A stretch of DNA of 56,699 bases, counting the filler, from Streblomastix strix (Eukaryota): assembly GCA_008636045.1 (NCBI GenBank). It is 3 parts of 3 records of this genome, joined end to end, with 100 filler letters (N's around TTAATTAATTAA, not from the genome) between each part and the next. Parts side by side here need not be neighbours in the genome. Positions count along the whole stretch, not along the records: positions 18,939 to 37,769 come from SNRW01000578.1; 2 more parts are not named here. One strand, written 5' to 3'. The position numbers were made by a program, and so were the translations under genes. The notes beneath the pieces were generated by a model. The model was given only the letters and a program-made list of their open reading frames with translations. It had not been told where the DNA came from and made no database searches. Shown here piece by piece: positions 1 to 56,699 of the stretch; the first letter of the stretch is position 1, and the number at the start of each line of letters is the position of its first letter.

Positions 1-1264
1 AAATATTTTATTTAAAATAATTTTTATAAAATAATTTTTAATTATAAATTTAAATAAAATTTTTTAAAAATTTAAATTATTTTATTATTATATATAGTTA
101 CTAGATCTCTATGTTTTAGAATAATGAAAATTATTCGGCTTCTTTTGCAGATACAAATATTGTTTTTAAATTTATTTTCTGTTTAATTTTATATAATAAA
201 ATTTAGAAATAATTTTTATGATTCAAAATTTTATTTATTTATTTATAAATTAATTAATATTTTATAGAGTTTATGTTGTATAATGTTTATATATATGTTT
301 GTAATTAAAAGTAATAAAAATATTAACGGTCATTTAGTTCAATATTTATTTAACTATAAATTAACTCAATAATTTCAATTAGCTCAATTTATACTTCCAT
401 CAAAATTTAAAAATATAAAATATCTGATTATTTTTAAAATTTTGAAAATTAATAATATAATATTAATTACATGTATGTACGTATCAACAAAAATTACATA
501 AATTTTGAACTAATTCAAAAACTAGAAAAATAATTAAAAAAATTCTAAAAGTGTGCGAAGTTGCACAAATTTTTTTTTCTAATGAAATTTATTAAAATCA
601 AAATATCTAAAGAACCAGCCAATAGAAGTATGAATATGAAATATGAATACGTGGTTAATAACATTATACATACTTATGTTATATATTATTATTATTATTA
701 TTAAGTTTTAAATTTCAATATTAAAATTATTTTTTAAAATTAATAGTTATGCAAAGGAAAATATATTAGCGGTTAAAATAATTTAATAGTTATTTTTGCA
801 GCTAATGCGTCAATTCTTATGGTAGCATTGTTTTTTGCATTGGGGATTCCTGAAATGATTAAATTAAGTTTTCTAAATTAAATAATTTTCAATAGATCAG
901 GTCTCTTACAAAGAATTAATAAAATTTATTTAACTCTAATACATGAATAATTTCTTAACAATAATATTTTAAAAAAATTTTTAAGAAAAAATATTTTTTA
1001 ATTAAATTAGAAAAATTTAATTTAATAGAATATTTTTAGTAAAATTTTAATTTTAAAATAAGAATATTTTAGATTGAAATTTTATAAATAAATAATAATT
1101 AAGTTAGTGTATGTAACTCTAATAAAATAGTTATCTAATAAATCCTATCACCAGTTATTTAGTTTGGAACACTTCAATGATGCAATTAGAACTGACCATA
1201 TATTGGTAAAAATTCGAAAGACATCGAATCATGTTAACTGAAATGATTAGAAAACTTCGCATGA

Positions 1265-1453
1265 AGGAACTAATAACCCAATGAGTTTATGGTTCTATTT
1301 ATTTGTTATCAGTTATATGAATGGATACATTTGCATTTAGATGGAAATAGAAGAATAGATAGATTAATGTTTCTAAATTATATATATATAAAACACAAAA
1401 TCGTTTGTAAATTCTTCAAACATAGTAACATATATAAAATATATAAGACTTGA
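1265..1453 (+). pseudogene. Fic/Doc domain remnant
   Basis: Translates ..ICYQLYEWIHLHLDGNRRIDRLMFLN.. (motif 1328-1363), a decayed match to HPFxDGNGRxxR; bounded by TGA codons, gene limits unclear. Confidence 0.55.
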
Positions 1454-3499
1454 AATGAGTGAAGTTTTAAAAGAGTTATCTCTGATGGCAATGAAGTTGT
1501 TAGATTTTGGTAAATAAAGAAGAAAAGATAAATAAAAAAGTGATGATGCAATAATTTATTTTGTAGAAAAATTTTATGCAAATTTAAATAAATTTTTTTT
1601 AGTTTATAATATTAATTATCGAACTAATTAATAATATTAAACACTAAATTTAGACGATATGACATGTTTTTTGATTAAATAATTATAGATTATCAATAAT
1701 ATATATAATTTAAAGCTTGAAGTTAATTTTGGATTAGTGAAAAAGTCGTTAAAATTGCAGTAAAATTGCGATAGCGAGCCCAACAACGACATAACATTCA
1801 ATATCATGATTTCCGCACTTAAATAAACGATTTGTAGCAAATATTGATTCTAAATATTCAGAAAACTGCTTTACCAAACGTCTTAGATATACTTTAAATT
1901 AGAGAGATAATTGAAAGATACAACTAATGGTAACAGAACTTCAGAAGTTCTGTCATTAAGATTTTTTAATATGATTTATTGACCTGAAATATTTTTTCCT
2001 CTACTAAACGAATAACTAGGTTATATAGATTGAATAAACTGATTAAATTAATAATAATAAATATTACAATATTATTGAATATTTTTAGAAGAAATATTAT
2101 GATTAAAAGTTTATTTTTGAAGAGATAAGAATATATCAATTGAAAATCTATTTAGAACAAAAAAATAGTTACGACAGTAATAGTTAGTTTTCATAAGTAA
2201 GAATCATAGGAAAAATTATATAATTCTCTAAATTGAACATTTGGAAATGGAATGAAAGTCATTATCAGGAAACTTATACAGCGCTGCTATATTTCCATTT
2301 GCCATTAATCAAATGAAATGTTTTGCAAAAATAATTATTTCGTCAATTTAGTACTAAAAGATATTTATATTCTGGATAACTTATCAGCTTCAGAAGAATT
2401 AAGTTATTGAAATTAATTGAAATAAATTTTTATTTTCCTTTTAAGATTACGAAATATTGAGTTAAAATTATTTCATAAAATATATGGCATGTATCGAATT
2501 AAATTCCTTAACAAATATTCTAGATGATAATATTATCTCTATTAGATATTCTTTAGTCAAATATTAATATGATCAATTTTCACGATTGAAAAAAATGAAT
2601 GATTGAAACAAAAGTATTTTAGTTTGATGAAAAACATTGCCTTCTGCAATTTATCGTCACAATTTTATTTCGATATCGTTATAATCTAAACTGAATCGTG
2701 AGAGAATTAAAATTTACACAATTATTACATATAGCAATCGAACTCATTTATTCAAATAAATTATATGAATACAATTTAGCAAATCATCATTAAAAAAATG
2801 TTTCAATTGATTTAATTGTTAATTATAATAAGATGCCCTTCATCATGATTCTTATTGAAAGAAGTTCCGTTTGTATTAATTGTTTCAAATTGATATTTGA
2901 CCTCAATTTACCGTGCCAGTAGTGTAGATATAGTAGAAAGAGTATGCTACCATTAATATCATTTTTGTTCTATATAAAAATTTCGTTGTCATTAATGCAT
3001 GAATTGAAAATAATTTAAGTCAAAAATCAATGTCATATTTTTTTTGAATAAACTTAGATAAATTTAGATTTTTAATTTACAATATTCGTCAAACATATAC
3101 TTTTTATTTCTTTAATTTTAAGTTAATTTATGTATAACTAACGATATTTTCGACCAAGAAGATAATAAAAATAATTATCATCTTAAACATATTAGAGCAC
3201 CAAATTTATGTTTTTCATTTTCGTATAAAACAATTGCTTTTTCTAAATTTATTTCTATATATCTTTAAATAATAATTAAATTATTTTCAATCAATTAGCT
3301 AACTAAAAGCTGTAATATGAAAACAGTTTATAAGTTTCCTGATGAAGGCTATTCTTTTCGTTCTAATTGTTCAACCATGATAATTGATCTCATTTCCGCG
3401 AATCGCTTGCTCAATTTTTTTCTAAATATGACAAATTTGATTTTTGTTTCAGATTCTATTTTCACAACGGTACACTTACTATTTATAAAAATATAATGT

Positions 3500-6250
3500 T
3501 TTTCATTTATATTTTATATTTTATATCATTTTATCAAAAAATTCATCATCTTAGTTTATTTTTTATATTTTGAAAGTTTGTGTCTGTATATTCAATGTCG
3601 TTTTAAGTCAACATTTTATCAAAATTATATTGCTAAAATCTGTCAAATTTATATATTCTAATTTTTTTCTCGTTGATTCTTGGCAGAAATTCTTTGCACT
3701 TAAGCGATATAGCATTCTTATATGTTTTCGCTTATAAATTTAAAAATCTTCAATAGTTTATTAGCGCTATTGGAATATCATATTTGAGCTATCCACTCTT
3801 ATTAATAATATCATCACTAATTAGAGATTTACTAATACTTATTTAATATTTCTTCCGTTGAATAAAAAGAATAATTGCTAGATTAAACTTTAAAATATCT
3901 CTTTCAAAGAAAAATTTCATCAAATTTTATAGACATTTATATATTTCCTTTGATTAGTTTAATGAAATATTCGATACATTCTTTTTTTTCTTTTCTTACT
4001 TAATGAATAATTTTGCTAGTAAATACTAAATGGCGACAATCATCAGTTTTCTATTAAACTTGTGTGTCATTGTTTGACTCATAGATTATATTCAAAACAA
4101 TTTCAGATGTTCATTTTAGTTAATTTTTCTAATTAATTCATGTAGATTTATCTGAAATTATTTATTACATTACTGTTGCAATATCTTTCATCTTTTCATT
4201 ATAATTTATCATCTCATTCAATACTACGAACTTTAGATTTTGAATAAATGAATTGAATTTACTAGCGAATTCATCAATGTTTGTTATATATTCGCTACAA
4301 TATCGACTAATAAATTCAACAATAATCCCATAGAATCAATTTTCACCTATTAGTTATCTACCTTGAAACACTATTGAAATTCATGATTTTAAACCTTTAA
4401 TTTATATGTATTAAGCCATCCAATTGAGGATGCATTCATAGACTCTTTCATCATCTGCAAAAATTGATTCTTTAATCAAACTGAAGTAAATTTATAAACA
4501 GCGATAGTCAATTGTATCAAATATTTTATATTTTTAACTTTAGAATATATTGATAATTTCAAGATCTTCATTTATGAAATTGCATCATTACTTCATAAAT
4601 TCAGAAGCTTGTTCCATAAAGATTTGTTTTGCAGTAAATTAATTAATTTTATCATTTTATTATCCTTTTTCTAAATTTCAAAGTTGAAACAAAATTCTCC
4701 ATTTATTTATGGATAGTTCATTCTATTTTGTGATGATTTACTAATGTTCTAATGATATCATCAAATTTTTTAATCATCTATACATTTTCATTTCTACTTG
4801 AAAAAGATGAAATTTTTTATTTATTCAAATATAATTTATTTTTCATTATTATATTCTCCATTTGTTGTTTCTTTTAAGTATGAAGTAATATGAAATTTTT
4901 AAATACAAAAATTTTTAAATATAGAACTAGTTTTCTATTAATTGAAATTTGTATCTCTTTTAGCTATTATTTAAAATTTTTTGTAATTACTAATTGGTTT
5001 ACTATTTCATAGTAATTTTTGCTATAACATCTGAGAATCTTTATATGAATTAATGCATTCGGCTTGTATTCATCAATATGTGCAGATTATCTCTAATTCT
5101 TCTCAGTGTGCGCAGTCAAAGTGATTATTGCTTTAAGATTATAAACTGTATCATTTCTAATTTTTACATTGTGAATTCCATTTAATCTATTTAATAAATT
5201 TAAGAGATATATTTAATTTTTTACTAGATGAGGTTAATTATGAGTCGCTAGGTTGTTCGATCTATCTATGTATGCTTATACAATTTCATAGGACATTGAT
5301 TCGATAGTTCATTCAACACTTATAAATTAACTATACATTCCATCTCATCTCAATTTTTCATATTCAACATACAACATCGTAATATCAACATTCGAATTTT
5401 CACGACTATCACATAAACTTGATATATTTGTTGCTTGAGACTAATCATTAACTGTTTCATATTTAAATGTTGCTCGTTAGCTATTTTTCGTTACATCTAT
5501 ACTTGTGTTTGGCGCGAATACTCGATTTTAAACAATTTATTCAGCTTTTTTTATATAATTAATATAATTTATATTTCTTCATTTATGCAAATATATCAAT
5601 ATCAAAAATTATCCTTTGAAATTACTTTCATATTTCCATTTGAAAGTAATCTATTAAAGTTTCTATTGCAATAGACAAGCAAACATCAATTCGCGGTCTT
5701 AACAAAGCTTATATTAACAGTAAGCGTGATTTCAATTATATTTTATCGAATTTTGTCAGACTCTTCATTTGAAAGTTTTTTTATTAATTTCGAAATCAAT
5801 TACACATAAATCGTCTTCTTCTATTAATGATAAATCAATTATTTTCCTTGTTTTATATTGTCTCTTTACTCCTTCGTTACATTCAAATTTAGTATAATTT
5901 ACTGCATCAACCATTGCATACTTAACTCTTTCAATAATAGGTTAATTTATTACTTCTTACATCTATTTTGCGACAAACGGAAGAAGAGCACCAATTAATT
6001 ATTTAACTTCAACTTCTTCTTATTCACGTATTAATCGAGTTCCTTCATCGTGTTTACCAAGCAATTCACGTAGATTATTTTTGTATCTAATTGTTGGTTC
6101 TTTATTGACCTCTTCTTTAATTTCTTCCTTAATCCTTTAATCCGTTAATGCTGTAATTTTTTCATTTGATTTACGGATATATGTTCTTTTTGTTCCTTTC
6201 TCCAAAGTAATGTGTTTAATGTTGTCAGATGATGCCATTTGAGTTGCCAT
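3500..6250 (-). pseudogene. AEP primase-polymerase / SF3 (D5-like) helicase fusion, copy 1, frameshifted
   Basis: ATG at 6250 (MATQMASSDN..); primase-like motifs DLCVIDFEI, VKTAN*CLLVYCNRN, DIDIFAQM; helicase half collinear with copy 2; several stops and frameshifts; 3' end approximate. Confidence 0.7.
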
Positions 6251-6622
6251 TTGTTTACAGATAAATACTTCAAAAAGTTTCTTTAATTAAATTTTATTAA
6301 ATTTACGTCAATATGAGATATAGCAGACAAAAATTGTCAGACGCTTATGGATTTATTTTGCCCTGTCTTTTGTCTTGTATAGACAATTCATTTTATTTAC
6401 TTATTCCAATAATACGCACATTAATTTAAGTCATATGTCAGTAAGTCACCAAAAATCGTCGGAATCTCTTGGATTAGTCATGTCTTATTATTTGTATTAT
6501 AAAGTATTTCACTTCATTTGTCCATTCCACTAACATATGCATACATTATTAGGGACTAAATTTCTGTTTTCACTTTTATTAGACTGACATATATATACTT
6601 TATTCCAAATATAAATTCATTT

Positions 6623-9178
6623 TCATTCTTCACCTTCAATTTGTTTAACATCATATGCAACATAATCAATGAATCCATCATCCTCATTTTGTTTCTTGTG
6701 TTTCTGGAAATTTACGTTAGATATTTCAAATTCTTCATCACTCATCATATTATCATAATATATCAATTAATCTTCGTTTAAATTATATACTTTAGTTCTT
6801 ATTCCATTAATATATTCTTTATACCGTGCAATTATGCTACATAGCATTTTTATTAGTTTTTAAGTACCAATTCTACAGTCTGAATTAATTTACATGAGAT
6901 ATCGGATTACCTTATTCGAACTATTAATAAAGTTCCATGATCAATTCATCTATTGGTGATCTACTAGCATTTATTAATTATTTTTTTGCTTCAGTCATTA
7001 GTTTCAGTGTTGAATTAAACTATGAAGTATCTCTTTCAAGTAAGAATGTCATTAAAGTCTCATAGAACTCTTAGGTATAGCTCTAGCTTAAATTATTAAA
7101 ATATTCGACATCTTCTTTATGTTCTTCAGTTACTTAATGAACAGTTTTATAAGAACATATTAAATGAAGTCTATCATTAGTGCACAATTATGCAGATATT
7201 TCATTGTTAGTTACATATATTACATTCATTACATTTTCAGCAGTTCTTTTTGACTAATTCTTCTTATTAATTTTTATAGATTCATCTGAAATTATTGATT
7301 TCATTACTGTTGCTACACCTTTCTTTGATTTGTTTTAATTCATCATTTCATTCAGTACTGCAAACATTTTATTTTCAACTATTAAATTGAATCTTCTTGT
7401 GAACTCATCGATGATAGTTATATTTTAACAACTATATCGACTTGTTAGTTCAGCAATCACATCTGTGAATCTATTTTTACCTATTCTTTATCTACTTTGT
7501 TTTACTATTACAGCTCAAGACTTTTTCTGAGATTTTATATAACCCATGCCATCCAACAAAGAATGTATTCATAGACTCTTTCGTCACCTGTAACAATAGT
7601 TTCATTAATCAAATCGAAGTGCATTTATAAGCTGTCGTAATCAATTGTATCTAATTTTTTATATTTATATTCTTGGAATATACTGAAAATTTCTGAATTT
7701 TCACTTAAAAATTTACAGTCTTTCATCACAAGTTTTGAAGCATATTTCTTAAAGATGTTTTGCAGATAATTATTTTTAATTATCATTATCTGTATCTTTT
7801 TTCTAACTATTGAAATTTATATTAATTTTCTATAATTATTTATAGACTGTTCCTTCTAACTTATGATATAAAACTTATATGTCACAAATTGCATCGTATT
7901 TTTTAATCAAGTAGACATCTTCATTTTCACCAGCTTAATAAACAATTATTTTTGTTAAATATAATACAATTTATTTCTCAATTTCATTATCTCCATTAGT
8001 AGCTTTCTCCTATATATGAAGCAAAGTGAAATCATCAGATAAATCAATTTTATGAGATATCAATTTCTAGTTAATTACAGTTTATTTTCATTTTATCTTT
8101 TATTCATAATTCTTATTCAGTACAAGTTATATAATTGTTTCATAATAATCTTTGTTGCGGCAACAAAGAATTTTTATAAAGATCAATGGATTAGGATTGT
8201 GTTCAGCAGTTCGAGCAACTTATCCATAGTTCTTTTCAGCACTTGCTGTAAGTGTACTGTTAGTTTTTAAATTAAAGATTGCACATTTTTTTAATCTTCT
8301 CGTCATATATTCCATTTAATCCAGTTAATACACTTTGAAGAGATACTTCAAAAGCTAATGCTTGATAATAGTTACGAATAGTTAGATTTTTCAATCCTTA
8401 TACTCATACTTATTCAAATTCATTAGACATAGGTTCAATCATTCCATTATTATTTATTTATTGTCTATACAATCGCTCAAGTTTCTATTTTTCATATTCA
8501 ATATATGACATCTCGATATAAATGTTCCATTTTTCAAGAATATCACATAAGTTTGATAGATGTATCATGTTATCCCAGTCATAAACAGCTTCATTTTTAA
8601 GTGTTGCTCGTTAGTTATTTTTTGTTTCATATATATTTGTGTTTGGAGCGAATACTCAATTTTACACAATTTACTCAGTTTCTTTACCTTATGGATCTAA
8701 TTTATATTTCTTTATTTGTGCAATTATATCAACATCAAAATTATCCTTTGAAATTATTTTCACGTTTCTATTTGAAGGTAACACACAAAAGTTTTTATTG
8801 TAATAGGCAAGCAAACATCCATGTGCTGTCTACACAAGACCAACGTTAAGAGGAAGCATTTTATAGATTATATTTTATCATATTTAATCAATTTTTTTGG
8901 TAGAAAATTTCTTATTAATATCGAAATCTACTACATATAAATTATCGTATTCCATTAACGACACATCAATTATTTTTCCAGTTTTTTAAGTTTTTTGCTT
9001 CATATTAACCAATTTTAGAATAGAACATAGTATTATTCATTACATTCATAAATCATTCGCAAATTGATTTATTTGTTACATATGACAACTATTTTTCAAC
9101 AAACAGAGTAGGTATATTTATAAGTTAGTTTCCAATAAGTTTTTTCTAATCATTTTTCACTTGATATTCTCCTTCCAT
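6623..9178 (-). pseudogene. AEP primase-polymerase / SF3 (D5-like) helicase fusion, copy 2, frameshifted
   Basis: YVVDFDI, NVGLVQTAHG, FDVDIIAQ; VYEYILCWMAWVIQN, then decayed Walker A ..IGKNRFTDVIAEL (~7450-7500) and Walker B region FAVLNEM; TGA at 6623-6625; start approximate. Confidence 0.75.
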
Positions 9179-12100
9179 TTTAACAAAAAAATTCAACAAG
9201 ACTATAAAGATACAAAATTAGTGACTCTTCAATTATTTATTCGGTAATCTATTCACTGGATTATTCATTAAAGAGTAAAAAAAAATTAGCTTCGAAAAAA
9301 TATCTATAGAAAAATGTGGATTGTCATTTTTGAATAAATAATAAATTATTAATTTATGACTTAGGACTTATAGGTTTTTGAAGTCAATCACTTATTTTAA
9401 TTAGAAAATTAAATAGAAATAGTTTAATCTTATTTTATACAAAGAATTTCAAGTTTAAAGAATAAAGTTTGAATTGTTTGTTAAATGTATAATAATATTA
9501 TTTTTATGTAAAATTATAAAATTTAAATGATGATAACGAAAATTTAGGCAAATAATAATAATTTTTTAAACTTAATTTTTCAAATAATTTTATTAGTAAT
9601 TTAATTATAATTTACAAATCTAATATAATTTCTTTTATTTTTCAACAAATATAAAACCGAAATTACTGCAATTGTCAATAATTTTTACTTCGTATCTACG
9701 GATTAACGTTGAAAATTTTCAGTTATAAAACTCATATTTCCGTTTGTACCTTTCATATATACACCTGACAAGCACAAATTAACTAGTACATATATTTTTA
9801 TATCAGATTAAATTAAATAATAATATATTTTTAATTATTACTCATTGAGAAATTGCACTTGCAATAAAGAATTTACGCTTAGGCCGATAAAATTTCGCCA
9901 AACTTTAAATTTTTCTTTTTGATTTTATTGTTATTGAAAAAATCAAATAAATATTAAATTTTTAAAATTATTTGCATTTTTAAAAATCAAACTTTTTTTC
10001 CAATTTTCTGTTAAATGTTCATTCTTTATAATATGTAATTGTCTTAGTTTATACTAACTTTCGTATGCTTCTGATTTATATAATTTTCAAGAAAATTAGT
10101 TACAGTTAAACAGTTATTTGTTATATAAAATTTTGATATTAATTCTACAGAGCCAAGCATCGCTGAATAATTTAATATTTTTAATTTATTAAATATATGA
10201 TATGAATCGTAAAATTTCTATTATATTTTCCTTATTTCTGCCTCGTTATAAACATCTTGATTTTCTCAAAATGATACTCCGCTTTGATTATCAAATATAA
10301 AAAATTATTACACAATCAAATCTTTAATGTTCACGATTTTGATTTATGCATACATTTTCTTTTTGTTGATTTTTCTAATATAATACTTTTAATATTTTTT
10401 TCATATGAAAGTTTAACTTGATTTGGAATTGATTCAAAAAACTTTGTATCTTCGCTTAATGTCACTTTTTTCGCTTGTTTATAATGAAAATTACAAGTTA
10501 AAAATGTTTTTAAAATATTATAAAACAATTTTCGTCTAAATGTTTTAATTATTTAATGATAATATCAAATGGTAGTACGTAAAAAATTTTCTAATAATAT
10601 CCAAAATTTTCGTTCTAATTATTCCATTTTGTTAATTGAACCTAATTTCTCCATTCATCTAGCATTTAAAATATTGAAATCATTAATATTAAGCAGATTT
10701 TTATTCCAAAATAATTTTTGAACTACTATTACGATGAATATATAATCATTTTCGTTCCATATAGGTGATTCAATTCATTTTTTTATACAATCTGCTTAAA
10801 AAAATTTATTTGTAGAATTGCTCATTATCAAATAGTTCATATTGCTACTTTTATCATTATTTTAATAACCAGCATTTAAACATTGAAATAAATTCTAATT
10901 TTCTTGTCAATTCGAAAACGTCAACGTTCATACAAATTTTCATTGTAAATTTTAAATAAACAATTTATCATTATTATTAGCAAATAAAAAAATAAGTTAA
11001 TTTTTAAAAAATCAACTTATCTGATTTTTCAGAATTCTATTAGAAGTCATCTAAAGTTAATATTATATATATAGATTCAAAAATTGATTACTATAATCAA
11101 CTTTTTACCCATTTTTCATAATTTATTTTACCTAATAACGTGCATCACTCAAAGATCTATTAGTCAAAGGCATAAATTGAAATTAATCAATAAAATTTTA
11201 TTCAATTGAATCATTAATCCTTATAAATTCGCATACTAAGTAAGTATAGTAAGTTCGAAAGTTTCAGTCAAAACAATTGATTTGAGCTATTAGTTTTGAG
11301 CTAAAAATGGATCGTTTTATATCGAAATATAAAAAAATATTGCATAATATAATTTTTATTTTAATGAGCAAAGTAACGTATTTCAATATTTAAATTCATT
11401 GATTCGATCAATTATTTTATAATACTAAATTTAATTTTTAAACATAACTAATAATAGTCATTATCTCTTTTGAAAAAAAACCTTTTTTCTTACATGATAA
11501 TAATTTATCATTACTATATTAATTTAATTTCTTTAAATTAATAATCAATAATTATTATGATTAATTTCATTAATTTATACTATAATATAGCTATAAAATA
11601 TATATTAAAATTCATATTATTCATTCAAAACATAGCGATTTCTATTCAGGAATTAATAAATATTTTTAAATTAGAGCAGATCCTCTTTTATCTCACAACT
11701 CGCCATTAATGTATTAAACTATTAAATTGATAAGAAACTTCTTTTATATAAATTAAATCCGAAGGAATTATAAATGATTTTAATTCAATTTTTAAAAAAT
11801 AAATATATTAATAAAGATATTGAAGGTATATTAAACCTAAAATAAATTTTCAACGAAAATAATTAAATATTTTGAAAAAGAATCATTAAACGACAATTTA
11901 TAATAATAACTAATCCATTTCATTTAAGATTACATTAATAGAAGTGTTAAACAATAAGAATTAATTTAAATAATTCTGAAAGAAATTTATTTAGACAATT
12001 CAATGTTAGGAATTTAAGATATAAAAATATGTATATCTCTGATCTTTAATATAAATATGGAAGTGTATAAGAATTAACGTAGATTTTATTAAATATTCAT

Positions 12101-12945
12101 TTTTATTTGTATAAATGTTTTAATATATTTAAATTTGAAAATAGGCAATAGTTTGGATATAAATGCGAAGATTAAATAAGAAATTTATGCTACAATTCAA
12201 AGCATGAAAAAATATTTTGAGGCAGATTTTGTGATATTTCACTTAACTTCCGTTGTTTTAAAAAATCTAGAAAAGGTTTAATCATGATAATTTAGTGAAG
12301 TAGAATATGAAAAATATATTTAATTTTTAAATTTTAAATTGTTAGCAGAATTCACGTTTGCGCTCTTTGTGGGGTTCTCCCGAGCCTCAGAGATTATAAT
12401 AAATATTATAATTGAATGCATCCTTAGATTTTATATTTAAATATCATATATAAATAAAATTACAATCCAAACAATATGTTTAAAATATAAAAAGTAAAAC
12501 AATTATTTCAAAAGACAACATTATGATTTTGTCTAACTTGAAAACCATTTTACAAAATTAAGTTTAAAAGTGTTACATTGATATAATAGTTTTTTATTTT
12601 TATAAATAATTAATTATTTTTTAAACTTCTATAAACTGTATTAGTGTTCTAAATTAAAAAATTGTTTTTTATCATATTATATATAAAGCTGGATGACCTT
12701 AGCAAAATTTCAGCCTAATGCCTAAATAGATGGAACTCTCATTGAGATAGAAACTCATAGAAATAATATTAATTAAAATTTGTCTAAATGAAATTTCAAG
12801 TTTCGATTTTCTTATTTTTGAAAAAATAAAATGTAGGTTAGTTAAAAAAAATTTCTAAATTTTATATTATATTTTCAATTTCTTGCCTAATAAGATTTGT
12901 AAAAAAATATATCTAACAAAAAAACATAATCGGACGAAGAAATTA

Positions 12946-13155
12946 GTCAGCCGAGCCAGAATTTAAATTTTGCGCAACGAGCCGAAACAAACCTAACTTT
13001 TGATTGATTTATATATTTTCTTGCATTATTTGAGTGATAAATAAATAATACCCCAAATAAATATAATTGACCTTAGGAATCGGTCAGCCGAGCCAGAATT
13101 TAATTTTTGCGCAACGAGTCCCAATAAGCCTAACTTTTTATTGTATTATATGTTT
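12946..13155 (+). repeat. Two ~70-bp direct subterminal repeats at the Helitron 5' end
   Basis: GTCAGCCGAGCCAGAATTTAA(A/T)TTTTGCGCAACGAG.. at 12946 and 13083. Confidence 0.85.
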
Positions 13156-13219
13156 GTAAATGTTTTTTATTCGTTTCTATTTTTTAATAATTGATTTATT
13201 TACTTATATTTTATATAGA

Positions 13220-16200
13220 AAATTGACTATTAGCTGAATAATAATTAGCCTAATTTTGACGAATCATATTATGAACCACAAGCATAATAGAGAAAATCTC
13301 ACTGGCAAATTGCTAATAATCGAAAGAAAATGAGAATGATTGTAGATGCAGAAATTGAATAGATTTAAATCACTGTAAGTTAAAAATCTGTTTAACATAC
13401 AGATTCTTCTCCTGACAATATTTAAAATCAGAATTTAGCATCATTTATAAATAACTTCTTTGAAAATCATCGAATAAAATTGTGTTTAAATTCTTTGTAA
13501 AATACTTCTAATCCTGTTAATTTAAATCAAATTTAGAATGAGATAAAATCTTCTTTTAAAATTAAAGGTATTGATGACAACAATAACTTATTACTGCCAT
13601 CGAATTATAATAGATAAATCCTGGATGAAAATTTAAATGGAATCAGATAATAACCAGTTTCAAATTCATCTGTCAAAGAAAATATTGAAGATAAACCTAA
13701 GTATAATTCACGTGCAAATGCAAGATAGTTAATGATTAATGCTATTGAATAATTACAATCACAATAAAGATAAAGAAGAAATAGTAGTTTACAGCATAAT
13801 TGTGGCGAATTCATTCTTATATGCAGTAAATGTGGTGTTCAAAATTTCAGGTCACAGATTATTAAGGAAAGACAACATTTAGTGATTTCTGCAATGATGG
13901 AAAAGTTTCACATCCATCAATACCTGAATATAATAGAGTAATGAAGAAGGTTTTTAACGTAATTCATCCTAAACACTTAAATTTCATGGATAACGTAAGA
14001 AATTTCAATTCCGCTCTTGCATGCGCTTCCTTCATTGGAAATATTCAAGTTATCCCCGGAATGGGGCTATATGTATTAAGATTTCAAGATATTCAAATGG
14101 TTAAAATGGGATTGTTATTTTCAAATGATTTCAAACCTTCGTTTTCTTGGTAATATATAGTTGATACAAGAGAAGCATGTTGAAGAAGAATTTCTAATAT
14201 ATAGCAAATGAAAAATATGATAAAGATTTAATGACTGAACTAAGCTATTAGATGGAAGCTACTAATCCTATTGCTATTACGTTCAGAACTATGAGATATA
14301 TACTAGATGAAGAAAATGAAATTGCATAAAATGAAGGAAAAGCATCATAGGATCTCCAGCTATTTTTATGAAAAAAGGACTTGAATTAACTGAGAAAGTT
14401 TATTCTCTACCTTCTGCTGATGAAATGGCTGCAGTTAGCGCATCAACCGACGAAGGCGAGTTCCAAATAGCTTCATATGCATTATTTCCAAAGCATGGAG
14501 GTCTGAAATATACTAGTGTATCTGATCCAACAAGAGATAGAATGCTTTTCCCAGTATTGTTTCCTAAAGGAGACAGAAGTTGGAGTAATGGAGATTTAAA
14601 GATAACTATTGAAGAAAGGAAATAAATAGAAGAAATCTAAGAGAAAAATCACGACTTAAATGATGTGGATGAAGAAAATATGGATGTTCCAAATTAAAAT
14701 GTTGATGGAATTTAGAAGAAAAGTATTTCCTAAAGTGAATATTTTGGATATAGAATTTCTAGGACCAGCTTTTCTCCAATGCATCTTTTAGGAAAGCTTT
14801 CCTAAAAAAATTTGATATATGCTGATTTATCTGTAGTTTTAAGTAGACTAAATTGGGTCAAAAATCATCAGTAGACATTACGTGTAGAAACATTTAAAAG
14901 ATTGCCAGATTACATTAACAGATTGATGACTCAAGTAGGAGTTCTATCAGATGAACGATTTGTCCTTCCAAATTCTTTTCAAGGAAATAAAAGCAATTAG
15001 ACGCAATATTATTTTGATTCAATGACTTTACTTATAGAATATAATCATCCTGACCTTTTGATAACTTTTACAGCGAACCTATGATGGGAGAAAATAGAAA
15101 GTATCTTTAGAGATGACCCACAACAAATCATCCCGATATAGTACGCAAAGTGATACTTATTAAATTTCATGAACTTTTAGAAGTTCTAATAAAACACCAT
15201 ATTCTTGGAACGCTTTCATGTTAATGCCATAGGATAGAATTTCAAAAGCGAAGTTTTGCTCATGCACATATTCTCCTTACATTTTCATAGAGAGATAAAC
15301 TTAATATAATTGAAAAGATAGATAATTTAAAATCTGCAGAAATTTCAAATATGGACTAAGACGCTGAGCTACACAACGTCATTTTTAGACATATTATTCA
15401 TAGAGAATACCATGAAGGAAGTGAATGTTGGGAAGATCATGTACGCAAAAAAGGCTTTCCTAAGATTTTCTGTGTGTTTACAATACTTGCAGATAATGAA
15501 TACCCATCATACTAACGAAAAGACGATTCTGCTGATGCTGTAGCAGGAAATTATTAAAATAATTGTTGATTTATTCGATATAACAGAACTTTATTATTAA
15601 AGTACAATGCGTATATTAATATTGAACCTTGTACTTCTTTAAAAAGCGTTAAATATGGTTTTAAATATGTATTTAAACCCTCAGATAGATCAAGATATTA
15701 GGTTATTTCAAATTCAAATGAAGATGGAAATCCAAAAAAAAGTAAGCGTAGATGATGTTCAGAATTAAATTGATGGTTTTTATATGAGTGCACATGAAGT
15801 ATATATGAAGATTATGGAAATTGTTCTTCAAAAACTTTCACATTAGGTAATTAGATTAACAATTCATCTTCCGAAAGAATAATTTATTTACTTTAAAGAA
15901 GATAATTGAACAGCAGCAGTGGCAAATCTAAATTTTAATAATACAACTTTAACTGCTTTCTTTGAGCTAAATTAAAAGAGCTAATAATTATACGGAAATA
16001 ATAATATTGAATATTTATATGATTCCCGAAAATATACATATGATCAAATTCCGAAACACTTTACATTTGATATGTATAATAAAATATGGAAGCTTAAGCT
16101 TAGTTGGAAAAGAACTATCGGTAGAATATACAACGTTTCACCAAAGGACTAAGAGCTTTTTTGTATTAAAGATCTTATTTTTCATAAAAAAAACCTATTA

Positions 16201-17920
16201 TCATTTGAAAATTTGAGACAATTTGGTGATATTTAATATAAATCTTACAAAAACGCTACATCAGCACGTGGATTATTATAAGATGATTTGTTATTATGAA
16301 ATACAATGTTAGATGCTTGCACATTTAGAATGCCTTCTGTTTTAAGATATCTTCATTTTACTTTAATTAAAGAATGCTCTCCTCAAAATCTTTCATAGTA
16401 ACTTGCAGAATTCGTAAAGTAGTTCTCTGATGATTTCTTATTTTAAAGATAGATAATTAATGGTACATTTGGATAATTACCAACAGAAAATGAAATTTAA
16501 TTAGTAAAAGAGAAAGCTTTTTGTGATCTAGAAAATATATAATAAAATCCTGTAATTAATCTTCGACATCTCTTAAAATAGGCCGAAATTCAAAATTATG
16601 TAACTATTAATTAGTTATAGATAGGTCAAATTTAAGATTCAATGAATCAATAACTCAATAAATTAAATGAAGATTAAGAAGAAATTGTGTTATTGGTAAT
16701 TGGAATATTAAATAATTAATTTTCATAGTATTCTCGACTTATTTTTGTTGATGGTCCTGTAACAACAGGAAAAACGTTTTTTACAATATCATTAACAAAA
16801 TATCCAACTTAAAAGGAAAAAATTCTTAACTGTGCATGGATAGGAATTGCAGCTTACTTATTGCCCTAAGGATAAAGCTCCCACTGTCTTAACATACTTC
16901 CTGTACCGCTTAATTCATCAAAAAATTCTTCAAAAATCACAAAAACGAAAAATAAGCAACTGTGGAATTAATTATAATAAGTGGATGCGATAATATGGGA
17001 TGAAGCGCCTATGGCAAGTAAGTGGGATATTGAATCAGTTGATAAAAAATTAAAAAAATAAGAAAAATTGATAAAAATTTTGAAGATATTCTTATGATTT
17101 TTAAGAAGAGATTTCAGATAAGTTTTATCAATAATAAAATATGGTGGGCGTAATGAGTAAGTGATGGCATCAATTCAGAAATCTCAGTTATGGAGAAAAT
17201 TTTATTGTCAGAAGTTGAAGATAAACATGAGATCAGAGGATGGTTCGGAAGAATTTTCAACTTTTTTAATGTAAATTGGAAATGAAACAATGTAGTCGGA
17301 CAAAAGTAGAATGGTAAACATTCCTGCAATTTGCATGAGCTAAGATAATATGATTAGAGACATTTTTGGAGATGAAATTAAGAAGAACAATTAGTAAGCA
17401 AACGATATTATATTGTGCACAATGAATAGCGATTCGGATGGTGTAAATGATTGTGTACTTAAACAACTTGAGGGTGACTTGATCCAATTACTCAGTTCAG
17501 ATAAAGCAACAATGAAAAACGGGGAATCGTTAGACAAAATTACCAGAGGCGTGCTTAAAAATCTAAGTCCAGCTGCACTTCCTTCTCATAATCTTAACAT
17601 AAAAATTGAGGCGCCTTTTATGCTTCTTAGAAATATGAACATAAAGTTAGGTTTATGCAATGGAACTCGGTTAGAAGTTATTGCTATAAAACCATCAATC
17701 ATTCCATGCAATTTATTAATTGGACCAACTGCATGAACTTCAGTTTCAGTTCCAAAAATGGATATCACTTCAACAGAAACAGATTATCCATTTATTTTTA
17801 CATCGCCATTAATTTCCATTGAAACATTGTTATGCCATGACAACCAATTAATCTCAAGGATTGACATTGAATAAAGTTGGAATAAATCTTAGATAATAAG
17901 TATTTACTAATGGATTCTAA
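13220..17920 (+). pseudogene. Helitron Rep (HUH, Y2) / Pif1 helicase, frameshifted
   Basis: HPDLLITFTAN; RIEFQKRSFAHAHILL (HUH 15261-15269); KSVKYGFKYVFK (Tyr 15654 and 15666); FVDGPVTTGKT; IIWDEAPM; PFMLLRNMNIKLGLCNGTRL; SQGLTLNKVGI. Confidence 0.92.
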
Positions 17921-18081
17921 GAAAAAATAAATTAATCAAGTGAAAAATAATTAAAAAAAATAAAATAATTTTTATAAAAATTTTATTTTCATTTTTAATT
18001 ATATTACAATAAATTTTGAAAATATATGCTTATTAACTGTTAATATTAATAATTTTTATTCAATTTTAAATTTATTTATTT

Positions 18082-18110
18082 TGCCGCATTTGCGGCAGGT
18101 TTCCCACTAG
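18082..18110 (+). terminator. Helitron 3' hairpin and CTAG terminus
   Basis: 7-bp GC-rich inverted repeat 9 nt upstream of CTAG. Confidence 0.85.
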
Positions 18111-18347
18111 TTATTTTAATCTAAAATTTTTTTTACTAAAAAATTACCATAAAAAGACTTAATATGTTTAATATATAAGAAAAAAATAAATATTATTTTT
18201 TTGTTTATTTAAATTTTTTTTGTAATATGTAAACAAATAGCATTTTGAACCATAATTTAAATAATAAAATTCAAATTATTTTTTTTATTCTATTCAATGA
18301 GTATTACATTTATTTAACCATAATGATATTAATTATTTATATTTTAG

Positions 18348-18730
18348 ATTATGTTTGGAGGAAATCACATTGATTTTTATAATAGCGATGTGTTAACTGA
18401 TCTTATTGAAGATGGAGTTTATTATGATCTTACTTTAGCGTAGCAGAAAAAATAAAAGAAAAAGAAGGAAATTAAAGATGAATGGCAACTTGAGATTGAA
18501 AATGCCTTAAGATAAAAGACACGAAAGAAGAAGAAATCATTTAGAACAAGAGTTTTTGTATGATAAATTAATATTTTTATTTATTTACTGTTAATTTTTA
18601 TTAATTATTTTAATTAAATTTAAATCCAATAAATAATAAATATGATTTTATTTTAATTTTTTATTAAACAGGAAAAATTTGATTATGACAAGCAAATCAA
18701 GGAAGCAAAGTATTTATAAGTGCTGAGAGA
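18348..18730 (+). CDS. Probable internal exons of an unknown host gene, cut off by the contig end
   Basis: Open frame ..DVLTDLIEDGVYYDLTL..KSFRTRVF, GTATGA donor at 18558, CAG acceptor at 18671, then EKFDYDKQIKEAK. Confidence 0.4.
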
Positions 18731-18838
18731 TTTATTTTATGAATATTAAATAAATAAAAATATTAATTTATCATACAAAAACTCTTGTTCTAAATGATTT
18801 CTTCTTCTTTCGTGTCTTTTATCTTAAGGCATTTTCAA

Positions 18839-18938
18839 NNNNNNNNNNNNNNNNNNNNNNNNNNNNNNNNNNNNNNNNNNNNTTAATTAATTAANNNNNN
18901 NNNNNNNNNNNNNNNNNNNNNNNNNNNNNNNNNNNNNN
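18839..18938. other. Assembly spacer N44-TTAATTAATTAA-N44
   Basis: Artificial six-frame stop linker inside an N run. Confidence 0.97.
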
Positions 18939-19050
18939 TATTCCACTGTTCAAATAATTAGTTCTATTTAGCCCTTAAACTCCTGCCTCAATTAAATCCG
19001 TTTATTTTTTAACTGAGTCATAGACATACGATTATGCTTCAAATTATCCA

Positions 19051-20250
19051 CCTGAAGCAAGACCAAAATAGGGTGATTAAGTGATTGCATTAGTTGGAAC
19101 CGATGCTCCCAATAAATATAATATATTTTGTTATATCGATTAAAGGGGGCCATTTATTATAAGTTCTCGGTTGTTACCGTCAAATACTGCTCTCGTGCTC
19201 AATATAACATATTATAAAAATTATAAATCTTCAAAGAAAATAAATTATGATGCCAATAATGATGGAAAAATAGACATTAAGGACACGTGGATTGTTAATG
19301 GAAAAGGATAATTTGAAGCATAATCGTATGTCTATGACTCAGTTAAAAAATAAACGGATTTAATTGAGGCAGGAGTTTAAGGGCTAAATAGAACTAATTA
19401 TTTGAACAGTGGAATAAAATTAGTGGATGAATTAGCGATATATAAAGCAGATAGAGCAGCATATTTTATTAAAGACGGTCCATTTATCGTATATAGCTTT
19501 GGAGCAAAATTGGCACAATTAGGCGTAAATTAAGAAGCATAATAAAAATTATATTAATTATTTTCGACATTCAGCAAAAAATTACTACCATCAAATACGA
19601 AATATATGCCTATTCATGTCGAACAATAGGAATTTTCTGCTATGTGTTTGTTCAAGGACATATATGATAAGTCGTCAGCAGTATAGGTGGCCGTTAGTGA
19701 ATAATTAAATATGCTAGATTGTGAATTTCAAGGAACATATATACTTGATAACTATGCGAACAACACAAACGCCAACGAGTCAGAACCTGAAGATGTAGAA
19801 TCTCACATCGACGAAGTAATAATAAAACATGAAAAATAATTAGGTTCATCGCCACAACCACAATATACGATAACAAATGTCTATAATTAGTTTATGATAA
19901 ATGATTTTTTCCCTTCATCAGCATATAATACATTCTATATCGTCGATGACGGCATTTGTAGGGTATGCGTTTTCAATCTATATTTCGAATCTAAAGGTTT
20001 AGATTGGAGAACGTAAGAGGCTGGTCGTATTCCTGATTCTGTAATACCTGCAGATGGTAAAAGCTTGGGCTTCCCTGCGGCTGTATATAGAACAAATGGC
20101 GGAAGATAGAATAATTTTTCAGTGAATTATTTTATTGTAAATGCTTAATTTAAAATGTTATACTTTTAATTATCAGAACCATAAGAGTCAATACCAACGG
20201 ATTTCGATGATGTCTTTAAATATTTTGCTAGTGGAATGTATTATTTGTGA
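19051..20250 (+). CDS. 5'-truncated beta-rich protein, putative virion fibre/receptor-binding protein
   Basis: 400 codons open with TAA/TAG=Gln; PEARPK, LLPSNT and RIPDSVIP segments recall fibre-head repeats; EF-hand-like loop DANNDGKIDIKD at 19249-19284; function inferred. Confidence 0.55.
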
Positions 20251-20400
20251 AAAACATTAATAAAATTTTTGAATAATTGAATGTTTCATATGCTTAGAGC
20301 CGCAGCCTGCTTACGAAATAGGCGGAGGTTTAACGATATGCATCGAGTCATAAAACATCAATAAAATTTATGAAATTGACACGAGAAATATGAACAGTTA

Positions 20401-20490
20401 ATGAATGGCCTTTGACTGCACCGAGTGCATCGAGTGCATCGGGTCAAAAACTTTTATAAAAAGCTGTAGTCAACTGGACAACTGGCCAAT
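20401..20490 (+). repeat. 90-bp module-boundary repeat, copy 1 (forward)
   Basis: ATGAATGGC..TGCACCGAG TGCATCGAG TGCATCGGG TCAAAAACTTTTATAAAAAGCTG..TGGACAAC TGGCCAAT. Confidence 0.97.
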
Positions 20491-20552
20491 AAATGATAAA
20501 AAATAAATATTCCTGACAATTAATGAATTGAATATATTTTTTATATTTTTTT

Positions 20553-20864
20553 TTGATTCTATAATTATATTCTTCGACCTTGTATATCAATTGGTAATTT
20601 TTATCTTAAATATTCGTCATTTCTTAACGTTTCAAAATCTTATCTAAATTAACCATTTTTATCCGCACCATAGCCATAATCAAGAAATGAACTAGCTATA
20701 TCTTACCCTTTGCCTATTGTTTAACCGATTGGACCCAGTGCTCCAAGATTCGGTTTAGCAAATGGTTTTATGAATGGTTTATAAACGTTATCATTAACCA
20801 ATTAAAGACCTTTCCCTGCTTTTTGAACTAATTATTTGATTTTTGAAAATATGCCTACAGCCAT
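20553..20864 (-). CDS. Small protein with an N-terminal amphipathic helix (possible membrane-lytic virion protein)
   Basis: MAVGIFSKIKQLVQKAGKGLQLVNDNVYKPFIKPFAKPNLGALGPIG..; ~104 protein-like codons; no TGA at the expected end, so the 3' limit is uncertain. Confidence 0.6.
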
Positions 20865-20946
20865 GATTTACTTGTAATAAAAATAAAATTTTACGTATAT
20901 TATTTTCTATTTGAATAAATGATTTTTTAATAATGTTTTCTTATTT

Positions 20947-21036
20947 ATTGTCCAATTGTCCAGTTGGCCACAGCATTTTATAAAAGTTTCTGACTCGATG
21001 TACTCGATGCACTCGGTGCAGTTAAAAGTCATTCAT
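20947..21036 (-). repeat. 90-bp module-boundary repeat, copy 2 (reverse)
   Basis: Reverse complement of the copy 1 consensus, no indels. Confidence 0.97.
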
Positions 21037-21160
21037 AACCTATTCCATTTATGCGTGCCAAAATATCGCTTTTTCATCAATGATTTTTCCAATTATCAAC
21101 GTTTTTACATTTCTTTAAGTATTTATTTAATTATTTCAATTTTTTTATTGAATGTAAAAG

Positions 21161-22873
21161 ATGAATATATTTCTAATGAATGCCACACATTTACAACAAG
21201 CAGGAACCATTGAAGAAACATTGTTAGGTAATGCTGTCGTTCCATTCACTAATGACGGAGAACATCATTAATCAATCAAGGAAATCAAACCAGAATCTTA
21301 AATGCTTGCGTTATTTGATAAAGAGATTATTATAAGTTTATCAGATACGGACCACAACATCACATAGATATAAAATTCGTTCTTGTCGATAGTGCTAACG
21401 GCTAATATTTATCTTGATGATAAATTTGATAAAATTGACGAATCATATAAAGACGGATTGGTTCTATTCGTAGGTCTCAAATCACGTTCAAATCTTATTC
21501 GCGAATATATCATCTACTATAGAGGTAAAACCATCGATGGAAGCCTATAGAATGATGCAACGACAGAATCATTCATTTATAACACAATCAAGTCAAAAAG
21601 TGAGAAAAAAAATAGAAAACATATACATTTTTTATATGAGAATATTCATAAATTTGATACGTCAGCATGTGGAACATATATAAGTATACGAGAGATTGAA
21701 GAGCAAATAGGAAATCAAACAGCTGTTCCATACACAATTCCAATTCGTTTCAGAGTCAGTATTCCACTTGATGACCTCTTGATATTCTCAGACTTCATTG
21801 ACTATCCTAATGGCTTATTTGGAGATTTAAAAATAAAATTCAAAATTAATCCTCATGCATTCGTTTTCTGTTAAATGAATCCAATTATTTCAATGGCTAA
21901 ATATTATACAATGAATAAAGATGAATTATTGGGTAGTAGTCAGTAGAAGCTAATGGATATCGATTTTATGTTCAGAAATTGGAGTTTGACATTCCAATAT
22001 ACCAAATAATTTATATAATTGGGATGCACTGCTGACTTGATAACAGGACTACATGCGGAGCCATTAACTGAGTAAGGATTGAAAAACTCAGTATGCGACA
22101 TCAAACCTGTTACCATAAGCATAAAAAATTATGTCATAACAGAGGTAACTGCTAACATGGCAGGTTATAAAGCTACTGATGCATGTCTTAACCGAGTCCG
22201 TTAATTCTACAGCCAACGTTCATTTGTGGTTCCCGCTCAACGTGTGGAAGTATGGCCATTTCCAACGTCTGCTACTTTAACGGGAATACAAACATCTTAA
22301 AACATTCCACTGTCTCACATAACCGATTTCTGACAGCTATTTCCGAAAGATGCAAGAGCAACGATTTGCTTTGAAAATCCTTGCTATCAGAACATGCAAA
22401 TAACCACCTGCGGAAGTAATTTCCCAGATATGCCTATGAATGCGCTTGACCAATAATTCTTCTAATTATAACTCAATGCGTCAAATCTTGACCTGTTATT
22501 CGAAGCAACTGATGAATTCGAAGATGCTTTGACTACACCAAGAAATACAGTAACTCGAAGATTGAACCCTCATACTGATTTAACGAGCTTTTTGATAACT
22601 CTTTAATGTGAAAGGAACAACAACGGAGCATTAACTTTTTACGGACTAGACACTCAGAACAAAAATACATCTGTCGAACTCAGAGGAGCACCAATATATC
22701 AAGGAGCAACAGATTCATATTATAATGTAGATACCAGCGGAAAGAGACCGCCACCTCCTATTTTATGCACAGATCATGATACATTTTGGTTGTTTTCACC
22801 TGCTGCGGGCGGAAGCTGCATATACGATACAAACCATTCATTTGATGAGGTAATTGGACCGCTTACAGGATGA
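21161..22873 (+). pseudogene. Probable double jelly-roll major capsid protein, one premature TGA
   Basis: 570 codons in one frame, TGA at 22331; beta-rich (RFRVSIPLDDL..YPNGLFGDLKIKFKIN; SFLITLQCER..GLDT..SVELRG); size and context fit an MCP, fold not verified. Confidence 0.7.
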
Positions 22874-23014
22874 ACGAACTAATCCGTTTATGTTTATACA
22901 TTTTTTATTTTTTTATTTATATATATAACTAATATCTAAAGATTAATAATTTGGTTAATTAAATAGGTCATTAATTATAAGCACATTAATTACTATTTAC
23001 TTATTTACTTATAA

Positions 23015-23410
23015 ATGGCTTCAAATATGACTTCAGCATAAAACTTAAAATATTAAACTTTGAAATAAGATGAAGGAGTTGTAATCGGAGAAAATGGTTA
23101 AAATGGAGTTAGTTTTGCATTATCATATGCGTTTGTAAATTCTGATAATTAAAGAAAAATAATATTTTGCTAATGTCATTGTTCAAACTAAGGCGCGGAT
23201 GAGGATATTACAGTTCATAGTTCGATGGTTCAAGAAGAATAATATTTCGATTAGTTTGTAGGCTATTGTAATGAATAACGGGTTTATAAGCCTTTCATCC
23301 AATACTCGCACAACAGATATTTATATGTTTGGTTCCGATAAAATTAAGAATTATTGGATATAAATTAAAATTAACTAAAATTTGTTCTGGAGTTGATGCT
23401 GGAATACTGA
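23015..23410 (+). CDS. 131-aa protein, possible minor capsid (single jelly-roll)
   Basis: Intact ORF right after the MCP; C-terminus YLYVWFRQNQELLDINQNQLKFVLELMLEY resembles penton C-terminal strands. Confidence 0.5.
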
Positions 23411-23568
23411 AATAAATTATTTATTTTTCAAAGGACGATTTTTCGTTCCTAGACTTTGAGCCTATATTTGTGTTCAAATCATCCGGCCAATTCGTCCGCT
23501 CATTTTCGAGCGCACGAAAATTAATCGTTTTATTTATATATAAATTCAACTTTTTATCTCTATATAAA

Positions 23569-24441
23569 ATGGAAGCACAAATAGCAACAACTCATTAAAT
23601 TACATCAAACAATGAAACTTTCACTTTTGGCTCTTATATGATGTTCGAATTAATAATTCATGATAAAGATGGATATATTAATGCAACAAAATTAGTTCAA
23701 TAAATCAATGAACGAGAACTTATGAATAAACAATTAAAGAAAATTACATCAACCGCAATGTATAGGGATTACAAGCAATTTTTGTAGTAATAATCGGCTG
23801 GGCCCAAAATGGTCCAGCCCCTTCTTGAGTATCAATTAGTTAATGAATATACAAACAATGTAAGAGGAACATATATCCATAAAGATTTAATAAACATTAT
23901 ATGTATGAAAACATCGATAAAATATTTATATCTTATTAATTAGATAATGGAAGTAATTAATGAATGCATATAAGTCGCTTACTAAGAAGCATATTAATAA
24001 GATGATTAGAGATCCATGGCTGATATTACAAACGAATAAGTTTAATTAGTTATAGAAGAATAAAAAATAATAATAAATTAAAAAGATTATGAAATAAACC
24101 AACTGAAACCAAGAGCTGTTCCATAAGGTAAAGAAACAACTTATGTTCTAGCCGTTCAATATATAGAAATTGATGATAAAAATAATACAATTTTAAAGGT
24201 TCGAAGAAGAAATAAGAAATAGATTATTCGAAAATTGATGCTGAAATTAAAAGATGCATTGTTATACTATGATTAGGAATGTATTGCTATGACCAAAAAT
24301 GAAGCCATCAAAGAATATTTAAATAAAAATATGGAAGGTATTATATTTAGAGGAACCAAATATATATTCAATGAAGATTTAACTGATGAAGTCATAAATA
24401 AAATTAAAGAATATATGAATTTATAACTTGAACACAAATGA
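23569..24441 (+). CDS. KilA-N domain DNA-binding protein with coiled-coil tail
   Basis: IIHDKDGYINATKL ... VRGTYIHKDL; intact 290 aa. Confidence 0.85.
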
Positions 24442-24475
24442 AAAACATTATTTATTTTATTTTTGCAGAAATTAA

Positions 24476-24835
24476 ATGGAAAGAATATTATTTGATAACA
24501 GAAAAAGCAATTAATTTATTTCAAAATTATAAATAGAAACGGATGAATAGGAAGAAATTCCATTCGAGGAGCGGGTCGAAGGTTAGACTAACGGACATAA
24601 ATATTTTGAGAACTTAAACGATTTAAAATAATTTATTTCCTAAAATTAATAATAATTATTTAAACTAACAACGTAAAAACTAAATAAATTATATAAATTT
24701 GAAGGCTATAAATTATCAAAAATAGAGGGTCAAGTATGTATAAGGACTTCTGCCAAAGATTAATTGAATTTGATTGAGTATAAATTAGACTAGTTTTTGG
24801 ATGTTCAGAACCATTTGGTTTAAGTGCTGAAATGA
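24476..24835 (+). CDS. 119-aa viral hypothetical protein
   Basis: Intact ORF MERILFDNRK..KLNKLYKFEGYKLSK..VQVLK*; stop codon lies at the start of repeat copy 3. Confidence 0.65.
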
Positions 24836-24921
24836 ATGACTTTTGATTGCACGGAGTGCATCGAATGAATCGGGTCAGAAACTTTTATAAAAAGCCATGG
24901 CCAATTGGCCAACTGCCCAAT
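24832..24921 (+). repeat. 90-bp module-boundary repeat, copy 3 (forward)
   Basis: ATGAATGACTTTTGATTGCACGGAG..GTCAGAAACTTTTATAAAAAG..TGCCCAAT. Confidence 0.95.
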
Positions 24922-24945
24922 TTAATTAAAAAAATATTAACGTTT

Positions 24946-25734
24946 TCAAATTATTTTAACTACTGTTCCACTCATTTCATATTATACCACTAATGCTTAT
25001 TATTTAGTTAGTCGTACGTACTCATAGCATATTGTTTCTTTATCTGATGGTATAGAGGATTAATAGAAAAATTAATTAAATTTTAATCTGTTAAATGAAC
25101 CGAAGAACCATAATGTATCAAGATTTGACTTAATCGCAGCATCTAAACCAATAATGTCCTATAAACAAAGGAAGTATGTTATTCTGGGCTACCTGTTCCT
25201 AAATAACTTTTTAAATAGTGTATTATTTTTATTTTTAAATATACTCAGTGCATCGTCAAATAAAACAATCGTATGCGGAAATTTGACGTCAAAATTACCT
25301 TCCGCACTAGCTCCAAACACTTTATTTAATATTTCATTTTTTGATTCTTCAGTTAATTCTTTTTATAATTATTTTTCTTAAATTTCATCATACGCTTATT
25401 TGCAATCTATCATATCATTCAGCACTTAATCCGCTTCAGCATTTGGAATAATTTTTGTAGGGATTTTAATTAAATCCTTCATCTTTTTATAAGTGGTATC
25501 ATTATTTGAGTCGCTGACGTATATGAATAGTGTATAACAGTATTTTTTTAATTAGCTTAATTTTATTAGCTCTTTGAAGACGTTGTATGTCTTACCACTT
25601 CAACGCTAACCTATCAATAAATTTACAGAGTTATATGTAAAATTTAACTCTTTATGAATAATGGTTTAAATTTCGTGCTTATTCACTTTTATTTCTTTTA
25701 AAATATTATCAACTTTTTATGTTAAACTCGTCAT
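24946..25734 (-). pseudogene. A32-like FtsK/HerA genome-packaging ATPase
   Basis: Walker A LLIGQR*SGKT (TGA at 25600-25602), Walker B IVLFDDA, RNRQPRITYFLCLQD; also frameshifted. Confidence 0.85.
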
Positions 25735-25774
25735 TTTTACTATATAAAACTTTTTTTTATCGATAAGAAATAGA

Positions 25775-26866
25775 ATGTCAGAAATACTCGATTTAAAAGC
25801 ACTTGAAAAAGAACCAAGATAAGAATTTGAGGCAGAAAAAAGCTAAGGTGCTGGTGGTGCAGGCGGTTTGATGGAAGTTGATGGAATGGAGGATGATTAC
25901 GATTATTATGAATCACAAGCTGCAAAATAAGACAGAATGGAATCACGAGCAAAACCGTTTGGTAGGCTGTCGATCCATCCCAGTATGATTCAAAGAACAA
26001 GAATGCATGCAGGCCCATAATTTAAAGAAGAGGCAGGCGATGTCCTTGCTACACTTGTTGGTTATTTGAACAGAGATATAAAGAAAATTAATAGGTTATC
26101 GTCTGCCGTCAGTGCTCAAAAATATATTGACGATAAACATTTAGGCAAACGATTTAGTGTATTGGAATAGGATTTAGATGATAATGAAGCCACTTCTGAT
26201 AATGTGGTTGTTTTTGATAAGAAAAAGAACGCAATTTATTCAGTCGATGGTTATACAACAGCTGTAGGATTTGGCGACCCAGTACATTAACATAAAAGAA
26301 ATTGGAAGAGAAAATATTTTTCAGATGTTAATGATTTAGAAGGAGCTGCGTTGGCTGCAAAATTAAAGCAATAAAGAATAAAAGGCGGCCCTTACATGAA
26401 ATTGCTATCAATGACTAAGCCGCATAAAGTAAGAGAAATAAAGGATTATAGTTTCAGAGCATTCACCGTTGAAGCCAAAAAATTCATAAACGCTAATGGA
26501 GGCGCATAATTGCCAATGGCTACCAAACAACAAATAATGGCATCTGCTTGGAATTCAGTATTTATTACTCCAGCTGTAGAAATATTAGAAAGATAAGACG
26601 GAAAAATAGACATATATAACAGAAGCAATAAAACTAAATTATAGTAAAGATAATACGAATATTTACCACTTGCTAAAAGATTGTATAAAAAAGAATTGCC
26701 TACCGCTATTGCTCAAATATATACTTCTGATTAACAGATTAATAATAAGATTGGATAAGCTCTTACTCAAGCCATGTAATATTATGGTCAAATTCTAACG
26801 TAGAGATAGCAATAAATAGGTGGTTATGACTTAACTAAATACAAGTTCGTTTAAAATAATCAGTGA
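25775..26866 (+). CDS. 363-aa viral hypothetical protein
   Basis: Intact ORF with TAA/TAG=Gln, MSEILDLKAL..IYSVDGYTT..FVQNNQ*; starts 40 bp from the divergent ATPase. Confidence 0.75.
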
Positions 26867-26903
26867 TTTAGGAAGTTTTATTTTTATTAATTTTTTATCA
26901 ATT

Positions 26904-26993
26904 ATTGGCCAGTTGTCCAGTTGGCCACAGCTTTTTATAAAAGTTTCTGACCCGATACACTCGATGCACTCGGTGCAGCTAAAAGTCATTCAT
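26904..26993 (-). repeat. 90-bp module-boundary repeat, copy 4 (reverse)
   Basis: ATTGGCCAGTTGTCCAGTTGGCCACAGCTTTTTATAAAAGTTTCTGACCCGAT..AAAAGTCATTCAT. Confidence 0.97.
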
Positions 26994-27107
26994 AAACGAT
27001 TCCATTTACGCGTGCCAAAATAATGCTTTTCGTTGAAGTTTTACGACTCAATCCAACCAACAATCCAGTTTATATATGTTAATATTATTTATTTTTATAT
27101 TAAATAA

Positions 27108-30100
27108 ATGACAGATAAATAGGGGTAAGACTCATAAAGACGACACACGCCTCTAATTATGCCTCCGTCAATGACACAAGAATTACCAGAGCTATTACCA
27201 TTAAATTTACCACTTTATCAATCACTCAGATAAACATAACAATAAATGACTTAAATGTAAGACTATATAGGATGGGCGCAAACACGAGATTATTAGCCAG
27301 TGCCATAATTATAAACAGAATAATAATAGGTTTTAATGTAAGATTATATTACGTAAATGTAAGCAGATAATTATTAATTATCGCTAGAATTATAAATGGA
27401 ATAACGTCAAAAATAATTGATATAAATGCAGAATTATATTGCGTAAATGCAAGCACGAAATTATTAATTATCACCTGAATTATCACATGAACTGCAACCC
27501 GAACAAGGCTAAGCTCACGATGTGCGGAGAGAAGATTATCAAATGGATTTAAGGCCTAAAAAATTAACTCAAAATGCTATAAGAAAATTAATGTTTTTAT
27601 ATGACCCTGAAACATAACAGAAAATAAATGTTAATGAATTGAGGTCATAATTTTCATAGTTTTTAGATAAAATCAGTTTAAATCACGGTAGAAACAATAG
27701 AAATATAGTTAGAAATGCAATATTATAATCTGAACCATTTGCAAGACGAATCAGATAAGATATTCAATAAGGCCTTCAAAACGAATAAATTATCGGTGAT
27801 GCTTATGCTAAATAATTTATACAAGAAATGAATAACAAATAGCAAATGAACGCTTAAGACGAATAGAGCCAACAGCATAATTAATAATGGGAGCAAGTGA
27901 TGGAAGATTAGCGAGCCAGACATGCAAAATTATTAAAAGAAATTAAAGAATAAAAAATAAACCTTAAATCAAAATAGAATGAAGATGTATTTAAAAATGT
28001 AAAAGATGAAATAAAATAATTTAATGAAGAAAATGAGGGTAAGATTTTTAGGCCAATTGATGCTCTTAACGTCCTATAGAGCACGATTATGTTATGTGAG
28101 CCACAACTCGAATAAGAATATGAAAGAAGAATTTAATTTGAGCGAAAACATTTATAAAATTAACACGTAAAATATGACCCATTTTATGTTCATACTATCA
28201 GCCCCACAAAAGAATATTACATAAATGACTTGAAAACGATTGAAGATGTCGATGCCTATTTAGATGAAATATATTAGCGAGAATAGAAATTTGCATTCAA
28301 AATTGCATTTGATTTTGGAGTGATTATTGAACGAGTTGATGGCAAAGAAAACGATTAATAAATAACGTATAAAATTATTCATCCCCTTGAAGCTAGAACA
28401 GAGATGAGAGCTCCAACTACTATACGCACGCACTTAGATTTGGAGGATTATAAAAGATACATTAGAAACCACATAATTCAAATGCAAGAGAAAATCATCA
28501 TGGACACGAAAGAGAAAATAATAGGTATATTTTCAATAATGATTTAGGTGTTTCGTCTTCCGCATGCAGGCGCTGGAGGTGGTCGAACAATAGCATCATT
28601 AAAGAAGCACATTATGAGGCGAGAGATTCGATATGTTGACCCTGAGAAAAATAATTAAAATTTATGTTTCTTTCTAGCATATTCATTTATTACGATGCTA
28701 GATATTAAAGCAGATGTTGCTGCTGACGGTTCCGCTATTGCTGCTAAGCGTTATAAGGAACACTCGCGAATTGCAGAAGCAAAACGATTATTTTAAAGAA
28801 TCTCTGGCAAGAAAATCGATGATAATTATTAAGGTTTTAATTATTCAACAGAAGCAAATTAATTTATTTGGAACGAAAATTTAAATATAAATGTGTTCGC
28901 TTATGAAACAGCAACGGAAACAACAACGGAAACCAATCAAGGCAGTTATTATCTATGGAAGCAATACAGAAGAATCGAACAGTACGAATAAACTAAAGAA
29001 TATAATATACTTATAATAACCGATACAATTAACGAAATAGAAACAGCTCACGTTTTTTATATAATTGATGTTGAGGCATTGACGGGTTTAAAATATTGTC
29101 CTATCTGTGGTGTGCAGGCTTATAAGACCAGAGATTCAAATTTATAATCTAAACTAAAGAGGTACATATAAAAATGTTAAAAAAATGGAGGAAAGATAAT
29201 AAAAAAAGTATATTTAGAAAAATTTCCAAGGCCATACGTTCCACATATATTGAATAATATTAGCTATAAGTATCTTTTGGCGCATGATCGAAAGGATGAA
29301 TTTAAACCTACAAAATATTATATAACATATGATATTGAAACCGTAGAAAGAATCATCAATGAACAATTTGGTGATAATTCAAAATAAATTTCAATATTTG
29401 AACCTCTTTCGATTGCAAGCACAATAAAAATAAAAAATAAAAAAATCGACGTTGATGAAGTTGGTTCTATTGATTAAATTTATTCTATTTATTTTGATAT
29501 ACGAACCCCTAACTTCATCAACGTATGGATAAAATAGTTATTTAAGGAAGCCCGAAAAGTTATAGATTCAAACAAATATGAAGATGAGACGATACCATAG
29601 CATTATGAGGTTCCAGTAATTGCGTTCAATTCTTCAAAGTTCGATGTCGCACTAATTCTTAAAAATTTATAAAGCGATGAATGGCAAATCATTAAATATC
29701 TTGGTAGTGGGTCAAACGCTAAATAAATCATTGTTAAGCATAAAATATCAGGTATAAAATTGAGGTTCATCGATGCGATGATTTATTCTACAAAAATGAA
29801 ATTTAAATAATTCATTAAAGACTTCACACCTAAAGCGTCAGCAACATCGGAAAAATCAGAAATTCCAACCAAATTAAAATTTCCATATGAATTCATCAAC
29901 TGCGAAAATTGCAATGAAATATTAAATAGTCCCTAATCATTTCCCTAAAAAGCATTTAATAACACAATTAAAAATAAAAATATAAGTCAAGAAAAATATT
30001 TAAATTATTTAGCTATCGCTTAAAATTATTCGAATGGTTGGGATTACCTCCGACACTATAACCTCTAAGATACCCGCCTAATGATTGAGCACTTTGATTA

Positions 30101-32354
30101 CTTAATTGATATCTTCTTTAATTATAAAATTGACATGTTGCAATTTATGTTGATGTCTGCATGTGCCAATGCTATCAAATATGCTCTTGCTTATTGGGAC
30201 TTCAAACTGGATTAAGATTATACGCCAAAAGATGATTTTGCATCATTTATTTTGACATAAAATTATTGGAACATTAAAGTTTAAAATTATCTTGAATAAG
30301 ATAAGAAAAGAAATAGAGATACAAGCAACAACATCAAAGAATCAAATTGTGCGTTCTGCAGAAAATTATTTCTATCAATAGGATACCACATATGCAAGGC
30401 ACGATTCACAAGCAAGAATCCACGAACATTGGATAGAATCAACAACGACAGGGGCCATTCTACAGATAACGTTAAACCGTGCTGCTTCTTCTGTAATAAA
30501 TTTAAATCAAATAAAGATGAAAATTTAACAAGATTAATAATTCATTAAAGACTTCACACCTAAAGCGTCAGCAACATCGGAAAAATCAGAAATTCCAACC
30601 AAATTAAAATTTCCATATGAATTCATCAACTGCGAAAATTGCAATGAAATATTANNNNNNNNNNTTTCTTTTCTTATCTTATTCAAGATAATTTTAAACT
30701 TTAATGTTCCAATAATTTTATGTCAAATAAAGATGAAAATTTAACAAGATTAATAATTCAATTAAAAAATTTCTGTCTGATGAAGTCGCTACCTATGACT
30801 ATAACTGATGAGGAAATTTATTAAATTTTACGTTCTGGAATCACTGGCGGATTATCATAAGTCATGCATCGCTATAATGTTGCAGGTGAAACTAAAATAA
30901 ATTAATTAAAATTTATTAATAGAAAGGTCATTAGTTAGGACACAGACCACACAATGACCCATCTTTTTACGCTTGATTTCAACTGTTAATATCCCAGCGT
31001 TATGAGTTCAGAGCCGCATAAGTTCATTAAATATTCAGGTAATAAATTATATATGGCGGGGCAAATATTGGATAAAATTACTGATAATTAAACTGCAAGA
31101 AATTTAATTTATAATCCAAATCGATTTAATGACGTTGAAGGAATGCCGCTATTTATCGCAGTTGTTAAAGGACACATCTACGAATAACATATAAATGATT
31201 ATATTAATTTTCTTCCGATATTGAGAAATATTGATATTACGACTGATTAAAAAACATTAGGTTCATACATGTATAATCTATTACTGAAAAATAACATGTA
31301 GCACGATAAAATAGAACGAAAATTAACAAATTTATCATCGGCGCATGGGTAATTCATGTCGTTCAATAATTATTATTTATGGCTTCACAATGATGATTTT
31401 CATTTCATTATTGACGATATTTAATGTATTATAACATTCTCGAAGCACGATAGATTCAATCCATTTGTTAAAAAATTTATGAATCAAAGAATATAAACAA
31501 TCAATGAAAATAATGATAGAAAAAAATAATTCTATAAAATATGCTATGAACTCAAGCTATGGAACTGATGGGATGAATTAAGAAAAATATTCGCAAACGA
31601 AATTGTTGAACACTGATAAGACTTGGTTTTCTCATCTCTAAGGTTCATTCGTTAATGATTAACAATTAACAGATGATTTATATGCTGTATAATTTAATGC
31701 TGAGAGCTGCAACTGCAACACCTGCCTCCATTCTGCTTATTTCGTGTTAGATAGTAGCAAATATTGGCATATAAATTTTATCTATAATTTTATGTATAAA
31801 ACTTTCGATATGAACAAGATGCACTACATTTGTGGTGATACTGATTCGATGACATGGGCAATCAGCGGCAACCCTGATGCAGAAGAAGGATACAGACAGA
31901 AATTTTAATATGTAATCAAGGATTAAAAATTTTTCGATGAAAATTATCTTTTGTTCTTCTGTTAGTATAAATAATTATTAGGAGTAAGTTATGAGGCAGA
32001 AAGAACGGCTTGCATTGCTTTAGCTCCAAAAATACATTACATTTATAATCCTTTACCTAATGAGAATGAAAAGGATTACAATTATTGTTTGAAAGGAATA
32101 ATATAAAAATAAAATGTTCATTTAAATGATGAAGCATTCAAAAATCATTGAATGGAGAATAAATTTATGCTTAAAATATTATTCTTGGTTAAAGAAATAA
32201 ATAAATGTCAAAAATATAAATAAATAAAGTTGGTTTATCATCGATTCATAATAAAATGGTTGTGCTTAAAAATTAGTGTTGAGCTTAATTCCTTTACATT
32301 AACTGATAATAATTGAGTTCAGATAATTATATAATTGCCAATGATGAGCACTGA
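27108..32354 (+). pseudogene. Protein-primed family B DNA polymerase with long N-terminal region and HNH-like insert
   Basis: ExoI YDIET (29328), ExoII FNSSKFD, KFPYE, ExoIII HYNLQD, SGITGG, motif A DFNCQYPS (30975), motif B KI..MNSSYG with a 1-nt frameshift near 31545, motif C GDTDS (31834); local misassembly at 30541-30760. Confidence 0.93.
27253..27490 (+). repeat. Three degenerate ~27-codon Gln-rich repeats in the PolB N-terminus
   Basis: QMQDYIGWAQTRDYQ / LMQDYITQMQADNYQ / QMQNYIAQMQARNYQ. Confidence 0.75.
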
Positions 32355-32405
32355 TGATAGGCACTAATAATTAGCATGAATAGGAGCGATAAATTGAAGT
32401 AGTTT

Positions 32406-32495
32406 GTGAATGGCTTATGACTGCACCGAGTGCATCGAGTGCATCGGGTCAAAAACTTTTATAAAAAGATGTGGCCAATTGGCCAACTGGCCAAT
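32406..32495 (+). repeat. 90-bp module-boundary repeat, copy 5 (forward)
   Basis: GTGAATGGCTTATGACTGCACCGAGTGCATCGAGTGCATCGGGTC..TGGCCAACTGGCCAAT. Confidence 0.97.
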
Positions 32496-32534
32496 AATTG
32501 ATTTCATTAATGCCTTTAATTGTTTTATTTTTGC

Positions 32535-34425
32535 ATGAAATAAAACGTAAAACGAAAATAATTTGTATGAGGAGATACTATAGACCTTCGATCGTGAAAA
32601 ATATCAAAGAGAAGAATATGAATTTGAGGTATAATAAGACATCGATGATAAAGCATAAAAAGTTCATTATAAAATGAGTCTATCAGAGTTCATTAAAAAT
32701 ATCTTTAAAGTTGTAAAGAAGAAACATATTGATGTTATGGTAGAAAAAGCAGATGAAATAATTATTGGAAAACGAACATTGACAGATTGGTATTATTATT
32801 ATATTTCAGTTTAATCGTAATTTGAACCTGCAAAATAAAAAAATAAACAGAAAAATAAATAAATGGAAAAAGAAGTATAATAAGAGGTTTAGACATCCAA
32901 CCAGTAATCTGATTAAGGTGGTGATATGGAAAATATGTCCTATTATCCTTTCAAAACAAAAATTTAAATTGTTTAAAAAAATCAACAAATAAAAATATGT
33001 AATTAATTAAAAAGATTAAGTGCCAGTGAAAGATTATAAATTAAATCCATTATAAAGACTATAACGACTTTATTTCTCTCCAAAGTTGGACAGTTGGGAG
33101 ATAGATATAGTCTTTTCTGTCGATTAAGACTTGCAGGAAAATAATGAGGAATATGATGATGCTATCTTTGAACAAGACGAAATATTAAATGAGAGAGAAA
33201 AATGAAGAAAAACAAATTTGTATCTATTTTACATAAACATTAATACAAAATATTTAGTAGTATATCCATTGATTGATAAATCAGCAGCATAAGTAGTTGG
33301 ATAATTGCAAAAATTAATAAAAAATTATTACGTAAAAAATACAGTCATTATCGGTTAATTCAAAAACCATTTTGCCAAAAAATGGAACTGCGAATTAGGG
33401 ATAATTCGCAGTTTATATACATAAAAAATACTAAAATTTTTATTTTAATTAAAAAATTTCATTTATAAAGTAATAATATAAATAAAAAATAATAAATTTA
33501 TTTTAAATCTAAGTTTTTTATAAAAAATTATTTAAAGTTTTTGGTATATTTTTAATTAGTTAAATTTTATAAAAAGAAATAAAATATTTTATTTTTAAAT
33601 TTAATGTAAATTTGTCATAAATTATTATTTTATTTTTAAAAAAATAGAATTTATAAGGATTTTATAAAAATTTACTGCGAATTACATATTTAGTTACTGC
33701 GAATTAAATGAAAAAATTTATGCAAAAATTTTAAAAATATAGATCATTTAGATTGAATACTGCGAATTAGATCTACTGTGAATTAACAGATATTTGAATT
33801 AACCGGTATTGACTGTATTCGTGGTGATGGAGAGAAAGGATTTAATGGTTCATATTTTGCTTTATTTTGTTCGAAAAATAAAATTAGTGGTTATTTCACT
33901 GATTCAAAATTCATTAATCATAATCGAGTAGTTGATTCGGTTATTCGAACAATAAAGAATGCGTTTGGTTATAAATTTAATTATTTTTCAAAGAATAAAT
34001 AAATGTAAATAGTCGTTGATGTATACAATGATACTCCTCATCTAGCGTTTCAAAATAAATATAGCCCATATTAAGTTCAATTATCACGAGATTTAGAAGG
34101 ATAATATATACGTTCATAAATGAAGAAATTAGAGCGACAATTAGTAAGACAACGATAGCAGGGCATATTATCATTTAAGGCTGGAAATATAATTTAAATT
34201 CATCTTGATTTCTAAAAATCTTAATAAAAATTTATAAAATAAAGAAAAAATTTTAATTAATTAGCGGAGTTTATTAGATATGTAAATGGTAATGTTTTAT
34301 GCAGATTATTGAATCATTCTTAAAAAATAAATAAAATCAAAATATCTTCATATTATTGCAAATATGTTAGAGAAAATTAAGAATCGATACCCGAATATTA
34401 TGCAACAGAGTTTTTATTTAGATGA
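32535..34425 (+). pseudogene. RVE (retroviral-type) integrase, interrupted by a MITE
   Basis: WEIDIVF (33095), YLFYININTKYLVVYPL, N|IRGDGE restored when the MITE is removed, HNRVVDSVIRTIK, YNDTPH; premature TGA at 33203; start uncertain. Confidence 0.85.
33342..33815. mobile_element. 474-bp Tc1/mariner-pogo type MITE
   Basis: TA duplication (33340-41, 33816-17); 23-bp TIRs CAGTCATTATCGGTTAATTCAAA / TTTGAATTAACCGGTATTGACTG (21/23 match); internal CTGCGAATTA repeats. Confidence 0.93.
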
Positions 34426-34475
34426 AACAATAAAAATTTATTTATATAATTTTCAATTTTTTTATTTAAATTAAA

Positions 34476-34808
34476 ATGGCAGATAATCAAGCAATCAATG
34501 AATCAACATAAACGGAATCAACAGCTTCAGCGAAATAAGGAAGACCAAAGAAATATACTGATAAAGAATAGGCAATGATTGCTGCTAGAGAGCAACGCAA
34601 AAATGCAAGAATTAGATACAAATAAAACTAAACAAATTATGCTTCAAAAGTTAATGATATGCAATTATTGATAATCAAAAAACTTAAAAAAATAATTGTA
34701 AATATAAATGATTTGATAACAATAAATGAGTTGATTAAAAAATATGACAATAAAAAAGATACTACTGAAGATGCTAACGAAGACAACAACGAACAAATCA
34801 ACGTTTGA
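34476..34808 (+). CDS. 110-aa basic protein with an AT-hook-like motif
   Basis: Intact ORF; KQGRPKKY followed by a basic helix. Confidence 0.65.
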
Positions 34809-34840
34809 AACATTAAATAAATTTATTTTTTTTCTCAATT

Positions 34841-34930
34841 ATTGGCCAGTTGTCCAGTTGGCCACAGCTTTTTATAAAAGTTTCTGACCCGATGCACTCG
34901 ATGCACTCGGTGCACCCAAAAGTCATTCAT
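34841..34930 (-). repeat. 90-bp module-boundary repeat, copy 6 (reverse)
   Basis: Near identical to copy 4; similarity to the region upstream of copy 1 continues to about 34995. Confidence 0.97.
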
Positions 34931-35413
34931 AACCAATTCCATTTATGCGTGCCAATTTCATATATTTTATTGATATTTTAGGACTCGGTGCAGTCAGTGC
35001 ATAAAAACAAATACATTTTATGTTCAATTTAATAATAGATTTCATCTAAGATTTCTTCAATGAATCCATAAAAATTCAAAATTCAATGTTCAATTTACTA
35101 GGTCGGTAAGACCTCCGCCTACGGCTGAATTCATCAATAATTTTAGGTTTCCGTTAATAAAAACAATCAACTAAATCGATCAATCTTCCTATGTAGTTAT
35201 GAGAATATGGAGAGTGCCATACGTTCAAAAATCATCAACATTAAACAATTCATTAATTTATCGCAATATCCATATTCATTAATCAAATTCAATATTTTTC
35301 AAACAATAATTTTATTTCAAGTATCTTTTTTCATTTGCATTATTTATATTACCATATTTATTTTAAATTATTTATTATCATTATTTATTTTCATTATTTT
35401 ATTTTATTTTTCA

Positions 35414-36505
35414 ATGTGGGGCACTAGCCATATTCTCATAACTACTGAAGATAAAAGAGAAATAATTATTTATACATCAATTTAGAATGTGCAATAAACT
35501 GTGACATATGAAAACAGAATATCATCCTTCAACGAAACTGGTTTATACCCAAGAGATTAGAATGTGGTTCTCAACAACGAAGATGTATTGCAAGATTAAG
35601 AAAATCCGAGATATTAGAACGGAAGATCAAGTCTTAAGTCACCTTAATGTTCAAGAATTATCACTAATCTTAGCGATTCAGATCCATATTAGCTTTCAGA
35701 TCCTGATTATCTACCTGAAAAAGACCCATACATTTACTGTAGCGACTGTGAGGAGTCCGACGATGGCTAAGAATACGATTCTGACTACAATGATTCAAAT
35801 TATAAGAGTGTGAAATCAAATAAAGACAAATCAAAGATAGAAATAAGCGAACTTTCGGAATAAGAATTAAGCACAACAGATTCTGATGAGACCAATCATG
35901 TAGAACAAACAGATCAATCAGATTCAGAATCTAATTTCTTTGAAGAATCAAGCAACAGCAGAAGCAAAAAACCTACTAAAGAAATAAAAGAAAAGAAAAA
36001 AACTCCTTCGGATTTCCAGTAAATTATCTAGATCGCTGAAGAAAACAATTAGTCAATAATAGACAACTAAGCAGGAGGCGACTGCTACTTCAGAGTACTT
36101 TCTGTAGGACTTTATAATACAGAGAATGAGCATATAAATATAAGACAACTTGCATGTGACTATTTGTAAAACCACGCTAGTGATGATGATATTCGAGTGT
36201 AATTTGTGACATAAGCAGAAGCTAAAATTGCAAGGTAATAGAGAGAAATTGGAAATTTCAATCCAATTCCATGGCAATAGAGAGAAAGAGAAGAAACAAT
36301 TGAATAATAAATCATGCGTATGGGTAACGTGCATCAGTGGGCTGATGGTCCAGTTCTTGAAGCTGCCGCAAGAGTAATTGGTAGAAAAGTAACAATTTTT
36401 TTTACCAGATTGGCAATCATACACTCTTAACAATCCAATTCTACTCGCTCCGAGGCTCAATATTACTCTTGCATTCATCAATACATTTTTTTATTATTTC
36501 AAACA
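35414..36505 (+). pseudogene. Transposase-like C-terminal segment + acidic linker + OTU cysteine protease domain
   Basis: One frame: TVTYENRISSFNETGLYPRD; GGDCYFRVLS (Cys 36083), HINIRQLACDYL, WADGPVLEAAARV..RKVTIF; catalytic His not evident. Confidence 0.7.
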
Positions 36506-37769
36506 ATTTACGAGTTACAATTACAGATTCAGTATTTCTTGTTTTTAGTACTTATTTTTGACTTTTATTTTATTTTTCTTATTTTAATATTTTAATACTT
36601 ATATTCTAATCTCAATTACATGATTTATAACTATTAATTTTTATATAATGGCTTAAATCACTGGGATGAAATTTATTTTAATAAACCTGCATATTTCACT
36701 TAAACTAGCTCTGATAATCGTTTTATTTTTATTGCAATCCAAATATATTCTATGGTAGTAATTTATTTTATTGCGCACTTATATAATTTTTACATAATCG
36801 GCACATTCAGATTTTTTAATTAATTTTTTTATGGTTTTATTTTTCTCTTTTCTCAACCAAATAATTTTTCTGACTTGAACTGATATGTTTATCAATATAT
36901 GGAACATTTAAACTTTATTTTTATATTAGTGAAATTTTTGTCTTTGATTTATTTAACTATGTCGTGACTATTTTTATACATTTTTTAGTTTAAAAGTTCC
37001 AATAAAACCACACTGAATAAATATAATGCATATAATTTGAATTTTATTTTATTAGTATATATGAAGTATATATGAATCTATTTATTTTTTTCTTAAATAC
37101 ACTCGGTTCATTCGTAAAATCGAAATTAATAAAAATAATTTAAATTTTTCTAAATACTATATTTTGAAATAACCCTAAATCACTCTCTTTTCATACCAGT
37201 ATTAACTTTAAGCTTTTAATTCAATGGTCTTTTTATTTATTGCTATGCATAAATACAATACAATTATATCTTATATATACATTTGCATGTTAAGGCCTGG
37301 AACATCATTTTTTTTTATATAGAACCATGAATAAACAGCACTTCAGCCACAGGATCTAATCTGACACTACAACCTTAACAAGCTTATATTTTAATTTAAT
37401 AAAATTATTCATTTATAGCTACAAACTTAATGCGAAAATTTTTTACACTAAAACACGAATTACTCACAAAATTTTAATTAATTTTTATTTTTTTTATTTT
37501 TTTCTTTTTATTAAGTATGTATACTGACTAAATATGCTCTGGTGACGATATTATTATAAGTTTGATTAGATTAGGAATAACTTTATATTTTTTATCTTTT
37601 CTTCTTTTTCACAAATTATAGATATCGTTGATGAAGGTAATATTCGTTCTAAATTTGAACCGTATCAAAATGAATATCTTGATCTCAAGATTTTGAAGAT
37701 CTAAAGCTACATTGATCGTCCATAGAACTTAAAATTTTGTGTTGTCTATGAAAATGATATTTCGAGATT

Positions 37770-37869
37770 NNNNNNNNNNNNNNNNNNNNNNNNNNNNNNN
37801 NNNNNNNNNNNNNTTAATTAATTAANNNNNNNNNNNNNNNNNNNNNNNNNNNNNNNNNNNNNNNNNNNN
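37770..37869. other. Assembly spacer N44-TTAATTAATTAA-N44
   Basis: Same artificial linker as at 18839. Confidence 0.97.
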
Positions 37870-37901
37870 ATTTCTTCAAGTTAATTATATTTTCATCATC
37901 A

Positions 37902-39509
37902 TCAGTTATTTGATTTAACTTTAAATGCACAAATTAAATCTTCAATTAAATAACCTGCTTTATTCTAAATGCCATCATACATCTCAATTTAATGATATTA
38001 ATGTGAATCAATTTCTTCCAATCCTCCAGATTCTTCATTAAATTCATCTGCATTTTTTAAAATATCTTTCATTTATTGATATGTATGTATAATATTAAAG
38101 ACATAGCGGGTTAAAATCAATAAATTGCAGATAACTTAACTATTCTCTTCTTAATTTCCTCCTAAAGTTCGAATTCCATCAATCAATATATTTACATATT
38201 TAAATTCATTTATCAGTCTTCTTTTCATTTCCTCTGATCCATAATTCCAAATCCAATAAAAACATTCACTACTAATATATCGAATTTAAGCTGATTATAT
38301 ATTATCTTTTAAACTTCCATGGATTAATCTGCCATATCTCTATAGGTTGATAAGAGAATTAATTGCAAGTTTATAATTAATTATCCATTCATAAATTTAT
38401 TATGTATCATTAATCAGATGGAATAGAAGATTAAGAGTACCAGAAATATCAGTTTTTGAAATGGAATTCAATTATTATGAATGATAAGGTGCAAATGATA
38501 TAATAATTAGCATTATATGATCAAATACTTAACGATTACTCAATAAGTATTCTCTAACATAATAATCATCCTAAGCAATTTAACCAAGAACAAAAAGTGC
38601 AGCATCTTATAAATTAATAACTAAATTGGACGATGGATAATTAATTGATTAATTGCAATTGAAGCTTGGTGAGCAGTTTATGTGAATGAATGGAGAAAGT
38701 ATTTCATGAAACTTAAAATCTTTAACAGTATCTAATCTATTGTATAAATTAAACAATAGATATTTAAATGATTTCAAACAATTAATTCCTTCTTTTATTT
38801 ATTTATCAATTTCATTATTCGCAATATTCAAATTATCTTATTATTATTTCACTTTTATTTTATTGATTAAATTATTCATTTATAATATGATTGCCTATCC
38901 AATTATATTAAGTATTGGTTTATCAATTGGTTTGCGTTTATTAATGAAAGAAAATGTTTGAATAAGTTGAAGAATAAATAGTGATTAATTATTTTCTTTT
39001 TTAGCTTTGTTGAATTAAATCATGAGAATTTTTTCAATATTTGTAAATAATCCATTTGATTTAAATAAATCAAAGAATTTATTATCTTCATTTTCTTCAG
39101 TTATTTCAGCTCCTAATTATGTAATTTATAATATAACATTCAATAATGCTTTCTATACTATTGTTTATCCTTCTCCAAATTAAATCTTTAATTCTTCAAG
39201 AAATTCAGATGTTATTTCTAAATCTATTTTATCATCTTAAACTTATTTCATATTAATTATTATTTCATCAATAATCTTTAATTTCAATTCATTTAAAGTT
39301 TATTTTGAAATTTATTTTAATTATGATAATAAATTGATTTATTATGATTATAAAATAGTCATATTATTATCTTATAAAGATTATTGAAAGATTTGTGTTG
39401 ATTAAGATGAAGAAATATTCGAACTTAAATGATGTTTTAATTTATTATCTTTATCAACATATTAGATTTGTTTTGGAAGTTTGTTTCTATTGATGATGTG
39501 TTAAGACAT
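37902..39509 (-). CDS. Host helical (ARM-like) repeat protein, about 535 aa
   Basis: ATG 39509 and TGA 37902 share a frame; LQDAALFVLGQIA, EESGGLEEID; not every codon checked. Confidence 0.55.
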
Positions 39510-40043
39510 TGCAAAGGATTTATTCTGAGAAAATAATTATAAACATTACAGAATAAATTAATAAAAATAGATTTAATTTGAAATATAGGTGAGTTAATCG
39601 CAAATTAAGAAAAAAAAATGTTTCAAAGCTAATTTGTATCAGAGTAAATGTTAATCAAATAATCTAATAATATAAATCTCTTGAAATAATATTTTTTAGA
39701 GAATATATGTTATTAAATCAAATATATGAATCGTGCATATGATAAAATTGGTTTACAAATAATTCGTTAATAATTTGACAATAAGATCAAATTATGTTTA
39801 AATATTTGATATGTTGATACTAGCCATTAGGGGGTGTAAAATGGTGCTTGTAGTACCACGAGAAAATATCTGAAGATGGAACTGCAAGCAAAGATTGTTG
39901 CTATCAATTAAAACGAGAAATAATAAAATGAATACTATTTTATTGAAATGAATGAAAAAGTAGTACAGTTTGAAAAATAATGAATAGATATAGTATAAAA
40001 CTGAAGTAAATTTAATTCTATCTAATAAATTTAATTATATTAT

Positions 40044-41424
40044 TCATTTCCATTTCTTTCCCCATTCAAGTGCTTTGGATCCAGCAACTCCTTTCGTTGA
40101 TGATTTAATCAGTCGTTTGAACTTAGTCACGGTGAATGAAGAAGAACTATAGATAGTGTAAGCCTGAATGAATGAAAAATAGAATTAATTAATGAATATT
40201 AATATTAAAGAAATATATTTTAATTTAGTAATTAATAATATATTAGTTATTAAATTAATTGTAGCAAACGAACCCAGAATCTAATCTCAGATGGAATGCC
40301 TATTATGTAATTCGGTTATTCAACATCATCCACAAAAAATGTAGCTCTTCGTGGAACTGTTGCCATGTCTACTTCAATGCTAATTCTTTATCCATCAGCA
40401 TATTACTGATTTCTTTTAACATATTTGCTTAAATGGTCTAGATACCCGTTGAATATAATTTTTTAAAAGAAAAATAGAGAAAATATTAAATGAATAAAAA
40501 TAAAATAAAGTAAAAGAATGATATTAATAAAAATATTAAAATTATTATTATATATTGATATTGGATTTGGAAATTATTATTTTCATAATTCATACTTCCA
40601 AAAGTACCTTACAGTATTTTCTTTGTTTTCCCAACATATGTTAGAAAAAAAGTTGAATATGAAATAAAAATATGAATATTAATGCAATTAAATATATTTA
40701 TAATTAAATATTGATTGGAAACTTCAATTATTTAAAATAAAAATATTAAACAAATACTTCCATCATAAATAGGATGTCTTCCGGCAGCAAAATAATAAGA
40801 TGCATCAGCAACGCCCAAGACTACAACAAAAATAAAAATATATAACTATTATTATTAAATGCAAATTTATTAATAATTATCAAACTACAACTATAACTTG
40901 TATTCTCAAAGATTAAATCTATTCTAACAATTCCTTCACTTATAGCTGGTTCAATTGCAATTGTACAACATTCATTCTCACCTGTATGAATAAATTTATT
41001 TTTTTCAACGCATCCTTAACTCGCTTCCATTATTATAAAAACAGGTGTTATCTGAACTGAAAAATAATTAGTGAAAAAATAATTAATAATTATCAAAGTT
41101 ATAAAATAATAAATAATGATATAAAATTATTATAAAACTATTAATATTTATTCATACCTATTGATTGAATTATTTTCTCGAATCTTGGGTGGTCCTTTAA
41201 TTTATAAATCTTTTAGCAAAGGGCAAGAAATTATCGGACATCCTAAGGAAGTTCCATTTCAGACATTATATCAAGAAGAATATCAGATCCCAATCCTAAC
41301 AGACTTCCATCGACATTGTATTCATTTGCACGGTCCATTGCGAAATTTCTAAATAATAATTAATTAATATTTAAAATAAAAAAATGTTTTATACTTTGTT
41401 AGGTTGATTTATTACAGAAATCAT
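40044..41424 (-). CDS. Multi-exon SPRY/B30.2-like protein
   Basis: Exons with GT-AG introns: RISIEVDMATVPRRATFFVDDVEQPNYIIGIPSEIRFW, SSFTVTKFKRL..LEWERKWK*; start approximate. Confidence 0.65.
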
Positions 41425-42121
41425 ATTTTTTACATGATTTTATATAATTTACAGTTTTGATTAGATAATTAATATCATATTATTCCTATAAGTGGTGTAT
41501 GAATTTTGAGGTTCAAAAAATACGTCTGATTAGACAAAAAAATGGCAAATAAAAAAAAATAATCGTTTTTGAAACAATTAATGTAATAAAGATAAACTAA
41601 ATCAATTTAATATGTTTACAAATTTGTAATTTAAAAAAACAATATATAAATTCTGTAAAAATATGAGTGTAGCGTGAGATACAGTTTATGCAAAAAATTT
41701 TGCTGATATGGAGAAAGGATATCATGCTTGACAAGGCGTGACTATCAAAGCGCCCCTCACCTTTAACATCGGGCACACTTTACATTTTTTGTATGTTCAT
41801 ATTTTGTGAAACAACTTTAATTTCGGCATATATAAGGTGCACACCCTCCTTGATGAAAAATCTTTGTTTTTTTTGGATTTTTCATCATATGTACATTTTA
41901 ACTGCTATTTATGAATATAATTTGATTAAATTGTGATATTTCATTACAAATCCATCTGAAAATACAAATATACAAATGCTGATAAACCGTTCACTGAAAG
42001 GTTAACAAAATATTTAAAGAACATTTTTTCTTATAAAGCGCCATTTTATATAATTCAAAACTAAAAATTTCCTTATTGTACATGCCTTGCAAACACAATT
42101 ATTTCATATATGTTACTAATA

Positions 42122-45100
42122 CAGTAAAATCTGGTTAATTCGCACTACCATCGGCGAAAAAAATGCGAGTGCGAATTAAGTTAATTCGCACAAAAATGTT
42201 AAATATGGGTGTTTTTTATTTTTTTTTTAAAAGTATTATGAAACAGGTTTAAATTATGACTAATAAATTAAATTAAATTTAATTTTAATTTATAAAATAT
42301 ATTGAAATTGAAATTGTACAGTTCTGGAACAATTAATTATTCTTAATATCGTTCTAGTTTCAACCAGAGCAGATGAGTCTCAGTCCCAAACAATATGTCT
42401 CTTCATTATATTTTAAATGATAATAATGTGCGTCATTTTAATTACAATTTAATATGTATCAATTAGTCTTCATTGCGCATAGTATAATTTTCGTTTTTCT
42501 TGACATTACGATTGAACATTTTTTTTAAAAGCCAATTAATTTGTTTTATAAATCATTTTATATTAATTTATTATAACCATCCTACAATTTAATACAAACA
42601 ATAAGTTTTAATCTCACTTTTAATTTTCTTCAAAAATATTACTATAATTTGAAGACTTTAAATCAGAATAATACAGATTTCTGTTTCTAATTATTTCTGT
42701 TATATATTTTTAATTTATTTAATTAAAAATTACAAATTAACTTTGATTTCTTAATAGTTTAATTTATTTACAAATAATTGAATAACTCAATAATTATTTA
42801 TCAATACTTATTTAATTTGATTTTCAATTACTATATGATTTTATTTTAAATATTTTTCTTATTCAAATAATATTTTCTAATTTTATTAATGTTAATTTTT
42901 TGATTATTGTTTAATTTTATGATTATAAAATGAAGCTGACTTTAACAACAATATCAGGGAGGGATTATTAAGTTGAATTATCAAACAATGCAACGATTGC
43001 AGACTTGAAGTAATAATTGGAAGAAGAATATGGATTTCCTTCTTAGTTATTTCAATTGATTTTAAAGAGGAAACAACTAATTGATATCTTTACTCTTTCT
43101 GAAGCAGCAATTGTTTGTTAATTCTATTTTATATTTAATATCAATAAATTAATTTAATTAATTTAATTAATTATTATTATTGTTATTATTATTCTAACCT
43201 ATTATTATTATATTACAGTGAAAAATCAAAAATTATATTTGTCGAAAAAAAGATTTCAAACAGTTCTAGAGTAATTTCTGATAGTCTTATTAAATAAAAA
43301 GAGATTGACAGTGCATCAATTTAAGGAAAGAAAATGAAAACAATAAAACGGAAAAGAAAAGATAGAAATTAAGATTTTGTGTCAGATTCTGATGAAAAAG
43401 AATCTGATGATGAGTTTTAAGAAGATGATGAAGATGATGATAAACTGTAAGAAGAATATGATAATTCAGATTCAGACTTAGAAGATGATGATTAAATTAA
43501 TTCAAAATCAAAATATCAAAAGAAAATAATAGAAAAAAATGATGGATTAGACTATTAATTTGAATAAAATATAATTTTAAAAAGCCAATTTTAAATGAAT
43601 ATAAATAAAATTAAGAAATTCAAATATGATAGAGAAGAAAAAAATAATGATGATAAACATACCATGCAAACTATTAGTTAAGATGTTATTAAGGAAGATA
43701 AAAAAGATGAAATTAGTGAAATCTTAACAGGATAGAGTTAATTGAATAAAGTTAATAAAATCATTGAACAGAAAGTTTCTAATAGATTAATTGAATAATA
43801 ATTATAATAATAATAATCGCAATTCATCTAATTAAATTCATCTAATTAATCTATAAATAATTCGTAAACTATAAAGAATATCAAACCGCGAAGTATACTA
43901 CTATTTCATAAGAAATTTAAAACCAAATAAACAGATTTGAATAATCATAATAATACTTAAATCCAACATATTGCTTCAAAGTAGTCATTACTAACTCCTG
44001 AAACCTATCAAAAATAAAATTAATAAAAGATTAATATTAATTAATCTAAAGATAATTAAATTAAAGATTTTGAACTAGTTTCAAATAATTAATTAGATAA
44101 AGCATAATATTTACAAACTAAAATTAGTAGTCCTTTTATAAAAGCATCTTTTCTTCTAATTATAACTCAAAAATTTTAACTCCAACAAAATCATGTAGTA
44201 AGAACATTTTCAATATTTACAATAGCTTTAATTAGATTAACATAAATATAGACAACAAAATAGAATTAAATCAAACAATATAATCCTTATTCCCAACTGA
44301 AATTGATATGAAATATTATAAAATCAAAACAGAAAACAGTTTATTAAGAAATAAATTCTCCAAATTTATCTATAAAATCTCCAAACAAATAAAATAAAAG
44401 AGGTAAATATAGCTAAATAAGTTATACTGAAAAATTCAAATTATTATAAGAATATAAAAACTCTGGAAAGAGTGCATTTGAATTTTATACTGAAAAATAA
44501 ATTCAAAAAAGAACGTTCTATGATTGGATTAAGAACATAAACAAAATTAAAAAGATGTATTAAATATATCGATTAAATGAGAAGAAAGTACGAGATAGAA
44601 AAAGTGAAAATGAAAATGTTAACAGTGCATTACTTATTTGGTTTAGAAAATTCAGATAAAGCAGGCCTGGTTTAAATGTTGATGATGATATGATTCTTAT
44701 TGCAGCAAATAAAATGATTGATATATTCAACTAGATGATAATTCAGCTTAATACAAAATTTTAATTAGATGAAACAAATAAAATCTAACTAAATAGGAAG
44801 ATATTGATTGGTTTTATAAACAAATGGAAAGAAAGATATTAAATAGATAGACATAAGGTTTATGGAAAAGCATCATCAGCAAATTTGATAGCTGCGCAAG
44901 AATGGATAGATATAGAATTAACAAAAATACTTCTGAATTTCAATGAAGAAGATATATATAATATTTATGAGTTTGCAGTGTTTTTTTGAATAATAAATCA
45001 AATATAGTTTGGATGAAGAAGGATAAGCGCCACTTGGAACAAAAGTAAGTAAAAAAAGAGTAACTGCCTTAACTGGTGCATCAATTACAGGGAAAAAGTT

Positions 45101-45560
45101 ACCGATTCTTATTGTTGGAAAAGCAAAGAATCCTCATTCTTTTAGGAAACATTCCTTCAGATGTTTCAAATACGCTAGTCAGAAAAACGCAGGGGTTACA
45201 TCAATAATATTTAATAAATATTTGGAAGGGTTAGATGAATAAATGAGAGCAGAAGGAAGACATATAGCTATAACTTTTGATAATTGTACAGCTCATTATA
45301 TCCTGTAGGAAGACTTTACTAATATTACATTCTTCTCACTTCCTGCAAACACAACAGCTGTAATGTAACCAATGGATGCAGGAATAATCAATTCAATAAA
45401 GACAAGATATAGATATAAATTATCTTTGAGAAAATTCAAAGATGCATATGCTAAAGTTAAAATATGCTTAACGCCATATGAGGCCAATGTATTGATATCA
45501 AAAATATGGAATGAAACTAGTTGTTTATTATCAATTAGTTTTTCATTCATGGATTGAAAA
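42122..45560 (+). mobile_element. pogo/Tigger-like DNA transposon; 5' TIR seen, 3' TIR not found
   Basis: TA|CAGTAAAATCTGGTTAATTCGCA with GTGCGAATTAA subterminal repeats (42122-42192); transposase downstream. Confidence 0.75.
42930..45557 (+). pseudogene. Ubiquitin-like domain + low-complexity linker + HTH/CENP-B + DDE_1 transposase
   Basis: UBL MKLTLTTISGRDYQVELSNNATIADLKQQLEEEYGFPSQLFQLIL..; HTH ..KRTFYDWIKN, ALLIWF; DIYNIYE (first Asp lost), FDNCTAH (45279), MQPMDAGII (45375; D31D); frameshifts. Confidence 0.85.
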
Positions 45561-46379
45561 CATTCAAGGATTCACAAACGACTGTAAATCAATTAAATAC
45601 ACAAATAATTTATTTTAATCAAATTATGTAAATTTATAAAAACAACATAGAAAAATATTAAAAAAATAAATATAATTTATAATAATTTATAATTAAATTT
45701 AATAATAATAAAAATAAATAATTTTTTTAAAAAAAATTTAGTTTAAGAAATTAAATTTTTTAAATTATTTTATATATTTTTTTAATTAAAATATTGTTTG
45801 CTATTAAAAAATTAATAAATCCAAAAGAAATAAAAAAAATTCAATATTTTTTTCATGTTTTATCGATTTAAGTTAATATCTAATAGTTGATGGTACAATT
45901 TTATTTAATTAATTGAACTATTTTCTGGAATAAAATTTAAATTATAAATATGTTAAAATAAAATTTATTTTTGTTAATTATTAATAATTCTATTTTAAGA
46001 AATTTTATTGAAAATAATCCTGAGTTTTGAGAAAAAATACCGAGAAATTATTATTTTAATAGGATCTTTGAATATTCGACTGAAAATTTAGAAACTCTTG
46101 AAAGATTAAATATTGCAATTATACTTAATAATTAAAAATTTACAAATTATTTTCAATGATAATTATATAAAATATGCAAAAAATGAATTTTAATCTTTAA
46201 CATATCAAATAATAATAATTTTATTATTCAAAAACTCTCCTTAAATAATTTTGGTTAATAATAGAATTCAGAATTAATATTATTAATAATTAATTTTATA
46301 AATTTTTTTGTAGAATATAATTGAAAAATCTATTTAAAAATAATTACTTTTAAAATTTTTCTCACAAACAAAAAAATGT

Positions 46380-47800
46380 CTTGAAAAATTCGAAATCCTC
46401 TAAAGATAGTAGAAATTAAACACTTTCAAATTACAAATTAATTCATATTAAGCTAATTTTAGTTAAATTTCGCTTGTGAATTTCTAATAATAAGAGTATA
46501 CGAGGGAGCAAACAAACTTGACGCCGAGGTCGTCTTCAGATGATAGGTTGGCCACGTTGCTGATGTATGTAATCATCATTGAATTCTTATGCAAGATGGT
46601 AAGCCATCAGGCGTATGGCCTGATGAGAAATTAATGTTAATGGATTTGATTTATCAAAGAATAAGCAGAAAACAATACACAAGTCGTCCCTAAATTTAAT
46701 GTCGAGCCGATTTAATTAATAGAAAGAATATATAGAGGAAAATTGAGGAATTAAAAGATTTGCAAACTGGATGGGGTGATCATTTTATTGAAAGAAAAAA
46801 AAGATTTAAAGTTCTAAGAGATTATCTTCTTGATTGGTCATGATTAGAATTATGCAAAAAAAGAATATGCTTCCTATTATTGAAATTTTCAAACGATTAA
46901 TCAAAAATACAAGTTTGATAATATCTAGGACATCGATGAAACAAGCAGTAATCCTACAGTAAGAGAACTCATGCTTGTTCGAAATAAATGATGTAAACAT
47001 GTTATTTCTTTCGAGACCTAGAAACATTGGAATTCAGCTGCACCCAATGAATTAATGCTTCAGGACATAAAATTAAATCATCGCTAATCAATAAAGGAGT
47101 TAATATTCCTGAATAATTTGACTCGTTGGATACACGAAGCGTAACAGTAAACACAAACAATTCAGGGTATCAAACCAAAGAAATATTCAAAGACTTTGAC
47201 TAATGTCGTATTTCCAGCAATAATCAACTGTAGATAATCAATAGTAGATGCAACATAAAAGAAAGAAAAGGAAAAATTGGACTAGAAAGAAAATAGAAGT
47301 CCGTTAATAATTGATGGACATACTTCACGAACATAACCAGATTTATGTAGAATTGCTTACGGACAAGGCTTAGACGTAACGACTATACCAGCATATTCTT
47401 CAACTGTTGTTCAACGTCTTGATTGTGGTATCAATGCTTCATTCAAATAAAAATTAGCAAAATTCATGTCACTTACAGAAGATCGTAGGGACCTAGACAT
47501 TAACTAAAAAGCTCCATCTGCTGCAGTTGCTTATCTAACTCGTTTTGCTGATTCCTTAGATGAAGCTTTCACAATTGCAAAGATGCCTGGCTCAGTTCGA
47601 GCAGCATGGGCTACCTTTGGATTAGATCCTTTCAATGAATCTGTTTTTGATGACTTACCAGATGAAATTGAAGATATAGGAAATTGTGTGAAGAAGGTAG
47701 AAAATAGATAATTCATCTATTCATGAAAGATGATCACAAATGATTAATTTCTTACAGATTGAGAAAAATTGGTTCCAACATCAGAATCAAAGAAATTAAA
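46380..47800 (+). pseudogene. pogo/Fot1-like DDE_1 transposase (DD35D)
   Basis: DIDET (46935), SGYQT, LIIDGHTSR (47313), IPAYSSTVVQRLDCGIN (47421); stops and frameshifts; limits approximate. Confidence 0.82.
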
Positions 47801-49249
47801 AAGAAAAAGATAAATTCAATTAGATAACGATGAAGAATTATAGTATAGTGAAATTAATAAAAAAAATTTATCAAAAGAAGAAGAATCAATTGAAGATTAA
47901 GTTAAACTAACTCTTATGAAAGCAAAGAATAAATAAGAAAAATGAAGAATAGATTAAGTGATACTGTTTGAAGATAATTGAAAAGGTTGCAGTAAAGCGA
48001 ATCATGAGAAAAATAGAAAGAAAGCATAAGTTAAGATGATGAAAGTAATCCTATCAAAGAAAATGTTCCAAACAATTGAAGATTATCTCGAAATGGTGAA
48101 GGTATTTTGATTGAAGCTTCATTTACAAATGTAATTTTCATAGTTACAGGGCGGATATTAAGTCCGTCCAATTTGTAACGCTAACCAAGTATGTAGATAT
48201 AATGTATAAAAATTTAATTATAAATTAAATTATATGTTAAGCTCAAAATATGAACAATTACAATTATTATTTAAATGCTGTGTGGTGTAAGAGTATTAAA
48301 AATTGATAGCTTAAAAAATTTATTTTTCGAATTTAATAAAAATCAGAATGAATTTTATGTCAATATATAATTTTTTGAGATATTCATAGATTATTATTTA
48401 AATATTTGTACAAAATTCAATAAAATATCTAACTTTAACGAAGAAAATTTTTACTTAAAATTTATTAAATTTATGCATATTTTTCTCTTTAATTTTAATT
48501 GGAAATAATTCATAAGTAATTTTAATATAAGGATTGAAAATTTTTTATCGAATAAGAATTAAAATTATTAATATAAAATAGAAATTATCAACAAAAATTA
48601 ATTAATATAAATTGTTATATAAATTATTAAATTATAAGACGAAAAGATATTTAAAAATTTGAAATTATAAAATTTTTATAAATTATCAATTATTCTTTAG
48701 AAATATTAATTTTTTAATGTTTAATGAAATTTGCGAATAGGAATTGTGATGAAATTAGTAAATACTGAATAATTTTTTTAATAGAAATAATTATTATAAT
48801 AGAAATTTTTAGTTGATATTTTATTATTATATTTACGCAAATAAGCTCAATTATCGGAAACAACATTTTTAAAATTTTAAATTTTTAAAAATTGAATTTA
48901 AAAATAAATTATTATATTTTTATTATAATTTTTTTTTTAGCTTCAATATATTTTTTTAATTTATTTATTAGAACAATTTCTTTAATCTTAATTATTTATT
49001 ATTATTTTTTTTTTAATTTTTAATTTTTAATTCCGGACATACAAAAAGAAATTTTCGTTTCTAGCACAAAATCATAAATTAATATTATATTTTTGATTAT
49101 AATATATAAATACTATTTATTAGTTCTAAGATTTTACTTTCATTAAGTTTTTTTTTTTGCATTCATGAAGATTTTCAATTAACCTAATTTCATTGCAAAT
49201 TATTAATATTTTATTTATATTTGGTTCAATTGTGTTCTAATAAATCGTT

Positions 49250-49760
49250 GCATAAGTTTCTAAATGAATGAAGAATATTCTTGCTGCGATGTAAGAAAAA
49301 AATCACTTTAATATTCAATTATTTTTACATAAATTGAAAATTATATATTTGCTAATCTCATCTTATGTCATTATTGGCAAAAGATGGAGATTCAATTGAT
49401 TAATGACATAAACAATGATTAATAGACATTATATTCTTGCTTACCAGTTTTTGGAACTCAAAACATGTGCTTATTGTTTATTGGATTCCTTCCCAAACTA
49501 TAATTAACTCGACAATGTTCACATATGATGTACTGAAGCTACTGTCAAAAGATGTAAAAAAAAGAGCATGAAATTAAATCAATTCATTACTATATAAATT
49601 TTGATAGCACAGCAATTCATCGAGCTAGCTAAATTTTGAATTGTATTTCAAGATGTATTTTCAAATCAGTAAATCACCATCCTTACTCACAAGATCTTGT
49701 GCCATCTGACTTCTATCTATTTTCAAATTTAAAAATTTATAAAAGAATTGGATTCTTCAT
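49250..49760 (+). pseudogene. mariner (D34D) transposase remnant
   Basis: FDSTAIH (49603) ... HHPYSQDLVPSDFYLFSNLK (49675-49734). Confidence 0.82.
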
Positions 49761-50620
49761 CTTTAAAATGTAATACTATCTAATGATGGGTATAAATATA
49801 AAAAATGAATAAAATTTATTTTATTGAAATGATTCCCTTAAACGAATTACTGAACATTTCTCAAATCATATTATATCTCTTCGAATCCTCATATTTCGAA
49901 TAATTTGAAAGTAAGATATAAAAAATTAAAATATTTGGTTTTTAATAATGAATAATATATACTCTGTTTAAATTCAATTTGCAGATTCTAAATCCAATTT
50001 CATTTTCGATTAGATTCTATGATGATTTGATTCATATACTTATTGTTACAGTTGTCAAAAAGGATCATATTTAACATTTATTGAAAAGAATAAAAGTAAT
50101 TCATATTTAAAATTTAAGTTCATAGTTGAATATTTTAATTAATTTTAATTATTTCAAATTAATTGAACGAAAACGACTCTATAAAGTTTTAAATAACTTT
50201 ACCATTTGACATCTAATTGATAGTAATTACAAAATTTTAGGAATAAATTATAAAACTAAGTTTTATATCAATATAGAAATAATTTTGATTATCATGAAAT
50301 ATATGATGAAAATCATAAAGATAATATTAATTATGAAAATAATATATAAGAAATTAATGATTCAATAAAATAATTAAATTGATCAGATAAATGAATGAAA
50401 TGATAAATATAATAATGAAAAATTAAAATATTATTAATTTATTTAATAATTATTTCACAATTTTCAACAAAAATTATATTTATTTATTTAAATTCAACCA
50501 ATACCGGAAGCGAAGTGACGGTTACTTCCTAATTTACTACATATAATGATAATTATTATATTGAGTTGATTAAGTCTTTAATGAAATAACCAAGAAAACA
50601 ATGATCATAAAGAGAACAAA

Positions 50621-50727
50621 GACCACCCAGAACACCACGCCCACTCCGAATATCATGATCACTTCGAATATAACGATCATCCAGAATATCACGATTACTC
50701 CGAATACAACGATCCAGAACCTCACAA
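50621..50727 (+). repeat. Degenerate 18-bp tandem repeat (about 6 units)
   Basis: GACCACCCAGAACACCAC / GCCCACTCCGAATATCAT / GATCACTTCGAATATAAC / GATCATCCAGAATATCAC / GATTACTCCGAATACAAC. Confidence 0.75.
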
Positions 50728-51331
50728 ACAGGAAGTTATTCATCATTCTTCTGACACTTTCTAAATAATTCCAAAAAAAATCAAATTTCTAATTATTTAG
50801 TCAAAAATCCATCCTTCACTTTGATAAATCTAAATTAATGTGTTAATATAATGCACATAGCACTCATTTCTACAATTGCTCAAATTTTTTATAAAGGCTC
50901 CATTAGAAATATCATACGAATTTTGTTTATTTTTTTACCGCATTTTTAGCATATCAGCTATAAAATTAACATAATACTGCATATACAAAGTTAATTTGCA
51001 TAATTTAATTAGACTTAAGCACCTGCTCGCGAAGTTGATAACGATTTATTTTGCTTGCCACCGCTATTCAGGTTTATTTATATTTAATTATTTCTATTCA
51101 ATGTTTGATATTTTAAATATCATTCTATTGAAAAATAAAGAATATGAACTAAAGAATAGCCAGATTTAAATATTTATCATTTTTTCACTTGTACACAATT
51201 CGATATAACATTTTTTTACAAAAATCTATGTTTTATTAAATAGAATCTCTTCAAACTTTTAATAAAATTTTAAATTACATAAACAAGCATTGTTAAATTT
51301 TATTGTTTACTTTTTCTCATCAGAAATCGAA

Positions 51332-53380
51332 ATGGCGCCACGAGACAAAAAGACTAATCCTTACGTTAAAGCGTTGCTATATATCTCAACCATTGTTATT
51401 ATCGTAGTATTCCTCGTAATGATAGTCCTTGGAATCCTAGTTTTAGCAGTACTGAGCAAAGTCAAGTACCTCAACCTTGCAGCCATCTTCGCCATCATCA
51501 TAGGCGTGCTCGGGATAATTGTGTCCATATTCGGCATCTGGGGCCTCTTCAAGAGCAAGCTTGAGGGCAAACCGAAGTACGCCGTCCTTTTCTTCGCTGG
51601 CACAGTCATCGTTTTACAAGTGTTACTAATAGTAATTGGATTTACGTGTTTCTTTGCACGTCCAACTGTCAATTCGCTTATTGTTCTGAACCAAAACCAG
51701 CTCAAGACGTGGTTTAGCAATCTAACTGATGCTAAATTCAATACGCTGATTCGATTCCTGAAGCTTGCTGTGGATTATTTGAATATCGTTGGAGCTATTT
51801 TCTTTGTGGCAGCTGTGATTGTAATTTTGATACTAATACTGCTATGTTTTTATGTAGGCAAAAAGTCCTTTGCAAGAGTTTGCTATATTATCTGAATATT
51901 TATAATATATTATTTATAATATATTTATATTGGATATCGAAATAATTTAAATCAATTAATTATTTTAATGATTTAATATATATTTATTTCATACATTCTA
52001 ATTCTCTCCAATTTCAAATCTTATTTATTTATTTATTTTCTATTTCCCATCTTATATAACCAAGTTCCTCATTACATCCAGTTCAATTGTGCTAATAGTA
52101 GTAGGATTCGTATTGGCTATTTTCTTACTAATAACAAATCCATCATCATTAATGGTAGCAGGATAGAAAGTTCTGAACAAGTAGATACTCACCGCCATGG
52201 TTGTAGTGTTGTTTGTAGTTGGCGGTATAGATATTTGTTATTGTTATTTATTTTATTTTGTTGAATGGTTAAATAAATATATGATATTAATCCTTAAATT
52301 TTTGTATATAAATTCTTTCTTTTATATATATAAATTAATTCATTTATTAACTCATAATTAATTTTATTTAATTAACAATTATTTAAAAATTCAAAGCTAT
52401 CGGTATCTATGGCTTAATTGCAGCCAAATGGGGATCCAAATTCAAAATCCTATCAATAATATTCATCATCATCATCGGAGTTATAGCAGTTGGTGCGTTT
52501 GGAGTATTCATAGCAGCTGCAGCTCTAAGAAAGAGATTTGTCAATGGAGTTGATTCTTTTTGTGGTGGAGGAGAAGCTCCAATTGCAGAAATACCTGAAG
52601 AAGAAGAAGAAGAAGAATAATAATAATAAACTTACGATCTAGCAATGAATTATAATTCAGATTCAAACCCGAAATACCTTCCATTTGATATGCAAAACTA
52701 GCCAGATTCAGAACATTATGCAGTTCATATAAGCACAACTACAACAATTAATTCAGTATCTGAATGCAATGAGATGCTATCCAGACTAAGAGATTCTAAA
52801 TGTGGTGAAATTACTGACAGTGAAGCTGAATAACTGAAATGCAGAAATGATTTGACTTATGCTGATGTGATTGATCTGCTCAAGAAAATGAAAGGAGGAT
52901 GGGTTGATTTAATAAGTATGTCGGATTATTGATATATATGTAAATGTAGAATGTGGATTGATTATATATTGAATAGAGAATTTATATATGAAATTATATA
53001 TATTTATAATTTTTAATTATTATAATTTTATTTTTTTATTATATAAAATTATTTATTTTTACCCCCATCATTTTATCTACAGTCAGCGTTGCAATATATA
53101 TTACCGCTTATTTGGCTTTGAATGTCATCGCGGGTATTTATAACTGTGTAAAGAAGGTATATTATATTGTTTATATATATAAACAATCATTTATCCATTA
53201 TATATATAACATTAATTATTATTATATATAAAACATTCATTATTATTATGTACATAACATTCATTAATATTAATACAGGATCCAAAACCAGAATAAGACA
53301 ATCCGAAGAAAAGAAGAGCATCTGCAACAACAAATGATATAAGGATGGATCCTATAGGAGATGATGGAAATAGATTTTGA
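51332..53380 (+). CDS. 466-aa, ~8-TM protein built of two tetraspanin-like halves, 5 exons
   Basis: Exons 51332-51877, 52065-52224, 52397-52915, 53083-53156, 53279-53380 join in frame at GT-AG sites. Confidence 0.8.
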
Positions 53381-54091
53381 GTATGAAATAGGATAATGAA
53401 TTGATATTATGATGACGATATAATGAGTTGATATAATGGATGATGATGAAGATGATGAAAAGTTAAATGATTTGAAGTATTATATTGGATAAAATGATTA
53501 TTGAATGCAATACGTTTAAGATTGCAATTTGATTGAGTAAATTTTTTTTTTCAAATTTTTATTGTATCTTAATTTTTTTGGGAGTTAAGAATGATGCAAT
53601 GGCTAAATGGTAAGATTTGGAGAGTTTATTGACAAATTGAACAATAGTGGATTTCATACACATATATTATTTTCGAATCATTTTCACAACAACTTTAATA
53701 GTGAATTATTTTAAGATTTCAACTTTTAACAACAGTTTTAGTTTAAATTGTGAATAGTTTTTGCTTTTACAATAATCATTAAAATTAATTTTTAATACAT
53801 ATTTTTTTATAATGTGTTCTATTCAATTTTCTTTTTTTATATAAATAATAATATAATAAAAATTTACGACATATTATTGTATGATCAAAATATTTATTAA
53901 ATTTAAAAAAAGTTATGATTAAATAATACAATATTTAGAATAATAGAATTAAAAACATATGCAAAAATAAATAAACTTTTAATATGAAAGCAGAAATTTA
54001 AACCTATATTCTATTTCAGCTTTAATTTTATATCATTTCATCATTATCACTTATTATCTATAATTATTTCGTTTCATCATCTTATTTTCAA

Positions 54092-55127
54092 TCAATTTTT
54101 CCACTTTTCGCCAAATTTGAGCTTTTTGGTGAAGAATCCGTGTTTGGCTGTCGGTTCAGCGAGTTTTTCGAATTTGAATACTTTGAACTGTGCGCCTTTG
54201 TTGTAGAAGTAGGCCTTAAATATTAATAATAAAAGAAAAGATAATTATAAAATTTTAATAAAAAGAATGATCAGATAAATTATTTATAATATATACATAA
54301 TGTTTAATTTATGATCCAAACGTAGAATTTTATAGAAGGAGGCAGCCAAGTTACGTAGTTTTTCTGCTCCACATCGTTCACGAAGAAAGTTAATGTTCGA
54401 GGATTAACATCCATATTCACCTAAATCAAATAAGTAAAAAAATTGGGAAGAAAAATCAAAAATCAAATAAATTAGATGAAGTACATATTTTATTCATTTA
54501 ATTTCCTATTTAAATAACAATTTAATATAATTAATGTATTAATATTTGCACATTATTCCATATATTCTGTCATTTATGCAAACCTCCATGGCAACGCGTT
54601 TTAAGCTATCGAATCTCGCATTACCAGCAACGTATGGACCAATATGCCGCATTAATCCAGAATTGTCATAGTATACAATTCGATCAAAACCTTATAATAA
54701 TAAATGATACATACAATATATTAATGATTTTTTAAATAATATTGAAAGAGTAAGATATTATTCATTAATGTAATAAAATTAAATGTTTATTACCTCTTGC
54801 ACATGCTTCTTCGTTTTGTTCGAAGCTATTAGATTCATAGCCGATTCCTATTCCTAATTATTGTCATTAAATAAATATTAGGCAATTAAATAAAGTAAGT
54901 GTTTAAATAATAATAATAATAATAATAATAATAACTATAATACCTAAGAAGCCTTCTATCGTATGTATTTCCAGTTTGTAGATGCCGCTGCTAATAGCAG
55001 GATCGAAAACGATTGGAGCAAAGTTTTAATTCTCCTTTGTGTGCGTGAATATGTTACCCTCAATTAAGACATCTTTAAGCACTGTACTGTTGGCAGGAAC
55101 TAACTAACTCATAGAAAAAAACGGTAT
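54092..55127 (-). CDS. Multi-exon SPRY/B30.2-like protein, paralogue of 40044-41424
   Basis: IVFDPAISSGIYKLE / GIGIG / RVAME / VNMDVNPRTLTFFVNDVEQKNYV / KFGEKWKN*; possible further 5' exon near 55513-55613. Confidence 0.7.
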
Positions 55128-55945
55128 CTGAAGATAAAATAAAAAGATGAAAGTATTCAACGTATCAAATATAAATTTATTAGTTGAATAATAAAAATAT
55201 AATAATATATTAAAATAATGTTAATTAAAATAATAAATAAAACAATAAAGTCAAATATAGTGAGTAAAACAACATTCAAGATAAAAAATTATTGCGAATG
55301 TTTTTCTGATTAGTTTACATTTAAAAAGGAAAAATATATTAAATTCTTTCAAAAAATTAGTAATTAGTATTAAATTGTAAATATTACACAAATAATATAT
55401 TTGTTCAAGAGATTTAGAAGGAAAAATAAAAATTAATTTTAATATTTTTAATAATTAGTTCAATTTGTAGAAAATAATAAAAATAAAAATAATTATGTAA
55501 TCTATAACATACTGAAGATAACTCATATTTGAAACTGTTAACATAGTCGAAATCACTTTCAAAATTTTTTGTTTTTTGTCCAGCAACTTCGGTTTCATTA
55601 ATACATTTTTCATGTTTGATTTCTTTATTATTTCATTAAAATATATAGGATTAAGTGCTTGATCACAATAAATAAATTATAAAATATTATTTTTTTAAAA
55701 TCAATTATGATAATACAAAAAACTCAAGATAAATTTACATTTTAAGCATTAAGTCAAAAAATAAACGTTTCATGAGAATTATTTTTAATAATATAATGAA
55801 ATTTCAAATTAATAATTAATTTTATTTTCTAAAAATACTAATTAATCGTGGAAATAGATAAACTCTAATTTTTTCTATAACCGCTTATGCTATTATCTCA
55901 ACAATCACTACACTATGACCCTTCACCTTTATTAAAAGACTATCA

Positions 55946-56699
55946 ATGAGAATGTGTCCAGTCAAAAACAAAAAGAGCTTTGTTTGCGACATGAGTGAAG
56001 TGGAGCATCCACCATCATCTTTAATTTCAATGGGTATAAGTAACAGCACTAATGACGAGCTTAAAGCTTCATAAGATAGCACTGCCGTCACGCAGAAGCC
56101 TTCACTGCGTCAAATTACGGAAAATCAGATACTTCCAGAAATTATTGCTCCACTTCCTAGCTTAAATATTCACTTTTCATTCATCAACGATGAACACATG
56201 AACGATGCTGGATTTGAGATATGGTACTACCCTGGAAATCGCTATGTTTACATTTCTGACGAAGGAACGCCAGTCGCTCGCGTTACCACTCAGGGCATCA
56301 TGAATATCACTTCTGGAGCTTAGCAAATATTTGACGATTGAGGATTCGAATTTAAATATGAAATACAAACGTGGGCCGCTCAAATAATCGCTGAAATTGC
56401 AACAATTAAAGCAATGCAGTAGAAAACATTACAGAAACAAGAATCTATTAATAAAACTGCTAATAATAATAAACCATAAACGAACATCGATTAGATAACC
56501 TAAGCACATACTCGTAAAATCAAACATTCAAGAGACGACGAAAATGCACCTACTACTACTCCAGTACAAACTCCCGAACCTTCATTTACCAATTTGCAAT
56601 AACAATTTGAGTAATCTTCAAAAAGATACGCTTACTATGATTCTGACGCAGATGAGAAAGTCTCTATCAAAGTCGGGATGTTACTTGAAGGCGTATTGC
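55946..56699 (+). pseudogene. Unknown ORF running off the window, one internal TGA
   Basis: Higher GC open frame MRMCPVKN..FEIWYYPGNRYVYI..; TGA at 56339. Confidence 0.45.

Follow-up and report, generated by a model that had tools for sequence, protein, structure and literature searches.

A 90-bp Repeat in Alternating Orientation at the Unit Boundaries of a Polinton-type Element Family of Streblomastix strix

A Polinton-type element of Streblomastix strix carries at its gene boundaries six copies of a 90-bp repeat in strictly alternating orientation, and in other copies of the family the repeat is present, in the same direction, at four orthologous boundaries (F1, R1, F2, and R2). We think it probable, though far from certain, that this unit is a family-wide non-coding cassette that serves as a putative two-faced transcription boundary and is homogenised by recombination.

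RESULTS

The Element and Its Genes

The window, i.e. the whole 56.7-kb stretch of DNA that was analysed, consists of three contigs separated by 100-base spacers (18839-18938 and 37770-37869), and the element is confined to the contig part at 18939-37769. It is a decayed, high-copy element of S. strix, a termite-gut protist, and its genes are readable only with TAA and TAG as glutamine codons (genetic code 6). The left end lies off the contig, and the left part is therefore outside the window, while the right end was placed approximately at 35200 by the summed depth in X1, which drops about 60-fold past the bin ending at 35266. The contig also contains fold-back duplications (18939-19049/19306-19416 and 30251-30313/30665-30727) as well as direct ones. 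By its protein-primed family B polymerase and its packaging ATPase the element is of the Polinton/Maverick type, and its ATPase family also occurs in Polintons of parabasalids and other oxymonads. Endogenous Polinton-like viruses of the Metamonada group include S. strix capsid genes with the same code, but the accessible part of that report mentions only terminal inverted repeats (PMC10120064), whereas the 90-bp repeats described here are internal.

The gene labels proposed in the initial annotation were borne out in part (Table I). Database matches support the KilA-N domain gene, the packaging ATPase and the DNA polymerase, the capsid label is weakly supported by fold, and the integrase label by motifs recognised by eye, whereas "fibre" and "minor capsid" gave no informative match. 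The capsid gene has 262 homologs, the best 120 of which are all named S. strix, and in a fold search with a query model of pLDDT 38 each of the 28 matches listed was a capsid or scaffold protein of the jelly-roll type, with a best E of 0.011. The polymerase gene (pPolB) matched a PHROG DNA polymerase in one piece (E=0.0024), and its motifs A, B, and C and a vOTU-like Cys/His pair were identified by eye using a published domain order (bioRxiv 10.1101/2024.03.18.585575). It contains an endonuclease VII/HNH insert at 30240-30530 (endonuclease VII-like domain, E=2.2e-5) and is interrupted by frame breaks, as well as by a gap in the assembly that is accompanied by duplications around 30500-30730. 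Two acidic motifs were seen by eye in the broken pieces of the integrase candidate, which had no Pfam or PDB match, and the 110-aa ORF that follows has a GRP motif that we take to be AT-hook-like. For orf363 (model pLDDT 50) no structure was matched by Foldseek at E<=0.001, and small helical bundles (best VIA Z 7.0) were not accepted as matches. The exact sequences of six window ORFs were absent from the protein collection searched. No recombinase family was matched by the window ORFs that were scanned; the earlier remark was that no Tyr or Ser recombinase is visible.

Table I. Positions of the repeats, genes and flanking sequences of the element in the window
Feature	Position	Strand	Basis
3' part of long ORF (putative "fibre"), 5' part off contig	18940-20250	+	family-level depth
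5' extension of F1, like R3 flank; thin coverage by other copies	20339-20400	+	
Repeat F1	20401-20490	+	six-copy profile; F-oriented repeat downstream of fibre ORF in other copies
Small amphipathic-looking gene, about 105 aa, 3' end approximate, inverted vs other copies	20535-20864	-	
Repeat R1	20947-21036	-	profile; R-reading between small gene and capsid gene elsewhere
Major capsid gene (double jelly-roll likely), stop codon in frame at 22331-22333	21161-22873	+	
131-aa ORF (putative "minor capsid")	23015-23410	+	no match
KilA-N domain gene	23569-24441	+	PF04383 E=2.7e-12
orf138, stop codon within first bases of F2	24419-24835	+	
Repeat F2, the most divergent of the six, with a gene end on either side	24832-24921	+	arrangement identical in P0214
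Packaging ATPase, frame broken near 25600	24946-25728	-	profile vs STIV B204 packaging NTPase E=9.6e-5
orf363, conserved	25775-26866	+	106 matches, window's own counted in
Repeat R2	26904-26993	-	profile; R-reading after orf363 in other copies
Protein-primed B-type polymerase (pPolB) gene, 3' end approximate	27108-32285	+	
Repeat F3	32406-32495	+	six-copy profile, window only
Retroviral-type integrase remnants, split by AT-rich insert 33324-33816	32539-34425	+	motifs by eye
110-aa basic ORF with AT-hook-like GRP motif	34476-34808	+	
Repeat R3	34841-34930	-	six-copy profile, window only
Non-coding family sequence to apparent right end (approximate), possibly terminal repeat	34931-35200	.	X1 depth fall

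Structure of the 90-bp Repeat

All six ungapped copies that had been reported at gene boundaries in the order F-R-F-R-F-R were recovered at the same places and in the same orientations, with scores of E<3e-28 for each copy against the six-copy profile. The copies are 83-97% identical in pairwise comparison, and 66 of the 90 columns are invariant. Six randomly oriented copies would alternate with P=2/64=0.03. The profile revealed no seventh full copy across the window, 37.7 kb of which belongs to the two contigs outside the element; partial half-copies lie near 20339 and at 34982-35002. Inside each repeat an AT-rich palindrome (TTTTATAAAA) separates three 9-bp units (TGCAYCGAG-like) from three 8-bp units (TGGMCAAY-like). 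Beyond the "ATGAATG" end, homology extends for another 25-60 bp in F1, R1, R2, and R3, is weak in F3, and is absent in F2. F1 and R1 share no identical run longer than 21 bases. The repeats showed modest RNA folding, with z values between +0.74 and -2.74 for the 12 strands, so that a hairpin terminator is not indicated, and the repeat had no match in Rfam. Exact repeat patterns gave no matches in viral, metagenome and prokaryote collections; the 46 viral matches of a shorter pattern were rejected, as none exceeded 20.5 bits compared with about 94-103 bits for true copies.

The Repeats Coincide with Unit Ends and with Most Known Gene Starts

When the small gene is placed in its family orientation, all seven units of the element (fibre; small; capsid-to-orf138; ATPase; orf363; pPolB; integrase plus AT-hook) end at a repeat; the distances measured are 0-151 bp. 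Four of the six known starts (small, capsid, pPolB, and integrase) follow a repeat at about 50-125 bp, whereas F2 and R3 have no gene start adjacent to them; a gene start after R3, checked against the fibre N terminus, was not supported. The boundaries that do not carry the repeat are three within the capsid cluster (35-160 bp) and the one between the integrase and AT-hook ORFs, and two of these are long enough to hold it. Among the three models that the initial annotation had put forward, a reiterated control signal fits best.

Boundaries and Gene Order in Other Copies of the Family

For other copies the analysis drew on Logan contigs and on fused gene models; of 504 distinct proteins, 43 were multi-segment models. 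The F1 boundary was found as joints from 20254 to 21061/21073 on opposite strands in runs X2, X3, and X5, from three studies, and also in model P0485. The R1 position has the repeat, in R-reading, in P0009, P0037, and P0478; the F2 position has it in P0214; and an R-reading copy follows orf363 in P0330, P0332, P0333, and P0376. Since there were no long pPolB homologs among 2672 candidates, boundaries F3 and R3 were compared within the window only.

The gene order of the window recurs among the 43 models, with 18 joins of the small gene to the capsid gene, 5 of the fibre ORF to the small gene downstream of it, and 12 of orf363 to pPolB, and with the capsid, KilA and orf138 genes joined forward as in the window in 7 models. 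None of the 43 has a new neighbour or a shuffled order at a repeat, although fused models reveal only co-oriented neighbours, so that inverted cassettes are under-counted. Two models joining fibre to capsid omit the small gene and are ambiguous, strand switches distant from any repeat occur in 4 of the 43, and 2 models join orf363 to antisense pPolB with the breakpoint within the pPolB-side sequence. Two apparent joins of orf363 to a segment labelled "AT" are repeat or AT-rich mislabels, and a short match within capsid proteins ("LNRVRQFY") is due to chance. On 10 other contigs, matched by eye through their lengths, the locus tags of the capsid gene and of orf363 are 1-2 apart. The shuffled order at which such tags hinted was rejected, because P0332, on a contig of this kind, runs through KilA, the ATPase in antisense and orf363, as the window does. 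Identities of the small and capsid proteins co-vary across 18 copies, and for 8 contigs the capsid distances correlate with those of orf363 (r=0.56, p=0.04 by permutation). Protein-based locus searches found one locus, L001, and nothing beyond it.

One Inverted Unit and Movement of Repeat Variants

The small gene, which lies between F1 and R1, is inverted in the window and co-oriented with the capsid gene in 18 models from other copies, a count of 1 against 18 in which detection favours co-oriented neighbours. This co-orientation holds over copies that are 27-91% alike, indicating an old and stable arrangement. In the window the gene is intact, as is its leader of 83 bp, and a single inverted repeat pair adjoins the two inversion junctions. 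No contig bridging the flip was found among those listed, and coverage by other copies is thin at 20267-20340 and 20501-20539. A short joint from 20925 to 34821 with a 28-base side (X1 and X2) and a loose end at 20544 (X2) were also observed; they tentatively put the ends of the flip about 20 bp inside the repeat cores and off-centre, and hint at breakpoints within the flanks. The flip was seen once, and it could have arisen as an artefact of amplification or of assembly. For the block of ATPase and orf363 there was no inverted case, against 12 models in which orf363 leads into pPolB as it does here; a join of the ATPase to pPolB is absent from the 43 models. Thus, the proposal that both minus-strand genes reflect invertible cassettes agrees with the data for the small gene and finds no flip evidence for the ATPase.

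A variant with a different 9-mer half occurs at R1 in P0037 and at R2 in P0330 and P0333, and as a loose end in X2, X3, and X5, whereas all six repeats of the window carry the other 9-mer type, a uniformity within the element that is known from the window only. In addition, an F3-type flank sits at the R1 position in P0478, and an R3-type flank sits at F1 in the window. These shifts of variants and flanks between positions suggest gene conversion.

DISCUSSION

According to the explanation that we favour, the cassette would terminate transcription of the upstream unit and initiate that of the next one, as a putative promoter/terminator. Because variant motifs substitute for both triplets in other copies, both may act as protein-binding arrays, perhaps for a protein encoded by the element, and variants would spread from site to site by gene conversion. 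Exchange between adjacent inverted copies would only flip a unit and leave a cassette at either end, whereas adjacent direct copies would lose an essential unit, which could account for the persistence of strict alternation. The flip of the small gene would then be a rare homology-driven event, by strand exchange or by template switch on a displaced strand, i.e. an occasional passive inversion rather than a programmed switch.

The repeats might instead be binding and cutting sites for an element protein, such as the endonuclease VII-like domain of pPolB or the integrase, with modules flipping within an element and swapping among hundreds of co-resident copies; we regard this as improbable. Strict alternation, two binding-site-like arms flanking a palindromic AT core, the small gene seen both ways round with intact ends, the same flank types at different positions, and the nuclease domain itself are in its favour, a recombinase could reside in the off-contig left part, and in such a system repeat variants may define the groups able to swap modules. 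Against it, the scanned ORFs matched no recombinase family, the ATPase/orf363 block has the window orientation in 12 of 12 models joining it forward to pPolB, the small/capsid arrangement is old and stable, and the flip seems to end away from the core centre. One point, the inverted small gene, counts for the claim of invertible cassettes, but neither a flipped ATPase block nor a shuffled order supports it further. The IncI plasmid R64 shufflon, in which several opposed repeats likewise bound adjacent segments, has short sites and a dedicated tyrosine recombinase that reshuffles them constantly; here the sites are variable and 90-115 bp long, no recombinase was found, and the order is fixed. 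The layout of the repeat, iterons on both sides of an AT-rich stretch, resembles DNA-virus origins. Another reading, likewise improbable, is that the repeats are replication origins, enhancers or packaging signals within the element, with transcription boundaries as no more than the places where such sites are tolerated. One repeat lies in the apparent terminal region, and the hr regions of baculoviruses are, in the accessible text of one source, thought to be origins and are hot spots for deletions and inversions (PMC6983493). However, the element encodes a protein-primed polymerase, an enzyme that initiates at genome ends (bioRxiv 10.1101/2024.03.18.585575), and each unit end has a repeat while the internal boundaries of the capsid cluster and of the integrase/AT-hook unit, two of them long enough, have none.

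It is quite unlikely that the repeats are regulatory only and undergo no productive recombination, and that the inverted small gene is a chimera of DNA amplification or of assembly. Fold-back duplications on the contig, strand switches elsewhere in 4 of the 43 models and the thinly covered stretches around F1 are consistent with a chimera, and over 85% of amplification chimeras are inversions, primed at 2-21 nt of complementarity (PMC1855051). Such chimeras, however, bring deletions, and here nothing is missing from the small gene or its leader, while the flip is bordered on both sides by members of a single inverted pair; the short identical run between F1 and R1 leaves an assembler little to cross on, and movement of variants and flanks among positions would still require recombination. 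Least credible is a multipartite genome or an array of MITE insertions. The R...F pairs would provide capsid and polymerase blocks with identical inward-reading ends, and the capsid gene directly adjoins unrelated DNA in L001 and P0443. Nevertheless, there is a single repeat per junction rather than two and no target-site duplication at the five pairs inspected, which makes both segments and MITEs unlikely. Moreover, capsid and orf363 are linked on 10 contigs, the repeat occupies orthologous positions in other copies, the other contigs have no full copy, and the depth of repeat bins, by a rough estimate, exceeds that of gene bins no more than about 1- to 12-fold. The earlier suggestions of a segmented genome and of an ordinary MITE are thus not upheld.

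A close parallel to a recombining transcription boundary is the PeSL of the T4-type phages RB49 and phi1, an intergenic cassette, present in many copies, that couples a stop signal for the gene before it to a start signal for the gene after it; recombination among its copies reshapes the genome. As far as the consulted portion of that work describes them, about 50 PeSLs occur per 160-kb phage, mostly at accessory genes and with proven activity, and their recombination yields deletions and mini-circles (PMC2839356), whereas here six copies in strict alternation bound core modules of a eukaryotic element and the activity is putative. Internal, non-terminal repeats also bracket functional modules in Polinton-type genomes of Polisuviricotina, but those, in the available part of the preprint, surround an additional replicase in genomes with several replicases and are interpreted as mobile units that were acquired (bioRxiv 10.64898/2026.10.13.758929), whereas one repeat family, shared by the element family, is found here at every unit boundary and gene order is fixed. 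Baculovirus hrs are dispersed, homologous, non-coding and partly palindromic too, and are associated with deletions and inversions, yet in the same partly accessible source they are arrayed in tandem, and the genome that carries them is large and circular (PMC6983493), in contrast to the single alternating copies of this small element with protein-primed replication. In the literature searched, which comprised main texts and lay outside most subscription papers, no description of this layout in Polintons was found.

Polinton-type viruses are known as mosaics in which modules for the capsid and for replication are combined. A repeat that sits at unit boundaries, evolves in concert, and lets recombination between neighbours flip rather than delete a unit would offer a concrete substrate for the exchange of such modules. 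It is also a candidate transcription signal for oxymonad viruses, for which none surfaced in the literature searched, and, if the sites were enzyme-addressed, the element would represent a natural eukaryotic multiple-inversion system.

Repeat Copies and Their Variants

The element lies on the contig at positions 18939-37769 of the window, which consists of three contigs with spacers between them. The six 90-bp copies reported in the initial annotation were all recovered at their sites, without gaps and with 83-97% identity; their orientations alternate as F R F R F R. Each copy scored E<3e-28 with a profile made from those same six, and a scan of the window with this profile yielded no further full copy. 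Every copy is built of three 9-bp units, an AT-rich palindromic centre, which is the most conserved part (94%), and three 8-bp units, and in four copies the likeness extends 25-60 bp beyond one repeat end.

In other family copies, represented by database proteins or gene models (P numbers), a variant of the 9-mer half was found at R1 (P0037) and at R2 (P0330 and P0333), and also as a loose end in the sequencing runs X2, X3, and X5, whereas all six sites of the window carry the other type. Moreover, the flank that P0478 bears at R1 is of the F3 type, and F1 of the window bears an R3-type flank. Thus, as judged from the sequences, a repeat variant appears to go with its element and not with the site it occupies. 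Conversion between sites, co-evolution of the repeat with a protein that binds it, or the two together would account for this.

Features of the window within and outside the element
Feature	Position	Remark
Repeat F1	20401 (start)
Repeat R1	20947 (start)
Repeat F2	24832 (start)
Repeat R2	26904 (start)
Repeat F3	32406 (start)
Repeat R3	34841 (start)
Start of F2	24832-24840	TGA, the sole stop codon here, opens the repeat in two frames; orf138 terminates on one of the two
Polymerase gene start	27238-27483	Glutamine-rich; three 75-nt direct repeats, number varying between copies
Polymerase gene domain	30240-30530	Endonuclease VII/HNH-like
Integrase gene insert	33324-33816	AT-rich (16% GC), 27-bp terminal inverted repeats; other copies lack it; looks like a MITE
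Insert-like sequence	45650-45790 (vicinity)	Resembles the integrase gene insert
OTU-like protease gene	35500-36500	Just past the apparent right end; low family depth; either host gene or cargo
Fold-back and direct duplications	18939-19416, 29806-30766, 18496-18838	Near-perfect; at contig ends and around a 10-N gap; probably produced during amplification or assembly
Direct duplication	3937-8988	About 3.1 kb, 66-82% identity; possibly another decayed mobile element
DUF5906 domain piece	6756-7514	Within the preceding duplication
Helitron remnants	14335-17094	Helitron_like_N and PIF1 helicase pieces
DDE_1 transposase-like piece	46992-47723	Weak match, E=0.0085

Identity and Extent of the Element

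Long reading frames appear only under a genetic code in which TAA and TAG specify Gln. For the capsid gene, 262 homologs were found; the top 120 all carry the name Streblomastix strix, and Polinton-like capsid genes with the same genetic code have been described in this organism (PMC10120064). Database matches back the ATPase, polymerase, and KilA-N labels, and the capsid fold and integrase labels are suggestive only. The window copy is decayed, with an in-frame stop in the capsid gene and broken frames in the ATPase, polymerase, and integrase genes. Logan contigs from four runs gave deep cover, not to be equated with copy number, from 18939 to about 35266, followed by a drop. Because deep cover starts at 18939, the fibre-like gene belongs to the element family, and because it falls after about 35266, the apparent right end of the element lies shortly past R3.

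Gene Order in the Family

Neighbour order and common direction were taken from database gene models that splice adjacent genes into one protein, which show only co-oriented neighbours or antisense scraps caught by chance. The set comprised 504 distinct proteins: homologs of capsid and orf363, members of their clusters, and 150 representatives of the ATPase, a large share of them from other organisms. Of these proteins, 43 matched more than one window segment. The window arrangement was found in 12 models joining orf363 to the polymerase and in 7 joining capsid, KilA, or orf138 forward, some via antisense ATPase sequence; P0214 likewise starts in the ATPase, crosses F2, and continues into orf138 read in antisense. 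An ATPase-polymerase join, possible if the block were inverted, occurred in none of the 43. Capsid and orf363 locus tags, matched by eye, were 1-2 apart on 10 contigs, and capsid and orf363 distances were correlated on 8 contigs (r=0.56, p=0.04). Four models (P0081, P0493, P0378, and P0381) switch strand with no repeat nearby and show that some rearranged or chimeric sequences occur as background. Gene order is fixed in the copies covered by these models.

The proposal of invertible cassettes held in part: the small gene of the window is inverted relative to 18 models, but the ATPase/orf363 block has the window orientation in the 12 models that join it to the polymerase. Inversion driven by an enzyme at the repeats is a less probable alternative, suggested by the endonuclease VII-like domain in the polymerase and a left end that lies off the contig; however, inserts of this kind have been described in Polinton polymerases, where they represent invasions by homing endonucleases (bioRxiv 10.1101/2024.03.18.585575), and reshuffling was unseen among the 43 multi-segment models. 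The single repeat at each junction, the linkage of the genes, and the absence of target-site duplications at five pairs inspected argue against both the segmented genome of the initial annotation and the MITE that it named as alternative for the 90-bp repeat. Protein-based scans of collections yielded one short locus, L001; at 1745-1870 of L001, only a degenerate half repeat lies between the capsid gene and unrelated DNA, which fits truncation. The P0443 capsid gene is similarly joined to a host-like domain. Replication origins or packaging signals are a candidate function of the repeats.

Orientation of the Small Gene

The small gene is co-directional with the capsid gene in 18 models, in 5 of which the fibre gene precedes. 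Because small-gene identity spans 27-91% across these models and small and capsid identities co-vary, the co-oriented state is the old one and that of the window derived. An F-reading repeat lies between fibre and small gene in P0485, and P0009, P0037, and P0478 have an R-reading repeat ahead of their capsid genes; each of these matches scored higher than any of 300 shuffled sequences. By the same test, the repeat was absent from 4 other linkers. In X2, X3, and X5 DNA, an F-oriented repeat is joined to the fibre end; in a single X3 contig of low depth, the end of the fibre gene is followed by the start of the small gene. None of the Logan pieces listed bridges the window's own small-gene arrangement.

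The flip could be an artefact of amplification or assembly, since the contig carries fold-back duplications and DNA amplification creates inversions (PMC1855051). Nevertheless, the small gene and its leader are intact, and both flip ends lie beside one inverted pair whose longest identical run is 21 bases, and we consider the flip probably real. A 28-base joint (X1 and X2) and a loose end (X2) hint that its ends may lie ~20 bp inside the repeat cores; the hint is weak because the flanks are AT-rich.

Proposed Role of the Repeat

The 90-bp repeat is real and family-wide. With the small gene set to the family orientation, each of the 7 gene units terminates at a repeat, and a repeat precedes 4 of the 6 gene starts that are known; F2 sits between two gene ends and R3 at the end of the element. 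Because end-to-start boundaries carry repeats of both orientations, the putative function is likely two-faced. Folding of the repeat RNA is modest, which favours putative DNA-binding arrays over a hairpin signal such as that reported in Sputnik (PMC6723459).

In its presumed working, the repeat most resembles the T4-type PeSL cassettes (PMC2839356) and the baculovirus hrs (PMC6983493). In Polisuviricotina, internal repeats flanking replication modules have been described (bioRxiv 10.64898/2026.10.13.758929). Two further sources report modular genomes and terminal palindromes rather than the alternating layout (PMC12220804; bioRxiv 10.64898/2026.07.28.741278). No description of a six-fold alternating cassette in a Polinton was found in the literature searched.

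Our preferred reading is that the repeat would be a boundary cassette, combining stop and start, whose copies are homogenised by recombination. Alternation may be retained because recombination between neighbouring inverted copies would only flip a unit, whereas neighbouring direct copies would delete it.
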